Source: Hyphomicrobiales bacterium (lineage in GTDB: Bacteria > Pseudomonadota > Alphaproteobacteria > Rhizobiales > CAJQND01). Taken from it: 64,000 nucleotides of DNA. The position numbers and the translations under genes are program-made. Each line of letters starts with the position of its first letter. Positions within the stretch are counted from its first letter, which is position 1. The notes beneath the pieces were generated by a model, which was not told the DNA's origin, searched no databases, and saw only the letters and a program-made list of their open reading frames with translations. This document shows, in pieces, positions 1 through 64,000 of this stretch. Location: NCBI GenBank assembly GCA_028285595.1, contig JANQOW010000066.1, forward strand, positions 89,759 to 153,758, given 5' to 3'.

Positions 1-1
1 A

Positions 2-583
2 CGAAGAAAATATTGCAAGAGCCATAAGGTTTACGACAAGTCCCAGTTGATTTTGGTGACCGTACCCGCCAACGGCAGGAAACATTCCATTAAGAAACAC
101 TTGCTTCACAGAGATGATGGCTTGGAAAACTAATCCAATGCTCATGCCAATCAAAACAAGATCGATGTTGTCTCTATTTTGACAAACGCGTAAAATGATA
201 ATGTAGAGAACAAAAACTCGTAACAGTTGCCATACATAGAACAGCACAGGCTGTGTCAGGTTGCTGTTTGCAGCTGAGAGTAACACAGCCGCAAAATAAA
301 TAATCATTGGCCAGAGGAACGGAATCCGTCCCTTTGTCCTGGGGTAGGCAATCAACATGGACAACACCAGAATGTCTAGCGCCGAAAACAGGATCCCTTT
401 TGTGAATCCAGGCCACCACCCCCAATCTACAAGAGCAATGTCGAGTTCCGGCACTGTCGCCACAACCGAAGGCAACAGCCCCAATGCAACCACACCTAAC
501 CGCATGTTTTGTGGTTTCGAACGCAGCCAAGCAGCCAATGGAATGATCGCAACAAGCGAGATGATTGCTAGCAGCCACTTCAA
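2..583 (-). CDS. O-antigen ligase/Wzy-family membrane protein, 5' part (runs off the left edge; not in the ORF track)
   Basis: Manual translation from TTG at 583 (in-frame TGA just upstream) is open to the window edge: MKWLLAIISLVAIIPLAAWLRSKP...DWGWWPGFTKG...FYVWQLLRV...GGYGHQNQLG. Multiple TM segments and a GHxNxLG ligase-type motif. Confidence 0.75.
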   Translation of the reverse strand, partial: MKWLLAIISLVAIIPLAAWLRSKPQNMRLGVVALGLLPSVVATVPELDIALVDWGWWPGFTKGILFSALDILVLSMLIAYPRTKGRIPFLWPMIIYFAAVLLSAANSNLTQPVLFYVWQLLRVFVLYIIILRVCQNRDNIDLVLIGMSIGLVFQAIISVKQVFLNGMFPAVGGYGHQNQLGLVVNLMALAIFSS

Positions 584-1084
584 TCGGAAATTCCCAACTA
601 TTTGGATAGAAGTTCAAGGGGATGCGGATCCCCAACCCTACAGATTCATCCGTTCACATAACACACAGAGTGTTAATTCATCTGCAATCAAAGCGTTTGG
701 ACAACTTTAATATGGATGGCATCTAAGTTTGACTCTTTTTTGAGGCTGCAGATTGGGCGTTTGTGACAGTTCAAGGGATGGCAGTGAGAACCGTGCCACG
801 TCAGCTGTTCTTCTGCCTCGACCTCACTGCGAGGTGGAGCACTATCTCGCGCATTCAAAGGGGTGTGCTGATTTCGCTCGGAACCGCCAGGTTTCATCCC
901 TTGTGAATGTCTAAACGTGCAAGAGATGGATGGAGGCACTCCCTTAAGGCCGCATGGGATCGGAGGTTAAGCTTTTCAGTTTTTCGGACTTGGCATGGCA
1001 AGGATATCATGGGCATGATCAACAGATTGCGGGGTTGGCGACTTGCCGGCTCAGCACATTACCTTAGTACGAAAGCTATTCAGA

Positions 1085-1864
1085 ATGCTTAGAAGCAAGT
1101 TCTCTAGATCGGGATCGGAAGTATCTAACGACGATATTGGAGTTGAGCTTCTAAAGGTCTTCGACTCCCTATTCGTGATCAATCTGCGCACTCGGACTGA
1201 TCGCAGGAAGGAAATTGAGGAACAACTTGCTCAGATTGGGCTCACATTTAACGATACGACGGTCAGGCTTTTTGACGCTGAGCGGCCTACAACACCTGGC
1301 CCATGGACTTCAATTGGCGCGCGAGGCTGCTTCATGAGCCATTTAGGCATAATTCAGACTGCACAAAGAGAAAGCTTAGAGAGCATTGCGATCATCGAAG
1401 ACGATATGGATTGGACAACCGATTTCCTTTCCAGTCCGAGTGACACAATCAGTCAAATTGCTAAAGATAACTGGAGTTACCTGCATGGCGGGACAACAGG
1501 TAACATTGTGAGTTCACAGGTCCCCAAAGCAATGCCAGTTGCCCCTAAAGCCCACCTTCATGCTAGCCATTTCATTGGCCTTCGCGGCCGGGCGCTTGAA
1601 CTTATTGGAGATTACCTCGTCTCCATGACTGAGCGGCCCAGAGAAGATCCAAAGGGCGGCCCGATGCCCATCGACGGAGCATACCATTGGTTTCGGAGCG
1701 ACCATCCAGAACTTGTTGGGGCGGTCTGCACGCCTGGAATCGCCGCCCAGCGAAGCTCAAAATCCGATATAACCCCGAAGGTCCATGATAGAATTCCCGG
1801 CGTCTCCACATTAGCCTCGGCCTTCAGACGCCTCGCGCGCAAAGCCACCTCTAAAAAGGCATAG
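1085..1864 (+). CDS. Glycosyltransferase family 25-like (LPS/EPS biosynthesis)
   Basis: VINLRTRTDRR, GARGCFMSH and IIEDD motifs typical of GT25. ATG at 1085 preferred over TTG at 1043. Confidence 0.8.
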   Translation: MLRSKFSRSGSEVSNDDIGVELLKVFDSLFVINLRTRTDRRKEIEEQLAQIGLTFNDTTVRLFDAERPTTPGPWTSIGARGCFMSHLGIIQTAQRESLESIAIIEDDMDWTTDFLSSPSDTISQIAKDNWSYLHGGTTGNIVSSQVPKAMPVAPKAHLHASHFIGLRGRALELIGDYLVSMTERPREDPKGGPMPIDGAYHWFRSDHPELVGAVCTPGIAAQRSSKSDITPKVHDRIPGVSTLASAFRRLARKATSKKA

Positions 1865-2124
1865 CCGAATCGCTTGGTGAGGGCCCTCAGCACGGCTCGC
1901 CTTTAGGCCACAGTCGGCCTAGCTTGAGTTGTCTGCTAGGTACTTGCAGCCCGGGTCAATGATACTCTTTGGAAGGGTATCTTCACCAGGAACAGCCTAA
2001 CGAAGCTTACTAAGCGTGGGACTATACTGGTCAATGGTATGGCAGGCCCTACACACCCAGGACATTGGATCAACTTTTCCTCACCGAATACGATTGAGAC
2101 AAGCCGTTCTTTATCAAATGGACA

Positions 2125-4041
2125 TCACTCACGCGCCAGCGAACGATGCACTATGCCTGCTACGAATTTTGACCCGCCTTCCGTGTAGTGGGCCTCATCC
2201 CATGCTAACGGAGTTCTTGACGCGCCGCCGACAGACGCGCGGCATTTCGTTCCCTCGCACAAATTCTCAATCAATGACACATAGATCGCGCCATACTGCA
2301 TCGAGATCTTTGAGAGAGACTTGTCGAGTTTCCTGAGCTCGGCTATCAGCGGCATGTTAATCATTTCCGGAAGTTCACCGCTCGCCACCCGGACAAGGTG
2401 CTCTGGCAGAGACGGTTTCCACATTGGTGTGGGGCCGATTAGCACCGTTTTCTCAGAGTTTTTCTTCGAGAAATCTAAGGCAGATCTAAGATTTCTCTCG
2501 AAATATTTGGCATTTTGATGATAGAACCAGTTTGCAGATAAGATAATTATGTCAAATTTTTTACGCTCAATTTTTTTCTTAATATCTTTTACAAGATTAT
2601 TGCAGTTCAGATTAAATCTCTGCACCTCTTGTTCAAACGGCGGACAATTCATAGCCGTAAACTGAGAAACGTTTGAGTCGGATGGGAATTTGTCGTTGAT
2701 CCCAATATACAGATGCGCCGCGTGAGAGTCGCCCCATATGAGGACGTTGTTCCCGACGCCAAATCTAAGACACCCCGCTTTGTCCTCGAAACCTCGTTGA
2801 TTATTATGCAAAAAACACGCCCTCAGGCGATACTTCTCATCAATATTATAATCATTATATGCTAGTAGATTTTTCTCATCTTGATTAAATCTATCAGGAA
2901 TTCCCCCACTTACACCACTGTAGATTGAAAGACCGGAAAGCACGGTGATGGGAACAAATATCGATGCAGCAAAGGATGAATTTGATCGCAACAAGGTCTT
3001 CTTTCTGATGGGGTTCTCAAGAAACCGGTACGTTAGGGCCGCAAATACCACACTAAAGAAAATAACAGAAATTTTCAGATATATCTTTTCGATCGGAATA
3101 TTAACATTGTCGGCAAAAACAAAAAGCACCCAGTGCCAAAGATATAGTGAATACGAGATCAACCCAATATATATTAAAACACTGTTGCTAAATAGCTTGG
3201 TGATCAGCGGTTTAAATCGATACCCACCGGACCACATGATCATCGCGGTCCCAACGCAGGGCAACAAGGCACGATAAGATGGAAAGGGTGTCGCGCTGGA
3301 AAACCAGAAGGCGGACGCCAATATCATGGCGAGCCCGACCACTGACGCGCCGGACAACAACCATGGCGGCACCTGTTCCTCGCCCGTTGCCTCGGCAGAT
3401 AGCAGTGCAAGGCCCGCCCCCAGCCCCAGCTCCCAAGCCCTGGTAGGCAGCAAAAAGAAACCTGCGACTGGCTTAGCCGCCGCTGCCCAGATCGCCAAAG
3501 CCAGCGACAGGAGTATTGAAGCGCACAGCAATGGAAATAGTAAATTTCTTTTAAACTTGAATATCAAACACACTATAACCGGATAAAAAATATAAAACTG
3601 TTCCTCAACGGAAAGCGACCACATATGCAACAGCGGTCGCAATCCCGCATCCACATCAAAATAATTTGTATTCTTCCATAAATATATATTTGAAACGAAG
3701 AAAATCTGAGAAATCAAATTTGACGTCATGTCATAAAATAATTTCGGCGAGTACAAATTATAAAAAACTATAAATGTAAATGACAAAACCAAAATCATAG
3801 ACGGCAGCAATCGCCTAGCACGTCGTATCCAAAACCTCTTAAAAGAAAAGCGATTATTGTGCAGATCTGAGTAAATTATCTTAGTTATTAGATATCCGCT
3901 GATCACGAAGAACACATCGACACCAACGTATCCTCCAGATACAACACCCAACTCTGCATGGAAAACAATAACCAGCCCGATGGCCAGCGCCCGAAGCCCG
4001 TCAATATCGGGTCTGTAAACTGTGTCGAAGTTTGAACGCAC
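2125..4041 (-). CDS. Acyltransferase-3 (OafA/OatA-like) fused to an SGNH domain; polysaccharide O-acyltransferase
   Basis: YRPDIDGLRA, GVDVFFVISGYLI, RRARRLLP, HMWSLSVEEQFY, SYSLYLWHW; C-terminal GDSHA and DxxH (DEAH). Confidence 0.92.
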   Translation of the reverse strand: MRSNFDTVYRPDIDGLRALAIGLVIVFHAELGVVSGGYVGVDVFFVISGYLITKIIYSDLHNNRFSFKRFWIRRARRLLPSMILVLSFTFIVFYNLYSPKLFYDMTSNLISQIFFVSNIYLWKNTNYFDVDAGLRPLLHMWSLSVEEQFYIFYPVIVCLIFKFKRNLLFPLLCASILLSLALAIWAAAAKPVAGFFLLPTRAWELGLGAGLALLSAEATGEEQVPPWLLSGASVVGLAMILASAFWFSSATPFPSYRALLPCVGTAMIMWSGGYRFKPLITKLFSNSVLIYIGLISYSLYLWHWVLFVFADNVNIPIEKIYLKISVIFFSVVFAALTYRFLENPIRKKTLLRSNSSFAASIFVPITVLSGLSIYSGVSGGIPDRFNQDEKNLLAYNDYNIDEKYRLRACFLHNNQRGFEDKAGCLRFGVGNNVLIWGDSHAAHLYIGINDKFPSDSNVSQFTAMNCPPFEQEVQRFNLNCNNLVKDIKKKIERKKFDIIILSANWFYHQNAKYFERNLRSALDFSKKNSEKTVLIGPTPMWKPSLPEHLVRVASGELPEMINMPLIAELRKLDKSLSKISMQYGAIYVSLIENLCEGTKCRASVGGASRTPLAWDEAHYTEGGSKFVAGIVHRSLARE

Positions 4042-4540
4042 TGGTCGCCCGCCCGCCTCTGAAGTGGTTGTTCTCGTTGTACGATTTGCCTGATCGTAAG
4101 TTACCGAGTCACGCTGTTTTAACGCAAGCTACGAACAAAGTATTGTCGAAATGAGTATGTGCATGTTCTTAAAGTATTGAAGGTTAAGCCGTTCGAGGGA
4201 ACATCAGCAGCTTGCCGGCACACCTTGGGCCTTACTCTCTAGAGTCCGGTTTCTGTTGCGCAGCTGCATGTGGCTTTGCCCTATGGAATCCCCGTCAAGC
4301 GATCCGCAGAAGCCTTTATCCAAGAGGAAATACCTCTGAGAACGCCTCGCGAGAATCACTAGGCGGCAGTCCAGATCGAGAACTTGTTTAAGACTTCAAT
4401 AAAATCCTTGTTCTGACCTTAATTTGATCTTTAACGCGTGATCCTACTCTCTCCTGCGCGATGGTGCGCACATCATGTTTAGGCATGAAGCTGCGTCGAG
4501 ATCAAAACCACGGTTTAGGCGGTGGTGGGAGTTTTGAGTT

Positions 4541-7500
4541 ATGGGCGACGACAACAAGGTCGATCTGCGTACAGGCATTCACGCTTTCTGGCCCGTCAAC
4601 GGGCACGCGAGTCACGATCCATCGGACACGCTTGAACTGCGACGAGACCAATCTGCAGCGCTGATGCCTCCGGTACAGACCGCGCCTGAATCCGCCGAAC
4701 CAAACACAATCATATTCGATGCGCAGTTTGACGATACCAACGCGGCATCAGCTGCTGCAGAACCGCCTTCGTCCAAAGAGCAAGCCGACAGCTCTGATTT
4801 TCTGCTCAACGCAGCAGAACAGCATACTCCAGGTACGCAAGAAGCTGAGAACAAGTTCGAGAATGGGCCAAGCAGCCAACAGTCAACTCCCAGTGACGTC
4901 TCCGCAACGAATGAAGCACCGCCGACAGTTCACGACGAAGAGGCGGATACCACGAGCTCGCGTGAAGAAAGCCTAGACACCAGTTTTGAGCCTGCTGCGG
5001 GCACGTTCGATGGTGCAAGTGACACCGCTGGAATCGCCACCGTTCAAGATGCCACCGCCACGGCCAATGTCGGTGGGATGCATTCGGCCAATGGGTCTCA
5101 AACGACTCCCGAACCGGGCCACATGGGTGCAATGTCATCAGACACCGAACCAGGAAGTCCGTTTATTGATTGGTCATTGGATGAAACGCGGCTTCAAGAA
5201 CAACAAATGACACTGAATTTGGTGCCATCCGACATGGTCACGCACCGTGCCGTTCAGAGTGGTAGCTGGTTTGATCCAAACACTTGGGAGACTGGAGAGG
5301 TACCGGGAGCTGGAGCGCGAGTTCAAATCCCGCTCGATACGCAAGTCACATACGACGGCCAGAGTACTGCGCCACTCCTAACTGTTCGGGTGGATGGAGA
5401 GCTCAAGTTCTCCAATGCCGTAAACACAAAAATGGTCGTCGATACGTTTGTGGTTACCCATCCGGGCAGACTGGAAATTGCGCCCAACAAAGATGTCACG
5501 ACAGATGTGGTGTTTCAGGATCACGACGGCCCAATAAGTGACATGATGTCCATGGGGCTTGGCCTTGTCACCTTGGGCTCAGTGTCGATCCAAGGCACAG
5601 AAAAAACGTCGCATACCAAAGTCGGTGTCGACGCCTATCAGGGGGACACGTCTCTCGTCCTTAGCGAAATCCCAGTTAACTGGGAGGTCGGAGATACCAT
5701 CGTCCTCACTGGAACCACTGCCCTGGACTTTGAGATGCGGGAGCATCAAGACGAAGTGCGGACCATCACCGCTATCGAAGGCAATGTCGTCCACTTTGAT
5801 GGGCCGTTACAATTTGACCATGTGGGCCCTCAAGACGGCCTCTTTGCATCAGTCGCGAACATGAGTCGAAATGTAACATTCTCCAGCGCGGATCCGGACA
5901 CAATCGCCAACCGTGGCCACGTAATGTTCATGCACAACGATGATGTGGATGTTCGCTATGCTGAGTTCGACGAACTCGGGCGCACTGATAAGTCGCGGTT
6001 GGACGTCGGCTCGATGGAAAACCCGAATGGTCGATATGCCTTTCACTTTCACAAGCAAGGCGTTGAGCTTGATGACGACCCATCGATGGCCATCGGCAAT
6101 GCAGTAACGGGGTCGCCTGGCTGGGGATTCGTCCACCATTCGAGCTATTCCATCTTCGACAACAATGCTGCGTACGGGGTAGCAGGCGCCGCATTCGTTG
6201 CTGAATCTGGCGATGAAACCGGATCGTGGGGCGGTAACATCGCAATTGGTGGGATTGGCATCGAAGGAAGCGCAGACTCTCCAAAAGCTGCGGTATTAAC
6301 CGCGAACACAGGCAATGGCGGCGTGGGCTTTTACTTCCAGGGACGCCTCGTCCACAATCACGACAACATCGCGGCGAGCCAGTCCAGTCATGGATTTCTC
6401 TACTTTCATCGCACAGTAACCTCCCTGAAAAACCCAACTCCCGGCACCTTTGATGACATCCTTGCGGAAGGATACATGGTTGGCGATTCCAACGATCTTG
6501 AGACTGATCGCCCCCCTATCCAAGGTTTCGCCGGCAATGAAGCTTTTGCTGTCGGCACTGGCTTTGAGGTGATCAAAAACATAGCCCATCAGCATCACGG
6601 TGACCGCTCGGTTTTCGAAGATTTTCTCGCTTGGAATGTGCAAGAGGGAGTGCTGTTCGATTATACGGGCCACTATCTGCTTAGGGATTCCCTTGTGATT
6701 TCCCGCGCCGATACAGGAGAGCACATTGGCCCCGATCGCAGCTGGGATTCAACAGGATTGCAGGGAGGAAACTGGGCTGTCGACACGGTTTTTGACAATG
6801 TTGAGGTGATCGGGTTTCATGATGCAATCAAAACCTCCAGCGTTGGCTCGCTTGACTCTGGAAGCTTTATCGTCACCCGCCTAACCGCAACTGACGTTGT
6901 GAACCGGATCAACAACAGATCGGATGTAAGTGACTTTGTAATTGAACTCGACATGAGTTCTGTAGACCTGTCACAAACACCAACGTTGATTTTCGACGCT
7001 GACGCTGATCTTACGATCGACTCAATTTCAGGCAACGAGTATCTCGACCTGTCCGGAACCTTCACCGACAGCCTCGGAACCAGCGATTATCAGATCAATA
7101 CAGATCATGCCACCCGCAGGCATTACTATGAAGTAGATCTTCGCCAGATGATTCGGGAGAACGGCTTCTACGATGCAGCCGATGGAAGCACGGTTACGCT
7201 GTATCGGGAACTCCTGTCAGACCGCTGGACCGGCGATACGTTCGTCATGGACATCGTGATAACGATCGCTGACCCTACAATCCTCGACACAATATACGAT
7301 GCCGAGGGTCACCCGATCAGTCAGACTGGCTTCAAGGGCGTATTGGACACAACAGAGTTAGGCGGGTTTCTGTACACCAATTCGGGCGCTTATGCCCAAA
7401 CTGACTATGTAAAGGTAGACGAAGGCAAAAGCATCGTCTTCGATGTCTTTGCGAACGACAGTGATCTTGACGGTGACGCCATCTCTCTTGTTGGGTTCAC

Positions 7501-8626
7501 AGGTGTTGAGAACGGCACTCTTACACATCTAGGCAACGGTCAATTTAGTTACACCCCAAACCTCGGTTTTGTCGGAAGGGACGACTTCACTTACACAATT
7601 GTGGATGCCGGATCAGGTCGTCAAACACAAGGCAGAGTGTATGTAGATACAAAAGACGTAGTCGGCGACGAATACCTGACAGGTGGCTCGGGTTCGGATG
7701 TGATCGATGGCGGCGTGGGCAATGACGCCCTCTTAGGTTTCGAAGGCAACGATGTGCTGGACGGCGGTTCCGGCAGTGACATCCTGCAAGGAGGCAACGG
7801 CATAGACTGGCTGTTCGGTCGAGACGGCGCCGACACCCTGGATGGCGGCGAAGAAACTGACGCGCTTTTCGGCGGAGATGGTGACGACAACCTTACAGGT
7901 GGCGCGGGCGGAGACAGTTTGGATGGAGGCTACGGCGATGACGTTATCAACGGAAACGGCGGCATCGATTGGTTGTATGGCTCCTTTGGCGACGATGAGC
8001 TTATTGGGGGAGCCGACACCGACGCTCTGTTCGGCCAAGAAGGCAATGACACGCTGAGAGGGGGAGACGCCGGAGACAGTGTTGACGGAGGCGCAGACGA
8101 CGATCAGCTGTTCGGCGACGCGGGTGTTGATTGGTTGTATGGTCAGAGCGGAAATGATTCACTAGACGGCGGAGACGATGGTGACGTGCTGTTCGGCGGC
8201 GCTGGAAACGACACACTTTCCGGCGGCGCTGGAAACGACAGCCTTGACGGCGGAGATGGGGACGACGTGCTGAACGGCGGTGCGGGCGTCGACATCCACT
8301 GGGGTGGCCTGGGAGCGGACAGTTTTGTCTTCTCCAGTCCGTCCGACGGTGGTGACGTGGTGAGAGACTTTGTGAGCGGAATCGACACCATTGTCATAAA
8401 CCAAACTGGCTTTGGCCTGGGGGCTTCAGGCCCTCTGTCGAGCGAGATGTTTGAATCAGGTGATGGTTTGCCGGCGGGGTTCACAGCCTCAGGTCCAGTC
8501 TTTTATCTCGAGACCGTAGGCGGCGGACTTTGGTTCGATCCAACAGGCGGATCTTCATCCGATGTTGTGATCGTCGCGGGGTTTGAAACAGGCAGGCCAG
8601 ACTTTTCCGATATCATTATCGCCTAG
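4541..8626 (+). CDS. Large RTX-repeat exoprotein: acidic N-terminal linker, G8 domain, parallel beta-helix region, Ig/cadherin-like domain, Ca-binding RTX repeats
   Basis: SGSWFDPNTW..VPGAGARVQIP (G8), GRYAFHFH, DVFANDSDLDGD...FSYTP...DFTYTI (Ig-like), GGxGxDxLxG nonapeptides; no N-terminal signal peptide. Confidence 0.85.
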   Translation: MGDDNKVDLRTGIHAFWPVNGHASHDPSDTLELRRDQSAALMPPVQTAPESAEPNTIIFDAQFDDTNAASAAAEPPSSKEQADSSDFLLNAAEQHTPGTQEAENKFENGPSSQQSTPSDVSATNEAPPTVHDEEADTTSSREESLDTSFEPAAGTFDGASDTAGIATVQDATATANVGGMHSANGSQTTPEPGHMGAMSSDTEPGSPFIDWSLDETRLQEQQMTLNLVPSDMVTHRAVQSGSWFDPNTWETGEVPGAGARVQIPLDTQVTYDGQSTAPLLTVRVDGELKFSNAVNTKMVVDTFVVTHPGRLEIAPNKDVTTDVVFQDHDGPISDMMSMGLGLVTLGSVSIQGTEKTSHTKVGVDAYQGDTSLVLSEIPVNWEVGDTIVLTGTTALDFEMREHQDEVRTITAIEGNVVHFDGPLQFDHVGPQDGLFASVANMSRNVTFSSADPDTIANRGHVMFMHNDDVDVRYAEFDELGRTDKSRLDVGSMENPNGRYAFHFHKQGVELDDDPSMAIGNAVTGSPGWGFVHHSSYSIFDNNAAYGVAGAAFVAESGDETGSWGGNIAIGGIGIEGSADSPKAAVLTANTGNGGVGFYFQGRLVHNHDNIAASQSSHGFLYFHRTVTSLKNPTPGTFDDILAEGYMVGDSNDLETDRPPIQGFAGNEAFAVGTGFEVIKNIAHQHHGDRSVFEDFLAWNVQEGVLFDYTGHYLLRDSLVISRADTGEHIGPDRSWDSTGLQGGNWAVDTVFDNVEVIGFHDAIKTSSVGSLDSGSFIVTRLTATDVVNRINNRSDVSDFVIELDMSSVDLSQTPTLIFDADADLTIDSISGNEYLDLSGTFTDSLGTSDYQINTDHATRRHYYEVDLRQMIRENGFYDAADGSTVTLYRELLSDRWTGDTFVMDIVITIADPTILDTIYDAEGHPISQTGFKGVLDTTELGGFLYTNSGAYAQTDYVKVDEGKSIVFDVFANDSDLDGDAISLVGFTGVENGTLTHLGNGQFSYTPNLGFVGRDDFTYTIVDAGSGRQTQGRVYVDTKDVVGDEYLTGGSGSDVIDGGVGNDALLGFEGNDVLDGGSGSDILQGGNGIDWLFGRDGADTLDGGEETDALFGGDGDDNLTGGAGGDSLDGGYGDDVINGNGGIDWLYGSFGDDELIGGADTDALFGQEGNDTLRGGDAGDSVDGGADDDQLFGDAGVDWLYGQSGNDSLDGGDDGDVLFGGAGNDTLSGGAGNDSLDGGDGDDVLNGGAGVDIHWGGLGADSFVFSSPSDGGDVVRDFVSGIDTIVINQTGFGLGASGPLSSEMFESGDGLPAGFTASGPVFYLETVGGGLWFDPTGGSSSDVVIVAGFETGRPDFSDIIIA
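7802..8626 (+). repeat. RTX super-repeat plus C-terminal cassette, copy 1 (paralogous to 10657-11481)
   Basis: 54-aa period DWL(F/Y)G...TDALFG...GDS(L/V)DG; same length to the stop codon (825 nt) as copy 2. Confidence 0.9.
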
Positions 8627-9012
8627 CTGCTCCAGATCGTTTCTGACCTCCAGCTATGGCACATCGCGTCTACTTGAACGGGAAAGCCAGAGCTGAACAA
8701 GGCCAAACCTAAAGCAAAAATCAGCCTCTCCCGCCCCCCTCGCTGACCGCGTCGTCCTACACCCGCGGCGCATGTTCAGCACTTGTTTCGTCAAGCAGTC
8801 ATTTGGAAACTAATAGATTTCGCAGTAGGTCAAAACGCTGTGGAGCGACGAAACCTGTGCTTATCGTGAAATTGCCCTGCTTCGGTCACAAAGCTATAGT
8901 TTTCATCAACTTTAATTCTTTTTTGGGGCGGCGGCCTAACTCATTATCAGCAGCGAGGGTGTTAAGGTTCACTCAACCTTGTGTGGGCTTAATGTGAGTG
9001 CGGGAAAATCAG

Positions 9013-11481
9013 ATGTGTAACGTGTGCATGAGAGCGTCTGCGGAGCTCTGGGTGGAGGACCCAATCGCCGATGACGCACTATCAACCAGCGCGACTCTTA
9101 ATCAAGAGATTAAAGTCGATACGTCGGGGCAAACCAATACTGATGTGGTAGGGGCCGATCAGGGCGCATTTGGTTGGATTGCAGATAGTGTAGGCACTTC
9201 TAATCTGACGTCAGTGGACGGCGATCAGGAGATCTGGTCGACAAGTGGGGAAGTTGACTACTCGCACGAAGTTGTGGCCAGCGACCCTAGTCAAGATTGG
9301 AGCGGTAATTCGTCAAACCGTGGCCAACAAACCGTTGAAGTCGGCGAACTCCAGATCATCCAGGAAAACTCAGGCGAATCGGCTGGAACCGAAACTTCCG
9401 GAACGACCGGGCAAGAGGGTCCGGGAACGCCACCGATCGCCCTTCTGGCGGGAACTGCAGAAGGTGGCGAGGCATCTGGCACGTCGCAGGGATTTAACCA
9501 GGACTTGGTTGATCAACTGGATAGCGGTAACTACTGGTTTGAAGGCGGTGGCGCGGTTGCCCAAACCATTACTTACGGTTTCACAACAAACAGCAGCTTT
9601 GCATCGGGATATGGCGAGCAAAGCGGCTGGTCGGCGTTCGTGGCCAGCCAGGAAACCCTCACCCGCGAGATTATGGGACTTTGGGATGACCTAATTGCAC
9701 CGGCTTTCGTTGAAGATACCAGTTCCCCGGATACGGCCGACATAAAATTCTCAAACACAACCACCAACAATGGTTTCGCAAAAGCCTACGGACCAGGCCA
9801 GGTCAACGTAGAGTTCTTTCAGTTCCATAAGATTGAAGGTTCAGTCTGGCTGAATCCCAACTATAGCAGCGGTATCAATAACCTGATTGATCCGACTGCG
9901 GGTGATTTTGGCTATCAGGTGATTGCGCATGAAATTGGTCACGCCTTGGGCTTGAACCACGGCGGCAACTATAATGGTGGCTCGCCAGTGTATGGCGACA
10001 CCAGCACAGGTTGGCAGTACGTTGAAGACTCTCGCCAATACACCATCATGTCATATTTCAACGCCTCAGCGACTGGCGCGGATTATGATGGCAACTACGC
10101 CCAGACTCCTATGGTCTATGACATCATGGCGCTTCAGCAGCTCTATGGGGCAGATTACACCACGCGTTCAGGGGATACGACCTACGGCTTCAACTCGACT
10201 GCCGGTCATTGGCTTTACGACTACACGCTGAACACCGCACCCATCATGACAATTTGGGATGGAGACGGAACAGATACAATCGATCTGTCCGGGTGGAGCA
10301 CAAGTTCCACTTTGTCGTTGGTGGCTGGATCCTACTCAAGCGTCAACAGCATGACCTACAACTTGGCGATCGCCTACGACGTAGACATTGAAAACGCCCT
10401 TGGCGGTTCAGGCGATGACACCCTCACCGGCAATGATTTGAACAATACCATCGCCGGTAACGGAGGAGATGACCAGATCGAGGGTCACGAGGGGAACGAC
10501 AACCTCTATGGAGGCTCTGGTGAGGATGTGCTGCTTGGGGGCATCGGAGAAGATGGTTTGTTCGGCGGCACTGACAACGACGAATTGACGGGCGGAGCAG
10601 GCAACGACAGTCTTAATGGCGAACAAGGGGACGACACGCTTAACGGCGACGCCGGCATGGACTGGCTTTATGGAGGCGATGGTTTGGACGTCCTGAATGG
10701 CGGATCAGAAACCGATGCGCTTTTCGGTGAGGCTGGCAATGATACCTTAAATGGCGGCGCCGGCGGTGACAGCCTTGATGGTGGATTCGGCGACGACATC
10801 TTGAACGGCGGTGAAGGTGTTGATTGGTTATTCGGCTCATTTGGAGCCGACCAACTCAACGGCGGCGGCGATACTGATGCTCTTTTTGGACAAGAAGGCA
10901 ATGACATCCTGAACGGCGGCAGCGGTGGCGATAGCGTGGACGGCGGAGCTGATGACGACCAGTTGTTTGGGAACGACGGGGTCGATTGGCTTTTTGGTCA
11001 GGCCGGCAATGACCACTTGGACGGCGGGAATGATGCAGATGTGTTGTTCGCAGGCGACGGCAACGACACCCTCTTAGGGGGTGGTGATGGCGATAGCTTA
11101 GATGGCGGTGATGGGAACGACAGTTTGGACGGCGGCGCGGGTGTCGACGTCCTTTGGGGCGGGTTGGGTGCAGATACATTTGTATTTGCTGACCCCTCTC
11201 ATGGTGGCGATGTGGTGCGCGATTTCATCAGCGGCACCGATACAATCAACATCAGTCAGACAGGGTTTGGACTGTCGGTAAACGGCGCTCTCGCAGCCGA
11301 TATGTTTGAAACCGGAAATGGTCTGCCGTCTGACTTCGCAGCTTCCGGACCGGTGTTCTACCTTGACACTACTGGCAATGGGCTTTGGTTTGATCCGACC
11401 GGCGGAACGTCGACGGACGTGACAATCGTTGCCGGATTTGAGACAGGAACTCCGGTATTGTCCGACATCTTCATCGTATAA
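9013..11481 (+). CDS. Serralysin-like M10 zinc metalloprotease with RTX repeats
   Basis: HEIGHALGLNH (HExxHxxGxxH), Met-turn TIMSY, DIMALQQLYG, TIWDGDGTDTIDLS, IENALGGSGDD, RTX repeats. Start ATG 9013 (or GTG 8998). Confidence 0.92.
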   Translation: MCNVCMRASAELWVEDPIADDALSTSATLNQEIKVDTSGQTNTDVVGADQGAFGWIADSVGTSNLTSVDGDQEIWSTSGEVDYSHEVVASDPSQDWSGNSSNRGQQTVEVGELQIIQENSGESAGTETSGTTGQEGPGTPPIALLAGTAEGGEASGTSQGFNQDLVDQLDSGNYWFEGGGAVAQTITYGFTTNSSFASGYGEQSGWSAFVASQETLTREIMGLWDDLIAPAFVEDTSSPDTADIKFSNTTTNNGFAKAYGPGQVNVEFFQFHKIEGSVWLNPNYSSGINNLIDPTAGDFGYQVIAHEIGHALGLNHGGNYNGGSPVYGDTSTGWQYVEDSRQYTIMSYFNASATGADYDGNYAQTPMVYDIMALQQLYGADYTTRSGDTTYGFNSTAGHWLYDYTLNTAPIMTIWDGDGTDTIDLSGWSTSSTLSLVAGSYSSVNSMTYNLAIAYDVDIENALGGSGDDTLTGNDLNNTIAGNGGDDQIEGHEGNDNLYGGSGEDVLLGGIGEDGLFGGTDNDELTGGAGNDSLNGEQGDDTLNGDAGMDWLYGGDGLDVLNGGSETDALFGEAGNDTLNGGAGGDSLDGGFGDDILNGGEGVDWLFGSFGADQLNGGGDTDALFGQEGNDILNGGSGGDSVDGGADDDQLFGNDGVDWLFGQAGNDHLDGGNDADVLFAGDGNDTLLGGGDGDSLDGGDGNDSLDGGAGVDVLWGGLGADTFVFADPSHGGDVVRDFISGTDTINISQTGFGLSVNGALAADMFETGNGLPSDFAASGPVFYLDTTGNGLWFDPTGGTSTDVTIVAGFETGTPVLSDIFIV
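10657..11481 (+). repeat. RTX super-repeat plus C-terminal cassette, copy 2
   Basis: Collinear with 7802-8626: GGLGAD.FVF, GGDVVRDF.SG.DTI, SGPVFYL, GLWFDPTGG, IVAGFETG. Confidence 0.9.
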
Positions 11482-11730
11482 ACGGTCGTGATTGACTTTG
11501 TGATCCACGCACCCGGTCGATCTTGTTTGGCCCGTCTCGGGTCAACTCGGACTAAGTTATCAGTATCCGCTTTCAATCAGGCTGCACTCGCGCGAAGGAA
11601 CCTGATATAGCAGGAGGCATCATCATGGCTGAGGGTGGCGGATGCGTTGGAAATTTTATCAGAGAACCGTTTCCCTCATAGTCTTTGGGCTCGCTGATCG
11701 CGGTGCGCCTAACCTCCACTGGAGCCTGTT

Positions 11731-12882
11731 ATGACGTTTCGGGTTCTCTCCGTGATTGGGACCCGGCCAGAAGCCATAAAGATGGCTCCTGTTGTGAAGG
11801 CACTCGAGAACTCGGACAGATTCAAGTCGCTTGTCTGCACCAGCGGACAACATCGAGAGATGCTCACTCAGGTTCTTGACCTGTTTCACATAAAGCCGGA
11901 CGTCGATCTGGCAGTCATGAAGCACGCGCAGGATCTCGCACACATTACATCTTCCGTTTTGACAGGCACCGGAAAAGCCTTGAGGGAATTGAAACCCGAT
12001 TTGGTCCTCGTTCAAGGTGATACGACAACAGCTTTTGCGGCAGGTTTGTCTTCTTTCTACGAGAACATCCCCGTCGGTCATGTGGAAGCGGGCCTTCGAA
12101 CGTTCAATCTGAATGCGCCATGGCCGGAAGAGCTAAACAGAAAAATGATCGGCACGTTTGCCCGCTTGCACTTCGCGCCAACCCAGAGGGCCGCTCAGAA
12201 CTTGAAAGCAGAAGGCGTTCCAGCCGAGGCTATACACATCACCGGAAACACAGTCATCGATGCGTTGCTGCGCACGAGCGAACGGTTGAAGAATGATGAG
12301 GCGCTGGCAAAAGAGATAGAAGCAGAGCTGCCCTCGCTCGATGGTCAGCGGAGAATGATCTTGGTCACGGGTCACCGCCGTGAAAACTTTGGCCCAGGAT
12401 TCAAAAATGTTTGCGAAGCTTTGCTTCAACTGGCCGACCGGGGGGACGTCCAGATTGTTTATCCAGTTCACCTTAATCCCAGAGTGCGGGGACCTGTCTT
12501 TGAGATTCTCGGCGGGCACAAAAACATACTACTCATTGAACCCTTGGGCTATTTGCCGTTCGTGAGCTTGATGAATCGGAGCCATTTCATCATTTCTGAC
12601 TCTGGCGGCATCCAAGAAGAAGCGCCGTCACTCGGGAAACCTGTTCTGGTGACGCGTCGTGTTACCGAACGCCCCGAAGCCGTAGATGCAGGTACAGTTC
12701 ATTTGGTCGGGACAAATTCGGCCACCTTGATCTCATGGGCGAATCGACTACTCGATGATCCAAAACTCTACGAATCAATGCGCTTTGCACACAATCCGTA
12801 CGGTGATGGACAGTCGTCGGGCAGGATCATCGACATCTTATCCTCGTACTTATCGCTACATAAGCGAGAAACGCGAGATTAA
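11731..12882 (+). CDS. wecB: UDP-N-acetylglucosamine 2-epimerase (non-hydrolysing)
   Basis: GTRPEAIKMAP, GQHREML, VQGDTTT, HVEAGLRT, HRRENFG, DSGGIQEEAPSLGKP, NPYGDG. Confidence 0.96.
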   Translation: MTFRVLSVIGTRPEAIKMAPVVKALENSDRFKSLVCTSGQHREMLTQVLDLFHIKPDVDLAVMKHAQDLAHITSSVLTGTGKALRELKPDLVLVQGDTTTAFAAGLSSFYENIPVGHVEAGLRTFNLNAPWPEELNRKMIGTFARLHFAPTQRAAQNLKAEGVPAEAIHITGNTVIDALLRTSERLKNDEALAKEIEAELPSLDGQRRMILVTGHRRENFGPGFKNVCEALLQLADRGDVQIVYPVHLNPRVRGPVFEILGGHKNILLIEPLGYLPFVSLMNRSHFIISDSGGIQEEAPSLGKPVLVTRRVTERPEAVDAGTVHLVGTNSATLISWANRLLDDPKLYESMRFAHNPYGDGQSSGRIIDILSSYLSLHKRETRD

Positions 12883-13309
12883 CTCGCGCGAAAAAATCTG
12901 ACGATCTAACAAGACCAAGCTCTCACGAGCCCGGCTTCTTCTCAACTTCTAGAACGTAAATTAATTTCCGTTATATAACAATAGGATAAAGGAATTAGTT
13001 CGAGCAAGAGCTTACACTCTGCCTTAGCCGATCGTCATTGATCACAACGAACACAAGATCTGAGATCATCAAAATTTTGGCTCGGATCGCCCATTGGTTG
13101 TACCAAGAATTTGCTCGCCAATTGCATGGAACCCAAGAATATCAGTTCGGTTCTGCAAAGCTGAAAAAATAAATTGACATCAGAGAACGGAGATCGTTAC
13201 TGGGTTGAACACGCATTAACCCTGATCCGAACGAATGTGCCCGGTATACCAATTCTTAAAGGTCCGCACGCAGTCTGCTAAGATTCTCGATTTGGGAGGG
13301 GTTAGGGCA

Positions 13310-14110
13310 TTGCGAACGATACTAACAGCAGCGTTTATCACTGTTCTGGCAGTGTCTCCTGGGGCTGCTGGAGAAACAGAGGTCGTGAAAACCAATATCA
13401 CGGTTCAATCCGGTGGATTGAGCGTGAGCAACGGGAATAGCGATCGGTTTTTCAGCAGTGCACACTTGGACTTTCTGACCCCCTCGGGACTGGGAATTCA
13501 CACTGAAGTTTCAGGCCATGTACGCGAGGAAGACGCAGCTTTTGTGTCCGGGGGCGTTTCTTACGCGTTAACCCCCATGATCCGACCAAAGGTCGTGGTT
13601 GGATCGAGCACCAGAAACAACCAGATCCTGCCGAGCTTTTTCACCCGTGGAGAAGTGCAATTTGATTTGGGACCCACTGCCGGTCTTCTGTTTACCCCTG
13701 AAATCAATTATCGCAAGTATCGGGTGGGGACTGAAGAGATCTCTGCCGGCGGCACGATTACAAAGTACTTCCCGCCGCTCAACGACGGGTCCTATTTGGT
13801 GGGATCTGTGCGCGGATCTGTGACTGACGTGTCGCCTGGGAACAACACCGGTTGGGAGGTGGGTGGATCGCTCATCTATGTGGCACCACAGTTCTACTCC
13901 TTCGGCGCAGAGGTTTTTGGGGGATTGATGGCCTACGATAGTGTGCTGTCGGTCGGCACCGCGGCGGTGCGCAACGAGTTCGTGGGCGTACGTCCGTTAG
14001 CAAGTACGTATGCCTCTGAGAATATCGAGCTCTTTTTGCGAGGTGAGTATGTGTCAACCGAGGCATATGACATTGCCGGCGGTTCTGCGGGTGTAAAAAT
14101 CGCCTTCTAG
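13310..14110 (+). CDS. YaiO-like outer-membrane beta-barrel protein
   Basis: Signal peptide from TTG 13310 (GGAGG upstream), alternating amphipathic beta-strands, C-terminal Phe (VKIAF); lies between wecB and a GT2. Confidence 0.65.
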   Translation: MRTILTAAFITVLAVSPGAAGETEVVKTNITVQSGGLSVSNGNSDRFFSSAHLDFLTPSGLGIHTEVSGHVREEDAAFVSGGVSYALTPMIRPKVVVGSSTRNNQILPSFFTRGEVQFDLGPTAGLLFTPEINYRKYRVGTEEISAGGTITKYFPPLNDGSYLVGSVRGSVTDVSPGNNTGWEVGGSLIYVAPQFYSFGAEVFGGLMAYDSVLSVGTAAVRNEFVGVRPLASTYASENIELFLRGEYVSTEAYDIAGGSAGVKIAF

Positions 14111-14138
14111 CTCCCCATTCTGAGGCACAGCGATCCAA

Positions 14139-15407
14139 ATGACGGAATTCATCACTACTGGTTTTGCAGTGGTGTTTTTGAGCATATTTGCCTCTACGGC
14201 CCTCCTAACGATCATCTTTCTCATCAGGCAACTGACTTTCTCTATCTTCATACACTACACGAAACAACGGTCTCCCTATCGCCGGTTCGACCTAAATCGT
14301 TGGCCGACCGTCACTGTGTTGGTACCAGCGCATAACGAGGAGAAAGTTATCGAAGGCTGCCTCTCAGCCATGTCGAAACTCGACTACCCCACCCACGCTC
14401 TGACTGTTCTTGTGATCAATGACCGATCAACAGACAGGACCCAAGAAATCGTTGAACGGTGGATGTCGGCAACGCCTCAACTGAAGCTCTACAACCGGCC
14501 AGACGATGCAAAGCCTGGCAAACCGTCAGCAATCAAAGACGTGATCGGCAGCGTCTCATCAGAAGTCGTGGTTTTCTTTGACGCCGACTATCTTCCAGAC
14601 CCATTGGTTCTGAAACAACTCGTTACACCATTAGTCGATCCACAGATTGGAGCCACTATGGGACGCGTTGTGCCTTACAACACCAATACCAATCTCTTGA
14701 CGAAGCTAATCGATCTGGAGCGGCGCGGCGGTTATGTTGTGGATCAGCAAGCTCGCAGCCTCCTGAACCTACTCCCTCAGTTTGGCGGCACTTTAGGCGC
14801 CGTTCGAATGGAGGCGCTCAATAGCGTAGGCGGGTGGCGTGAAGATCTACTCGCAGAGGATACCGATTTAACCTACCGCCTGTTCTTGAGCGGATGGACG
14901 GTGGAATATCTAAATCATGCCACTTGTTATGAAGAGTCACCAGAACAATGGCCTACGCGCTTCAAACAGGTGCGGAGGTGGGCTTATGGTCATAATGAGT
15001 GCCTCTTTCGATATCTCGGACCAGTTTTAAAAAGCAAGCGGCACTCGCTTATTCAGCGGGTTGATGCCGCGGTTGTTTTGTTGTTCTATCTCTTCCCTAG
15101 CCTATCCTTTGTATGCCTCTGCGCTGCATTCTTTTATCCCGTGTTCTATGATTACCCCCCGTTCAATATGACTCTGTTCCCGGCAATTTCGTTCATGATA
15201 GGATTTGGAAATCTAGCGCCTTACTTTCAAATTCTCATTGCTTTGGAAAAAGACCGTCAACCAGGGGCTGTTAACCTGCTGCCACTGCTCTTTGTGACGT
15301 CGACAATCAGCATGTTGGCCGCGATGTCGGCACTTACTTTAAACATAAGACACGTTATCGGTGGGGACCAACTTGGCTGGGACAAAACAATCAGGTTCCG
15401 GATCTGA
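14139..15407 (+). CDS. Processive membrane GT2 (cellulose-synthase/IcaA-like polysaccharide synthase)
   Basis: VPAHNEE, FDADY (DxD), AEDTDL, QVRRW (QxxRW); N- and C-terminal TM helices. Confidence 0.9.
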   Translation: MTEFITTGFAVVFLSIFASTALLTIIFLIRQLTFSIFIHYTKQRSPYRRFDLNRWPTVTVLVPAHNEEKVIEGCLSAMSKLDYPTHALTVLVINDRSTDRTQEIVERWMSATPQLKLYNRPDDAKPGKPSAIKDVIGSVSSEVVVFFDADYLPDPLVLKQLVTPLVDPQIGATMGRVVPYNTNTNLLTKLIDLERRGGYVVDQQARSLLNLLPQFGGTLGAVRMEALNSVGGWREDLLAEDTDLTYRLFLSGWTVEYLNHATCYEESPEQWPTRFKQVRRWAYGHNECLFRYLGPVLKSKRHSLIQRVDAAVVLLFYLFPSLSFVCLCAAFFYPVFYDYPPFNMTLFPAISFMIGFGNLAPYFQILIALEKDRQPGAVNLLPLLFVTSTISMLAAMSALTLNIRHVIGGDQLGWDKTIRFRI

Positions 15408-15409
15408 CA

Positions 15410-16426
15410 ATGCTCTTCATTTTTTTACAATTAGGGATCTTGGTGACCTTTTTTGGATCAATCATTTTGATCCACCTAATCTATTTTAAGACGGTTTTTT
15501 CAGCTGATACCCGGCTTAGGCTTTCCAGCCAATCGCAGCGCTGGAACGCAATCGACTTTCATCTGCTAATGTTCCAATCGGTTGAAGCTTCGTTACCGAA
15601 AGAAAAGGCGACGAACCGGCAATTCATGACCTTGCAGATGACACAGTTTGACATGGGTTTCGGCAGCCAACCCCTCGCCGTCCCATCGGGTGACATAAAC
15701 TATCACACAGCCAATGCCGTGCCTGATTTCTCGATTGCGTCCGCGCACGATGTGGCATTCGCGGGACAAAGCCGGTTCCCATACGTCTTCGCAAACGACG
15801 TTCGGATCACGCATCCTGACTCCATTACGGGACAGTATCTCGTTGCTCGGCAGAACATGTACCTGCGTTCAGAGAGCTTAGAGATAGATGCCCTGCTGGC
15901 GGGCGGCGATATTGAGGTAGATTGCGTGAGGTTTGCCACCAATCGAATTGCCGGAAGCTCATTCAGCATAAACGCAGAAACCATGCCGATGATCGGCCGC
16001 AAGGCATTTGAACTTGATCGGTCGCCCAACGCCGCCCGGAAATCAAAGTTTCTGATCACCGCGACATCATGGACGGGCGACAATGTAGTCCAGGATCACA
16101 TTGTCTGCACGAAAGACCTAAGCGTCGATGGGATCTGGATTTTCTTCGGCGATGTGAAGATCTATGGTGATCTGCAACTGAATGGCCCAACGATATTTTT
16201 GGGCACCGTCATTGTGAATGGTGATCTCCACGCTTTAGCAGACTGCGTGTTCATGTCGAACGTCGTGGTGAAAAAGCACTTTTTATGTGAGGGTGATGTC
16301 ATCGCTGGTCAGCCTCTCTCGCATCCGGTGAGCGTCGTTGCGAGAGATTTAACACTCACCAACTCTGTTGTCGGCAACGGTTTACTCTCATGCAGCAAGC
16401 GCATGGGGATCAGCTATGAGATCTAG
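15410..16426 (+). CDS. Membrane-anchored hypothetical protein with bactofilin-like/beta-helix C-terminal repeats
   Basis: N-terminal TM; repeated GDVKIYGDL, GTVIVNGDL, SNVVVK, EGDVIAG strands; 2 nt after the GT2 stop. Confidence 0.55.
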   Translation: MLFIFLQLGILVTFFGSIILIHLIYFKTVFSADTRLRLSSQSQRWNAIDFHLLMFQSVEASLPKEKATNRQFMTLQMTQFDMGFGSQPLAVPSGDINYHTANAVPDFSIASAHDVAFAGQSRFPYVFANDVRITHPDSITGQYLVARQNMYLRSESLEIDALLAGGDIEVDCVRFATNRIAGSSFSINAETMPMIGRKAFELDRSPNAARKSKFLITATSWTGDNVVQDHIVCTKDLSVDGIWIFFGDVKIYGDLQLNGPTIFLGTVIVNGDLHALADCVFMSNVVVKKHFLCEGDVIAGQPLSHPVSVVARDLTLTNSVVGNGLLSCSKRMGISYEI

Positions 16427-17045
16427 GTCTCTGTTGTACATTTCCAAGGTTGCGTCTCTCATTCTTCTGCTTTCTTTTACGGTTGCGTCCAATCTAATTT
16501 TTGCTTTTTTTCTCGAATGGACACAGTTCAGCACGTGCACCGGATATATTTTCAATTTCTTCTGTGAGTTTAATATTAAATATCAGTTTGATAGTTTTTT
16601 GTATTTTTTTGTAATATTATTTTTTGTAATTTCATTTTTTATAGCGGACCACATCTTCAAAGAGAGGAGCTTCTACCCGTTTATCAAAATGATAGTTTTA
16701 ATAATAATAATTTTGCTGATTTTTGACTTAATATTCAAACTACCTGTAAAAAATTTAGATAAACTCTACAGCAGTTCGTACAACGTCATCGACTTCATGA
16801 TAATACTGAATTTTAGTATCTTTATTATCCTAAATTTATCATCCATGGTAACGCTTTTAGCGGCTATGATAATTTCATTTTTTGTCAAATTTTTTTCGTT
16901 TTTCACGCTCTACATAATACTATCATTTATAGATGGGACACTTGGAACTTTTTTTATTTTCTTCACGTTTTCATTCGGTGCACTCACACCACATCTAATG
17001 TCACTGTGCATGGCGTTTCGATCACGCGGCGAACAACGAGTTTAG
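16416..17045 (+). CDS. AT-rich polytopic membrane protein, unknown function
   Basis: ATG 16416 overlaps the previous stop; about 6 Phe/Ile-rich hydrophobic segments. Confidence 0.6.
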   Translation: MRSRSLLYISKVASLILLLSFTVASNLIFAFFLEWTQFSTCTGYIFNFFCEFNIKYQFDSFLYFFVILFFVISFFIADHIFKERSFYPFIKMIVLIIIILLIFDLIFKLPVKNLDKLYSSSYNVIDFMIILNFSIFIILNLSSMVTLLAAMIISFFVKFFSFFTLYIILSFIDGTLGTFFIFFTFSFGALTPHLMSLCMAFRSRGEQRV

Positions 17046-17243
17046 ATTGCAAACCCTCTCACTTCAGGAGCCGAACCACATCTAAGTGTTTGTTTGGCCC
17101 GCTCCTCGACAACACGCAAAAGCAAACAGCTCGAGAAGTGAAGTGGATTGTTGCAAAAGAGATTTGCAGGTCCGATTGATTTTGACGAAAGACCTAATCA
17201 AGCAGCTAAAGAGCCGCCTGAAATAGAATGTTGCGCGAACAGA

Positions 17244-17993
17244 TTAACGGGCAGCAGCCTTGCGTCTCCTGCGCCAACCCAGGAACCCCATCAAACCAAG
17301 ACCACCTGCCAGTAACGGCAGTGCCGCAGGCACTGGCACAGGCGTTAGGTCGAGTCTTACGCGCCTGCCGGCTTCTAAGTCCAAACTTATGCTTGTTGAA
17401 CCAAAGGAACTGACGGCCCATTGATTGATCCCAATTGGCGCGGTCAGGAATTGACCGAACATTGCCCAGCCATCACCATCTAAACTGCCCAGTGCGTAGC
17501 CGTCGGTGCAACATCCAAGCCAATTTTTGGTGCTATTAAACTGCGTTCCCCCACCGCTTACGCTCACCAATTCACTTGGATCGTCTGCTAGAACCTGTGC
17601 GGCCGTGTCACCCGTAAGGTTCCACTGCATACTAGTTGAGCCGCCGGATCCATCATTGGGGTTGTCGTGTACAACCACTAATGACAACCCATCCGAAGCA
17701 TCGAGCAAAAATATCTGCGACAATTGAGAGATAGGGCTAGGGCCGCCATTCTCGTCCCCGTTGTAACTAAACACATCTGGCGTGTCGTACTGATAAAACG
17801 CAGCGGTCGATAGGGACGTTGAAAAAGGATTCACAAAGCCCAAAACGTTGGCGTCAAAGTCACCAGAACCGGAAGAACTCTCTTGGGAGACCCGGAAAAC
17901 GGCCGCTTGAGCGGCATCATGAAAAGGTAAATAGGCACAAATGGAAAAAAACGACGCCACAACAACGCGGAACGTACGATTCAAGGTACTCAT
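17244..17993 (-). CDS. Secreted surface protein with a VPLPA-CTERM (PEP-CTERM-like) exosortase sorting signal
   Basis: N-terminal signal (AQA); C-terminal PVPVPAALPLLAGGLGLMGFLGWRRRRK = motif + TM + basic tail; GGAGG RBS. Confidence 0.88.
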   Translation of the reverse strand: MSTLNRTFRVVVASFFSICAYLPFHDAAQAAVFRVSQESSSGSGDFDANVLGFVNPFSTSLSTAAFYQYDTPDVFSYNGDENGGPSPISQLSQIFLLDASDGLSLVVVHDNPNDGSGGSTSMQWNLTGDTAAQVLADDPSELVSVSGGGTQFNSTKNWLGCCTDGYALGSLDGDGWAMFGQFLTAPIGINQWAVSSFGSTSISLDLEAGRRVRLDLTPVPVPAALPLLAGGLGLMGFLGWRRRRKAAAR

Positions 17994-18436
17994 AACAACG
18001 CCTCCACCAGTTCCAATAACTAAATTAGAATAAACAACGCCAGATTTCAGGTGTCAATAGTGATAGCCTCTCAAGCGCTACTTTGGCAGGGTAGCTCCAC
18101 AAAAATAGGTGCAAGCTCGATCCTCCAAACAATGAATTATCAAAGTAGTAAAAAATGTGCGCCTGACTGGCAAATTTTTTCAATTTTCTTGCATATTCAT
18201 ATACGATGCTATCAAATCCTGGCAGAATAATTGATAATCGAAACGAGTAGGACAATCTCACACGATGTAAAAATCTCGCGTCGTATTAAAAAATTAAATT
18301 TATTCTATTATATTGAGTAACACGAATATGCCTGTACTCTAACAGATGTTAAAAATTATCAGATTGAGCTGCCACGGAGATATCATACGAAATGTAGATT
18401 ATCGTTTGGCAGTTACCAAGCTAATCTGCGCAAACG

Positions 18437-19309
18437 TTAGGACGCGGAACCCTTGGCTTTACTCCGCTTTGGAACTGCTTTGGGGCGCGTTTTCTCTGGG
18501 AAAATCCCGTACTTGCGCTTATCTTCTAGGACATCCCTCACTATTTGAATGTTAACGCCCGCAGCACCATTAGAGTACGCATAAACGAGGGCCGTGTCAC
18601 ATAGGATATTGATTGTGCGCGGCACCCCGCGGCTCGCGGAGGCGATCATCTCAATGGCGTGTGGCGTGAACACGGATTTTGTGGCGCCAGCATGCTTCAT
18701 GCGATGATCAATGTACTCTGCAACCTGCTCTTTATCCAATGGGCGAAGGTGAAAATCAGACGACACCCGTTGGGCGAACTGGACGAGGCTTGAATGTTGC
18801 AGTTGATCCCTTAGCTGCGGCTGACCCACCAGGATTAACTGCAAGAGCTGATGCTTATCCACGTTCATGTTTGATAGCATGCGCAACTCTTCAAGAGCAT
18901 CCATATCTAGATTCTGCGCTTCATCAATGATGAGTACCGTACGTCTTCCAGCTTTATATTCTTTGGTCAGGAACTCTTGGAGTTGCCGATAAAGTTCAAC
19001 GTAAGACGTGGCATCAAAAGGCTGGCCCAACGACATCAAGGCCCATTCGAGGAGTCGCCCTGAACCAAGCATGGTGTGCGACATCAATCCGATAGTGACT
19101 TTGTCGTCGATTTTTTTGAGCAGGTGGCGCACCAGTGTGGTTTTACCGCAGCCAACCTCACCGGTGATCACCGTAAATCCTGCTTGATTCAAAATCCCAT
19201 ACTCAAGCATGGCAAAAGCCATTTCATGATGTGGGGACCAATATATGAAATCTGGGTCTGGCTGAATTGAGAAGGGTTTTTCCTTCAGGCCAAAGTACTG
19301 CTCATGCAT
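18437..19309 (-). CDS. ExeA-family AAA ATPase (type found in PEP-CTERM/EPS loci)
   Basis: YFGLKEKPFSIQPDPDF, Walker A GEVGCGKTT, Walker B LIIDEAQNL, LVGQPQL, GVPRTINILCD. Confidence 0.9.
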   Translation of the reverse strand: MHEQYFGLKEKPFSIQPDPDFIYWSPHHEMAFAMLEYGILNQAGFTVITGEVGCGKTTLVRHLLKKIDDKVTIGLMSHTMLGSGRLLEWALMSLGQPFDATSYVELYRQLQEFLTKEYKAGRRTVLIIDEAQNLDMDALEELRMLSNMNVDKHQLLQLILVGQPQLRDQLQHSSLVQFAQRVSSDFHLRPLDKEQVAEYIDHRMKHAGATKSVFTPHAIEMIASASRGVPRTINILCDTALVYAYSNGAAGVNIQIVRDVLEDKRKYGIFPEKTRPKAVPKRSKAKGSAS

Positions 19310-19355
19310 ATCTACACAACTTGCCCTCTAGCGTACCCTCTCAGTCTTCATTTAC

Positions 19356-19371
19356 AGCAAATCTTATGCCA
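19356..19371 (-). promoter_or_regulatory. Putative sigma-54 (-24/-12) promoter for the ExeA-like ATPase
   Basis: Minus strand TGGCATAAGATTTGCT matches TGGCAC-N5-TTGCW with correct spacing, about 47 nt upstream of the ATG. Confidence 0.6.
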
Positions 19372-19544
19372 AGCCCAGTCAGCAATTTCCTGATTTGAAC
19401 GGGCGCCATTCCAGCGGCGGGCCACAGAGTTGGACTTTCTCTGGTCACCACTATCTCAGGCAACTTCACGGCGTCAGGCGATTGAGAGCTTCATAGCGAA
19501 GAGTCGAAGGGCCAGATACTCTAATTGTGTTGTGAACTCAGTAT

Positions 19545-20852
19545 TCAATTCCCGGCGGAGGCTTCGGGAGAAGGACCATCGCGAGTTGTTCGAGGTCTTC
19601 TGCGGCGTTGACCCGATCTGGAGGGGCGTCGGCCTCGCTCACGTGAGCTTTCCGTGTTATCTGGATTGGTTGAGAGTATCACCGCGACGAAGTAAGCGAA
19701 TAGCACACTGATTGCCATTGTTCGAAGCGGGTAATCGACCAAACTGTGAATGGCTAACGCCAATATCGACAGGGCCGCTGCTTCGGCCAACAAGGATCGC
19801 CGAAAGCTCCGTGCGATGAGCCCGAAAAAAAGGCCCACAATCAGGACACCGACGATCCCGACCTCGAGGAAGATCTCCAGATAATCGTTGTGCGCGTGAT
19901 TGATGTAGGCTGGCAGAACATCTTCAAGCGTCTCAAAAGAGGGATACACATAGGGGAACGCGCCAAGACCTGCACCGGTCAGCCAGTAAGTTTGGATGGC
20001 CTTCCATGAAGTCGCAAAGATAACCGGGCGGATATCTGTCGCATTGGAATCATCGAATCCAAACAAAGCGGAGATCAAGAGCAGCGCACACAATCCGGCC
20101 CCGAACAGGCTTATTCGGGGCATGAGCGCCAGTCGTTCCGTTTTGAACCAAGCCAAGCTGAGGACCGCCACCGCTGAAGATAGCGCCATTCCAGCCCTGG
20201 ATCCGACGGCAAAGAGATAAAACACAATGGCAGCTGATAGAGCTATATAGATCCAGACACGGCCATCTCTCACCACATAGCGGAAGGCCAATAACGGGAG
20301 CATGATGTAGGCCAGACTTGAAGCATGATTTTCGTTAGCCATCAGGCCAATGCTTGGGATGTAGGGCAATACGTCCAACGTATCCGGCAACTGTGGAGAC
20401 GACAGCTGGACCAGACCAGCGATCACATTCAACACAAAGCCAACAAACAGGAAAGGCAGCAATCGCTCCAACTCACGTTCGGAAAAACGCGAGAGAAAGA
20501 GCGCAAACCCGATGATGGTTAAGGCGAAGAGTGCAGATTCCAGACTTCTTTGCGGCACAGGGGTGAAGAACGACCAGCCGCCTGAACTCGGAAGAATGCC
20601 CGGCAGTTCAGCACTGCGAAGGACCGGAAGAAACTGCACCAGAATCACCACCAGTATTGCGGCCACCAGGCCTTTAGTGATGCCAGAAAACCTGCTCTTC
20701 GTTACTCCGATCAGACCAACGTAAAGTGCCGGCAATAACAGGATCTGTAGAAGATGATCTGACCACAACCCCTGTTGCGTTCCCCCACCAACAAGCATGG
20801 CGAAAACGATCATCGCACCTGCATAGCAGTACCTTACCGTAAGGGAGTGCAT
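19545..20852 (-). CDS. O-antigen ligase family protein (Wzy_C), copy A
   Basis: Polytopic; ANENH, GSRAG, GAGLGAF, NHAHNDYLE, HSLVDYPLRT. Confidence 0.88.
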   Translation of the reverse strand: MHSLTVRYCYAGAMIVFAMLVGGGTQQGLWSDHLLQILLLPALYVGLIGVTKSRFSGITKGLVAAILVVILVQFLPVLRSAELPGILPSSGGWSFFTPVPQRSLESALFALTIIGFALFLSRFSERELERLLPFLFVGFVLNVIAGLVQLSSPQLPDTLDVLPYIPSIGLMANENHASSLAYIMLPLLAFRYVVRDGRVWIYIALSAAIVFYLFAVGSRAGMALSSAVAVLSLAWFKTERLALMPRISLFGAGLCALLLISALFGFDDSNATDIRPVIFATSWKAIQTYWLTGAGLGAFPYVYPSFETLEDVLPAYINHAHNDYLEIFLEVGIVGVLIVGLFFGLIARSFRRSLLAEAAALSILALAIHSLVDYPLRTMAISVLFAYFVAVILSTNPDNTESSRERGRRPSRSGQRRRRPRTTRDGPSPEASAGN

Positions 20853-20858
20853 GCGCCA

Positions 20859-22304
20859 TCAACCCCGAGCTGGCATAATGGCGATACGATTCAGCAACAG
20901 TGTTCCAGAATAAAGGTAGCTTTGTCTCCAACTGTTGGGCGTTTCTTGAGTAGACACATAGACTCTTTGCATTGAGCAATCGGCATCGGGCACCGTGAAG
21001 GAGATGCTTTCTTCGGTTGCGCTTGCATCTTCCTGTTCAAAGACATGCATCGCCAGTCGTGCGTTATTGCTTCCCAAGCATGCGATGATAAGTCGAAGTG
21101 GCTTGGGAACTCGTAGACCCCGAGCGGAGTACGCCACCGAAAGTTGATAGGCACCAGGAGCCATGCCGATCAACTGGGACACACTTCCGCGTCGGACCGG
21201 CGTTCCCAGAAACCGAATTGAAAGCCCTTTCTGAGTATCCACTGTCCCATCCGAGGTCTCGTTAGAATTACTTTCGGCAGCATCGGTGCTTTGTCCTACA
21301 AATTCGAAATCAACGCCTGCCTGTCTTCGCACCTGCCAATCAAACCGGTTGCCTCTAACAGGTTGGTTAAAGGTTCCATTGTAAAGGAGGTTCGTTCCTG
21401 AGATGACGCCTCCTGGCCTCGTGCGTTTGAACAAGTCATAGCCTTCCTCCGCCAAATCTTGAGAGACGAGCAACGAAGTAGCTTGGTTCACGAGAGGATC
21501 AAGGTCTAGAATCTTCCTTTCATGCCAGGCGAGAAGAACTGGCGTCAGATGAATCATGCCTTCACTGGAAGCCGTGAGCGCATCTATCAAGCGCGCGCGC
21601 AGGATGTCATCTTGCGCAAAACGACTAGTCACAGCCGCAAACGCTTGGCTATCGGATAGAAGCTCTGGAATGATCGCTTCGATGGCAGGCCAATATCCCC
21701 ATCTGCGCCCTATGATTTCCAGTTGATCAATTGTGGCTGAAATGTCGCCGCGCTCATACGCCATGCCCAATGTGTTGGCGAGGGCCATTACCTCGGTGGG
21801 AAGGATCTTGAGAGCTTGCTTATACAGTATGGCGGCCGTGTCCCGATCATCGGTTTGCTCGGCCGTCAAACCCATTAGCGAGTAAAACCGAGCATCAAGG
21901 GGGGTGTGCACAATCCCTGCATTTATGATGTCGATTGTTTCAGGTGCCGGCGCACTTCGTTCAGCCTCCAATCGGGCATAAGCAACATTGACCCGCGCCT
22001 CTGTATTAAAGGGATTCAGGTGCAACGAAAGCTCAGGCAACCGGGTTTGCAACGAGACACTTGCCGTGTTCAACACAAGCGCAATGGTGGCCAAAATGCA
22101 AATCGCGAAGCACAGGCCCCTAACGATGCTCTGGAGCGGACCGCCCCGTAACTTGGCAAGAAGATCTGACCGCTTGGCCGTCCCGGCTCTCCGAGAAATA
22201 GGCGAAACTAGTTCGATTTCCGTCACGCGATTACCCCCTAGGCGACAACTACTATAGGATCCGTATCGCCCGCCAGGCTTACCTGTGTTGGGGACCGCCT
22301 CCAC
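20859..22304 (-). CDS. TM-anchored TPR-like protein with C-terminal beta domain, copy A (true start may be downstream, e.g. GTG about 22226)
   Basis: One TM, TPR-like helices (PLDARFYSLMG...ALKILP), C-terminal LYNGTF...RFDW; paralog of 32376-33599. Confidence 0.7.
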   Translation of the reverse strand: MEAVPNTGKPGGRYGSYSSCRLGGNRVTEIELVSPISRRAGTAKRSDLLAKLRGGPLQSIVRGLCFAICILATIALVLNTASVSLQTRLPELSLHLNPFNTEARVNVAYARLEAERSAPAPETIDIINAGIVHTPLDARFYSLMGLTAEQTDDRDTAAILYKQALKILPTEVMALANTLGMAYERGDISATIDQLEIIGRRWGYWPAIEAIIPELLSDSQAFAAVTSRFAQDDILRARLIDALTASSEGMIHLTPVLLAWHERKILDLDPLVNQATSLLVSQDLAEEGYDLFKRTRPGGVISGTNLLYNGTFNQPVRGNRFDWQVRRQAGVDFEFVGQSTDAAESNSNETSDGTVDTQKGLSIRFLGTPVRRGSVSQLIGMAPGAYQLSVAYSARGLRVPKPLRLIIACLGSNNARLAMHVFEQEDASATEESISFTVPDADCSMQRVYVSTQETPNSWRQSYLYSGTLLLNRIAIMPARG

Positions 22305-22535
22305 ACCGGCGAGGCGAAAACAGTGTCAACAACACGAACGCTGCCATGTTCTCGTCGACAGGCTGACATATTATCATCACATATTGCCCTGATATTGAGA
22401 CGGTCGCCAATATAATGGGTTTTTAGACCGAATAATGGCGGTAATTTAAATGAACTAGGGTTGCGTCGTGGTTGATAAAATGTTTACGTAGTGTAATGCT
22501 GCGGGGCACCACAAGCGAGAACGGGCGGATCAGAC

Positions 22536-23132
22536 ATGTGGTTAAAGTCGTTATTGGTTCAGACAGTTTTCTTAACAGTTCTAGCGCTTTTCGTTAGCGC
22601 ACCCACTCAAGCGGCAGTTGCCCCTGCTTCAGCGGGATTTGAGTCGGCACAAGCGGCGCGAAGCCTGGGCGATGTCCAAGGCTTGGTAGAAGCAGAGACC
22701 GATTTTGAACGCATCAAAGTGGCCACCTATGGCCGCAAGTGGCGTTATTGGCGGGTCAGGTGGCACAGACCACGTCATCGGCATTGGCGTCGTCCATACC
22801 CGAAGCGTTGCTTCTATCATTGGAAGAAAAAGAAAAAGCACGGCGATGACGACGATGACGGCAAGCATGCTTGGCAGGGCGACGACGACGATGGTGACAA
22901 CCGCTGGTGGGGCGGTAAAGGAAACAAGTACAAGAAACACTACAAGCTAAAGCGCCGCTACGCTCGTTACGGGTATGGTCGGCACTTCGGCCGCTACAAA
23001 GCCCGCGATCGTTACTGGAAGTATCGTCGGTATGTCGGCTACAGAGGCCACAAGCGCTTCAAGAGATGGAAAAAGTGGAGACGCTACTACCATGGTAAGC
23101 CTTGGTGGAAGCGTTGTCCCATCAGCAAATAA
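22536..23132 (+). CDS. Secreted Arg/Lys/Trp/Tyr/His-rich low-complexity protein with a central poly-Asp block
   Basis: Sec signal ending TQA; own terminator directly after the stop; strongly biased composition. Confidence 0.8.
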   Translation: MWLKSLLVQTVFLTVLALFVSAPTQAAVAPASAGFESAQAARSLGDVQGLVEAETDFERIKVATYGRKWRYWRVRWHRPRHRHWRRPYPKRCFYHWKKKKKHGDDDDDGKHAWQGDDDDGDNRWWGGKGNKYKKHYKLKRRYARYGYGRHFGRYKARDRYWKYRRYVGYRGHKRFKRWKKWRRYYHGKPWWKRCPISK

Positions 23133-23137
23133 AGATC

Positions 23138-23163
23138 AGAGCCCTTCGGGGCTCTTTTCTTTT
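23138..23163 (+). terminator. Intrinsic terminator
   Basis: AGAGCCC-TTCG-GGGCTCT followed by TTTCTTTT, 5 nt after the stop of 22536-23132. Confidence 0.9.
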
Positions 23164-23688
23164 GGCATCGCGTCAAATTGCTGAATGTCGATGAGTTGAA
23201 CAGCATCGTCCCATTCCGTGCATCTTTCATGTAGAGCCGCATTGATGGACGCGGTCACGACCCCCTGCCTTAGAACCAGAGTGTCGAGAGCAACCGAGAC
23301 GATCTCAAACCAATGCGGCGCCACTTGGTTGCGCCAAACGCATCAGAGAAAGACTGGGTTTCCCAATTACTCTTCACGGTAAGACGCTGACCGCGACAAT
23401 CTGAAATTGTCCGTGCACGGAGAATAAAATGTCCCGGTCAAGCGGGACACTCCTCGGCGAGGCTGTCGCTAATCTACTTTTGAGGAGGCTCGTCAAACTC
23501 CAGAATTCGACCAATGAGATCGCACTTCCTTCCGCTAGCGATCGCCACTTTTTGTTCACAAACGCGACACATTCTTATGATGAGAATAATCTTTAAGAAT
23601 GAGTTAAGGGCGGCTCGCTTCAAAACAGATCTACGTAGCGTAGTGTCACGCTCGGTCTGCTTAACGAGAGACGCCCCAAGCACGGGGG

Positions 23689-24219
23689 TTGGTCTTGAAA
23701 GTGGCTCAGTCGATTGCGTCACCTGAAGAAGTGTTGTGGTGCGTCGTAAAAACGAAGCCAGGCCAAGAGGTTCGAGCGGAGCAAAATCTGCTTCGTCAAA
23801 GCTACTCAGTTTTCCACCCCAAGCGAACAACGACCCGCAGAAGCCGAACTGGCTGGACGCAGAGGCTGGTCACACTTTTTCCTGGTTACGTATTCGTTTG
23901 CGTCGACCGGGAGGGCGTTAATTGGGCCCCTATAAACTCCACATACGGGGTGCAGGGCCTAATCACGATTGGAGGACAGCCAGCAGCTCTTCCGCAAGAT
24001 TTTGTTGAAGAGCTCAGATCACGCTGCGCTGGAAGAAGTCGGACGATAAACAATCCAGATCTTGTAGAAGGGCAAAAAGTTCAGTTTTCAAAAGGGCCGT
24101 TCACGGAACTTGTAGGTGAAGTGGAACGCGCGGGACCAAAGGACCGCGTGCGCTTGCTGATGGACATGTTGAACGGTCAAATTTCAGTCGAAACCAAAAG
24201 AGAATATTTGTTGAACTAA
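23689..24219 (+). CDS. RfaH-like NusG-paralog transcription antiterminator
   Basis: WCVVKTKPGQE, LFPGYVFV, INSTYGV, KOW motif GQKVQFSKGPF; first gene of a long EPS operon. Confidence 0.88.
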   Translation: MVLKVAQSIASPEEVLWCVVKTKPGQEVRAEQNLLRQSYSVFHPKRTTTRRSRTGWTQRLVTLFPGYVFVCVDREGVNWAPINSTYGVQGLITIGGQPAALPQDFVEELRSRCAGRSRTINNPDLVEGQKVQFSKGPFTELVGEVERAGPKDRVRLLMDMLNGQISVETKREYLLN

Positions 24220-24232
24220 CCGGGGTGGTCAA

Positions 24233-25534
24233 ATGAGTTCAGAGTTCTCCCAACCGTTGGCGTCGATAAGTCCAGGATTACACTTCCGGACAAGTTTGCT
24301 CTTGCGGAACCGTTTCCAGCTATTCGGCGGCATATTTTTTGCTGTTGTCTGGCCAGTTCTTCTGCGAACCACATACGAACAATCAAATTGGTTCAGCCAG
24401 ATAAACATCACTACGATGAGCGCTGGTGCCAGTGCCATTCTTATGGGGTTTTATCTCAATCGCAGAATGACAAATTTCCCAGGCGTTCAGGCTATGTTTT
24501 ACATTGCTCCGATCTTCGTGAGCTGCTTCGCCTTGTTCGCCTTTTTGTTTCTGCTCTTTCGGATAGACTACAGCAGGTACCTCTTTTTTTCCTCACTTGC
24601 ACTGTCCATCGTGTGGTTCTACGCCATACATATCTCAACGCGCAGGTTGCGCCCGCTGAAACTGTCTGTTGTCCCACGAGGGAGCGCATTGGGGTTGGAG
24701 GCATTGAAAAGCGTCAATTGGTCGGTACTGAAGCAACCGATCTTTCCTGCTGAACGCATTGATGGTGTCGTTGTGGACCTTCGCAGTGACTTGGATGAAG
24801 ACTGGGGCAGGTTCATAACGGATGTGGTTTTAGCAGGCGTTCCCGTATTCCATGCTAAGCACGTGAAAGAGTCACTCACTGGCAGGGTAGAAATTGATCA
24901 TCTCTCCGAGAATGTGTTCGGCTCGCTGGTGCCTGGACTGCTCTATCTCAAATTGAAGCTTATGATTGATCGCTGCGCTGCAGCCGTGGTGCTTGTACCA
25001 TTAGTGCCGATCATGATCGTTATCGCTTTTTTGATCAAGCTGGAAAGCCCAGGCCGGGTGATATTCACCCAACGCCGCATGGGTTTCCGCGGCAAACCGT
25101 TCACCATGTACAAGTTCCGAACCATGATCGAGGCGCCCGAAAAACCCTCCACGGTTGAGAGCGAGAAGACCCGGGAAGATGACCCCCGCATCACCAAGAT
25201 CGGGAAGTGGCTTCGCAAACACCGGATGGATGAGCTGCCGCAGATCATAAACATCATGAAGGGTGAAATGAGTTGGATCGGCCCGCGCCCGGAGGCCTAT
25301 AATCTCTCAAAAGCTTATGAGGCCGACCTCCCCTACTATCGCTATCGCCATATCGTACGCCCGGGCATCAGCGGTTGGGCGCAGGTCAACCAAGGCCACG
25401 TGGCTGAAGTGAACGATGTTCACGAAAAGCTTTACTACGATTTCTATTACATTAAGCACTGCTCGCTTTGGCTTGATATCCTGATATCTCTTCGAACCAT
25501 TAGGACCGTGGCGCTTGGCCTCGGAGCAAAGTAA
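24233..25534 (+). CDS. Initiating polyprenyl-phosphate glycosylphosphotransferase (WbaP/WcaJ family)
   Basis: 4 N-terminal TMs, KFRTM, DDPRITKIG, DELPQ, GPRPE, PGISGWAQV. Confidence 0.93.
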   Translation: MSSEFSQPLASISPGLHFRTSLLLRNRFQLFGGIFFAVVWPVLLRTTYEQSNWFSQINITTMSAGASAILMGFYLNRRMTNFPGVQAMFYIAPIFVSCFALFAFLFLLFRIDYSRYLFFSSLALSIVWFYAIHISTRRLRPLKLSVVPRGSALGLEALKSVNWSVLKQPIFPAERIDGVVVDLRSDLDEDWGRFITDVVLAGVPVFHAKHVKESLTGRVEIDHLSENVFGSLVPGLLYLKLKLMIDRCAAAVVLVPLVPIMIVIAFLIKLESPGRVIFTQRRMGFRGKPFTMYKFRTMIEAPEKPSTVESEKTREDDPRITKIGKWLRKHRMDELPQIINIMKGEMSWIGPRPEAYNLSKAYEADLPYYRYRHIVRPGISGWAQVNQGHVAEVNDVHEKLYYDFYYIKHCSLWLDILISLRTIRTVALGLGAK

Positions 25535-25543
25535 GATTGCATC

Positions 25544-27013
25544 ATGCCTAAGATCACTCCAATCATCCTGGCCGGGGGTACCGGCACGCGCCTCTGGCCC
25601 ATGTCCCGTAGAGGGTTACCAAAGCAGTTCTTGCCCCTGTTTTCGGACGAGTCGACCTACCAAGCAACGCTTCGGAGGGTGTCCAACAGTCCGCACTTCG
25701 TCAGACCAGTGGTCATTACCAATGAAGACTACAGATTTCACGCCGCCTCCCAAGCCGCCGAGGTCGGTGTCGAAGTCTCGCTTTTGCTGGAACCCATACC
25801 ACGCGATTCAGGGCCCGCCATTGCGGCAGCCGCAAGCTTTGCTCAAGAACGGGACGGTGACGACGCGTTGGTGCTCATCTTGGCGGCAGATCACATTGTT
25901 CTGGACAAAGACGAATTCGTTAAGACTTGCCTGGCCGGCGCCAAAGCCGCCAGTGGAGGAAAGCTGGTAACATTCGGCATCAATCCAACCGAACCAAACA
26001 CATCATTCGGCTACATCAAGCCCGCTAATTCCGGCAAGTCACCAGTTTCAAAAGTCGAAGCCTTCGTGGAGAAGCCCGATCTAGCTACCGCCGCTAGGTA
26101 CGTGGCGGAAGGCTATCTTTGGAACTCTGGAAACTTTCTTTTCCGATCCGACGTGCTCGCGAGTGAACTGTCCATTCATGCACCGGATGTGCTGGAAGCG
26201 TCGAGGATGGCCGTTCAGAACATGGAAGAAGACCTCACGTTTAAGCGCATCGATCCGGTGGCTTTCGAAAAGGCGCCCAAGATTTCGATTGACTATTGTC
26301 TGATGGAACCCACCGATGCGGCGGCCGTTGTCCGCGCTAGCTACCGATGGTCCGATGTGGGTAATTGGGACGCATTCTGGGAGATGTCCCAGAAGGATGA
26401 TCAGGGCAACGCGACCAAGGGCAGCGTTGCTTTGGTGGACACTAAAGACTGTGTTGTCTGGTCCGATCGCAGTGTGGTGGGCTTAGTTGGTGCGGAAAAT
26501 TTAATCGTCACAGTGACATCCGATGCGGTTCTGGTGGCTCACCGCAGCGCGGCCAGCAAAGTGAAAGAGCTTGTTGCAGAGCTGAAAGCGAAAGATTTGC
26601 CTCAAGCAGAAGAACATCGTTTGGTGCGCCGCCCGTGGGGCAGCTATGACAGCGTGGATGAGGGCGAACGCTTCAAAGTGAAACGGATCGTGGTTACGCC
26701 CGGCGCGTCGCTGTCCTTGCAGCGACATGTGCACCGCGCTGAACATTGGGTGGTGGTGCGCGGCGTTGCTGAAGTAACGGTAGACAAGACCGTGACGCGC
26801 CTCTCTGAGAACCAGTCTATCTACATTCCTCAAGGCAGTATGCATCGCTTGAAGAACCCCGGAAAGATTCCCCTCGAACTGATCGAAGTGCAAACAGGTA
26901 GCTACTTGGGTGAGGATGATATTCAGCGGTTCGATGATGATTTCGGGCGAGCAGGCAGAGTTTTGGACCACAGCTCTACAAATGCGGACACGGAGCAGGA
27001 CGCCACCTCATGA
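25544..27013 (+). CDS. manC: Mannose-1-phosphate guanylyltransferase / mannose-6-phosphate isomerase
   Basis: [35 protein letters not shown], cupin RPWG...HRAEHW. Confidence 0.96.
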
Positions 27014-28059
27014 CGTCCACCAAGAAAGCCCTGATCACAGGCGTGACCGGTCAGGACGGTGCGTACTTATCGGAATTGTTGTTGGAAAAGGGCTACCACG
27101 TACATGGCATCAAACGCAGATCCTCTTCCTTCAACACAGGGAGAGTGGATCATCTCTATCAAGATATTCACGAGAGAGATCTCCGTTTCCAATTACATTT
27201 TGGTGACTTGACTGACTCGACCAATCTGATCCGACTGGTACAAGCCATCCAACCTGATGAGATCTACAATCTCGCAGCCCAAAGCCATGTACAGGTGAGT
27301 TTTGACACTCCAGAGTACACAGCCAACGCCGATGCAGTCGGCACAACGCGTCTGCTGGAGGCCATTCGCATCTTGGGTATGGAGGAGAATGTCCGCTTTT
27401 ATCAGGCCTCCACATCTGAACTCTACGGCAAAGTTCAAGAGGTCCCTCAGTCGGAGACCACCCCATTTTACCCGCGCTCTCCCTACGGAGTGGCAAAGCT
27501 CTATTCGTATTGGATTACGGTCAATTATCGCGAAGCCTATGGGATGCATGCTTCCAATGGCATCTTATTCAACCACGAAAGTCCCATTCGCGGCGAGACA
27601 TTTGTAACTCGCAAGATCACGCGCGCGGTAGCTGCCATCCACAAGGGAATTCAAGATCGAGTCTTTCTAGGGAACCTCTCGGCAGAGCGCGATTGGGGAC
27701 ATGCGCGCGAGTATGTAGAAGGCATGTGGCGCATCCTGCAGCAACCGGAACCGGACGACTATGTTTTGGCCACCGGCGAAAAACATTCCGTTCGAGAATT
27801 CGTGGAAGCTGCGTTCAAGGAAATCGACATCAAAATCAAGTGGCAAGGCACGGGTGTGGAGGAGAAAGGCATTGATGCCGCTACAAACCGCGTTCTTGTC
27901 GAGGTGGACCCACGCTACTTCCGTCCGACCGAGGTGGATCTTCTAATTGGCGATTCTTCAAAGGCCGAACGCGTCTTAGGGTGGAAAGCCAAAGTTTCGT
28001 TCTCGGAAATGGTCAGAGAAATGGTGAGATCTGATCTTGAAGAACTTGAGAATTCTTAA
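27010..28059 (+). CDS. gmd: GDP-mannose 4,6-dehydratase
   Basis: [46 protein letters not shown]. Confidence 0.97.
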
Positions 28060-28116
28060 CGCTGGATAAATCAATGGGCCACACGCAAGCAGCATGAGTG
28101 GCGCGCGCCGGGGAGA

Positions 28117-28866
28117 GTGGGACGAATGAGAGTGTCGGTGATTACAGTTTGCTGGAACTCGGCAAAGACAATCGGCTACACATTGGAAAGCTTCTTTGAA
28201 CAAAGCCATCGAGACAAAGAGTTGGTTGTCGTAGATGGCGCCTCTAGCGATGAGACGGTTTCAATTGTCCGCTCATTTGGCGAAGACAACATCAAGCTTG
28301 TGAGCGAGCCGGACAAGGGCATGTATGATGCGCTCAACAAGGGCTTGCAGCTTTACACGGGCGATGCATTTGGCGTGTTGAACTCAGATGATGCCTTTCA
28401 TGATGACACAGTTTTGACCCGCATCGCGGACGCGCTAGAACGCTCTGAAACCGTTCACGGCCACCTTAACTTCGTGGAGTGCCAGGAGAGCAAAAAAGTT
28501 ATGCGCCGATGGCGGGGAGAGCCAAGGCCGGCCAAAGGGTTTCGGACAGGTTGGATGCCAGCCCATCCCACGTTCTATGCCAGGCGCGAAGTTGCGGCTC
28601 GCGTCGGCAATTTCGATCTGTCTTGGGGCATCGCAGCTGACTACGACTGGATGTTAAGAGCCCTGGAATGTGAGCAATCCGGGTTGGAGTTAATTGATCA
28701 TGTGATGGTCGACATGGCGCAAGGCGGGGCAAGCACTCAAGGTGTTGGTGCCTATGTACATCACAATCTGGAGGCGCTTAAGTCGCGCCGAAAATGGTTG
28801 GGCGCTGGGCTGGTGGACTATGCTTTCATCGCTAAACCTGCCCGCAAGCTCAGACAGTTTCTGTAG
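28117..28866 (+). CDS. GT2 glycosyltransferase, WcaE-like (probable fucosyltransferase)
   Basis: SEPDKGMYDALNKG, LNSDD, HPTFY, ADYD; between gmd and fcl. Confidence 0.88.
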   Translation: MGRMRVSVITVCWNSAKTIGYTLESFFEQSHRDKELVVVDGASSDETVSIVRSFGEDNIKLVSEPDKGMYDALNKGLQLYTGDAFGVLNSDDAFHDDTVLTRIADALERSETVHGHLNFVECQESKKVMRRWRGEPRPAKGFRTGWMPAHPTFYARREVAARVGNFDLSWGIAADYDWMLRALECEQSGLELIDHVMVDMAQGGASTQGVGAYVHHNLEALKSRRKWLGAGLVDYAFIAKPARKLRQFL

Positions 28867-28888
28867 CAGTCTAAACTAGTTAGAGCAT

Positions 28889-29866
28889 GTGATCTTGAGC
28901 ACCCAAGCGCGAAACATACCGTTCTCATTGCGCGGCAAACGAGTCTGGGTAGCCGGCCATCGCGGCATGGTTGGCGGCGCGCTCGTTCGCCGTTTGAACT
29001 CTGAGGACGTTGAACTGCTCACGGTCGCACGCAAAGAGGTGGATCTCTGCCGACAATCGGAAGTGGAAGACTGGTTTGCTGCCAACAAACCTGAAGTGGT
29101 GTTTCTGGCGGCAGCCAAAGTGGGCGGCATCCATGCCAACAACACGTCACCAGCTACATTTCTTTATGAAAACCTGATGATCGAGGCCAATGTGGTGCAT
29201 GCCGCTCATCTCAATGGTGTGAGCAAGCTGATCATGTTGGGCTCAACTTGCATCTATCCCAAGATGGCTCCGCAACCCATTCCAGAGTCCGCGCTTTTGG
29301 ACGGCCCGCTTGAGCCCACCAATCAATGGTATGCCGTGGCCAAGATAGCCGGCATCAAGCTCTGCCAAGCCTACCGCCAACAGTATGGGCACGACCTCAT
29401 CGCCGTCCAACCCACCAATCTTTATGGCCCGGGCGATAACTATGACCTTCAATCAAGCCATGTCCTCCCAGCCCTCCTTCGTAAAGCCCATGAGGCCAAG
29501 GAGGCAAAGCAAGAGACCATGACTGTTTGGGGTTCGGGAACTCCGCTTAGAGAGTTTTTGCATGTGGACGATTTGGCCGACGCGGTAGTTTACCTAACCA
29601 AGCACTACAGCGCCGCTGAACACGTGAACATCGGATCCGGCGAGGAGGTCACGATCCGGCAGTTGGCGAGTATGATTTGTCAAACTGTTGGCTTCACGGG
29701 TGGCTTGGAATTCGATGCCAGCAAGCCTGATGGAACGCCCCGCAAGTTGGCAGATGTCACAAAACTGCATGCGCTCGGATGGCAAGGCGCAAGGAGCCTG
29801 TCGGAAGGTATTGAACAGACTTACGCCGACTATCTCGAATCTTTTTGCTCCACGCGAACGTTATGA
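28889..29866 (+). CDS. fcl: GDP-L-fucose synthase
   Basis: VAGHRGMVG, AAAKVGGI, GSTCIYP, YAVAKIAG, PTNLYG, REFLHVDDLA, KPDGTPRK. Confidence 0.96.
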   Translation: MILSTQARNIPFSLRGKRVWVAGHRGMVGGALVRRLNSEDVELLTVARKEVDLCRQSEVEDWFAANKPEVVFLAAAKVGGIHANNTSPATFLYENLMIEANVVHAAHLNGVSKLIMLGSTCIYPKMAPQPIPESALLDGPLEPTNQWYAVAKIAGIKLCQAYRQQYGHDLIAVQPTNLYGPGDNYDLQSSHVLPALLRKAHEAKEAKQETMTVWGSGTPLREFLHVDDLADAVVYLTKHYSAAEHVNIGSGEEVTIRQLASMICQTVGFTGGLEFDASKPDGTPRKLADVTKLHALGWQGARSLSEGIEQTYADYLESFCSTRTL

Positions 29867-30079
29867 GACACACATAATGACCATATGGGATCGGCCATTT
29901 GTCACACGAGTAGCGACAATAGCGAGATTTTGTGATTTATTTGCGTTAGCCGCTACCAATATGCAGGCATGTCTGCGCTCAATAAGCGCTGCAGTGCGCG
30001 GTGCGATTGCAAGACCTCCCGAATGGCGGGATGGGACACCATACCGGATGGTTGAGATTTCTGGGGAACAGCCGTTTCG

Positions 30080-32521
30080 ATGAACTTTCATACACCGCCA
30101 GACAGAAGGCAACCCGCCCCACCCCCAGCGCCTATTGATCCGTACGCGCAGGACAGGTCCGTGCCGGCACCATGGCCGGGGGACCAGTATTTCCAATCAG
30201 GGCCTGCAACTTTCGACGAAGAGCGCTCCTTTGATGTGGTAAAAGTGTTTTGGCTGGTCTGGAGCTTTCGCTGGCTGATCCTTGTCCTGCTCGCCGTTGG
30301 CCTGACCGTCGGTTACGCTTTAACGTTGTTGCAGGTCCCCAAGTACCGCGCCACCACTCAGCTTGAGATCCATTCAAACGCCGCCCGTGTGATCCAAGAT
30401 CTGGCTGTTGTGAATGAGGTCTCTGATAACCGGGCGTTTAATACGGCGGTCCTAAAGCTAAAAAGCAAGGAGCTTCTGCGTCGAACCGTTCACAGTCTCA
30501 ATCTGGTCCATAACCCGAGCTTCCTTTATCCGCCCAAAAACCTGGCTTTCGAGAATCTCTGGGCACGTGTCACGGGCACCACTGCGAAACCCAAACTTCC
30601 AGATGACTCGATTGAGACTCGCGAGGAAATCGCAATAGCTCAAATTCGAGATAGCTTGAATGTGCAACTGATGCGCGACACCAGCGTCATCGCTATCTCA
30701 ATGAGCAACCAAGATCCCAAGATCGCAGCACGGATCTCAGACCAACTCGCCACGAGCTACATTGACCAGCGCATAGACCAAACCGCCGAGACCTCTGATC
30801 TGGCAAGCCAACTTATCCGCAGACAAGTGGGCGAGCTCAAAGAGCGCCTTGAGCAGTCCGAGAAAGAGTTGGTGACCTATGCCAAGACCAAAGGCATTAC
30901 GGTCAATGACGAAGAGGGCGCGTTGGTTGCCGACAACATCAAGTCCATAAACGAGGCACTAGGAGAGGTCATTCGGGAGCGCTTAGTGCTTGCCCGACAG
31001 GTCAAGCAAATCGCGGCCGGAAACGGCAAAGACTTGCCTGAGGTCTTGGAAAGCGAACCCATCCAGAATCTAAGACAGGAAATTGCGAAGCTCAATGCCG
31101 AGTACCGGCAGAAACTCAGCAAATTCAAACCCCAATATCGCGAGATGCGCGCCCTCAGCGCTCAAATTGGCGAGCTACGATCTCAGGTGAATGGTGGCAT
31201 CAAAAGCATCCTGGACACGATTAATCTCAAGCATAACGACGCCATTGCCAAGGAGAACAGTCTCAAAGCAGAGCTCACTCAGTTGGAAGCTGAATATGCG
31301 GAGTTCCAGGACAAAAACATCCAGTACACCATCCTGAAGCGCGAGGTTGACTCCAACCGTAAGCAATACGAGAGCCTGATTGACAAGCTCAACGAAGTGA
31401 ATGTCGCCTCAGAAATCAAGAACGAACGCGCTGTGATCGTAGAGCGCGCGTCAGTTCCCAAGTTGCCCTTTGAACCGAGGCTATCAAGGAACCTCATCTT
31501 GGCCTTTGTCCTATCCTTAGGCGCGGCCGGCCTGGTAATTTACATCTTTGAGCTCTTCAACAATACATTTCGTTCGCCCGACCAGATCGACAGCGAACTG
31601 GGCCTATCTATCCTTGGGATCATCCCGCGAGTAGAGGGTGAAGACCTGGAAGAACAGTTGAGTACCAATAGCTCAGCCATATCCGAAGCCTATCGATCGC
31701 TTCGCACTTCTCTGCAGTTTCTGGGTCCTGACGGTCCACCAGCCACCATTGTGGTGACCAGCGCAGAACCTTCCGAGGGGAAGACCACCACTAGCAAAAA
31801 ACTTGCTGAAGAGTTTGGCGCTCTGGGCAAGCGCGTCCTGCTCATCGATGCCGACATGCGCCGGCCTAACCTGCATAGGGTCCTCAATTTGAGGAATGGC
31901 ATGGGCCTCAGTAATCTGCTCACAAACACCGTGGAAGCTCACGAAGCCAATAGCTCGGAAATCTTTAAGACCAGCGGGCTGCCCAACGTAACCGCAGTTA
32001 CCTCAGGAACCCCGCCCCCCAATCCAGCCAACTTGCTCTCTTCTGAGAAGATGGGCTGGTTTGTGCACTCATGTTCCAACAAGTTCGATCTGGTGATCAT
32101 TGATGCTCCACCCGTTCTTGGGATCTCCGATGCACTTCTCTTGTCACGGCTCGCCGACGCTACACTGTTCGTTGTCTCCGCCCATCAGGTGAGCCGCAAA
32201 TCCGCTCAGCTGGCCTCCATGCGCCTCCGCAGCGCCGGAGCCCACATTGCCGGCGCTGTACTCAGCAGTTTCAATGTGGAAGATGCGGGCTATGGCTACA
32301 ATTACGGCTATCTGGGCTACGGCTATTACAACTACGGTGAAGCCGGTCCCACGCAACGTAGTAGGGAGCTAAAAAATGGGGCGAGCGAACGGCGGAAAAC
32401 CAAGCGACGCAGTTCGCTTCTTGAGCGCGCTGCTGATTATCTCCCTAATCCTGCTAAACGGGATAAGCGCCCTGTTGCAAAAAGACGCCCCCCAAATCGC
32501 CAGGATACTAAACCCGTTTAA
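30080..32521 (+). CDS. wzc: Polysaccharide co-polymerase / tyrosine autokinase
   Basis: Two TMs flanking a coiled coil, EAYRSLRT, Walker A EGKTT, IDADMRRP, IDAPP, Tyr cluster GYGYNYGYLGYGYYNY. Confidence 0.93.
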   Translation: MNFHTPPDRRQPAPPPAPIDPYAQDRSVPAPWPGDQYFQSGPATFDEERSFDVVKVFWLVWSFRWLILVLLAVGLTVGYALTLLQVPKYRATTQLEIHSNAARVIQDLAVVNEVSDNRAFNTAVLKLKSKELLRRTVHSLNLVHNPSFLYPPKNLAFENLWARVTGTTAKPKLPDDSIETREEIAIAQIRDSLNVQLMRDTSVIAISMSNQDPKIAARISDQLATSYIDQRIDQTAETSDLASQLIRRQVGELKERLEQSEKELVTYAKTKGITVNDEEGALVADNIKSINEALGEVIRERLVLARQVKQIAAGNGKDLPEVLESEPIQNLRQEIAKLNAEYRQKLSKFKPQYREMRALSAQIGELRSQVNGGIKSILDTINLKHNDAIAKENSLKAELTQLEAEYAEFQDKNIQYTILKREVDSNRKQYESLIDKLNEVNVASEIKNERAVIVERASVPKLPFEPRLSRNLILAFVLSLGAAGLVIYIFELFNNTFRSPDQIDSELGLSILGIIPRVEGEDLEEQLSTNSSAISEAYRSLRTSLQFLGPDGPPATIVVTSAEPSEGKTTTSKKLAEEFGALGKRVLLIDADMRRPNLHRVLNLRNGMGLSNLLTNTVEAHEANSSEIFKTSGLPNVTAVTSGTPPPNPANLLSSEKMGWFVHSCSNKFDLVIIDAPPVLGISDALLLSRLADATLFVVSAHQVSRKSAQLASMRLRSAGAHIAGAVLSSFNVEDAGYGYNYGYLGYGYYNYGEAGPTQRSRELKNGASERRKTKRRSSLLERAADYLPNPAKRDKRPVAKRRPPNRQDTKPV

Positions 32522-33599
32522 TACCTCAGCTCAGGTAACGTATCTGCAGGCTGAGCTCTCAAAAGACCCCGAACCTGAGGCGTTAATCCATTTAGAAGCC
32601 ACAGCAGCCCGCACCATTGCATTCGCACCAGCCCGCGCCGAAGCCCACAGCTGGGCAGCGGAGGTCGCCTACCGCGCCCACCGCGAGCAAGAAGCACAGA
32701 AGCTCATTGACCGCGCCCTGAGCCTCAGACCCATTGACCTTCAGGCCAATTTGGCGCGCTTGCGAGAAGCCAGCGAACGCCAAGATGTGGTCGAAGTTCT
32801 GCACCGCCTTGATGTAATCGGCCAATATTGGCCAGCGAGCTTTCCGTCTGTCGCCCCAAATGCAGATCTGGCTCTGGCAACCAAGGCAGACAGCCAAGCA
32901 CTTGAGGAATTGATCGGCCGCGATCCCCCTTGGCGAGAAGCGCTCATTCAGCATTTGATGATCACCGAAGCGGGTCGAACCTTTCTCGAACATCTGTTCG
33001 TGCGAGAAGCTGAACTTGGCAAGTCCGTGGATACAGAACACCTCAACGATATCATGGAACGGTTGCTGAAAAGCGGGGCAGCAGCAAAAGCTTACCGCCT
33101 TTTCGTCCGCACCTTGAGCGAGCAAGGGCGCCGACAGCTCGGGACCATCCATAACGCTAAATTCCATCCGCGCATCGGAAACAGTCCCTTTAACTGGTCC
33201 AAACCAAACTGCCCGGCCTCTGAAACCACCCTTTCGGGGGCCAGCGAAGGTTTAATTGTCCGCTTTCTCGGGACACCGGCGCGGCACTGCGGCATTCGCC
33301 AGGTCCTGGTCTTATCGCCCTTGTCAGCAACTTGGACCGTCCGGATTTCTGCAGACAATCTGAACGTTCCCTCTGGGCTGCACTGGAAACTGTCTTGCGG
33401 AAACGGCGCCCTCTTAGCAGAGATCGACGTGCCGCCGGGCACTTATGAGCCGAGACAGTTGAGTCGCTCCTTCCAAACACCAGAGCGCCAGTGCCCCTTC
33501 CAGATCATCGAGCTCAGCACTGGCGAGAACACGTCCAGTTGGCGCAATCGCTATTCTGGAACAGTCCGTTTTCACGAGCTCTCCATATCATCTGAATAG
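32376..33599 (+). CDS. TM-anchored TPR-like protein, copy B
   Basis: Shares LNPFNT.A.V, RFLGTP, SWR..YSGT with 20859-22304; AGGGAG upstream of the ATG; overlaps wzc by 146 nt. Confidence 0.75.
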   Translation: MGRANGGKPSDAVRFLSALLIISLILLNGISALLQKDAPQIARILNPFNTSAQVTYLQAELSKDPEPEALIHLEATAARTIAFAPARAEAHSWAAEVAYRAHREQEAQKLIDRALSLRPIDLQANLARLREASERQDVVEVLHRLDVIGQYWPASFPSVAPNADLALATKADSQALEELIGRDPPWREALIQHLMITEAGRTFLEHLFVREAELGKSVDTEHLNDIMERLLKSGAAAKAYRLFVRTLSEQGRRQLGTIHNAKFHPRIGNSPFNWSKPNCPASETTLSGASEGLIVRFLGTPARHCGIRQVLVLSPLSATWTVRISADNLNVPSGLHWKLSCGNGALLAEIDVPPGTYEPRQLSRSFQTPERQCPFQIIELSTGENTSSWRNRYSGTVRFHELSISSE

Positions 33600-33608
33600 G
33601 CTCTATCC

Positions 33609-34802
33609 TTGTCCCGCGTTGCAAATACCCAAGTCTACTATCTGGGTGGGCTGCTGATCACAGCACTGATTATCGGTGGTGGAACGAACAAGGCTCTCTC
33701 CACAGACTTCCTTCTTCAGCTCCTGGTGATCCCAGCCCTACTCTGGGTCATCTATCGACATGAGTTCAAACAAACTCCTTACCTGAAGACGACGTGTCTT
33801 GTTGTCCTATTTGCAGCCTGTACCCCCTTGGCGCTGAGCTCCGCGCGAACCTTTGGGTTTGACATTGGCACGGCAGACATCGGCCGAACTCTGGACTCTG
33901 TTATATTTCTTGTTATTGGCATCGTCGTGTTTTGCTTCACGCTCCATTTGAGCGAGATGCAAAGAGCCCGGATCGCGCAGTTTCTGCTTATCGGCGTTGC
34001 CATCAACATCGCTTTTTCCATTGCCCAGTTTTCCGCACAACAAACAGCAGTTACCCTTTCGGGATTTCCTTTCAGTGTCGAAGCGGGCTTTTTTGAAGTT
34101 GGACGTCATCTGCAGGCCCTGCTGCTGGTGGCGATCCCGTTCATAATGCTGGCCTTTAAGAACACCACTTGGTGGTTTCTGTCGGTGCCGCTGGCTCTGG
34201 CCCTAGCGCTCTATCAGTTCTTGTTGGGCTCAACGGCCGGCGTTCTGGCAGGATTGGTATGTGTTATGGCCGGTCTTGGGATCGTGACCAGCAAGGCCCC
34301 CGTCCGGATCGGGGCAGCCGGGGCGGCCATACTGGGGACCGCCTGCCTCACATACTTCATCCCGGAACTCTTGACCACTGAGCTCGCGGGCGGTCAAACC
34401 TGGGCAAGACTTCAGCTTGCTGCCACGACGGCCCAGCAAGCCTATCTGCCGTTCGGCAGCGGGTATGGCACCTTCGATCTGGTTTACCCCCAGTATGGGG
34501 CACAGGACCGAACCGCCCTCGCCTTCCCTAATCACGCACACAATGACTATTTGGAGCTGGGCATTGAAGGAGGAGTGATCGTCATTGCCCTCCTTGTGGT
34601 CTATGTGGCAGGATTTCTCGCAATGATTGCCCGCGGCGGCTTAACAGATTTCCAGAAGGCCGCGGCTCTGGGTATCGCCGTTCTGCTTGTTCAGTCCTTG
34701 ATGGATTATCCTTTGCGCACCTTGGGACTCGCCATGGTCTTCTCATATCTCAACGCCATTGTATTTGCAGGCGTGTTCTCAAAACAACAGTTGACGGCGT
34801 GA
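33609..34802 (+). CDS. O-antigen ligase family protein, copy B (divergent)
   Basis: GGGT...LLQLL.IPAL, PFGSGYGTF, NHAHNDYLE, QSLMDYPLRT. Confidence 0.82.
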   Translation: MSRVANTQVYYLGGLLITALIIGGGTNKALSTDFLLQLLVIPALLWVIYRHEFKQTPYLKTTCLVVLFAACTPLALSSARTFGFDIGTADIGRTLDSVIFLVIGIVVFCFTLHLSEMQRARIAQFLLIGVAINIAFSIAQFSAQQTAVTLSGFPFSVEAGFFEVGRHLQALLLVAIPFIMLAFKNTTWWFLSVPLALALALYQFLLGSTAGVLAGLVCVMAGLGIVTSKAPVRIGAAGAAILGTACLTYFIPELLTTELAGGQTWARLQLAATTAQQAYLPFGSGYGTFDLVYPQYGAQDRTALAFPNHAHNDYLELGIEGGVIVIALLVVYVAGFLAMIARGGLTDFQKAAALGIAVLLVQSLMDYPLRTLGLAMVFSYLNAIVFAGVFSKQQLTA

Positions 34803-34892
34803 TCAAGGGATGATCGGCATTCCGATTGGTTTGCGATGATCACACAAGAGAAATGAGATGCAAAAAGCACCGGCAGGTGCACGGCGCCGCCA

Positions 34893-34904
34893 TTGTGCAG
34901 TGCA
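34893..34904 (-). promoter_or_regulatory. Putative PhaR/AniA-type box upstream of wza
   Basis: Minus strand TGCACTGCACAA; near-identical box at 36960-36971. Confidence 0.45.
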
Positions 34905-34968
34905 ATATTCGGATAGACGTTTTTCGGGCGCTGAAGTATAACAGTGTCATCAAAACGGCGCTTTTTTA

Positions 34969-35814
34969 ATGTCAGCTGAAAAGCGGAGCACGCGGCAACC
35001 GTCGGGCCAGGGATATCAGAACATGCATATCGCAGGTTTCACGAGGCAAAGATCGCGCGGGGCATTATTGGCTTGCGCGTGTGCTGCGCTGCTCGGTGCA
35101 TGTTCCGGAAGCAACAGCCTGGATCTCGGCGGCAATGTCAGTCCTGCAGGAACGGTTGCAGAGACCGGTGCCAGTGCCAACGCGCAGTCAGTAAGCTTAC
35201 GTCAGGTCAAGAGCTTACCCGCTCCCCTCAACACCAGCGGGGGCAATGACCAATTGATCTCCGCCAGCGATGTTCTTCTTGTGGAAGTTTTTGATGCCGA
35301 TCCGCCCAATATGGAAGTCCAGGTAGACAGCCGCGGTCGAGTCCGCTTGCGGGACGTGGGCGTTGTGAAAGCCGCAGGCCAAACGCCACGCCAGTTAGAA
35401 GCCAAGCTGAGGCGGCTGTATGAAGCCTGCTGTTACCGCAACCCGGATGTCTCAGTCGGTGTCAAGCAATCCATTGCCAGTCAAGTCACCGTTGATGGCG
35501 AGGTCCGGCAGCCGCGGAGTTTCCAAGTCGGCAGCGGCACCACTTTAAGCAAGATCTTTGCTCCGGCCGGAGGGTTTACAGAAATCGCCGACCCCACCAA
35601 GGTCTATGTCTACCGACAAGTGGGCGCAGAACGTCTCGTGGCTAAGTACAATGTGAAGGCTATCAGAGCCGCGCGGCGTTCTGACCCGCGAATTTACGGG
35701 GGAGATTTTGTAATGGTGTTCAGCTCTGACACCCAGGTAGCCATGCGAAACTTAAGAGAAGCTCTGGGGCTCGCCTCAAGCGCCACCCGCGCCGCGGCCA
35801 TTCCCGGCCTATAG
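34969..35814 (+). CDS. wza: Polysaccharide export lipoprotein (Wza/OPX family); alternative start ATG 35023
   Basis: Lipobox LLGAC, Poly_export (VDSRGRV...VKAAGQT...NPDVSV) and SLBB (VTVDGEV, AGGFTE) segments. Confidence 0.85.
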   Translation: MSAEKRSTRQPSGQGYQNMHIAGFTRQRSRGALLACACAALLGACSGSNSLDLGGNVSPAGTVAETGASANAQSVSLRQVKSLPAPLNTSGGNDQLISASDVLLVEVFDADPPNMEVQVDSRGRVRLRDVGVVKAAGQTPRQLEAKLRRLYEACCYRNPDVSVGVKQSIASQVTVDGEVRQPRSFQVGSGTTLSKIFAPAGGFTEIADPTKVYVYRQVGAERLVAKYNVKAIRAARRSDPRIYGGDFVMVFSSDTQVAMRNLREALGLASSATRAAAIPGL

Positions 35815-35842
35815 CCGGCACGGGCCTACAACTGCTATTCCA

Positions 35843-36616
35843 GTGCTGTTCTTTGATAAGCTTCTGACGTTTTTCATCACTCCATTGGGATTAACATTCA
35901 GCGGCTTTACCGCTGGTCTCATCTTCGGCCTACTTGGTTTAAAGCGCATACGAACGCTATTCGTCTGGGCAGCGATAGCTTTGCTCCTGGTGCTTTCCAC
36001 GCCTGTTGTTGCCAGGTCGCTGTTGGGCAACTTGGAGAGCCAGTTCCCGCAGAAGGCCATTGATCAATTTGAACCCCGCGATGTCGCCGTGTTGCTGGGC
36101 GGCGTGTTCAAGCAAATGAGGCAAGAGCCGTATCAGCGCGATGCGGGCGATGCCGTGGACCGAGTGATCTTTACGGCCCGTCTTTATAAGGCAGGCAAAG
36201 TGCGTAAAGTCATCGTCTCAGGCGGCAATCTCCCCTGGCACAGCGGTGCGCCCTCAGAAGCAAAGCTTGTGAGTCAGTTGCTGAGTGACCTAGGCGTGCC
36301 TGCCCACGACCAACTTCTTGATACCGAAAGCAGCAACACTTATGAGAATGCTTTGGCAACCAAGACCATCTGGGAGACGCAGAGCTTCAAATCCGGCTAT
36401 CTCGTCACCTCTGCCTGGCACATGCGCAGGGCTTACGCCGTTTTTCAGAAGCAAGGCTTGACCGTGGCGCCGTCAGCCACCGACCATCGGGTCGCTCAAC
36501 CGGTGTGGGAAACCATCTTGGATCTTCTGCCTACTGCCGCCGCTCTGCACATGACCTCGGTCTCGTTCCGGGAACATGTGGGCTATTGGGTCTACTCCTC
36601 GCGAGGCTGGTTGTAG
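35843..36616 (+). CDS. YdcF/ElyC (DUF218) family envelope protein
   Basis: VLLGG, VSGG, SEA, SSNTYENA, LVTSAWHMRRA, REHVG. Confidence 0.9.
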   Translation: MLFFDKLLTFFITPLGLTFSGFTAGLIFGLLGLKRIRTLFVWAAIALLLVLSTPVVARSLLGNLESQFPQKAIDQFEPRDVAVLLGGVFKQMRQEPYQRDAGDAVDRVIFTARLYKAGKVRKVIVSGGNLPWHSGAPSEAKLVSQLLSDLGVPAHDQLLDTESSNTYENALATKTIWETQSFKSGYLVTSAWHMRRAYAVFQKQGLTVAPSATDHRVAQPVWETILDLLPTAAALHMTSVSFREHVGYWVYSSRGWL

Positions 36617-36959
36617 CAGTCTCGCCTGAGTAAAGTTGGCGCGTATTGAATGGCTTTGACGTTCCCCAATTCCAACAACGCTTTCATCCATCAACACAAC
36701 GAAGCTAGAGTCCGCTACCTGCCGAGTGGCCTGTTGCAAGTGCGAGCATCACGCAGAAACACATGCGCCTTAGGGAGCTAATTCGACACCTTCGGTAGCG
36801 CTACAAACGTTTCATACAACGGCTGGGTGTCAAGCAATAGTTTACGACAACTTGTTGTAACAATTGACAATTCCAAGTCCCCTGCCTTCCAGAATTAGCC
36901 GAAAAACATTGACGATGTGAGCTTGGCGGTCTAATCATGGGGCGTAGTTGTTTTATGCT

Positions 36960-36971
36960 TGCAGTGCACAA
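36960..36971 (+). promoter_or_regulatory. Putative PhaR/AniA-type box upstream of the sqdB operon
   Basis: TGCAGTGCACAA. Confidence 0.45.
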
Positions 36972-37451
36972 TAGTAGAGTTTTGGCGTGAGTCTGATCTG
37001 GGAAGCGAGTGACCTGGAGTGCGGTAGCCATTCTGCGCTTCCGTAGCTCGAAACCAGTTTGATGCGGATTACCAACAGTGCATTGCCCAGCGCGCGGATG
37101 AACGGTCGCAAGACACTCTTTCACGTCCGCCGGATTTAGCGGGCTAACTCCTTTCCATTCATTACACATCGAACGCTGCCCCCACCGATTAGGTTTGTGG
37201 ATCAATGTGCAACACGCGCTGTTTGAGCATCTCCAACGCCGACACACGGCGGACCACTCTGCATACAAGTGAATAATGAAGACCGGAGCATAGATTCAAT
37301 TAAAATGTAAAATTCAAATATTTTTGCGAGAAGCAATCATACTCACAGTCTTGCAATCCACATTCAGAGAAAAAGCTGAAATTAATACCTTTAGATGAAG
37401 AGTAATATTTTAAAAGCTCACAGAAAATCGAGAAAGAAACGGGGATAAAAC

Positions 37452-38621
37452 ATGAAAATCGTTGTACTTGGCGGAGACGGTTTCTGCGGGTGGCCGACTT
37501 CGTTACATCTATCCAACCTTGGCCATGATGTCGTGATTGTCGACAATCTCTCTCGCCGTAACATTGATAACGAACTTGAGGTATCACCACTCACACCGAT
37601 TTCGCCGATGAGTGTGAGGTTAGAAGCCTGGAAACGGGTATCGGGTCGCGATATTCGCTTCGTCAACATTGATATTGCGGAAAACTATCACAGGTTGCTG
37701 ACGCTAATAAAAGAGTTCAAGCCGGAATGTGTTGTGCATTTTGCAGAACAAAGGGCCGCTCCATACTCCATGAAATCGTCTTGGCATAAGCGTTACACTG
37801 TCAGCAACAATTTGAATGCCACGAACAACTTGCTCGCGGCCATCGTAGAAGCGGAACGCATCGAAACTCATGTGATCCATCTCGGTACGATGGGCGTCTA
37901 CGGATACAACGATTCAGGTGTTCAGATCCCAGAAGGCTACTTGGAAGTCTATGTTCGTACCGATGACGGTGACGAGCTAAAGCAAGAAATTCTTTATCCC
38001 GCTAATCCGGGAAGTATCTACCATATGACCAAAACTCAAGATCAGTTGATGTTTGGCTTCTACAACCGCAACGACAAGCTCAGGATCACTGATCTGCACC
38101 AGGGTATTGTTTGGGGAACCCAAACCGCAGAAACTGCCATGGACGGGGACCTCATCAATCGTTTTGACTATGACGGTGACTACGGCACTGTTCTGAATCG
38201 GTTCCTAATGCAGGCAGCGATTGACTACCCCCTCACGGTGCATGGCACTGGAGGCCAGTCGCGGGCTTTCATACACATTCAAGACACCGTGCGTTGCATT
38301 CAACTTGCCGCAGAAAACCCACCCCAAACTGGAGAGCGCGTGCGAATTATCAACCAGATGACTGAAGTGTATCGGGTGCGGGACTTGGCCAAAGTCGTAT
38401 CGGATCTGACGGGCGCGGAAGTTCATCATGTCGACAATCCACGCAACGAGGCACCAGAGAACGAATTGCGGGTGGCCAATGACAGCCTACTGAGGCTAGG
38501 CCTTGAGCCCATTACGTTGAAGAACGGTCTGCTTAGTGAGATAAGTGATATCGCTAAGCGTTACTCGGACCGCTGCAACCGGAGCAAAATTCCTTGCGTG
38601 TCCTATTGGTCGAAACGTTAA
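37452..38621 (+). CDS. sqdB: UDP-sulfoquinovose synthase
   Basis: VLGGDGFCGWPT, HFAEQRAAPYSM, HLGTMGVYG, PGSIYHMTK, TDLHQGIVWG, NRFDYDGDYGTVLNRF. Confidence 0.95.
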   Translation: MKIVVLGGDGFCGWPTSLHLSNLGHDVVIVDNLSRRNIDNELEVSPLTPISPMSVRLEAWKRVSGRDIRFVNIDIAENYHRLLTLIKEFKPECVVHFAEQRAAPYSMKSSWHKRYTVSNNLNATNNLLAAIVEAERIETHVIHLGTMGVYGYNDSGVQIPEGYLEVYVRTDDGDELKQEILYPANPGSIYHMTKTQDQLMFGFYNRNDKLRITDLHQGIVWGTQTAETAMDGDLINRFDYDGDYGTVLNRFLMQAAIDYPLTVHGTGGQSRAFIHIQDTVRCIQLAAENPPQTGERVRIINQMTEVYRVRDLAKVVSDLTGAEVHHVDNPRNEAPENELRVANDSLLRLGLEPITLKNGLLSEISDIAKRYSDRCNRSKIPCVSYWSKR

Positions 38622-40035
38622 CTGCCGTCGGCACGTCGAAATTGGAGTAAGACAGACGTCAAGCATTTCGAAGCGTATTCATCCGTGGATTGAGCGGAAC
38701 CTTCGCGCTCGTGGTGGAAAGATCGCTTTGGCAAGCTTAGCGATTGCGCTATCTCGCACGGCGACGATGGTCTTGCCACTCTTTACCATTCCATGGTCAG
38801 TGAACTATCTGGGCAGCGAACGATTTGGCATGTGGATCGCCGCCACGTCCCTGATGCCGCTTTTGGCGTTTTTTGGCGGCGGCGTCGGTAACTCACTTCT
38901 CAATGCAGTCTCGCGTGCTCACGCCCAAGCAGACAATCAGAAACTGAGAGTGGTCGTTGGCACTGCCCTAGCCATGACCATGTTTCTGGCGGCGCTTGTT
39001 CTTACCATCGGCCTCATCGCCGCTTATGCTCTGCCTTGGGGCAACTTGCTTGGCCTTAAATCACCCGTGGCGCTGGCCGAGGTAAGAGCGGTGATTGCGA
39101 CTGTGATCGTAGCAATTGCCCTTGGGTTTCTGACCAATATCGGGACCAAGGTCCGCACGGGATTACAACAGATACCTGCAGTGGCCGCTCTCGAAATCTT
39201 AGGCACGATTGTAGTTCTGCCGGTCTTGCTACTGGCGATCCATCAGCAGATGTCCACAGCATGGTTGGTCGCAGCGGTTGTGCTCGTGCCACTAATTGTA
39301 AAGGGAGCGGGCTATGCGATCTTCTTCATCAACAATCCCGGATTACGCCCAGGAAGCAGTGATATAGACCCACGAGTTGCCCGAGATTTGGCCGCAGGCA
39401 GCGGTATGTTTCTGGTCACGACGATTGCCCATGGAGTGGCCGTCGCCTCCGACAATCTCTTGATTGCTAATATCATCGGCGCGCACGCGGTTTCCGATTA
39501 CTCCATTGTGTTACGCCTGTTCATGATCCCTCTTTTTGTTGCGAGTTTTGTCTATGGCGCACAGTGGCCGGTTTATGCCGAGGCTGCCGCGAAAAACGAA
39601 CTGGCATGGATCAGAAAGACATTTTTTAGAACAATCTCTATCGCGGCTCTCTCAGCGGTCATCATGTCTGCAACGATGTTTTGGTTGGTTGATGAGATTC
39701 TAGTGCTTTGGGTGGGAGACGCGGTCACGCCCAGTCCCCTTCTATGCGCGGCCGCAGCCTTTTATGCGGTCCTTGTCGTCGTCGTGCGTGGCTATCAGAA
39801 TCTGTTTTTTGCCCTGGACGAAAGAAAAACTCAGATACGCCTCAGTGTATTAATGGCCACTGTGAATGTCGCACTGACAATCTATCTGTTGCATAGGGTG
39901 GGCGCGGAAGGCGCTCTCATTGCAACGAATATCTCTTATGTGGTGTGTCTAATACTTCCGTATTCTATACTGTGTTGGATGCGGCTCTCAGCAAAACGCC
40001 CATCCGGAGTTTCGCCATTGGCCCGGCGGCCTTAG
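38545..40035 (+). CDS. wzx: Wzx-type polysaccharide flippase (true start probably after the sqdB stop)
   Basis: YLGSERFGMW, about 12 TMs, DNLLIANIIG..AVSDYSI, G.EGALIAT. Confidence 0.82.
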   Translation: MISLSVTRTAATGAKFLACPIGRNVNCRRHVEIGVRQTSSISKRIHPWIERNLRARGGKIALASLAIALSRTATMVLPLFTIPWSVNYLGSERFGMWIAATSLMPLLAFFGGGVGNSLLNAVSRAHAQADNQKLRVVVGTALAMTMFLAALVLTIGLIAAYALPWGNLLGLKSPVALAEVRAVIATVIVAIALGFLTNIGTKVRTGLQQIPAVAALEILGTIVVLPVLLLAIHQQMSTAWLVAAVVLVPLIVKGAGYAIFFINNPGLRPGSSDIDPRVARDLAAGSGMFLVTTIAHGVAVASDNLLIANIIGAHAVSDYSIVLRLFMIPLFVASFVYGAQWPVYAEAAAKNELAWIRKTFFRTISIAALSAVIMSATMFWLVDEILVLWVGDAVTPSPLLCAAAAFYAVLVVVVRGYQNLFFALDERKTQIRLSVLMATVNVALTIYLLHRVGAEGALIATNISYVVCLILPYSILCWMRLSAKRPSGVSPLARRP

Positions 40036-40063
40036 GTGTCAAGATGTTGGCTAACCGGTTAGT

Positions 40064-41416
40064 ATGACGCGATCGACGTTCAGATCCTCTCGTTGGCAAG
40101 GGCCCCGTCAGGCTTGGCCCCAACATCGTGGCTTTCAAGCCTCGCCCAGGCTACCCGCCTCGACTTACGTGATCACAACCGCGTTCCTCTTGTCTGTTGC
40201 AGGCTACCTAACGTTCGCGCCGCTGTTTCAGTTGCTCACGCCGGGGAGCGCACTGTCTTCTATCCTGTTGCGGGCAGGAGTATTACTCCTGTGCGTCGCA
40301 ATATTAATGTACAGGCATCCCAGCAACTCCCGCACCTTGCTCTTAATCACGCCATTACTTGTTTTCTTGGTGCTCTACACAATAAGGTTAAGCGACAATA
40401 TCATACTGCTCGGTTTGGAATGGAAGGTTCAACCAACGATAGCCTACAGCATGCTAATTGGCGGCGGCCTGATTCCTGCCCTTGTTCTTTCCCAATCGGT
40501 GCATCTCATTGACGAGAGAGCGCTCGTTCGGCTCCAATGGTTGTTCTGCTGTGGCTTCTTGTTATTTTTGGCCTTGAATTGGGATGCAATCCAAGCTGCT
40601 GCAGAATTTCGCAGAGCATCTCTCGAAAAACTGAATGCAATTAGTTTCGCGTGGATCACCACCTACTATGCGATCTTTTTTGCAATTCTCAGAACGAGAA
40701 CGCTTTCGGCGACAGCGGCCCGCTTTGCTCTGGTCTTGGTTCTGTTGGGACTAGCCGCTTATTCTCAAGGGCGTGGACCAGTTATCGGCACGGGCTTCGC
40801 GCTCGTCGTCTATGGACTTTGCATCCGTGGAAAGCATCGCCGATACTTGGTTTACGCGCTGATTGCTTCTACCATTGGGTTCGCGGCCCTCCCCTCGGTG
40901 CTCGGCATCAACCTAATCGATATAGCGCTTGAGCGCTTCTTGTTCGACTCGATCGACCAAGACGCGTCGGCCCAGGGGCGCCTAATGGCTTGGCGAGCTT
41001 CCTGGGCCCAATTTCTGCAAAATCCGTTATTCGGCAACATCGTGTATGAACCGGTTCTTCAAAGGTATCCTCACAACCTCTTTCTCGAATCCCTCATCTC
41101 GCTTGGAATCCTGGGCACCACTGTTCTGGGTATACACCTTTTGATTTCAGTACGCTCAGTTCTGCAACTCTTGAGATCAGAACAAAACACACTTTTGCAT
41201 CGATTTGTGGGGATCTTATTCTTCAAAGAATTGATACAAGTACAATTAAGTGGTGCGATTTGGAGTAATACAGCTTTTTGGATCTTGTCAGCCAGTGCAA
41301 TCGGGCTCGCGGTCCAGCACAGGTACGCTACGCGCCAAGGTTGGACTGCATCGAGAAGGACTGCAACAAGGCAACCCGGAAGTGCCGCAAGACCTTTCTT
41401 GAAACCGAATGTGTAG
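40064..41416 (+). CDS. Wzy polymerase / O-antigen-ligase-family protein
   Basis: About 11 TMs, SQGRGP, GRLMAW...NPLFG, YPHNLFLE. Confidence 0.8.
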   Translation: MTRSTFRSSRWQGPRQAWPQHRGFQASPRLPASTYVITTAFLLSVAGYLTFAPLFQLLTPGSALSSILLRAGVLLLCVAILMYRHPSNSRTLLLITPLLVFLVLYTIRLSDNIILLGLEWKVQPTIAYSMLIGGGLIPALVLSQSVHLIDERALVRLQWLFCCGFLLFLALNWDAIQAAAEFRRASLEKLNAISFAWITTYYAIFFAILRTRTLSATAARFALVLVLLGLAAYSQGRGPVIGTGFALVVYGLCIRGKHRRYLVYALIASTIGFAALPSVLGINLIDIALERFLFDSIDQDASAQGRLMAWRASWAQFLQNPLFGNIVYEPVLQRYPHNLFLESLISLGILGTTVLGIHLLISVRSVLQLLRSEQNTLLHRFVGILFFKELIQVQLSGAIWSNTAFWILSASAIGLAVQHRYATRQGWTASRRTATRQPGSAARPFLKPNV

Positions 41417-42566
41417 CGCCCAAAAGTCGCGAGTTATCGTGGTGCAGCCGACCGTACCCACGTACCGGGTTAGCTTCTTCGATCAAATCAGCGACAAGCT
41501 TGGACCACTGTTCAAAGTTTATGCCTCACGACAGAACATGGGCGTGCTGACAGCCAATCGTACGACCCAAGAATGGGAAGTGCCACTTGGTCAAGTCTTG
41601 CGACTGCTGCCCGGAGTGGAATGGCAATCTGGGGCACTCAGCATTCCGATCCGCCGAGGCGACATCCTGGTTGTTTGGGGGTCCGCGCGGGCACTCACCA
41701 ACATTGCTCTCCTCATAAAATGCCGCCTTAAGGGCGCGAAGACGGTTTGGTGGGGGCACTATTGGTCATCCACGAGCAAGAAATGGACCGCCAACATCCG
41801 CCTCGGGATCATGCGACTGAGCGAGTACCTTTTGTTCTACACTGACTTGGAAGTGGCGGAGTACTTGGCCTCCCGTCGCGACGGCCGCGAGCCAAATGTG
41901 TTCGCTCTGAACAATGGTATCGACACAACCAACATCGTTCACCTGAGAGCTGCATATAAGGCGGAAACCCGGTTACGCCGAGTACTTTTCATTGGACGAC
42001 TGAGCAAAAAAGCAGACCTCAGCACCCTGATACGCTCACTGTCATTGCCGGAATGCAGTGATATCGAACTTGATATCATTGGGGAAGGTGTTGAGGAAAC
42101 GCGGATGCGAGCCCTTGCGCAGGAGTTGGGTCTCGGCCAACGCATAACATGGCACGGAGGTCTGACCGACGAAGCAAGGATCGCTCCAATCGCCAATCAG
42201 TGCCAGGCCTTTGTCTATCCTGGTCCGGTTGGCTTAAGCCTCATTCACGGACTGAGTTATGGCCTTCCGGCAATTGTGCACAATGATCGCTGGAGTAATG
42301 GCCCAGAGATCGCGGCGCACGATGAAGGAACCAACGGGCTGACCTTCACTCGCGGCGATGCGGCGTCCTTGGCAGATTGTATGGCCTCACTGCTCTCCAA
42401 TCCGGAAAGACTGAACGCAATGTCGCGGGCGGCGGTGGAAACTACCCGAGAGAATTTCAATACGGAAAAGATGGCCGAGCGCTTTTGCCACGCAATCACC
42501 ACGATCCAATTAAAGGACGCAGTGCTTGATGGAAAGGACGAACGTGCGTCGGGTGGATCATCATGA
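41409..42566 (+). CDS. GT4 glycosyltransferase
   Basis: NNGID, LFIGRL, IIGEG, GLSLIHGLSYGLP. Confidence 0.88.
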   Translation: MCSAQKSRVIVVQPTVPTYRVSFFDQISDKLGPLFKVYASRQNMGVLTANRTTQEWEVPLGQVLRLLPGVEWQSGALSIPIRRGDILVVWGSARALTNIALLIKCRLKGAKTVWWGHYWSSTSKKWTANIRLGIMRLSEYLLFYTDLEVAEYLASRRDGREPNVFALNNGIDTTNIVHLRAAYKAETRLRRVLFIGRLSKKADLSTLIRSLSLPECSDIELDIIGEGVEETRMRALAQELGLGQRITWHGGLTDEARIAPIANQCQAFVYPGPVGLSLIHGLSYGLPAIVHNDRWSNGPEIAAHDEGTNGLTFTRGDAASLADCMASLLSNPERLNAMSRAAVETTRENFNTEKMAERFCHAITTIQLKDAVLDGKDERASGGSS

Positions 42567-43705
42567 GAGTGGCGATGGTCACGGCCGCGCTTTCCCACGT
42601 GGGCGGAGGGGTGTCCGCCGTTGTGGAGCAACTGTCGCGCGCGGTCGCAGATACGGGCGTCGAAGTTGCTGTTTTTGGGCCTGAAGACGAACAATGGACA
42701 TCTGGCTGCAAGGACGCATGGAACGGTGCAAAAGCATACGCGCTGCCCCGCCTTGGGCCTGCAGCCATCGGCTACATGCCGAGTATGGTAAGCCGTCTCG
42801 TTGAGTGGGCACCTGACGTTGTGCATACGCATGGAATATGGATGCACACATCCCGGTCCGTAATGCAGTGGTCACAATTAGCCGGACGACCGTATCTGGT
42901 TTCGCCACACGGAATGCTATCGTCAACCGCGTTGAAATTCTCCCCGCTCAAGAAGCAGGTGGCAACTCTGTTGTATCAAGCGCAGAGTTTTAAGAGCGCC
43001 ACGGCGCTGCATGCAACGTGCACGGCTGAGATTGAGGAAATTCGGGCTTATGGACTAAAACAGCCGATTGCCCTTTTTGCTAACGGCGTTGAAATCGCTG
43101 CATCAGCGACCAAAACGTCCTCGGAACCAACATTCCGTATCTTGTCTCTTGGTCGCATCCACCCGAAGAAGGGTCTAGATCGTCTCATCAGAGCTTGGGC
43201 TGCGTTAGAGAACGAGTTTCCCAGATGGAGCCTTGATCTCGTCGGTCCTGACGAGAATGGATATAGAGGTAAACTGGAAAACCTCGTGAGGTCCCTGGGT
43301 CTCCAGCGCGTTACAGTTCGTAATCCGGTTTTTGGCCAAGCCAAGCTGGATTGTCTTTCAGGCGCTGAGATATTCGCCCTACCGACCCTCAATGAAAACT
43401 TCGCTCTGACCGTCGCCGAGAGCCTGATGTGCGGAACGCCGGTTATCTCCACCAAAGGCGCCCCGTGGCAGGGCCTCGAAACCAACAAATGTGGCTGGTG
43501 GATCGATCATGGAGAGGCGCCGCTCACGAATGCGTTGCGGAACGCAATGACCTTATCTCCCGAGGAGCGGGCAGACATGGGCCTTCGTGGCCGCAAATGG
43601 ATTGAACAAGCGTACTCTTGGCCAACGATTGCCAGTGAGGCTTGCGCGGTATATCGCTGGCTCGCGTCACCTGGATCTATGCCAAAAAACGTCCAAATAG
43701 ATTAA
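42563..43705 (+). CDS. GT4 glycosyltransferase
   Basis: HTHGIW, SPHGML, LGRIHPKKG, ENFALTVAESL..GTPVI. Confidence 0.92.
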   Translation: MRVAMVTAALSHVGGGVSAVVEQLSRAVADTGVEVAVFGPEDEQWTSGCKDAWNGAKAYALPRLGPAAIGYMPSMVSRLVEWAPDVVHTHGIWMHTSRSVMQWSQLAGRPYLVSPHGMLSSTALKFSPLKKQVATLLYQAQSFKSATALHATCTAEIEEIRAYGLKQPIALFANGVEIAASATKTSSEPTFRILSLGRIHPKKGLDRLIRAWAALENEFPRWSLDLVGPDENGYRGKLENLVRSLGLQRVTVRNPVFGQAKLDCLSGAEIFALPTLNENFALTVAESLMCGTPVISTKGAPWQGLETNKCGWWIDHGEAPLTNALRNAMTLSPEERADMGLRGRKWIEQAYSWPTIASEACAVYRWLASPGSMPKNVQID

Positions 43706-43829
43706 GCCAGGAGACCGGTCCCGCCACTATTGCTGGGAAGGCAATCAACAGCGGCCGAATTTAAAATGCAAGCTGCTGCGATCGCCGCGCACAGCATCAC
43801 ACGTTGCGATTAGGTAGAGAGGGCACCCA

Positions 43830-44702
43830 ATGCTCAATAAAGTGCTCACAAAGATGCGTAAGGATGGGATTGGCGCGACCGTGCAGGCCGCTGTCCACAA
43901 GTCGCGCATGTGGTACAACAAGCCAAGCCTCCAAGTGACATCGACCAGCCTCCGCATCGTCAGACTGGGTAGCAGTTACGGTGGCTGGGACATATTAGAT
44001 GTCCCCTCCAGGCTCAGCGGAGCGAGTGTCGTCACCTGTGGAGCCGGCGAAGACATTACATTCGATGTCGCACTCGCCCAAATCGGCTGCCGCGTTGTGA
44101 TTGTCGATCCCACGCCGCGTGCTGTGAGACACGTAACGGAAGTGCTTTCGCGCGTAGGCGAGGCCTCTGAGGCTTCTCTGGTGAATGGCGGACGCCAAGT
44201 TCCAGAGGCGTACAATCTTTCCGCAATTGAAAGCGGACAGATCACGTTGGTAATAAAAGCGCTGTGGACCGAGGCGGGCACCGTGAAATTCTTTGAGCCC
44301 TGCAATGCGGAAAACGTCTCTCATTCAATTGTGAACATACAGAACGATCAAGATCAAAATCAGATCGACGGTTACATCGAAGTGCCTGCAACAACGCTGG
44401 AAACGTTATTGTCGGACCTAGGTATCGACAGCCTAGAATTGCTGAAGCTGGACATCGAGGGAGCTGAGATTGCGGTTTTGACAGACTTAGCGCGCGGCAA
44501 GCTTCGCCCAACGCAATTGCTCGTGGAGTTCGATGGACTGCTCTACCCGTCCAGCCAAACCACCAACGACGTTCGTCGCGTGGATGCTATTCTTCGCGGC
44601 ATTGGCTATCGATGCTATCATACGGACGGACAGGCAAACTATCTGTACGCCTTGCAAGATCAGGTTGAACGCTTGGAGCAAGAGGCTTTAACACTGTCGT
44701 AA
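43830..44702 (+). CDS. FkbM-family methyltransferase
   Basis: LGSSYGGW, GAGEDITFD, DPTP, LKLDIEGAE, QLLVEF. Confidence 0.88.
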   Translation: MLNKVLTKMRKDGIGATVQAAVHKSRMWYNKPSLQVTSTSLRIVRLGSSYGGWDILDVPSRLSGASVVTCGAGEDITFDVALAQIGCRVVIVDPTPRAVRHVTEVLSRVGEASEASLVNGGRQVPEAYNLSAIESGQITLVIKALWTEAGTVKFFEPCNAENVSHSIVNIQNDQDQNQIDGYIEVPATTLETLLSDLGIDSLELLKLDIEGAEIAVLTDLARGKLRPTQLLVEFDGLLYPSSQTTNDVRRVDAILRGIGYRCYHTDGQANYLYALQDQVERLEQEALTLS

Positions 44703-44771
44703 ACGGAGGACGTTCCTGGCACTCAATGACCTGCAAGCAGCGGCATTCTCAATTCACTTACAAAGACTCCC

Positions 44772-45341
44772 ATGCAACTTGACGTAACAGCCAATCGCGG
44801 AATGCAGAAGTGGACTGCAAGAGAGCAGTTGGGCAGGGTATTCTGGATAATCGGATACCTGGCATTTCGATGCAGCCCGCGTCAGCTATGGGGATGGCGA
44901 AACTCTATTTTGCGTATGTTCGGCGCGAGGATCGGAAAAGAGGTACACATCTATCCAAGCGTCAGGATCACAATTCCATGGAATCTCGACATTGGCGATC
45001 AGGTCGGGATCGGCGACCGTGCCATTCTCTACGCACTGGGCCCCATCACGATAAAGTCGACAGCAACTGTGTCACAAGGTGCGCACCTATGTGCTGGGTC
45101 ACATGATTACCGTGACCCGAGAATGCCGCTTTTAAAGCCGCCTATCGTGATTGGTGAAGGCGCGTGGGTGTGCGCGGACGCGTTTATTGGCCCGGGCGTC
45201 ACGATCGGCTCAAGCGCCATTGTCGGTGCGCGCGCGGTTGCAGTCAAAGATGTGCGTGCCGGTGACATTGTCGGCGGCAACCCCGCCCGCATCATTGGGA
45301 CTCGCGCACCCTCCGATGCAAACCAAACAGAGTCGCGATAA
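44772..45341 (+). CDS. wcaF: WcaF-like hexapeptide-repeat O-acetyltransferase
   Basis: LRMFGARIG, IPWNL.IG, SQGAHLCAGSHD, GGNPA. Confidence 0.88.
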   Translation: MQLDVTANRGMQKWTAREQLGRVFWIIGYLAFRCSPRQLWGWRNSILRMFGARIGKEVHIYPSVRITIPWNLDIGDQVGIGDRAILYALGPITIKSTATVSQGAHLCAGSHDYRDPRMPLLKPPIVIGEGAWVCADAFIGPGVTIGSSAIVGARAVAVKDVRAGDIVGGNPARIIGTRAPSDANQTESR

Positions 45342-45368
45342 GACATCTTCGCTGAGACGGTACCAGCT

Positions 45369-46343
45369 ATGTCAGCGGCCCATATTCACGCAATAATCTT
45401 GACCCTCAACGAAGAGCTACACATCCACCGATGCATCGAAAGCCTCCAGGGTGCATGCGCAACCATTACCGTCGTGGACAGCGGCTCTACCGACCGAACG
45501 GTGGAGATAGCGAAGGCGATGGGTGCAGAGATTCTACACAACAAATGGCTCAACTACGCGACACAGATGAATTTCGGCATTGACGCGTGCGCTGATCGCG
45601 GCGGTTGGCTGCTGAGGATCGACGCGGACGAGATCCTTGACGCCGACAGCCGGGAGACATTGGAGACTGCCGTAGAACGAGCAAGCAATGAGATCGATGG
45701 CCTGCTCGTCCAACGGCGCATCCACTTCCTCGGCCGTCGCATCAAATATGGCGGCATAGAACCAAGCTGGCAGTTGCGACTTTGGCGCAATGGTTCGGGG
45801 CGATGCGAGATCCGTTGGATGGATGAGCACATCAGGGTGGAAGGACGTGTCGAGAAGTCGGCGTTAGTATTTTCCGATATCAATCTGAACTCCCTAACTT
45901 GGTGGACGGACAAGCACAACAGTTATGCCTCACGCGAAGCCATTGATGCCCTGAACAAGACCTTCAAGTTTTTACCTGATGATCGGCTCGATCAGGGCGG
46001 CGCAAGCCCTCAAGCAAAGATAAGGCGTTTATTGAAGAATTCGGTGTACATGAAACTGCCAGGCGGAGTGCGCGCCATGGTGTACTTCCTCTATCGCTAC
46101 TTTTTACGTCTTGGGCTTCTGGATGGGCGACCAGGCTTCTACTTTCATTTGATGCAAGGCCTGTGGTACCGCACGCTTGTCGACGCAAAGATGATGGAGA
46201 TCCTCCAGCATGCCGCAAAACACGACACATCAATCACAGACGCGATCGAGGCGCGGACCGGATTCAATCCGGTCTCTGAGAAGATGAGGTCGGCCGCTTC
46301 AAAGCAAGTTACCGATCAACAGTCTCTGCCGAACCCACAGTAA
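45369..46343 (+). CDS. GT2 glycosyltransferase
   Basis: LTLNEE, VDSGSTD, IDADE, MDEH, KHNSYASREA, QGLWYR. Confidence 0.9.
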   Translation: MSAAHIHAIILTLNEELHIHRCIESLQGACATITVVDSGSTDRTVEIAKAMGAEILHNKWLNYATQMNFGIDACADRGGWLLRIDADEILDADSRETLETAVERASNEIDGLLVQRRIHFLGRRIKYGGIEPSWQLRLWRNGSGRCEIRWMDEHIRVEGRVEKSALVFSDINLNSLTWWTDKHNSYASREAIDALNKTFKFLPDDRLDQGGASPQAKIRRLLKNSVYMKLPGGVRAMVYFLYRYFLRLGLLDGRPGFYFHLMQGLWYRTLVDAKMMEILQHAAKHDTSITDAIEARTGFNPVSEKMRSAASKQVTDQQSLPNPQ

Positions 46344-46384
46344 TCAGACCGAACAACCATTAGCGAACACGTCCGCTAGATTCA

Positions 46385-47038
46385 ATGGACAAGTTCGCGT
46401 TCCCGAGAAATCTCAAAATGAGCGAAATACAAAACCTCGAGTACAATTACGATTCCGGTGAACTCAATCCATCGCATAGCTATCTATTGCCCGCGGTTGA
46501 ACGAATTGTGGTTGAAAGAAACCCGTCTCGCATCTTTGATCTGGGGTGCGGCAACGGGAGCACTGCGAGCGTGCTGACCAAACATGCTCCGGTTGATGGG
46601 GTCGATATCTCGGTGTCTGCGATCGCCCACGCCAATAAGACCTATCCGGAACTAAAGCTCGATCAAAGATCAGTGTACGAGGATCTTTCAGGGGAATATG
46701 GACAGTACCCGATGGTCGTTAGTCTGGAAGTTGTCGAACATCTCTATGATCCGCGCACCTATGCCCACAACATGTTCAGTTTGGTGGCGCCGGGCGGAGT
46801 GGCCGTGGTCTCAACCCCTTACCACGGATACATAAAGAACGTCGCGCTGGCCGTCTCAGGCAAGCTCGATAATCATTTCACTGCTTTGTGGGACGGGGGC
46901 CACATCAAGTTCTGGTCCATGAAAACGCTGAGCACACTGCTCGAGGAAGCCGGCTTCAAAGATATCGAGTTTCTGAGGGTCGGCCGGATTCCAGCCCTAG
47001 CAAAATCAATGATTGCAATCGCCCACAGAAGTGTCTGA
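46385..47038 (+). CDS. Class I SAM-dependent methyltransferase
   Basis: DLGCGNG, SLEVVEHLYDP, STPYHGY, LWDGGHIKFW. Confidence 0.9.
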   Translation: MDKFAFPRNLKMSEIQNLEYNYDSGELNPSHSYLLPAVERIVVERNPSRIFDLGCGNGSTASVLTKHAPVDGVDISVSAIAHANKTYPELKLDQRSVYEDLSGEYGQYPMVVSLEVVEHLYDPRTYAHNMFSLVAPGGVAVVSTPYHGYIKNVALAVSGKLDNHFTALWDGGHIKFWSMKTLSTLLEEAGFKDIEFLRVGRIPALAKSMIAIAHRSV

Positions 47039-47074
47039 AACACCTGTTCGGAAGTGTAAAATGGAACCTGAGCT

Positions 47075-48019
47075 TTGAACAAGATCACGCCCAAGCTGGT
47101 CTTTATCACGGGCCCTGGTCGGTCAGGGTCGACCATGTTGGATCTGATGTTGGGCGGGTCACCTTTTGTCACATCATTGGGCGAAGTTCATCGCCTCAAC
47201 AGCGACGCAATCCTGAACACAGCGCCCTGCACCTGCGGGCAGCCGATACTGTCCTGCCCATTCTGGAACGAGGTTGAAGAGCACGTTATCGCGAACCAAA
47301 GCGGCAGCGTTACCGGTCGTCCACTTGAAAATATGGACATGATGATCCGCAAGGACGACTGCAGAGGACTTTGCAACGCATTGGAGCGCATTGTTCTACT
47401 CCTAGGAAGCCAGTGGATCTACGAACAGTGGCACAGACTGCTTGCACCCGCTGGACACAAGCAAGCTCTGGTCAACAGCTTCATTTGGTATGACGCCGTT
47501 CGGGAGACTTCGGGTCGCCCGGTGGTCGTCGATTCCAGCAAGGACGCACGACGGCTCGGTTTGCTGTATCGCCATGCCCAGATGACGGGTGCGGATATCC
47601 GCCTTGTGTTTCTCGTCCGCGACGGACGGGGCGTCGCAGCGTCAGCTATGCGGCGCGAAGGCATTCCAATGGCTACCGCGGCGAAGCAATGGGCACAGGT
47701 GGTGCGCAAAACCCAGCTGACCCTTAAGTCAATCGGTACCGACAATTATCTGACGGTAAAATACGAAGACCTTTGCACCGACACCCAGAATGAACTGGAG
47801 CGAATCTGTGCGCATCTTGGAATTCCTTACAATCCGCAAATGCAGGTTTTAGACAAATCGAATGCGCACATCATCGGCGGCAACCCAATGCGCTTTCGCA
47901 AAGCAGAAACAGTGATCAAACGCGATGAAGGGTGGCGGAAGCACCTCTCGGCGAACGAGCTTAGAGAGTTCAAGGATATCGCGGGGACTGAAGCTACCCT
48001 GCTCGGCTACACTGTCTGA
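47075..48019 (+). CDS. PAPS-dependent sulfotransferase
   Basis: GPGRSGSTML (5'-PSB), DSSK, LVRDGRGVAAS (3'-PB), KYEDL, GNPMRF. Confidence 0.9.
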   Translation: MNKITPKLVFITGPGRSGSTMLDLMLGGSPFVTSLGEVHRLNSDAILNTAPCTCGQPILSCPFWNEVEEHVIANQSGSVTGRPLENMDMMIRKDDCRGLCNALERIVLLLGSQWIYEQWHRLLAPAGHKQALVNSFIWYDAVRETSGRPVVVDSSKDARRLGLLYRHAQMTGADIRLVFLVRDGRGVAASAMRREGIPMATAAKQWAQVVRKTQLTLKSIGTDNYLTVKYEDLCTDTQNELERICAHLGIPYNPQMQVLDKSNAHIIGGNPMRFRKAETVIKRDEGWRKHLSANELREFKDIAGTEATLLGYTV

Positions 48020-48025
48020 GTTTTA

Positions 48026-49189
48026 GTGAATGAGCTTCGCACCAAAGCATATCAACGTCAGGGATTTGTATCCTTAGGGGAACCGTGCGCCATGAAGAGA
48101 ACGGAGTTCGCGATTACATATTCCATCAAGAACGAGGCTCAGCTTCTCCCACAAGTGATTGCAGTGGCTCGGGCGCTCGGCTGTGCACGGATCTACATCT
48201 TCTTCGACGGCACGACGGACAGCTCCAGAGAAATCGCTTCAAGCTTTGAAGAAATCGTTTGCTTCGACAGCATCACACCGGAGCAGATTGATAACCGGCC
48301 CGCTTGGATTGATCGGATCAGTCCTCGTTGGAACGAAAACATGGACGTGAGAAAACGCATCAGCACCTACTTCGCTGCGAACCATGCCGCCCGCGACGGT
48401 ATTGAGTGGTTGCTGTGTATCGATCCTGACGAAGTTATGGTGCCGTCATTGACCGATCCGCTGACAAAAGAAAGCGTTCGCAATTTTCTGGACCGCGTTC
48501 CGCACGATTGCAATCAGGTCCTCTTGAAAAATCACGAAGTTATCCCCCGCACACCACGCGTATCAAATCCGTTTGCCGAGTGTACCTCGTTCCATAATCG
48601 TTTCCCATTGACTGACCAAGTCTGGCGATACGCCAGAACTCTGTTCAATTCCGTTGTGAGTGATTCCAAATTGCGTGGTTGGTTGAGCTATTACATCTAC
48701 AATGCGAGGTTTGGGGGAGCGTATCCTCGCATGATGCACGATCCTCTGACCGGCCATTCAATTCCATCGGGATACTATCTGGGCTATTGGAACCACAAAT
48801 CGCTTGTGCGGACATCAGCAGCGCGCGATCTGATTTTTGACGTCCATCAGTGGCGCGCTAATCCAGGTGGGAGTCTGAAGTCGTGTACGGCGGGATCACT
48901 GTTGCACTACTTTCTATACGATGTTGATTCGGTGCGGGCGAAGTTCAAAGGCAAGCCCCGCCTCCACAGCTATACTGGTCATCACTACCATCGCGCTGAA
49001 CTCGCCCGCATAGCACGAGAGTATTCCGCTGAAGATTTTGAGACATTCTTCCGCAATTGCATCGCACTCGAGGACGATGCGCTGGCTAATGATCTTAAAA
49101 GGCGTGGCATCATGCTGACTGTGGACAATGTTTCGCGTCTTTGCGCCGAAAGTTCGCAAGCGGACAATAAAGAAGCTATGCCGGTTTGA
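48026..49189 (+). CDS. GT2-like (Glyco_tranf_2_4 type) glycosyltransferase; likely start ATG 48092
   Basis: IKNEA, IYIFFD, WLLCIDPDE, KSLVR, LLHY. Confidence 0.75.
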   Translation: MNELRTKAYQRQGFVSLGEPCAMKRTEFAITYSIKNEAQLLPQVIAVARALGCARIYIFFDGTTDSSREIASSFEEIVCFDSITPEQIDNRPAWIDRISPRWNENMDVRKRISTYFAANHAARDGIEWLLCIDPDEVMVPSLTDPLTKESVRNFLDRVPHDCNQVLLKNHEVIPRTPRVSNPFAECTSFHNRFPLTDQVWRYARTLFNSVVSDSKLRGWLSYYIYNARFGGAYPRMMHDPLTGHSIPSGYYLGYWNHKSLVRTSAARDLIFDVHQWRANPGGSLKSCTAGSLLHYFLYDVDSVRAKFKGKPRLHSYTGHHYHRAELARIAREYSAEDFETFFRNCIALEDDALANDLKRRGIMLTVDNVSRLCAESSQADNKEAMPV

Positions 49190-49266
49190 CCTTCCAGTAA
49201 GTTCTCGTCCAAAAGGAGTAGTCCATCCCCCACCCTAAGTTTGCTCCTCGCGTCGCCGCAAGTTGC

Positions 49267-50511
49267 TTGCTTGCGATCTTACTGATCCTGCCGCTCCAGC
49301 TCTATCTGACGCAGTCGCGCGGGGCTGACAGACCTGGTTGGAGCAACATTGAGCCGTTCAACATGCGCGGCGGCCTCAAAGTCTTCTGGAACGTGAGCGA
49401 TCGCTCCAACGGTGCGAACATGGCCCAAGCGCTCGCACGGGGCTTTGAACCAGTAACACTCCTAAACACATTCGCGGATTATCCAGGCGACCAGAAACAA
49501 AACATTGCGCATTTCGTCGGGCGCAAAAACAAGAACCCATGGAAGAAGCCGCCCTATTTCAAGGACATTATCCAACGCAACATCGCGCAACGCGAAAACA
49601 ATGGTGGAATTTTCGTCAACGACATTGAGATCGGCTTTGAACAGGAAGCCGCGAGAGCCTGGGCGGATGAGACTGCTCGCAAATACTCAGGTCACGAGAG
49701 TTTCAGCACGTTCGAGGCAGCATATTATCAGGAATGGGCAACTTGGTTCTGGCAACCAGCGAAATGGACGAAGCAACAATATCCCAATCAGCCAACCGGT
49801 CTCTATGGACCACAAGCATTCCGTCGCGACTACTGGGGAATCAGCGGTAAGTCAGCGCAACAAATCGACGGAACGCACGCAAATGACCATCTGTTATGGC
49901 AACACATTGATCCGTATATCGACTTCTACGTCGCAAGCATCTACGTCTTTTATAATCAACCCGGGTCGGTCTACTACATGGCCGCGAACGTGGAAGAAAA
50001 CTTCGCCCGCACCCGCCAATTCGGCAACAAGCCTGTCTACGCTTACGAGTGGCTGCGGTACCACAACTCAAACAAATGGGAAAACAACCGTGAGCTCGAT
50101 CCCTATCTGGTCGAAGCGATGGCCATCATTCCGTTTTTCAGCGGTGCCAAGGGCATCGTCCTCTGGGGCCATGAAGTACAAATCAAGTCCGACGAAACCT
50201 ATCCCTTCGATAACTTGCCGCTCTTTGTCTCGCACGTGAAACGCGTGGCCCGACTGTCGGATAAGATCGGTCGCGCCCGGTTGGAAATAGACACCCCTGC
50301 CCACGTTCTTTGGAAAAGCAAGCGACCACTGGTCCGGCAGATGATTGTGAAGGAGGGCGAATGCATAGTGATGGCCGTTAACCCTTGGCAAAGCGAACAA
50401 TCTGAATCGCGACAAACGATCCAATGCGGTACAGAATCCGCGGAGGTTACAATGCGGGGCCAACGCGTAACATTACTCCATATCAATAGGCGCCAATTGA
50501 CCGAGTACTAG
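49267..50511 (+). CDS. Exported TIM-barrel glycoside hydrolase resembling GH56 hyaluronidases
   Basis: N-terminal hydrophobic segment; collinear motifs VFWNV, GIFVNDIE (DxE), NDHLLW...ASIY, PVYAY, GAKGIVLWG. Confidence 0.65.
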   Translation: MLAILLILPLQLYLTQSRGADRPGWSNIEPFNMRGGLKVFWNVSDRSNGANMAQALARGFEPVTLLNTFADYPGDQKQNIAHFVGRKNKNPWKKPPYFKDIIQRNIAQRENNGGIFVNDIEIGFEQEAARAWADETARKYSGHESFSTFEAAYYQEWATWFWQPAKWTKQQYPNQPTGLYGPQAFRRDYWGISGKSAQQIDGTHANDHLLWQHIDPYIDFYVASIYVFYNQPGSVYYMAANVEENFARTRQFGNKPVYAYEWLRYHNSNKWENNRELDPYLVEAMAIIPFFSGAKGIVLWGHEVQIKSDETYPFDNLPLFVSHVKRVARLSDKIGRARLEIDTPAHVLWKSKRPLVRQMIVKEGECIVMAVNPWQSEQSESRQTIQCGTESAEVTMRGQRVTLLHINRRQLTEY

Positions 50512-50595
50512 AGCTAAAACCAACTTAGTTTTTTTCAACCGAACGTATGTAAGATCTGGATTGTACACTCTGCATTTTTGCAAAACCCTTTCCCC

Positions 50596-51147
50596 CTAAA
50601 GCCCTTTAAGCCGCGCCATAGACCAAGCAGCGGCATGATGCATGATCGCAACGCGGCCATCGAAAACCGCCGCATCAACCTCCTCCACAGCCATCTCAAC
50701 CAACTTCATTTCCTCCAAATCCCCGGATGCCGGCTCGCAAAGCCGCCGACAGTCACGGTGGATGAAATAGTTCCCCAAACATCCGCCCTGGTTACCATTA
50801 TCCACAAACTCTCCAAGATGCTCAGCCGAGCGCGCCTCAAGACCTGTTTCCTCTATCAATTCTCGTGAACACGCCGCTAGCGGCTCTTCTCCCTCCTCAA
50901 CAAATCCCGCCGGAAACGTAAGGGATACCCGCCCGGGTCCATGCTTGTATTGGCGGATCATGAGAATGCTCCCGCCTTCCAGTTGAGGCACCGTGATCAC
51001 AAAAGGCGACAGCCGCACCTGATAGAAGTCCTCAACGACCCGCCCGTCCCCAATCTCAACGGCCTGCTTGGTGAGGCGTACATAGGGCTTGGCTTCAAAT
51101 ATCACCGTCTCAGAAACGGTCCGCCATTCTTTCAACTGCTCACTCAC
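50596..51147 (-). CDS. Nudix hydrolase (ADP-ribose/NDP-sugar pyrophosphatase-like)
   Basis: Nudix box GFVEEGEEPLAACSRELIEETG; GTG 51147 with GGAGG RBS. Confidence 0.88.
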   Translation of the reverse strand: MSEQLKEWRTVSETVIFEAKPYVRLTKQAVEIGDGRVVEDFYQVRLSPFVITVPQLEGGSILMIRQYKHGPGRVSLTFPAGFVEEGEEPLAACSRELIEETGLEARSAEHLGEFVDNGNQGGCLGNYFIHRDCRRLCEPASGDLEEMKLVEMAVEEVDAAVFDGRVAIMHHAAAWSMARLKGL

Positions 51148-51260
51148 GTCAACCTCCCGTCCGGTTACAATTGAAACACAATGCCAAGGCCCCAGCAATC
51201 AGACTGAAACACCGCTCCGCCACTGTTCCGGCCTCAGCCAAAGGCCAAAAGGAGCCGTTG

Positions 51261-52247
51261 ATGCCGACCCTCGCCAGCACCAATCCCCTGCCTCAACTCA
51301 CCGGCAAGCTCTGCCTCACAGAAGGTGGCATTGAAACCTACATGCAGTACAAAAAAGGGCACGCGTTCCGCCACTTCTGCCTGTTCGACCTCATGGACCG
51401 CCCAGAGGCGCGCGCTGATCTGCGCACCTATCACGAGGATCTCATCAAGGTCGCCCTCAAACACAAGGTGGGCGCAATTCTCGATGGTGTGCACTACCGC
51501 ACCAGCCGCGACTGGGGCGAGTTGCTTGGGTACTCCAAGCAAGGGCTCAAAGAGGTCGTCATCCAAGGGATTGAATTCTACAAAGACCTCGCCCGCCAAT
51601 ACCAAACCGCCGACAGTCCCATGCCCGTCAGCGGTGTGGTGGGCCCGCGCGGCGATGCCTACAAGGTCGGGCGCATCATGTCAGCAGACGAAGCCGAAGA
51701 CTATCACGCAGAGCAGTTGGAAACCATGAAACAGGCCGGCGCCGATTTCGCGACCGCCCTTACCTTCTCCCAAGTTGATGAAGCCATCGGCGTGGTGCGC
51801 GCGGCCCAAGCTATTGACCTGCCTGTGGTCGTCTCGTTCGCGCTCGGAGCAGGTGGCCGACTGAAAACCGGTGTGGACCTAAGCGACGCCATCGAAACGG
51901 TTGACGAGGCGACCGGTAATGGCCCCGTCTATTTCATGATCAACTGCACACACCCCGTCGACTTTGCTCCGGCCTTTAAGGCCCCCGGCCCGTGGGTCAA
52001 ACGCCTTTGCGGCTTGAGACCAAACGCTTCAAGTCTTGCCCATGGTGTGTTGTGCCAGTTGGGCCATTTGGAAGAAGGCAATCCGGTGGAGTTGGGTCAG
52101 CAAATGGCGGATATGGCCCGGCGCTTTTCCCACATCACCGTTTGGGGTGGTTGCTGCGGAACCGATGCTGTCCACGTCGACGAAATTGCAAAAGCTGTAT
52201 TAAGCGCGCGCAAGACCGATCAGCCGGAGTTCGCGGCCACCGGCTAA
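51261..52247 (+). CDS. Homocysteine S-methyltransferase family protein
   Basis: EGGIET, GPRGDAY, INCTHP, GGCCGT; AGGAG RBS before ATG 51261. Confidence 0.88.
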   Translation: MPTLASTNPLPQLTGKLCLTEGGIETYMQYKKGHAFRHFCLFDLMDRPEARADLRTYHEDLIKVALKHKVGAILDGVHYRTSRDWGELLGYSKQGLKEVVIQGIEFYKDLARQYQTADSPMPVSGVVGPRGDAYKVGRIMSADEAEDYHAEQLETMKQAGADFATALTFSQVDEAIGVVRAAQAIDLPVVVSFALGAGGRLKTGVDLSDAIETVDEATGNGPVYFMINCTHPVDFAPAFKAPGPWVKRLCGLRPNASSLAHGVLCQLGHLEEGNPVELGQQMADMARRFSHITVWGGCCGTDAVHVDEIAKAVLSARKTDQPEFAATG

Positions 52248-52438
52248 GCCCGTACTCCAAGTCCACTCCCAACGGAACCTGCGCGACCGACCATAATGCC
52301 CAATTGAGACGATCAGTGGCGCAGGCTGGTCAGGGAGTGACAACCTTGAACTCAAATACCAGATCTACTTAGTGATCGAAGTTTAGCCTGCGATTGGGTC
52401 AAACGGTAGTAGTAAGCTACTACATCGGTCTAATAGCA

Positions 52439-53305
52439 CTAGACCGACAGCGCCCAATCCCAATAGGCCTCGCGGGCCTGCCGGGTCACTGGCCCAACCT
52501 GGTAATTGGTATCATCAAACGCCACAACAGGCGTAACCTTAGCCAGGTTGCCGGACATGAAGACTTCATCGGCTGCATGGAAATCGTCAAACGACAACAC
52601 AGTCTCATGCACTTTGCGACCTGCCTGGCGCAAAAGGCCGATATGGCGCTGGCGCGTGATCCCGTTGAGAAACGTTCCGTTCGGTATCGGTGTGAACACT
52701 TCACCGTCCTTCACCATGAAGATGTTGGAGGTGGCCGTCTCCGCCACATTGCCCATAGCATCGGCCACCAGCGCATTTGAGAAGCCCTTCTTCATGGCCT
52801 CACGCAACATCCGTCCGTTGTTGGGATAAAGACAGGCTGCTTTCGCCTCCACCGTGGCCATGCTTTGCAGCGGCCTGCAAAACCGGGTGGTGGTGAGCGT
52901 GGCGGTCGCGCTTTCCGGCGGCATGGGGACAAGCTCTAGACCAATCGCAAACCCAACCGAGTCTGGATCCACCGTTATGAAACCAGGTCCAGGTTCAATC
53001 GGCCAATACATCGGGCGAATATAGATCGCAGCATCCGGCGCGAACTTTTTCAATCCGTCGCGAATGATGCCTTCGATCTTTTCAGGCGTCAGGGTGGGGA
53101 TCATATCGAGCGCTTCTGCGGAGCGATTGATCCGGGCGCAGTGCAAACTCAGATCCGGCACCACGCCGTTGGCCTGGCGCGCGCCATCAAACACCAACGT
53201 ACCGTTCCAAGTGGCCTGGTCGCAGGCCCTGAGCACCGGCACATTGCCTTCGTGCCAGTCACCTTCAAAGTAAGTCCAAACCACCTCGCCGTTCGGCATG
53301 ATCAA
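52439..53305 (-). CDS. Class IV PLP aminotransferase (branched-chain amino acid aminotransferase-like)
   Basis: VFDGAR, YIRP, AKAACLYPN, ETATSNIF, FLNGITRQ, DEVF. Confidence 0.9.
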   Translation of the reverse strand: MIMPNGEVVWTYFEGDWHEGNVPVLRACDQATWNGTLVFDGARQANGVVPDLSLHCARINRSAEALDMIPTLTPEKIEGIIRDGLKKFAPDAAIYIRPMYWPIEPGPGFITVDPDSVGFAIGLELVPMPPESATATLTTTRFCRPLQSMATVEAKAACLYPNNGRMLREAMKKGFSNALVADAMGNVAETATSNIFMVKDGEVFTPIPNGTFLNGITRQRHIGLLRQAGRKVHETVLSFDDFHAADEVFMSGNLAKVTPVVAFDDTNYQVGPVTRQAREAYWDWALSV

Positions 53306-53466
53306 GCACCTAGTTTATGAAATCCCGCAAGAGAAGAGCCATGTAGCACGAACTCGCGCCATGACGAAAGCAGATGAAATCACCACCCTCACAAATCGCG
53401 ACACCCACCCCAAAAGTCTGTTAGTCAGACAGGCAGAAGACAGCGCAGTAGATTCACAGGCCACTC

Positions 53467-53913
53467 ATGGCACCAGACTTCTCAACACGATTTGCCGAAC
53501 CCAAAGATCACGTCACGATCAGCCGGTTCGTCGATGCCCTCGCCGATGCGCTCTCTGAGGACGGCATCCCGTTCCGGACCACAGGCGGACGCGCCACCAT
53601 AGACAACTTTATTTCACAAGAGCGCGGCTGCGCCATCTTGGCAGAAGATGCCACCGGCCCGCTCGGTCTGGTCACGGCGTCCTTCAATCTTGCCCTCAGA
53701 TATGGCGGCGAATATGCGCAGGTTGAGGAATTGATCGTGCTTGACGCCGCTCGTGGCAAAGGCGTCGGTGCGGCTCTTATAGAGGCAATCATCGAAGCGG
53801 CCCGGCAGCGAGGATGCACAGAGATCGGTCTCTATGCCGTTCCGCGAAACCAAGCCTTCTATGAGAAGATGGGGTTCGTCTACGCCGGCCCGGACATGCG
53901 CATGACGCTCTAG
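53467..53913 (+). CDS. GNAT N-acetyltransferase
   Basis: EELIV...RGKGVG, N..FYEKMGF. Confidence 0.88.
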   Translation: MAPDFSTRFAEPKDHVTISRFVDALADALSEDGIPFRTTGGRATIDNFISQERGCAILAEDATGPLGLVTASFNLALRYGGEYAQVEELIVLDAARGKGVGAALIEAIIEAARQRGCTEIGLYAVPRNQAFYEKMGFVYAGPDMRMTL

Positions 53914-54776
53914 ACAACCGCCCTGAGAGCCTCGGGGATTCCGGACGGTGTCGGGACAACCGCAACACCAGCCGCCTCCAGCGCCGCCTTCTTACCGGCG
54001 TAACTGCCCACGCTGCCCATAACGATTGCGCCCGCATGGCCCATCTTCTTGCCCGGCGGTGATGCGGCTCCGGCAATGAACGCGGCAATCGGCTTCGACA
54101 TGGTCTTGGCGTACTCTGCGGCCTCTTCCTCCATACCGCCGCCGATTTCTCCCACAATGGCGACGGCTTCGGTGCGCTCATCTTGATCCAAGGCCACCAG
54201 GGCATCCTTCGTGGTGGTTCCGATGATCGGGTCGCCACCAATACCGATGAACGTGGAAATTCCAAGTCCACCCTGAACCAGATTCAGGCAGACCATCGTG
54301 CCCAAGCTTCCCGAGCGCGAGATCACTCCGATCTTGCCGGGCTTAAAGATGCCCGGATTGAACGCCGGCATGAAGCCGACAAAACATTCGCCGACAGTCA
54401 CCAGGCCCGCGGTATTGGGGCCGATCACCTGACAGCCTGCCTCCCGGGCAGCAGCAAGGAAATACATCACGTCCTGCACCGGCACGTGCTCGGTCATGAC
54501 CACCATTTTCTTGATGCCGGCGGAGATCGCATCCAGCGCCGCCGCTTTCACGCCCAAAGGCGGAATGAAGAGAACTGTCGCATCAACTTGCGTCTCTGAC
54601 GCTGCGTCTGCGGCCGATCCCCAGACCGGCCGGCCAATATGTTCTGTTCCGGCTTTCTTCGGGTTCACCCCGCCGATGATCTTTGTGCCATATTCGGCCA
54701 TCCGTTCAGCCCAGAACGTGCCCTGGCGCCCGGTGATTCCTTGGACGATGACGGTTTCGTTGCCACGGACGATCAT
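53910..54776 (-). CDS. SucD-like CoA-ligase alpha subunit, probably of an ADP-forming sulfoacetate-CoA ligase
   Basis: VQGITGRQG, IGPNTAG, SRSGSL, GIGGD, GEIGG, MGHAGA (phospho-His); in an operon with sauS. Confidence 0.85.
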   Translation of the reverse strand: MIVRGNETVIVQGITGRQGTFWAERMAEYGTKIIGGVNPKKAGTEHIGRPVWGSAADAASETQVDATVLFIPPLGVKAAALDAISAGIKKMVVMTEHVPVQDVMYFLAAAREAGCQVIGPNTAGLVTVGECFVGFMPAFNPGIFKPGKIGVISRSGSLGTMVCLNLVQGGLGISTFIGIGGDPIIGTTTKDALVALDQDERTEAVAIVGEIGGGMEEEAAEYAKTMSKPIAAFIAGAASPPGKKMGHAGAIVMGSVGSYAGKKAALEAAGVAVVPTPSGIPEALRAVV

Positions 54777-55894
54777 TGCGCAGCCTCCACGGCAGCCTTC
54801 ACCGCATCATCCATGAATTCATAGGGCTCAAGCCCGAGGCCATCACGCACCATTTTGATGGCTTCTTTATCGCCCGTACCATGAATGGTGAAGAACACCG
54901 GAATGTCCGGCTCCAGCTCTTTCCAAGCGTTCACGACCCCTTCGGCCATGACATCGCATCTGGCAAAGGCCCCGCAGAAATTGACCATCAGCGACTTCAC
55001 GTTCGGGTTGGCCAAAACGATCTCGAGGGCCTCTTTTGACAAACGATACGCTTCCCCACCAATCTCCAGGAAGTTGGCGGGCGCCCCGCCATAGTGGCTG
55101 ATGGCGTCCATTGTGGTCATTGTCACCCCTGCCCCATTCGCCAAGACGCCCACATTGCCATCAAGCTCAATGTATTTGAGGTTCACCGCATGAGACCTGG
55201 CTTCAAGCTCAGTCGTCTTATCAGGCGTGCCATGCTCGGCCAGGTCTTCCTGGCGCTTCACGCCGGAATCATCCAGCGTGAATTTGCAATCGAGCGCAAT
55301 TAGCTCACCGTCCTTCGTCTGCACCAACGGATTGATCTCAAGAAGTTCAGCATCATTGGCCGAATAAACGGCGTATAGCTTCGCCAGCAGATCAACCAGA
55401 GCGCTCTCATCGATGTCGCCCAGATCGGGAAGATTTGCCGCCACAGCAGCGCGATCAAACCCATGGCGAATGTCGACGGCCAGCCGCATCAGCCTTTGCG
55501 GATGCTTCTCGGCGATCTCCTCAATGTCCATCCCGCCCTCAGGCGAAAACAGGACCAACGGACCTTTGGTCACCGGATCATTCAGCACGGCCGCATAGAG
55601 TTCTCTGGCAATGGGCACCTGGGCCTCCACCAGCACCTTCTCAACTTCATGCTCGCCGATATGCATACCCAGGATGCGCGCCGCTTCTGTGTTTGCCTCA
55701 GCAGGGCTGGATGCCAGTGCAATACCGCCCGCTTTGCCCCGCTTGCCTGTAGGCACTTGGGCCTTCACCACGCAAGGGCCGATCTTCTCTGCGATCGTGC
55801 CTGCTTCTGCCGCCGTGCGGGCAATCTCACTGGCCGGTACCGCAATGCCTGCCGCACTCAGCAGCGGTTTTGCAGCATACTCCTCGAAGTTCAT
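54773..55894 (-). CDS. SucC-like ATP-grasp CoA-ligase beta subunit, probably of sulfoacetate-CoA ligase
   Basis: VKAQVPTGKRGKAGGI, GGMDIEE, EINPL, NGAG..M.TMD, ANFLEIGG. Confidence 0.85.
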   Translation of the reverse strand: MNFEEYAAKPLLSAAGIAVPASEIARTAAEAGTIAEKIGPCVVKAQVPTGKRGKAGGIALASSPAEANTEAARILGMHIGEHEVEKVLVEAQVPIARELYAAVLNDPVTKGPLVLFSPEGGMDIEEIAEKHPQRLMRLAVDIRHGFDRAAVAANLPDLGDIDESALVDLLAKLYAVYSANDAELLEINPLVQTKDGELIALDCKFTLDDSGVKRQEDLAEHGTPDKTTELEARSHAVNLKYIELDGNVGVLANGAGVTMTTMDAISHYGGAPANFLEIGGEAYRLSKEALEIVLANPNVKSLMVNFCGAFARCDVMAEGVVNAWKELEPDIPVFFTIHGTGDKEAIKMVRDGLGLEPYEFMDDAVKAAVEAAQ

Positions 55895-55900
55895 AAGTGC

Positions 55901-57331
55901 CTATTTTCCGTATTTCGCCCAATAGTCGCCGAACAGCTCTTCTTCGCTCGGCTTGTCTTCGTCCACCGTGTTCACGAGATGGGTGATGTTGATGAAGTGG
56001 GAATAGTTGAGATTGTCGGAGATCGAGTTGCCAGCCCAGGTGCCACACCCCATGGACAAGGTGAAGTTCAGCCCGTTGTTGAAACTGCCACCATTGCCGA
56101 AAGTGTGGGCCTGGTTCACCAGAACACGCACAACCTTCAGGTCCTCGGCGAGCTCGGTCGCATGCTCAGGTGCATTGGTGTGGATGCCACAAGAATGCCC
56201 GACACCCTTTACATCCAGAATGCGTGCCACCTTATCTTTGGCGTCCGCAAAGTCTTTGGCACGGTAAACCGTAAGCACCAGAGCAAGTTTTTCGTCCGAA
56301 AGCGGTTCGTCTCGGCCGATGCCGTCATGCTCCACCATGAAGAACTTGGAGGACTTCGCCTCATCCGCAAGGCCGGCAACTTCAGCGAACACGTCGGCGT
56401 CCTTGGCAATCACATGCCGGTTCAACTTGCCGTTCACCCAGAGCGTATCCACCACCTTCTGCTTCTCATCGCCAGAGGCACGATACCCCCCGGCCCGCTG
56501 AAGCGCGGCAATCGCATCCTCATAGACATCATCCACAATGATGACGGAGTTTTCCGAAGAACAAGACGTGGAGTTGTCAAAGATCTTTGATGCACAAATC
56601 TTCTCCGCCGCATCGTCCAGGTCAGCGGAAGAATCGATGATCACCGGCACATTGCCTGCCCCAACGCCGATCGCCACGGTGCCGCTGGAGTAGGCCCGGT
56701 GCACATTGTTTTGCGACCCGGTGCAAACCACAAGATCGCAGCCTTCCATGAGGCCTTGGGTCAGCTCTTTGGAGACCGGTGACGGCAGGATCTGCACCAA
56801 ATCTTCAGGGTGCCCGCCTTTGCGCAGCTCAGAGCGCATAAGCTCAACGGTCTTGGCCGTGGTGTTATAGCCCGCCGGCGACGGCGCGATAACAACAGCA
56901 TTGCCGCCTTTAACCGCCATCATTGCTTTGTTCACCGGCGTGGCTGCCGGGTTGGTTGAAGGGCAAACGGCCGCAACGACACCCACCGGCTTGGCGTACT
57001 TCACCAGTCCCTTTTCCGGCAGCTCTTCAATGATCCCGGTGGTTTTGACGCGTGAGAGATCGCGTAAGGTGCCAAAAGTCTTGCGGGTGTTCTTGATGAT
57101 TTTGGAGGGCACGTTGCCAAGCCCTGTGTCATCCACGGCCAAAACCGCCAAGGCTTCCGCATTTTCAGGTTTGTATATCGACCACGCCAGAGCGGTGACC
57201 GCCTCGTCGATACGCGCCTGATCGTGATTGTCGAACGCATCCATGGCGGCGCGGCCGCGCGCGATCAAGCCATTAATCACGCTGCGAACGTCATCTGCGT
57301 CGTTAAACCCCTTTTGTGCTGCAAGTGTCAT
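55901..57331 (-). CDS. sauS: CoA-acylating sulfoacetaldehyde dehydrogenase
   Basis: DTGLGNV..KI.KN.RKT, PSTNPAATP.NK, GVGAGN, FDNSTSCSSENS, NQAH, LSMGCGTW..N..SDNL, C-terminal GDYWAKYGK, as I recall for Cupriavidus SauS. Confidence 0.8.
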   Translation of the reverse strand: MTLAAQKGFNDADDVRSVINGLIARGRAAMDAFDNHDQARIDEAVTALAWSIYKPENAEALAVLAVDDTGLGNVPSKIIKNTRKTFGTLRDLSRVKTTGIIEELPEKGLVKYAKPVGVVAAVCPSTNPAATPVNKAMMAVKGGNAVVIAPSPAGYNTTAKTVELMRSELRKGGHPEDLVQILPSPVSKELTQGLMEGCDLVVCTGSQNNVHRAYSSGTVAIGVGAGNVPVIIDSSADLDDAAEKICASKIFDNSTSCSSENSVIIVDDVYEDAIAALQRAGGYRASGDEKQKVVDTLWVNGKLNRHVIAKDADVFAEVAGLADEAKSSKFFMVEHDGIGRDEPLSDEKLALVLTVYRAKDFADAKDKVARILDVKGVGHSCGIHTNAPEHATELAEDLKVVRVLVNQAHTFGNGGSFNNGLNFTLSMGCGTWAGNSISDNLNYSHFINITHLVNTVDEDKPSEEELFGDYWAKYGK

Positions 57332-57384
57332 TATACTGGCCTCTCAGCGATGGTCTCGGCGCCTCACTATACGGCGCCAATAAT

Positions 57385-57409
57385 TTCGATAATTGGAATA
57401 TAGCATTCA
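57385..57409 (-). promoter_or_regulatory. Putative IclR operator upstream of sauS
   Basis: Imperfect palindrome TTCGATAATTGGAA; minus strand TGAATG-N4-ATTCCAATTAT, repeated upstream of tctC. Confidence 0.55.
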
Positions 57410-57457
57410 ACTTTTCACAAAATCATACGGTCGTCAAGACTGAACGCAGCAGGTTTG

Positions 57458-58240
57458 CTACCGCAATGACCAAACTTCTGCGATCCGGTCAGCTTTTTCA
57501 CGCATACTGGGCAAATAGCTCAAAGCCTTCTCCAGGGGCATGCGAATATGAAGCGCATGTACGGACAATCCCGCGACGGCTCTGCCCGTGTCATCCTTGA
57601 TTGCAACCGCGAGGGCAGACAAGCCTTCCACAAACTCTTCATTGTTGAACGAGTAAGCCTCAGACCGGATCTTGGAAAACTCCGCCTCAAGCGCAGCTTC
57701 GTCAGCCAGCGTGTGCTCGGTAAACCGTTTCAGTTCAGTTGCCCGCAAAAGGCGCGAACGCACATTCTTATGCTGGTCGGCCGCGAGCATCTTGCCAATC
57801 GCCGTGCAATGAAATGGCACGCGGCTGCCGACCTGCAACTGCAACCGTAATGGCGAGATCCCCTCAACGCGTTCAATATAGACGACCTCATCCTGATCCA
57901 GCACACCCACGTTGCAGGTTTCCTGAGTTTCCTCGACGAGTTCATTGAGAATAGCCCGCACGGGAGGCTGGGGCCCCAAGCTGCGCAGCGCATGACCGGC
58001 AAGCAGCATCAGCGCCGGGCCAACCACATACCGCTCCTTCTGAGCGGACCTTAAGATGATCTTTTCGTCCGCCAATTGCTGGAGGACCCGGTGAAGCGTC
58101 GCCCTGGGCAAATCGAGCTTTTCAGCCAGTTCCGCCAAGCTCACCGCACGGTCACTCTCCGCCACCAGCTTCAGCACATCAAGCGCCTTGCTAAGAGCAG
58201 ATCCACGTTCCCCTTGTGCTTGGCCAGCCATAGACGTCAA
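57458..58240 (-). CDS. IclR-family transcriptional regulator (alternative start ATG 58231)
   Basis: SALSKALDVL, HTH LAELAEKLDLPRATLHRVL, ETCN, HCTAIGK. Confidence 0.93.
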   Translation of the reverse strand: MTSMAGQAQGERGSALSKALDVLKLVAESDRAVSLAELAEKLDLPRATLHRVLQQLADEKIILRSAQKERYVVGPALMLLAGHALRSLGPQPPVRAILNELVEETQETCNVGVLDQDEVVYIERVEGISPLRLQLQVGSRVPFHCTAIGKMLAADQHKNVRSRLLRATELKRFTEHTLADEAALEAEFSKIRSEAYSFNNEEFVEGLSALAVAIKDDTGRAVAGLSVHALHIRMPLEKALSYLPSMREKADRIAEVWSLR

Positions 58241-58281
58241 ATCCAGTTCTCAATTGACTCTCGTATAAATTTCTGAAAATC

Positions 58282-58302
58282 TGAACGAACCATTCCAATT
58301 AT
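58282..58302 (+). promoter_or_regulatory. Putative IclR operator in the iclR/tctC divergent region
   Basis: TGAACG-N4-ATTCCAATTAT, the same motif and relative orientation as upstream of sauS. Confidence 0.55.
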
Positions 58303-58460
58303 AACAAAACACTGATTACCTGACCAGCTAAACAAAGAACAGGAATCGCAGGAAGGCAAGGATACCACGAGAAGCATTGCTTCATTGGCCAAACATGGTC
58401 AATATCACAGAAGAGGAAAACCTCAACGACCCAACGGGGTTACCAAAAGGGAGAAAACGC

Positions 58461-59489
58461 ATGAAATTCAAGAACTACCTTGCAGGTGCAGCAACGGCCA
58501 TTGCGGCTTTGGCAGTTGCCGGGGGCACGGCTTTGGCAGCGTGTGCAACCGACGACCTGCCGGCAACGCGCGACAAAGCTGGTGACTTTCCGGCCCGCGC
58601 CCTTACCATGATCGTACCGTACGGCCCTGCGGGTGGATCCGGCCAAGTGGCTCAAGCGATGGCCCAGGCCGTGTCGGAACTGACCGGAGTTTCCATCAAC
58701 CGCGATCACAAGCCTGGCGGCTCAGGTACGGTCGGCATGACGGCCTACATGGCGACGCCGGCTGACGGCTACACAGTGCTGGAACACATCGATGATGCCT
58801 CCAGTGCGCATGCCCTCGATTCCAGCCGCCCGAACCCGGCTGAAGACTTGATCCCGCTGGTGACCTCTCAGATCACGTTCTCGCAGATCTATATCCGCAC
58901 AAACGAGGACCGCTTCACCGACTGGAAGTCCTTCGTTGAGTGGGTCAAGGCCCAGGACGGCAAGGCAACCATCGCCAACGTGTCCAAAGAAGGCTCCATG
59001 GAACGTGTCACCATGAAGTTCATCACCGACGCAACGGGCATGAAGATCCAGCAAATCTCCTTCGACAAGGGTGCACCTCGCTATGGCGCTCTGGCTGGTG
59101 GTCAGGTGGATGCTTTGTTTGAGCAGCCAGGGGATGTGCGCAAGTTTCTGGACGCAGGACGCTTCAAGCCGATCCTTACAATCCTGAAAGAGCGCCCCGG
59201 TGCGTTTGCGGACGTGCCGAGCATCAAAGATGTGGGCCTCGACTTTGAGCCGCTGCTGCGCTTCCGTGGCTTCTATGTGAAAAAGGGCGCTCCGGCCGAT
59301 CGCGTGGAATGGCTGCAATGGGCCTTCCAGAAAGCGTTCTGCACGGAAAGCTATCAGAAGTACAACGAAAGCAAGTTCATGAACCTGATCGACAGCTATC
59401 GCGATACGGAAGGTTCTAAAGAGCTCATCACCTCCACGGTGGCCCAGTACCGCGAAGTGTACAAGGCCATGGGGCTGGAAGTGAAGTAA
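58461..59489 (+). CDS. tctC: Tripartite tricarboxylate transporter substrate-binding protein
   Basis: Signal peptide (ALA), FPARALTMIVPYGPAGG, KPGGSG, ADGYT, GGQVD, DVPSIKD.G; GGGAG RBS. Confidence 0.88.
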   Translation: MKFKNYLAGAATAIAALAVAGGTALAACATDDLPATRDKAGDFPARALTMIVPYGPAGGSGQVAQAMAQAVSELTGVSINRDHKPGGSGTVGMTAYMATPADGYTVLEHIDDASSAHALDSSRPNPAEDLIPLVTSQITFSQIYIRTNEDRFTDWKSFVEWVKAQDGKATIANVSKEGSMERVTMKFITDATGMKIQQISFDKGAPRYGALAGGQVDALFEQPGDVRKFLDAGRFKPILTILKERPGAFADVPSIKDVGLDFEPLLRFRGFYVKKGAPADRVEWLQWAFQKAFCTESYQKYNESKFMNLIDSYRDTEGSKELITSTVAQYREVYKAMGLEVK

Positions 59490-59517
59490 CACCGTTAAGG
59501 CGCGTTTGCGCCAAGCC

Positions 59518-59545
59518 TGGCCCCGGCGCGCAGTTGCCGGGGCCA
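59518..59545 (+). other. Intercistronic stem-loop after tctC
   Basis: TGGCCCCGGC-8 nt-GCCGGGGCCA perfect 10-bp stem, no U-tract; likely stabilises tctC mRNA or attenuates. Confidence 0.7.
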
Positions 59546-59564
59546 CTTACTCTGCGGGTGTGGT

Positions 59565-60269
59565 ATGGGGAATCTGAAAACCGGCCATTTGGTCGAAGCG
59601 GGGCTTTGGCTGCTGCTGGCTCTGGTTTTGTTCATTTATTCTTTTGAATTCAACAACTCCATTGAGATCTACAAATTCGGCGCCAGCGGCTGGCCACGCG
59701 CAATCATTCTGCTGATCGTCTTGGCTGCACTCGGTCAGTTGTTCTGGCATTGGAAACGCGGAGAAGGCGGAGCCACCAGCAAATTGAACGCGGCCGCTGA
59801 CGACAGTGTTGAAGCGCCGGACGATCACTCCAGTTTGGGATGGTACGCGCACACCTTCGTTCTTGTGGCCATTCCCTTTGTCTATATGAGGGTTCCCGAC
59901 TTCATCGGCGGCATGATGGGACTTCCCCCGGACGGACTTGGCACCATCAAGATGCTCACGGCAGCACCGCTGATGGTCTTGTTCGCCTGGATGGCTTACC
60001 GCAACCAGGTGGGCGGCATGTTGGCTTTGCCGATATTCTTTGCAGCCCTTCTGGAAGACATGGGGTTTTATGCCTTGGCGCCAGTGTTCGCCATGGGCGT
60101 GATGTATTTGATGGGAGAGCGGCGGATCAAATGGATGGCGGGCGTTGCGGCGGGCGTCTTCGGCATCCTGCTCCTGCTGTTCGTCAAGCTCCTCTATGTG
60201 GGACTGCCCACGGGCAACGTTCGTCCGTTTTATGATTTCGGCAATTGGGTTGTGACGGTTCTTCAGTAG
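59565..60269 (+). CDS. tctB: TTT small permease, TctB family
   Basis: GASGWPR, multiple TMs, LFVKLLYVGLPTG; between tctC and tctA. Confidence 0.8.
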   Translation: MGNLKTGHLVEAGLWLLLALVLFIYSFEFNNSIEIYKFGASGWPRAIILLIVLAALGQLFWHWKRGEGGATSKLNAAADDSVEAPDDHSSLGWYAHTFVLVAIPFVYMRVPDFIGGMMGLPPDGLGTIKMLTAAPLMVLFAWMAYRNQVGGMLALPIFFAALLEDMGFYALAPVFAMGVMYLMGERRIKWMAGVAAGVFGILLLLFVKLLYVGLPTGNVRPFYDFGNWVVTVLQ

Positions 60270-60287
60270 GCTGGCTGGGACGCTGAT

Positions 60288-61808
60288 ATGGATGCATTTA
60301 ACAACTTTGCAAATGGGACGGTTGCTCTCTTCAGCGACCCGTTAGGCATTGTTATCTTCTTGAGCGGGGTCGTCGGCGGCATGCTGTTCGGCGCCATCCC
60401 GGGCGTCAGTATGCTGACACTGGCCGCAATCCTTCTGCCGTTTACCGCACATCTTAGCGCGGAACACGGCATTATGCTGTTTTCGGTGATCTACTGTACC
60501 GGCGTTTATGGCGGCGCCATTACGGCCATCCTGTTCAATATTCCAGGATCGCCCGAAAACGCGCCAACCGCGTTCGACGGCTATCCCATGACCCAAAAGG
60601 GCCAGGCGGGCCGCGCCGTCGGGGCCGCCGTCATGTGCTCGGCCATTGGGGGAACCGTCTCCGCCGTGCTGATGATGCTGGCCACCGCGCCGATCGCCGA
60701 CTGGGCCATCTCCGCCTTTGGGCCACCGGAAATCTTCGCCCTGGTGTTCTTCGGCCTTGCGGTCGCCGCCTCTGTGGGCGCAAAGACGATCTGGAAAGGC
60801 TGGCTTTCTATTTTGGCCGGCTTGATGATTGCCGTAGTCGGCCTCGACCCCGTGGGTGGCATCGAGCGCTACGACTTCAACATGCCTTACCTCCTGGCCG
60901 GCATTCACTTCATTCCGACCATTCTTGGTTTCTTCGCCGTGTCGGAAATCATGGTCCAGGCCGAGAAGAAGGTGACCGGCGCATACTCCGCACCCAAGCT
61001 GAGCGTGGATTTCCCATCGTTCTCAGAATTGTGGGCTCATAAGTTCGCTGTGGTGCGCTCCATCATCATCGGCTTTTTCTGCGGCATCCTTCCCGGCATC
61101 GGCGCAACCCTTGCGGCCTTTATGGGATATAACGAGGCGGTCCGCTGGTCGAAGGAGCGCTGGGAATTCGGCAAAGGTAAGCTGGAAGGGGTGATCTCTT
61201 CTGAAACCGCAAACAATGCGGCCACCGGCGCCGCCATGATCCCCCTGCTCGCGCTCGGCCTTCCGGGCGGCGCCTTGACGGCCATGATGGTGGGTGTGTT
61301 CCAAATGCACGATATGGAACCTGGCCCGCTTGTGTTCCTCAACAGTGCTGATCTGGTGTGGGTGGTGTTTGCGGCCATGTTCTTTGCGAACCTCTCCATC
61401 CTGCTCATCGGCTTTCTGGAAACCAAAACCATCATCAATCTGCTGCGCATTCCGTTCCAGTTCCTGGCCCCATTGATCTTAATGCTGGCCACCGTGGGCG
61501 CCTATGCGGTGCGCGGCCTGGTGATCGATGTTGTGGTGATGTTCGTGGCGGGCGTTCTCGGCTTTTTCCTCCGGCGCACCGGTTACTCGGTCGCCGGCAT
61601 CGTGTTGGGCCTGATATTGGGCAAAATTGGCGAGCAGACGTTCGCTCAGGCCATGCAGATGTTGCACTATGAGTGGACCGGCTATTTCAGCCGCCCCATT
61701 GGCCTTGCTCTGCTCATTGCCGGTTTCCTCACCCTTGGCGCCAGTGCCTACCGGGCGTTCTATGCTGCGCCCGTGGAAGCGCCGCCGGAAGAAAGCAAAT
61801 CTGCCTAG
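60288..61808 (+). CDS. tctA: TTT large permease, TctA family
   Basis: GAIPG, YGGAITAILFNIPG, DGYPM, GILPGIG, ETANNA, PLLALGLPG, PGP. Confidence 0.93.
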   Translation: MDAFNNFANGTVALFSDPLGIVIFLSGVVGGMLFGAIPGVSMLTLAAILLPFTAHLSAEHGIMLFSVIYCTGVYGGAITAILFNIPGSPENAPTAFDGYPMTQKGQAGRAVGAAVMCSAIGGTVSAVLMMLATAPIADWAISAFGPPEIFALVFFGLAVAASVGAKTIWKGWLSILAGLMIAVVGLDPVGGIERYDFNMPYLLAGIHFIPTILGFFAVSEIMVQAEKKVTGAYSAPKLSVDFPSFSELWAHKFAVVRSIIIGFFCGILPGIGATLAAFMGYNEAVRWSKERWEFGKGKLEGVISSETANNAATGAAMIPLLALGLPGGALTAMMVGVFQMHDMEPGPLVFLNSADLVWVVFAAMFFANLSILLIGFLETKTIINLLRIPFQFLAPLILMLATVGAYAVRGLVIDVVVMFVAGVLGFFLRRTGYSVAGIVLGLILGKIGEQTFAQAMQMLHYEWTGYFSRPIGLALLIAGFLTLGASAYRAFYAAPVEAPPEESKSA

Positions 61809-61916
61809 AACACCGCTTTTTGCACACAGACTTTCTTAAGAGGTTCTTGCTACCCATAGAATCTCGGGGCCGGCTAGACTTTCCATCACGCGTACAGCCC
61901 CCGGCTAGGTGAGCTG

Positions 61917-63218
61917 ATGAAGCCTGGGACGAACATTCTTGTGGTTGACGATGACCCCAGCATGCGGGGCATTCTAGAGAGCTACTTTACCTGTGAGCAC
62001 AACGCCAGCGTAACCGCCGCAGAGAACGGTATGCGGGCCCTCACAATTCTCATTGAGAACCCGGAAAAGTTTGAGCTTATCTTATGTGACCTTAACATGC
62101 CGGAAATGGATGGCGTGCAGTTTCTCCGTCATATCAATGAGTTGGACTATCATGGCCAGCTTGCCGTCATCAGCGGTGAGGACACAAGTGTCTTGAATGT
62201 CACGCGGGACATTGCCTCGTACTACAGCTTCGATTTGATCGGCATCCTGAGCAAACCACTGGACACTCAGAAACTGTCTCAGCTCGCGGCCGCCGCTCTG
62301 CCCAGCGCACCACGCGAAAAGACGGTAGACGGTCTTCAGGTCACGCCGCAGAAAATCCAAGACGCGATTGCCCAACAGCTCATCGTGCCCTTCTTCCAGC
62401 CGAAAATTGACATTCACACCGGTAAAGTCACCGGCGCTGAAGCGCTGGCACGGTGGATTGACCCGGATGTCGGACTGATCCAACCGTCCAAATTCATAGA
62501 CGCCGCACACGCCACAGGCCAAATGCGGGCCCTCTCCGCCAGTCTTTTGCGGCAGTCGATCACCAGCTGCGCCCAATGGCATGCAAGCGGGCTCGATCTG
62601 AAGGTTGCCATTAACCTGACCCCGGACATCTTTGAGTGGCTGGAATTTCCCGATGAACTGGCAGCCCGGGTGGATGCCGCAGGTGTTGAACGCTCCGATG
62701 TCACCCTGGAAATCACCGAGAGCAGCTTCTTAAAGCAGAACACCACCGTCCTGGAGGTTCTGGCCCGGCTGCGTATCCAAGGATTTGACTTGGCCATTGA
62801 TGATTTCGGGACCGGGTTCTCCAACATCGAGCAGTTGCGTAAGTTCCCGTTCTCTCAGCTTAAAATCGACCAATCCTTCGTCCGCAATGCGGCCAAGGAC
62901 CGTTTTGCCCGCGCCAGTGTGGAGGCCAGCGTCCACCTGGGCCGTGAGCTCAATATGCGGATCGTTGCAGAAGGCGTGGAAGACCAGGACGACTGGGAGT
63001 TTGTCGCCCAATGCGGCGTCGATGAGGTTCAAGGGTTTTATGTGGCCAAGCCCATGCCGGAAGAAGAGTTCTTTGAGTGGGTCCACCGCACCACGGCCGC
63101 CAGATACAATGCCGAACAGCAGGTCGCACATGCCGCCCGCGAAGATGTGCAGACGTCCGACGCACCCGAGGCCTCACCCGCGGAGGGATGGAGTGACTCA
63201 AAGACAGCGTCTGCCTAG
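61917..63218 (+). CDS. Response regulator REC + EAL c-di-GMP phosphodiesterase
   Basis: [17 protein letters not shown]; [32 protein letters not shown]. Confidence 0.93.
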
Positions 63219-63973
63219 CCGCTTGCGCTGACAATCATCAGAAAATCCCGGGCCTTCAGGCTCGCGCCGCCCACCAGCGCACCGTCTACATTTTTAATGG
63301 CCAACAGTTCCTCGGCGTTGGCCGGCTTGACCGAGCCGCCATACAGCAGCCTGACCCGGTCGGGCGCTCCTTCGCTCATCAGAGCGCCCAGGCGCTTGCG
63401 GATATGGCTGTGAACGTCCGCCACGTCGTCAACGGTTGGGGTCAACCCGGTGCCGATGGCCCACACCGGCTCATAGGCTATAACGGTGTTCTTCTCGTTA
63501 GCCGTGACGGGCAGTGAGCCCTTTAGCTGGTGACCGACCACTCTGCGCGCCGCGCCGGCCTTGCGCTCTGCCAGGGTCTCCCCCACACAGATAATGGCGA
63601 CGAGCCCGGCGCGATGGGCCGCCGCAGCTTTTGACCGCACCTGCATGTTGGTTTCGCCATGATCTGCGCGGCGCTCAGAGTGACCGACGATCACCGCGCC
63701 GGCGCCAGCATCTTTCAGCATTTCTGCAGAAACGTCGCCCGTATGCGCTCCTTGAGAAGAGGCGTGACAGTCTTGCCCGCCAAGTTTGAGCTTGCTGCCC
63801 TGAACCGCCTCCTTCATAGGCCGCAAAAGCGTTGCGGGTGGGCAAATCATTACGTCACACGAAAAGGCGCCTTTGGCGAGAGACGTCGCGACGGCACGCG
63901 CCTCACGAAGCGAGGATTTCAGCCCGTGCATTTTCCAGTTGCCGGCCACCAGAGGCCGTGGCGTGCGCCGCAT
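63215..63973 (-). CDS. tpiA: Triosephosphate isomerase
   Basis: [40 protein letters not shown]. Confidence 0.97.
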
Positions 63974-64000
63974 CCGCTCCATCTCCCACATCGATCAGCA

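Follow-up and report, generated by a model that had tools for sequence, protein, structure and literature searches.

The window analysed here (64,000 nt of contig JANQOW010000066.1) comes from an uncultured, coral-associated bacterium whose DNA was obtained from coral metagenomes, and it bears a polysaccharide locus of the Wzx/Wzy type that forms an island of ~50 kb. In the middle of this island, an ORF on the + strand (22536..23132, ATG start, stop codon included) encodes a 198-aa protein, predicted to be exported, that is polycationic and rich in aromatic residues. Ranked by the product of K+R content and aromatic content, this target stands first in its own genome, where 31,794 ORFs reach 60 aa or more, and with its conserved homologue (below) the ORF is a real gene. 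The GC content of the island is 52.2%, against 59.2% for the genome, and the GC3 of the target (0.59) matches that of 36 island ORFs (0.586 ± 0.039) as opposed to 11 flanking ORFs (0.694 ± 0.027). Biosynthesis genes in the island include an EPS priming transferase, ManC, Gmd and glycosyltransferases; chain handling is represented by a Wzc-like kinase, a Wza-like export protein, a flippase and three Wzy-like genes. The initial annotation had placed the target in a locus for a sulfated or sulfonated polysaccharide, and this context was borne out by a sulfotransferase (PF13469, 3.7e-19) and by a gene resembling SqdB (UDP-sulfoquinovose synthase), the latter with an E-value of 8.5e-101 but a score of 337.7 bits against a cut-off of 575. 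Genes adjacent to the target encode a 481-aa TPR-like protein, a Wzy-like protein, a PEP-CTERM-system ATPase, an RfaH-like protein and the EPS priming transferase. A true PEP-CTERM protein is encoded at 17244-17993, 4.5 kb from the target, and an exosortase ~28 kb upstream of the window. Among the relatives' genomes and the target's own genome, six loci with RfaH-like genes and four with paralogues of the 481-aa neighbour were searched for an adjoining polycationic ORF, and none carried an analogous one; the link between the target and the polysaccharide is one of adjacency in a single genome.

A promoter-like site (CTGATA, 16-nt spacer, TATAAT; 22389..22416, + strand), a consensus match only at 10 of 12 positions, lies ~120 nt 5' of the start codon; two such sites were counted in the target region, compared to 1.1 ± 1.0 in shuffled sequences. 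The putative 5' leader contains an ops-like sequence, GGCGGTAATTT (22437..22447, + strand), with one mismatch to GGCGGTAGNNT, which we take to be the ops consensus established in E. coli RfaH work and which is enterobacterial. This weak lead is included on account of the RfaH-like gene a short way downstream; across the window, 16 ops-like matches were found where 10.1 ± 3.2 were expected, which is not above chance. Six nt past the stop codon, a hairpin resembling an intrinsic terminator (AGAGCCC-TTCG-GGGCTCT; 23138..23155, + strand) with a stem of 7 bp, five of them GC pairs, is followed by the T-run TTTCTTTT. The left neighbour (20859-22304) is encoded on the strand opposite to the target, and the next gene to the right, the RfaH-like gene, starts 557 bp downstream of the target and 533 bp from the hairpin, so that a monocistronic unit is plausible. 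Of the earlier description of the gene as monocistronic with a strong terminator, then, the terminator-like hairpin and T-run were confirmed, and the monocistronic arrangement is retained as plausible. Two further candidates were rejected. The only Rfam match between 22000 and 24300, a lysine riboswitch, was sub-threshold (16.7 bits, cut-off 30) and on the opposite strand. A 14-nt motif precedes the target and the RfaH-like start alike, in each case by ~49 nt; it gave two matches against 0.8 ± 1.05 expected, a number reached in 21 of 100 shuffles, and the leaders of the two genes could not be convincingly aligned to one another. The RNA library of run X3 yielded a single 154-nt contig on 22495-22648 with two differences; it is a hint of transcription of the target, since DNA carry-over is possible.

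Residues 1-26 (22536..22613, + strand) open with a short basic stretch, which leads into a hydrophobic core of 16 residues and SAPTQA/AV, with small residues at -3 and -1. Read by eye, this segment is predicted to be a Sec-type signal peptide cleaved between TQA and AV; the layout is kept in relatives (SGPSHA/AL), and the AF2 model places a helix at residues 2-20. A mildly acidic spacer or possible pro-region follows (residues 27-62, net -3; 22614..22721, + strand), ending in a conserved ERI[KR]V ahead of ATYG. The signal peptide and the short acidic pro-region of the initial annotation (the latter measured here as 36 aa) were thereby recovered. Its description of the protein as secreted holds in so far as a Sec signal is predicted, and such a signal takes a protein to the periplasm and no further. 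When the genome was searched for GspD, the secretin of type II secretion, nothing scored over the cut-off (best 111.2 bits, cut-off 351.35), and release of the protein from the cell therefore lacks an explanation.

The remainder of the protein is a polycationic aromatic domain (residues 63-198, net +38; 22722..23129, + strand). Its 136 residues include R26, K23, Y16, G14, W13, D11, H10, P5 and C2 and no Glu (Y 11.8%, W 9.6%, K 16.9%, R 19.1%), K+R making up 36% and W+Y+F 24%; this agrees closely with the ~135 aa rich in R/K/W/Y/H, with 13 Trp and no Glu, reported before. Counting one in the signal peptide, the protein as a whole has 14 Trp. The two KRC motifs noted earlier, PYPKRC (residues 87-92) and PWWKRC (residues 189-194), were found as described and conform to [RK]Px[WP]K[RH]C, placing Cys92 at 22809-22811 and Cys194 at 23115-23117 (+ strand). 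The C-terminus reads HGKPWWKRCPISK, ending in KRCPISK, and its CPISK is conserved. Between residues 127 and 198, aromatic residues return at roughly every third position (P = 0.002). A search of the DNA of the cationic blocks for tandem repeats saw only an AAGAAA run and a GAY run, and recent expansion of a repeat therefore does not account for the period-3 pattern. Aromatic and basic residues stand next to each other in 29 pairs, where shuffles gave 23.1 ± 3.6 (P = 0.07), so this adjacency is not clearly enriched. Heparin and glycosaminoglycan binding is associated with the Cardin-Weintraub motifs XBBXBX and XBBBXXBX, of which the target has one and one in strict form, P0002 (a relative described below) none and two, and a second relative, P0003, none and one; these strict patterns say little, because the density of basic residues in the domain far exceeds the motif minimum. 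The AF2 model was of low confidence and non-globular (mean pLDDT 51.1, pTM 0.20), and the protein is predicted to be without a stable fold.

Two acid blocks interrupt the cationic domain, GDDDDDG at residues 103-109 and GDDDDGD at residues 115-121. They are encoded by a direct repeat of 27 nt with a spacing of 36 nt (22838..22900, + strand; 81% identity). Both blocks are absent from P0002 and P0003, in which a His-rich stretch stands instead, and by sequence comparison they are a lineage-specific 27-nt duplication. They also look strain-variable: run X2 gave a contig with pieces of the acid blocks out of order and a loose end that, in our reading, translates to KGGDEDDDGD. The two GDDDD(D)G blocks of the initial annotation are therefore present in the target and missing from its relatives, so that "block polyampholyte" does not describe a family trait. 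Nor does the term suit the target itself, whose domain is not balanced in charge but strongly polycationic, the two acidic insertions being small (f+ 0.36, f- 0.08).

The family to which the target belongs is very small. An exhaustive HMMER scan of 1,835,955,588 representatives returned one relative cluster, P0002 (188 aa, E 1.8e-43), and with P0003 the family totals three sequences including the target; the relatives' genes lie on contigs of 1,003 and 8,543 bp. Identity between the target and P0002 is 62% in the cationic domain, 46% in the signal and 39% in the spacer, which is the least conserved part; between P0002 and P0003 the corresponding values are 98%, 85% and 76%. The domain alignment scored 400, compared to 67.9 ± 15.5 in 1,000 shuffles (maximum 117; z = 21). 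Both Cys, 18 of 26 Arg, 15 of 23 Lys, 10 of 16 Tyr and 6 of 13 Trp are conserved in all three sequences, and the indels among them leave both ends in alignment. The relatives' spacers have a net charge of -5 or -6 and their cationic domains, with 21-22 His in 125 residues, of +47 or +46. These comparisons support the cationic/aromatic domain as the conserved and selected part of the protein.

Wider searches were negative. The target had no family match in Pfam (E ≤ 0.01) or NCBIfam (E ≤ 0.001), the best hit of a PDB profile search was to zinc-finger chains (E 2.1), and the best ESM Atlas score (0.82) was below a usable level, with no named cluster. A word-indexed search of 5.8 billion proteins recovered only the query itself when a single sequence was used, and itself and P0002 with a two-row profile. 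In 40 relatives' genomes only chance-level pieces were seen (E ≥ 0.0019, mostly with stops), and a profile search of 401 genomes of the order found the target's own genome and none of the 400 others. Pattern searches of all species-representative genomes and of JGI metagenome contigs gave 599 and 594 matches, respectively, none of which was confirmed. The locus is retained by a strain in a second coral sample at 95-99% identity; there the piece covering the C-terminal cationic block differs least (6/328), and the piece with the next intergenic region and the RfaH-like gene differs at 41/571. Run X4 contained almost none of the target's words, and its one 36-nt partial piece carries no evidential weight; stretches of the ORF that lack coverage in X2 or X3 are likewise uninformative.

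The reading that we favour, tentatively and with somewhat less than even confidence, is that the target, disordered and exported, is a polycation whose role is to bind anionic polymers and condense them, the polysaccharide of its own island being the likeliest of these. The Sec pathway would carry the small protein across the inner membrane, and removal of the signal peptide would leave a mostly unfolded chain of ~136 residues and a charge of ~+38 that may act as a multivalent polyanion binder. Arg and Lys would be the residues that pair with sulfate, sulfonate or carboxylate groups, with further cation-pi and sugar-stacking contacts coming from Trp and Tyr; the two Cys, one per [RK]PxWK[RH]C motif, could close a loop or join chains by disulfides. 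With the island's sulfated or sulfonated polysaccharide as the most likely partner, the protein might condense or cross-link it at the cell surface or in the matrix, a location beyond the periplasm being presumed. On the whole, the interpretation given in the initial annotation is partly supported.

The alternative with most to recommend it, somewhat unlikely in our estimation, is that the target is a general envelope polycation, one of several small exported Arg/Lys/aromatic-rich proteins of the lineage, with its position in the island incidental or only regulatory. Its partners would then be LPS, periplasmic glucans, peptidoglycan-associated polymers, extracellular DNA or sulfated mucus of the host, and the origin of the DNA in coral metagenomes suits this proposal, as does the failure of any type II secretin to exceed its cut-off. 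The same genome has no fewer than six further ORFs that are candidates for signal-bearing polycationic aromatic proteins; two are conserved in 4/5 and 3/5 same-genus genomes, and for one the set of 5.8 billion proteins contains 11 clusters of relatives, each of them unnamed or "hypothetical". Both ORFs that were checked lie in housekeeping contexts, as read from their neighbours' N-termini only, and such proteins therefore need no polysaccharide locus. Against this, the target has no sequence similarity to those ORFs (best E 0.05 over 19 residues), and its family, unlike them, was not found in any of the five same-genus genomes. It also shares the low GC3 of the island, which indicates that it travels with the island. 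An unlikely alternative is that the target yields a cationic peptide with an antimicrobial or host-directed action. Signal peptide and acidic spacer would come off at ERI[KR]V/ATYG, and the Arg/Trp/Tyr/His-rich product, possibly cut again at the acid-block linker, would act on the membranes of competitors or fungi in the coral holobiont. Cationic antimicrobial precursors with an anionic pro-piece consist of a signal peptide, an acidic piece and a cationic product, and histatin-type peptides are rich in His, Lys, Arg and Tyr. The target has the same order of parts with a conserved junction, its composition recalls both Arg/Trp-rich and histatin-like peptides, and the conserved Cys pair could form a loop. 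However, the charge of its acidic piece falls far short of what balance would require (-3 against +38 in the target, -5/-6 against +47/+46 in the relatives) and could not mask the cationic domain. The products, at 125-136 residues (136 in the target), far exceed typical peptides of this kind in length, and conservation does not extend to the linker that would have to lie between two peptides. By exporting such a product into its periplasm, the producer would lay its own membranes open to it. The adjacent genes include no transporter or export, immunity or maturation-protease gene, being polysaccharide genes and an RfaH-like regulator instead.

Two other proposals seem to us much less probable. 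That the protein binds metal or mineral, the central linker holding divalent cations and the arms nucleating or binding mineral or polyphosphate at the cell surface, is highly unlikely: the coral habitat would suit it, and the linker alone differs in kind among the relatives, with metal-binding residues in either form (D11 here, H21-22 there), but the conserved parts are the cationic arms rather than the linker and no metal-related gene is nearby. We give still less credence, and very little of it, to a regulatory leader unit, in which transcription and translation of the target would govern how far transcripts read through to the RfaH-like gene and the long polysaccharide operon, with little importance for the peptide as such. 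The ops-like site at 22437-22447, one mismatch from the consensus and within the leader, and a terminator 6 nt past the stop with an RfaH-like gene next in line are what such a unit might have. Yet matches to that site, defined from enterobacteria, are no more frequent than chance allows, and the terminator and the RfaH-like start lie 533 bp apart. The protein is moreover conserved position by position, with the strongest constraint on the cationic domain, which is more than a mere leader would require.

Binding of the island's polysaccharide, the reading preferred here, would if true make the target a rare matrix cross-linker encoded within the biosynthesis locus of its own polysaccharide. 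It would also offer a compact design (~+38, an aromatic residue at every third position, two Cys) for adhesives or coacervates working at the salt concentration of sea water. A bolder version, which we regard as rather improbable, is that of a two-component glue in which the island encodes both a sulfated or sulfonated polysaccharide and a dedicated Trp/Tyr-rich polycation, the two forming, at the cell surface, a coacervate or gel that is set by disulfides and whose charge balance is tuned by the strain-variable acid blocks; marine animals have oppositely charged cements, to which this would be the bacterial equivalent. On bacterial polycation-polysaccharide coacervates in biofilms, the literature search returned reviews only and no direct precedent. 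At present the target is a well-verified oddity whose function is only proposed, in a coral-associated lineage that carries an entire series of small exported polycationic proteins, all of them unannotated.

Among known systems, PEP-CTERM proteins (PF07589 / TIGR02595) resemble the target in being exported and encoded among polysaccharide genes, and the target has no PEP motif, C-terminal membrane helix or match to that family. Sbp of Staphylococcus epidermidis, a small, basic protein that forms condensates with DNA, is described as ~16-18 kDa, secreted, strongly basic and partly disordered, a scaffold of the biofilm matrix (PMC12828985), and is likened to the target on these grounds. The target fits this type by size, export signal, charge and predicted disorder, a likeness by description. 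Sbp differs in its Gram-positive host, and the abstract does not report it to be rich in Trp or Tyr or encoded in a polysaccharide locus (PMC12828985); its polyanion, as given there, is DNA, whereas that proposed for the target is a sulfated polysaccharide. The analogy drawn earlier with Bap1 and mussel foot proteins is indeed in print: the 57-aa loop of Vibrio cholerae Bap1 (Y 8.8%, W 8.8%, K 12.7%) is likened there to mussel foot proteins (PMC10102183). The exhaustive search, with its one cluster unrelated to Bap1, gives no sequence relationship between the two proteins. The loop is inserted into an adhesin of folded beta-prism/beta-propeller architecture, and the target is instead a free-standing chain with no recognisable domain, far more highly charged, Arg-rich and equipped with a Cys pair, and its adhesion is only proposed. 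The target has the cationic/aromatic composition of wet adhesives, a functional class and not a homology family, and both it and the loop are rich in aromatic and positively charged residues and share the same proposed action, that of multivalent charge and aromatic contacts.

The open reading frame at 22536-23132 (+) begins with ATG and comprises 198 codons. Its product consists of a signal-like segment (residues 1-26; MWLK, a 16-residue hydrophobic core and SAPTQA↓AV), a 36-residue spacer of net charge -3 and a 136-residue cationic domain (residues 63-198) of net charge +38. The cationic domain contains 26 Arg, 23 Lys, 16 Tyr, 14 Gly, 13 Trp, 11 Asp, 10 His, 5 Pro and 2 Cys residues and no Glu, and the protein ranks first in its own genome (31,794 ORFs of at least 60 aa) for the product of K+R and aromatic content in an 80-residue window. 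Two acid blocks, GDDDDDG (residues 103-109) and GDDDDGD (residues 115-121), and the motifs PYPKRC (residues 87-92) and PWWKRC (residues 189-194) lie within the domain. Translation of the ORF placed the signal-like segment, the acid blocks and both KRC motifs where the initial annotation had put them, and recovered its Glu-free region of about 135 aa dominated by aromatic and basic residues, with 13 Trp. That description stands; the interpretation attached to it was reasonable in kind but over-specific. The protein had been called secreted, and a signal-like segment is present, but the sequence supports predicted export across the inner membrane only.

No Pfam or NCBIfam model was matched, and the protein belongs to no curated family. 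An exhaustive phmmer search of 1,835,955,588 cluster representatives returned one relative only, P0002 (188 aa, E = 1.8e-43), whose 90% cluster has a second member, P0003. The three proteins could be aligned over their full length, signal peptide through to the C-terminal CPISK that all of them have, with several in-frame indels. They share a signal peptide of the pattern P-x-x-A↓A-[VL]-A-P, an acidic, helix-prone spacer with the C-terminal end ERI[KR]V-ATYG, two cationic/aromatic arms, and two [RK]Px[WP]K[RH]C motifs that each contribute a single Cys. Identity to P0002 was 62% in the cationic domain, 39% in the spacer and 46% in the signal; between P0002 and P0003 the corresponding values were 98%, 76% and 85%. 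Global alignment of the cationic domains with P0002 scored 400, against 67.9 +/- 15.5 (maximum 117) for 1,000 shuffles, so conservation of this domain is not an effect of composition. Invariant in the family are both Cys, 18/26 Arg, 15/23 Lys, 10/16 Tyr and 6/13 Trp, but only 1/11 Asp. The protein was found in none of five genomes of the same genus and none of 400 genomes of the order. The locus is retained by a 95-99% identical strain in the sequencing run of a second coral sample (X2), where pieces covering the C-terminal cationic block and the 5' end with leader differed at 6 of 328 and 11 of 460 nt, pieces of neighboring genes at 15 of 445 and 9 of 252 nt, and a piece covering the next intergenic region and RfaH-like gene at 41 of 571 nt. 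Judged from sequence, this is a real gene, unusual and nearly an orphan, and its putative role is plausible.

The acid blocks are missing from P0002 and P0003, which have a His-rich stretch in that place (21-22 His in 125 residues, net charge +46 or +47). A 27-nt direct repeat with a spacing of 36 nt and 81% identity encodes the blocks (22838-22900), and in the X2 strain one contig has the acid-block pieces in a different order and an unjoined end translating to KGGDEDDDGD, which suggests that the Asp blocks vary in copy number or sequence between strains. Their absence from the relatives, the repeat and the rearranged pieces together mark the blocks as a recent and variable insertion particular to this lineage; they do not characterize the family. 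The initial term block polyampholyte is correct as to the presence of the blocks, but the charge fractions (f+ 0.36, f- 0.08) are those of a polycation into which two small acidic segments are inserted, and not of a balanced polyampholyte.

Aromatic residues recur at period 3 in residues 127-198 (P = 0.002 against shuffles), with no DNA tandem repeat under the pattern, and P0002 shows the same period for aromatic and basic residues alike. Neither PDB sequences nor the ESM Atlas yielded a usable match. AF2 prediction on the three-row alignment returned a mean pLDDT of 51.1, a pTM of 0.20 and helices all of low confidence, from which the protein is read as probably lacking a stable fold.

A promoter-like site (10/12 positions matched) was located at 22389-22416, and the strong terminator previously reported corresponds to a terminator-like hairpin (7 bp, 5 GC pairs, T-run) beginning 6 nt past the stop codon. 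The left neighbor is divergent and the right-hand gene begins 557 bp downstream. In another study's coral metatranscriptome library, one 154-nt contig, the sole coverage of 21500-24500 in that run, aligns to 22495-22648 at 2 differences. It is a hint of transcription and not proof.

The gene lies in a polysaccharide island spanning roughly 1-50.5 kb of the window, beyond which, from about 51 kb, the genes are metabolic. The island opens with acyltransferase-3/SGNH and glycosyltransferase genes, followed by two large RTX-repeat proteins, one adhesin-like with G8, CEMIP beta-helix and cadherin-like domains (4541-8626, +) and one with a serralysin/reprolysin-like metalloprotease domain (8998-11481, +), both possibly type I secreted matrix proteins. 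After a UDP-GlcNAc 2-epimerase come a PEP-CTERM protein (17244-17993), a PEP-CTERM-system ATPase-like gene (295.6 bits, cut-off 324.5), a Wzy-like gene, a 481-aa TPR-like protein, the gene under study and an RfaH-like regulator (112.8 bits, cut-off 144.5). These are followed by an EPS priming transferase, ManC, Gmd, an epimerase, a Wzc-like kinase, a second TPR-like/Wzy-like pair, a Wza-like export protein, an SqdB-like (UDP-sulfoquinovose-synthase-like) gene (37452-38621, +; E = 8.5e-101, 337.7 bits, below the cut-off of 575), a flippase, further glycosyltransferases, FkbM-type and other methyltransferases, and a sulfotransferase (47075-48019, +; PF13469, 3.7e-19). The SqdB-like and sulfotransferase genes share one polysaccharide operon. 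Four island ORFs of 225-414 aa (13235-14110, 15410-16426, 16368-17045 and 49267-50511) had no Pfam or NCBIfam match. The polysaccharide setting initially proposed, with SqdB-like and sulfotransferase genes, was therefore borne out by Pfam and NCBIfam matches, the SqdB-like one below cut-off, and there is a hint that the polymer may bear sulfonate and sulfate groups together. The island has two copies of a pair formed by a TPR-like protein (about 410-480 aa) and a Wzy-like membrane protein (19545-22304, -; 32376-34802, +), and a third lies elsewhere in the genome (G000:C70:30281-31513); the copies are about 30% identical, and it is the third that same-genus genomes share, where it lies beside a Wzc-like gene.

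GC content is 52.2% in the island (1-50600) and 59.2% in the genome. The gene has a GC3 of 0.59, compared with 0.586 +/- 0.039 for the island (36 ORFs) and 0.694 +/- 0.027 for the flank (11 ORFs), and belongs compositionally to the island and not the flank. The RfaH-like gene was absent from all five same-genus genomes (73-100% complete), and the 481-aa TPR-like neighbor had only a 30%-identical paralogue, in two of them. Members of the genus do not share the island, which looks acquired or fast-evolving. The source is an uncultured alphaproteobacterium, whose triosephosphate isomerase gene has its nearest matches, at 61-65% identity, in alphaproteobacterial records; coral metagenomes contain the window DNA.

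At least six other candidate ORFs in the genome (G000) encode small proteins with a signal-like segment and an Arg/Lys/aromatic/Gly/His-rich tail: C149:2514-2855 (+), C120:88182-88508 (-), C120:97885-98478 (-), C9:43657-44004 (-), C161:10739-11092 (+) and C97:6246-6608 (-). In two of the six the signal is twin-Arg-like, and both of these also show poly-Arg/Trp runs and end in YYDPYY. None matched a Pfam family above noise or resembled the island protein in sequence (best E 0.05 over 19 residues). The first two, on further checking, proved to be genuine genes conserved in 4/5 and 3/5 same-genus genomes; one has 11 relative clusters in a large protein set, none functionally named. Their neighbors, judged by first residues only, include methionine-sulfoxide-reductase-like, guanylate-kinase-like and proton-pyrophosphatase-like genes and look like housekeeping genes, which would make exported polycations a habit of the lineage for which a polysaccharide locus is dispensable. 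No ORF of this type was found at the six inspected loci with RfaH-like genes or at the four with paralogues of the 481-aa protein.

The analysis establishes that the gene is real, that it has an export signal and a conserved domain, that disorder is predicted and that its composition is that of the island; partner, place and material state can only be inferred. The reading tentatively favored is that of a multivalent polyanion binder: the chain would be exported by Sec and stay mostly unfolded, sulfate, sulfonate or carboxylate groups would be bound through Arg and Lys, cation-pi and sugar-stacking contacts would come from Trp and Tyr, and the two Cys would close a 101-residue loop or link chains by disulfides. 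The likeliest polyanion would be the sulfated or sulfonated polymer of the island itself. Against this reading stand the evidence from a single locus and the cousins outside polysaccharide loci; the lack of a type II secretin over cut-off in the genome (best 111.2 bits, cut-off 351.35), which leaves no assigned exit from the periplasm, also counts against it. A general polycation of the envelope or host mucus is a less probable reading.

An antimicrobial or host-directed pro-peptide, for which the acidic spacer would serve as pro-region, is unlikely: a spacer charge of -3 faces a product of +38, immunity and transport genes are lacking, and the product is long. It is improbable that the protein binds metal or mineral through its Asp/His linker, the segment that differs between relatives. 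Least probable is a regulatory leader unit, to which an ops-like site (GGCGGTAATTT, 22437-22447, +) in the putative leader, upstream of the RfaH-like gene, would belong; no such site with at most one mismatch lies in the 533-bp gap upstream of the RfaH-like gene itself, and ops-like sites are no more numerous window-wide than expected by chance.

For the favored polyanion binder, literature searches on bacterial polycation-polysaccharide coacervates yielded reviews only, which is no proof that none is in print. Its putative kind, secreted polycationic matrix or adhesive proteins, is already known. The nearest described counterparts by way of working, as far as the cited accounts extend, are the 57-residue loop of Bap1 from Vibrio cholerae, likened by its authors to mussel foot proteins (PMC10102183), and the Staphylococcus epidermidis small basic protein, Sbp, for which condensate formation with DNA is described (PMC12828985). 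Neither shows a sequence relationship to the present protein, and those accounts place neither gene in a polysaccharide locus.

Follow-up and report, generated by a model that had tools for sequence, protein, structure and literature searches.

The window, by which we mean the whole stretch of 64,000 nucleotides that was analysed, comes from a marine bacterium of the Hyphomicrobiales that is known from a metagenome-assembled genome alone (a metagenome bin of 99.4% completeness and 2.17% estimated contamination). It contains two co-directional operons, the upstream one of which consists of the following genes:

23689..24219 (+), RfaH/UpxY-like transcription antiterminator heading the operon (Pfam NusG E 2.7e-17; NCBIfam RfaH TIGR01955 112.8 bits, below the 144.5 cut-off; UpxY 67.7 bits)
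24233..25534 (+), initiating polyprenyl-phosphate hexose-1-phosphate transferase (PGT) of WcaJ/EPS_sugtrans type (Bac_transf E 1.1e-61; TIGR03025 292.1 bits against a cut-off of 295.55)
25544..27013 (+), ManC, mannose-1-phosphate guanylyltransferase / mannose-6-phosphate isomerase (NTP_transferase 2.6e-49, MannoseP_isomer 3.5e-52)
27010..28059 (+), Gmd, GDP-mannose 4,6-dehydratase (PF16363 E 5.3e-158)
28117..28866 (+), small WcaE-like GT2 (PF00535 E 8e-23; TIGR04009 63 bits, far below cut-off)
28889..29866 (+), Fcl, GDP-L-fucose synthase (NF047922 504.3 bits, above the cut-off of 500)
30080..32521 (+), Wzc-type polysaccharide co-polymerase with a tyrosine autokinase domain (Wzz, AAA_31; TIGR01007 155.2 bits, above the 108 cut-off; TIGR01005 264 bits)
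32376..33599 (+), TPR-like protein between wzc and the Wzy_C gene (no Pfam match at 1e-5; TPR_2 E 0.006)
33609..34802 (+), Wzy_C-family membrane protein A, polymerase or ligase (PF04932 E 1.3e-7, 32.0 bits, cut-off 31.7)
34969..35814 (+), Wza-type outer-membrane polysaccharide export protein (Poly_export 4.1e-14, SLBB 1.9e-12)
35843..36616 (+), DUF218/ElyC-like envelope protein, last of the operon (PF02698 E 2.1e-28; NF007794 66 bits, below cut-off)

The second operon comprises 12 co-directional genes separated by gaps of -8 to 124 nt, of which sqdB is the first:

37269..37451 (no strand assigned), AT-rich leader, the likely promoter region, with GGGGA 8 nt before the ATG of sqdB
37452..38621 (+), sqdB, UDP-sulfoquinovose synthase (PDB SQD1 E 3e-88)
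38545..40035 (+), wzx, MOP-family flippase, whose start overlaps the end of sqdB or lies just after it (Pfam matches of homologues and weak direct matches)
40064..41416 (+), Wzy_C-family membrane protein B, candidate repeat-unit polymerase (PF04932 E 7.8e-12, 45.7 bits, cut-off 31.7)
41409..42566 (+), GT4 glycosyltransferase a (PF00534 E 2.5e-21; 25-27% identity to SqdX, over parts only)
42563..43705 (+), GT4 glycosyltransferase b, HpsP-like (PF13579 3.8e-23, PF00534 4.9e-21; NF038295 133 bits, below cut-off)
43830..44702 (+), FkbM-family methyltransferase (PF05050 1.3e-11; TIGR01444 48.2 bits, above the 37.7 cut-off)
44772..45341 (+), WcaF-like hexapeptide O-acetyltransferase (NF007797 186.9 bits against a cut-off of 192)
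45369..46343 (+), GT2 glycosyltransferase b (PF00535 6.4e-15)
46385..47038 (+), SAM-dependent methyltransferase (PF13489 2e-20)
47075..48019 (+), sulfotransferase of PAPS-dependent type (PF13469 3.7e-19)
48026..49189 (+), GT2_4/GT92-like glycosyltransferase (PF13704 1.5e-9; PF01697 E 0.001)
49267..50511 (+), 414-aa protein without a family, last gene of the run (no Pfam or NCBIfam match)

The upstream operon has the PGT, Wzc and Wza and is without Wzx, and the sqdB operon has Wzx and a Wzy_C-family protein and is without a PGT or exporter; the two operons likely need each other, because each supplies pathway parts that are missing from the other. By its gene content, the window is best read as holding a complete Wzx/Wzy-dependent capsule or EPS locus of ~27 kb, with sqdB leading the second, putatively serotype-specific part. 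Group-1-capsule and colanic-acid-type loci of Gram-negatives, going by the known layout of the E. coli locus, share with it the WcaJ-type PGT, ManC-Gmd-Fcl, a WcaE-like GT2, a WcaF-like acetyltransferase, Wzx, Wzy, Wzc and Wza. Beyond this shared set, the locus in the window has sqdB, a sulfotransferase gene and two methyltransferase genes, and because of the extra sqdB and sulfotransferase its product, unlike colanic acid, would carry both sulfonate and sulfate. Two APS-kinase genes are found elsewhere in the genome.

SqdB and the sqdB-wzx junction

The preliminary description of this DNA had sqdB directly followed by a flippase, a polymerase and glycosyltransferases, with no recognisable sqdC or sqdD alongside, and the ORF order, the Pfam matches and the SQD1 match bear this out: none of sqdC, sqdD and sqdX is recognisable beside sqdB. 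The gene encodes an intact SQD1/SqdB-type enzyme of 389 aa, which matches the chains of the Arabidopsis SQD1 crystal structure over its full length (1qrr_A; residues 2-387 on 3-383) with an identity, read off the alignment, of ~50%. The motifs GGDGFCGW, GTMG and YHMTK of the window protein correspond to GGDGYCGW, GTMG and YHLSK of SQD1. Its identity to the SqdB proteins of L042, L075 and L124, three loci where a cyanobacterial-type sqdX adjoins sqdB, is 66-70%.

By itself, the flippase ORF matches Pfam weakly (MurJ E 2.3e-5 with 23.6 bits, short of the cut-off of 27.4; MatE 2e-4), and in a search of 5.8 billion proteins each of the five homologues recovered has PF01943 and/or PF01554. Since the invariant R56 and the conserved Wzx N-terminus are encoded upstream of both TTG 38728 and ATG 38767, GTG 38545 is the sole canonical start that covers them, and starting there wzx overlaps sqdB by 77 nt. 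No terminator-like site was found on the plus strand at this junction, the RNA of which folds no better than shuffled sequences (z 0.02). In the leader of sqdB no sigma-70-like site passed the scan, and such sites are no more numerous there than by chance. The Wzy_C family also includes WaaL ligases and PglL-type transferases (O-oligosaccharyltransferases), and for this reason the name polymerase is plausible but not proven for the product of 40064..41416.

sqdB in relatives and in other loci

The G+C content of both operons (54.2% for 23689-36616 and 53.3% for 37452-50511) is low next to the 59.2% of the genome as a whole, where windows of 1.2 kb have a 5th percentile of 53.0%, and that of sqdB itself is 50.0%. 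In the closest genome of the same genus (G002), the downstream flank, from SucC to NUDIX, is 77-98% identical to the window, and the contig that carries it stops ~360 nt past NUDIX. The Wza, Wzc, TPR-like and Wzy proteins, on the other hand, have counterparts of only 33-50% identity, on another contig of that genome, in which sqdB was not found; judged from these identities, the ~27-kb locus is replaced by a different one in this relative. Another genome of the genus (G004, L094) has a decayed sqdB with 2 stops adjoining a DDE transposase, which suggests that sqdB genes come and go in the genus.

Among related sqdB loci, at least 18 of 159 hold a hallmark gene of glycan assembly (15 of the 104 loci with a length of 10 kb or more), as detected by home-made HMMs, and 17 of the 159 hold a true sqdX. 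A glycan context around sqdB was checked by Pfam in 12 other loci, and bacteria of other phyla, too, have sqdB within glycan loci. Examples of gene order are:

L008: Wzx, GT2, FkbM, sqdB, GT2, GT4, sulfotransferase
L060: sqdB, then Wzx
L077: Wzx, sqdB, GHL15, sulfotransferase
L131: PGT, NusG-like, sqdB, Wzx, acetyltransferase
L154: Wzy_C, Wzc, sqdB, ABC-2 transporter
L011: Wza, sqdB, PGT
L082: PGT, sqdB, CysH

Homologues of the window Wzx or Wzy_C protein are present in none of the 159 loci, and the two Wzx homologues found in 400 genomes of the class are not linked to sqdB, which means that the exact sqdB-wzx-wzy arrangement is not conserved in the material compared. In the SqdB tree, the window protein falls outside a clade (support 98) with 16 of the 17 SqdX-linked rows and within a group of 84 rows (support 90) that contains a single SqdX row and 8 of the 11 rows with a glycan context, which speaks for a glycan role. 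Against such a role, the window SqdB is of the ordinary type and does not belong to a special glycan branch, and rows with a glycan context occur here and there across the tree (11 rows, 11 changes).

Sulfolipid, polysaccharide or another glycan

A check proposed earlier, a search of the rest of the genome for another sqdB accompanied by sqdCD, came out in favour of a glycan role: there is a single sqdB, the GT8 domain of SqdD (PF01501) gave 0 matches in a search whose control was positive for 5 genomes out of 14, and an orthologue of SqdX was not detected, the best GT4s of the genome being 32-35% identical to true SqdX proteins, which are 48-49% identical among themselves. The window SqdB is thereby set apart from two known routes to SQDG with which it shares the first enzyme. 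In the cyanobacterial and plant route (SqdB/SQD1 and SqdX/SQD2) that enzyme belongs to the same family and has the same motifs, but the genome is without an SqdX orthologue and the neighbours of its sqdB are glycan-assembly and not lipid genes. The sqdBDC and sqdA route, which proceeds by acylation of sulfoquinovosyl-glycerol, is described for Rhodobacter and Sinorhizobium of the same bacterial class (bioRxiv 10.1101/2022.08.18.504050), but no GT8/SqdD domain was found in the genome.

The main rival to a glycan role, which we regard as unlikely, is that UDP-sulfoquinovose goes only to an unlinked diacylglycerol glycosyltransferase to make SQDG, a lipid that would either spare phosphate or serve the photosynthetic apparatus, the place of sqdB before wzx being an accident of island assembly. 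Three SqdX/Agt-like GT4s, one on contig C69 and two on C55, match a cyanobacterial SqdX at 33-38% identity (E about 1e-45). The one on C69 (G000:C69:126637-127845) has both GTcp/Agt signature motifs, GRVAVEKN and FPSQTDTFG, and sits just after an LpxH/PlcP-like metallophosphoesterase, in the same type of operon as the PlcP-Agt/GTcp lipid remodelling operons of marine heterotrophs, where GTcp takes UDP-Glc, UDP-Gal and UDP-GlcA according to PMC8231724; UDP-sulfoquinovose was not seen among the donors described there. In L034 and L171, orthologues of the C69 enzyme (46-48% identity) are the immediate upstream neighbours of sqdB, and if a sulfolipid is made, this enzyme is most likely the acceptor enzyme. 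A lipid role needs no linkage, since sqdB and sqdX are reported to be unlinked in some cyanobacteria, including Synechocystis and Microcystis (PMC13436972), and SQDG is reported from certain members of the Caulobacteria and Rhizobiaceae (bioRxiv 10.1101/2022.08.18.504050). Both pufL and pufM are present in the genome, and in Rhodobacter the sulfolipid is described as serving the reaction-centre complex (PMC11346425).

Several observations, however, speak against a purely lipid role. The C69 operon is unlinked to sqdB, and its type of GT4 occurs in 23 of 40 relatives, among them 20 of the 34 in which sqdB is missing but just 3 of the 6 that carry it, which suggests a general glycolipid enzyme and not a partner of sqdB. 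(The C55 type occurs in 0 of the 40, and its distribution is thus uninformative.) The puf genes and sqdB never occur together in relatives: sqdB is in 0 of 5 puf-positive and puf in 0 of 6 sqdB-positive genomes. The sqdB-wzx junction is overlapping or near-contiguous, and the composition of sqdB is that of the island and not that of the genome.

Less probable still is that the sulfosugar enters a glycan other than a capsule or EPS, such as an LPS O-antigen or a protein O-glycan, or that UDP-sulfoquinovose undergoes a change such as methylation or epimerisation before it is transferred. The window has three Wzy_C-family genes, the third at 19545-20852 (-), one of which could encode a WaaL- or PglL-type transferase, and archaeal N-glycans are described to contain sulfoquinovose and sulfofucose (PMC4388408; PMC12421959). 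Wza and the kinase-domain Wzc nevertheless indicate a capsule or EPS export route. An altered sulfosugar would be in keeping with the two methyltransferases of the operon and with the SDR epimerase that follows sqdB in 3 of the 6 other rows of its own subclade (L032, L038, L065), but no such epimerase lies beside sqdB in the window, where the other SDR genes of the locus are only Gmd and Fcl, the latter above its equivalog cut-off. That sqdB has no function here, whether it is carried along silently, is decaying or is an artefact of assembly, as the contamination estimate of the bin and the decayed copy in G004 might suggest, is very improbable given that its frame is open with all motifs kept, that a Logan contig of 35,576 nt, which may derive from the source sample and then represents a second assembler and not a second sample, spans 36600-41500 (4.9 kb) with 0 differences, that sequence fragments from a second sample match sqdB, wzx and the Wzy_C gene at 95-99% identity, and that the contig flank is syntenic with a genome of the same genus.

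We consider it fairly probable that UDP-sulfoquinovose is the dedicated precursor of a methylated, acetylated and sulfated polysaccharide of the sqdB locus. This use is the best reading because sqdB is first in its operon and tightly joined to wzx, because it shares the low G+C of an island that is replaced in the closest relative, and because it recurs in glycan loci of other phyla. The earlier proposal of sulfoquinovose in an EPS or a glycoprotein glycan gains from the same four points and is held back by the lipid route via the PlcP-linked GT4, which remains; the same UDP-sulfoquinovose pool may feed a lipid as well.

In the polysaccharide pathway, SqdB would turn UDP-glucose plus sulfite into UDP-sulfoquinovose in the cytoplasm, the sulfite presumably coming from organosulfonate breakdown (Xsc is present in the genome and CysH was not found in it). 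One of five locus glycosyltransferases (two GT4, three GT2) would then add the sulfosugar to an undecaprenyl-diphosphate-linked repeat unit started by the transferase at 24233, to which mannose and/or fucose would be added by way of the ManC, Gmd and Fcl genes, and which would be O-methylated, O-acetylated and O-sulfated. The unit would be flipped by Wzx at 38545, polymerised by one of the Wzy_C proteins and brought out of the cell by Wzc and Wza as a strongly anionic polymer that has O-sulfate in addition to C-S-bonded sulfonate. The further suggestion made earlier, of a new sulfoquinovosyl-transferase among the GT2/GT4 enzymes, would follow only if the glycan reading is right, and sequence searches gave no evidence that singles out one of them as the user of UDP-sulfoquinovose.

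The nearest functional precedent is Agl3 of Sulfolobus acidocaldarius, a UDP-sulfoquinovose synthase described as feeding an N-glycan (PMC4388408), i.e., a sulfosugar for a surface glycan built on a lipid carrier and not for a membrane lipid, the like use in the window being proposed from its genes. Agl3, however, is archaeal and serves protein N-glycosylation and not a Wzx/Wzy/Wza/Wzc polymer, and the window SqdB scores 337.7 bits with the NF041015 profile, below the cut-off of 575. We found no published description of sulfoquinovose in a bacterial polysaccharide in the literature; if the proposal is true, a sugar known from the photosynthetic membrane lipid would be placed in the slime or capsule of a marine bacterium.

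Some genes of the locus offer minor leads. The TPR-like protein falls in hypothetical clusters only in the Atlas and has a paralogue at 20859-22304 (-), both copies matching one stretch of G002 at 29-34% identity. The 414-aa protein belongs there to hypothetical clusters with very high confidence, and a glycosyl-hydrolase assignment is a lead only, of lower confidence. Homologues of the WcaE-like GT2 (24-40% identity), likewise a lead only, lie on the same strand as sqdB and at most 5 kb from it in 6 of 166 loci.

The sqdB operon and the Wzx/Wzy locus

The sqdB gene opens a run of genes lying on the plus strand with gaps of -8 to 124 nt, which is closed by a convergent NUDIX gene at 50596, and a second plus-strand operon lies upstream of it. 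The features of the two operons are as follows.

Features of the upstream operon (23689-36616) and the sqdB operon (37452-50511)
23689, +, RfaH/UpxY-like antiterminator
24233, +, initiating polyprenyl-phosphate sugar-phosphate transferase (Bac_transf, E 1.1e-61)
upstream operon, +, ManC, Gmd, a small GT2 (28117) and Fcl (504 bits, above the cut-off of 500)
upstream operon, +, Wzc with a kinase domain, a PCP-2a co-polymerase (TIGR01007, 155 bits, above the cut-off of 108)
upstream operon, +, TPR-like protein (32376-33599), then a second Wzy_C protein
upstream operon, +, Wza, an OPX exporter (Poly_export and SLBB)
upstream operon, +, DUF218/ElyC-like protein
37452-38621, +, sqdB, predicted UDP-sulfoquinovose synthase, 389 aa, full-length match to SQD1
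38545-40035, +, wzx, Wzx-type MOP-family flippase (weak direct Pfam matches: MurJ 2.3e-5, MatE 2e-4)
40064-41416, +, Wzy_C-domain protein (Wzy_C, E 7.8e-12)
3' of 41416, +, two GT4 genes (GT4a and GT4b), FkbM methyltransferase, WcaF-like acetyltransferase, GT2 and SAM methyltransferase
then, +, sulfotransferase, GT2_4/GT92-like gene and a 414-aa protein without a family match

The preliminary description had placed sqdB at the head of a Wzx/Wzy operon with no recognisable sqdC or sqdD beside it, and the gene content and order confirm this. The upstream operon has an initiator and an exporter and no flippase; the sqdB operon has a flippase and no initiator or exporter. Because the two supply complementary parts, together they are predicted to make one complete Wzx/Wzy pathway. 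All the assembly genes, the single sqdB and five candidate transferases fit into 27 kb. The Wzy_C domain occurs in three proteins of the window and does not separate polymerase from ligase. For both the TPR-like protein and the 414-aa protein (49267-50511), the Atlas search gave hypothetical clusters only.

The direct Pfam matches of the 38545-40035 product are weak, and its assignment draws on its homologues: all five found carry PF01943 and/or PF01554, they are 26-53% identical (52-53% for P0122 and P0123), one of them being annotated as O-antigen/teichoic acid export protein. The product is thus predicted to be a Wzx-type flippase, and a rare one: 400 genomes of the class gave two matches, neither adjoining sqdB, and a metagenome scan gave no confirmed relative. 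The gene call of the genome itself starts wzx at ATG 38767 (422-aa product). Alignment with four homologues places conserved residues, including the invariant R56, upstream of both this ATG and TTG 38728, and among canonical starts in frame GTG 38545 alone includes them, which gives a 77-nt overlap with sqdB, ending at 38621. The junction has no plus-strand terminator-like site in our scan, its folding is like that of shuffled sequence (z 0.02), and sqdB is preceded by a 183-nt AT-rich leader. Because of these features sqdB appears to open a transcription unit of 13 kb as its first gene, the shared transcript being an inference from them. A look-up of RNA runs for the stretch listed none. In the promoter and terminator scan sites were no more numerous than in shuffles, and neither the leader of sqdB nor its junction with wzx gave a usable one. 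The leaders contain no exact plus-strand copy of an RfaH ops-like motif (an 8-mer), its counts being near chance, and a Pho-box-like direct repeat is absent near sqdB and equally absent from the PlcP-Agt locus, which was expected to serve as a positive control. The minus-strand ORF at 36801-37268 gave no family match in Pfam/NCBIfam-type searches.

The G+C content is 59.2% for the genome, 54.2% for the upstream operon, 53.3% for the sqdB operon and 50.0% for sqdB, the 5th percentile of the 1.2-kb windows of the genome being 53.0%. G002, the closest genome of the same genus, keeps synteny over the six genes that follow the locus, at 77-98% identity, and its contig ends about 360 nt past the NUDIX gene; its Wza, Wzc, TPR-like protein and Wzy are 33-50% identical and lie on a different contig. 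Six of 40 relatives have sqdB, in no case adjoining a Wzx gene; the two same-genus copies, 68% and 58% identical, stand among UDP-glucose dehydrogenase, SDR epimerases and proteins without assignment. The low G+C content, the divergence of G002 and the patchy and differently placed sqdB of the relatives mean that the locus is a variable surface-polysaccharide island, with sqdB part of its variable content. A close variant of it exists elsewhere, since a run from a second sample of the same study (X2) contains six short contigs that match the minus-strand ORF, sqdB, wzx and the Wzy_C gene at 95-99% identity (window 36871-41500).

Several minor observations concern the surroundings. A same-genus genome carries a second, decayed sqdB (L094, G004:C2; 53% identical, with one TAG and one TAA inside) adjoining a DDE transposase. 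The protein of 32376-33599, TPR-like by weak matches, has a paralogue encoded at 20859-22304 on the minus strand, each adjoining a Wzy_C gene, and G002 also has one, between Wzc and Wzy; the protein looks like an unnamed, recurrent part of such polysaccharide loci. Upstream of the polysaccharide region lie genes for a 1361-aa RTX/cadherin/G8-domain protein (window 4541-8626) and an 827-aa RTX metalloprotease-like protein (window 8998-11481).

SqdB, the search for sulfolipid partners and a possible source of sulfite

The SqdB protein matches Arabidopsis SQD1 chains (PDB 1qrr_A / 1i24_A) with E 3e-88 and 299.5 bits, residues 2-387 aligning to 3-383 of the chain; the next-best structural family, UDP-glucuronate decarboxylase, is at E 3e-10. 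A PF01370 match (E 1.9e-21) indicates an extended SDR fold with an N-terminal glycine-rich NAD site, and this site, GGDGFCGW, aligns to GGDGYCGW of SQD1. GTMG and YHMTK align to GTMG and YHLSK, and we take the GTMG threonine and the Tyr-His-x-x-Lys motif to be catalytic residues of the SQD1 type, as in structure work on SQD1. The match to the NCBI equivalog model NF041015 spans the full model and scores 337.7 bits (E 8.5e-101), under its cut-off of 575. Among 5.8 billion proteins the best non-self matches are 73-79% identical, come from Alpha- and Gammaproteobacteria and, where named, are called UDP-sulfoquinovose synthase or NAD-dependent epimerase. Because of the SQD1 match and the 66-70% identity to the SqdB proteins of three loci where sqdX adjoins sqdB (L042, L075 and L124), we take the protein, on its sequence, to be a real UDP-sulfoquinovose synthase, whose predicted substrates are UDP-glucose and sulfite.

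The preliminary description had raised the question of a second sqdB with sulfolipid partners elsewhere, and the answer supports it: the genome holds a single sqdB, no GT8 and no SqdX orthologue. PF01501 (GT8) has no match in this 99.36%-complete genome, the control ringing in 5 of 14 genomes, and therefore there is no SqdD. Three GT4 proteins were found with a cyanobacterial SqdX as query, which comes from a locus with sqdX 3' of sqdB. They are not SqdX/SQD2 orthologues because they are 33-38% identical to it, compared with 48-49% among true SqdX proteins of different phyla. Two of the three (G000:C55:77697-78881 and C55:131944-133254, in loci L089 and L091) are 53% identical to each other, and each lies beside an LptF/G-like permease. 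They have no counterparts in the 40 relatives and may belong to a module, peculiar to this strain, that makes and exports a glycolipid; one is also near an MsbA-like ABC exporter and an FkbM-radical-SAM fusion.

The third, on contig C69, lies just 3' of an LpxH/PlcP-like metallophosphoesterase and carries GRVAVEKN at 243 and FPSQTDTFG at 305, matching both UDP-sugar motifs, GRVAxEKN and FPSxTDTFG, given for Agt/GTcp lipid glycosyltransferases in PMC8231724. It is an ordinary phosphate-sparing glycolipid synthase, since 23 of the 40 relatives have this type, including 20 of the 34 without sqdB. Two points count against a polysaccharide fate of the SqdB product: GTcp has a broad donor range (PMC8231724), and a GT4 of this type (46-48% identical) stands directly upstream of sqdB in two loci, L034 and L171. 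This enzyme may thus make a sulfolipid. The genome also has pufL and pufM, but five of the 40 relatives have puf and no sqdB, and six have sqdB and no puf. We consider a purely lipid fate rather unlikely. Phototrophy was discarded as an argument for a sulfolipid, as puf and sqdB are never found together in the 40 relatives. The puf genes (G000:C16:140882-142544), found in none of the eight same-family genomes searched, reflect either the gain of a photosynthesis gene cluster or a mis-binned contig.

The comparisons point to no particular enzyme of the locus as the sulfoquinovosyl-transferase. The two GT4 proteins encoded 3' of the Wzy_C gene share 22-27% identity with SqdX, for the most part along a section of the protein. 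The small GT2 (28117) has homologues near sqdB in a few loci, where GT2 genes are common, and is as a candidate for this activity a lead only.

PAPS/APS reductase (PF01507) has no match in the 99.4%-complete genome, the control ringing in 13 of 14 genomes, and the organism may be without the usual sulfate assimilation route. The genome encodes two APS kinases, which fit with the sulfotransferase of the operon, and sulfoacetaldehyde acetyltransferase, Xsc (691 bits, cut-off 676), whose gene is cut by a contig end; the coordinates for these genes together are C31:3-1253, C149:12904-13356 and C60:70735-71193. Given the absence of PF01507 and the presence of Xsc, we infer that the sulfite for SqdB may come from organosulfonate breakdown.

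sqdB in glycan loci elsewhere

We collected 159 loci around relatives of the window SqdB, 80 from genomes and 79 from metagenomes. The neighbour scan left out 18 of the 80 genome loci, whose sqdB ORF was missed by a simple ORF caller; both tblastn and the HMMs included them. If a product with at least 47% identity to the cyanobacterial SqdX is counted as true SqdX, 17 of the 159 have such a gene next to sqdB. Pfam annotation of 79 neighbour proteins from 12 pre-selected loci revealed glycan-assembly contexts, listed here.

Glycan-assembly contexts of sqdB
L008 (Mariprofundus bin), one strand: methyltransferases, Wzx, GT2, FkbM, sqdB, GT2, GT4, sulfotransferase, aminotransferase, CapD
L060: sqdB, with Wzx directly next
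L077: Wzx, sqdB, GHL15, sulfotransferase
L131: PGT, NusG-like gene, sqdB, PAPS-reductase/SDR fusion, Wzx, acetyltransferase
L154: Wzy_C, Wzc, sqdB, methyltransferase, ABC-2 transporter
L011: Wza, sqdB, PGT
L082: PGT, sqdB, CysH

With home-made HMMs for Wzx, PGT, Wzc, Wza and Wzy_C, at least one hallmark was found in the flank of 18 of the 159 loci (15 of the 104 of at least 10 kb); eight of the 18 gave training sequences, matching by construction and Pfam-checked, and the other ten rest on the HMMs. That hallmarks are enriched over background, counted without a control gene, is a rough judgement. A FastTree was built from 152 SqdB rows. On it the SqdX label forms clusters (5 changes for 17 rows, against a mean of 16.4 in shuffles), and rows with a glycan context are scattered, 11 rows taking 11 changes. 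Because of this scatter, glycan use, if real, would have arisen many times from ordinary SqdB genes. The window SqdB is not part of the clade rich in SqdX; its own group, with a support of 97, has seven members, among them three Rhodospirillales/Reyranella loci having an SDR epimerase 3' of sqdB. In tblastn with 19 proteins of the locus, homologues of its Wzx and of the 40064-41416 Wzy_C protein were found in none of the 159 sqdB loci, and the exact sqdB operon is conserved nowhere among the loci and genomes examined.

In two of the glycan contexts a PAPS-reductase domain is encoded right 3' of sqdB (L131:4532-6649 and L082:11297-12052), in the former fused to a second SDR domain (705 aa) and in the latter as a separate CysH. 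The arrangement suggests a reductase set aside to provide SqdB with sulfite.

A probable sulfoquinovose polymer and further arrangements beside sqdB

In O-antigen and capsule loci, sugar-nucleotide genes inside the locus as a rule serve polymer-specific sugars. The earlier proposal that sulfoquinovose is built into an exopolysaccharide or a glycoprotein glycan holds as the best-supported reading and is argued from gene context: the sugar probably goes into the polymer of this locus. That the product is another glycoconjugate or a modified sulfosugar we regard as quite improbable, and that sqdB has no function here as hardly credible. The polymer reading can be extended to a fuller scheme, to which we give about an even chance. 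In this alphaproteobacterium, known from runs labelled coral metagenome, the repeat unit of a Wzx/Wzy capsule or EPS would contain sulfoquinovose, a C-S-bonded sulfonate sugar, beside O-sulfate, O-methyl and O-acetyl groups and fucose or mannose. One GT4 or GT2 enzyme of the locus would act as a polysaccharide sulfoquinovosyl-transferase, a kind that we did not find described in the literature searched; the sulfite would derive, through Xsc, from host- or alga-derived organosulfonates, no CysH having been found; and the resulting pool would be widespread.

Among the matches listed from open-access papers and preprints there was no bacterial polysaccharide with sulfoquinovose; those listed concern archaeal N-glycans and catabolism. 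Current reviews present sulfoquinovose as the headgroup of the phototroph sulfolipid, and in the text of a 2026 review on its bacterial cycling the words "polysaccharide" and "glycoprotein" are absent (PMC13436972). If the polymer reading is true, the glycan hallmarks at roughly one in nine related sqdB loci would imply a widespread, overlooked sulfoquinovose pool outside phototroph lipids and a second source of this sugar on which the sulfoglycolytic bacteria of reefs, mats and sediments could draw. There would also be a class of anionic polymers with charge not removable by sulfatases and a new sulfoquinovosyl-transferase family to find. The locus is a compact test case for bacterial sulfoquinovose polymers.

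Other genes recur beside sqdB. Many Alphaproteobacteria, among them those whose SqdB is nearest to that of the window, have an SDR "epimerase" gene directly 3' of sqdB (L009, L010, L032, L038, L065, L095 in genome G005, and L176). The product of this SDR gene could be a UDP-sulfoquinovose 4-epimerase making UDP-sulfofucose; for sulfofucose no biosynthetic pathway is known according to PMC12421959. Large TPR-sulfotransferase fusion genes stand on both sides of sqdB in L050 and L078 and upstream of it in L056, and in L098 (G014:C1) sqdB is followed by a 588-aa protein without assignment and then by a 616-aa processive-type GT2.
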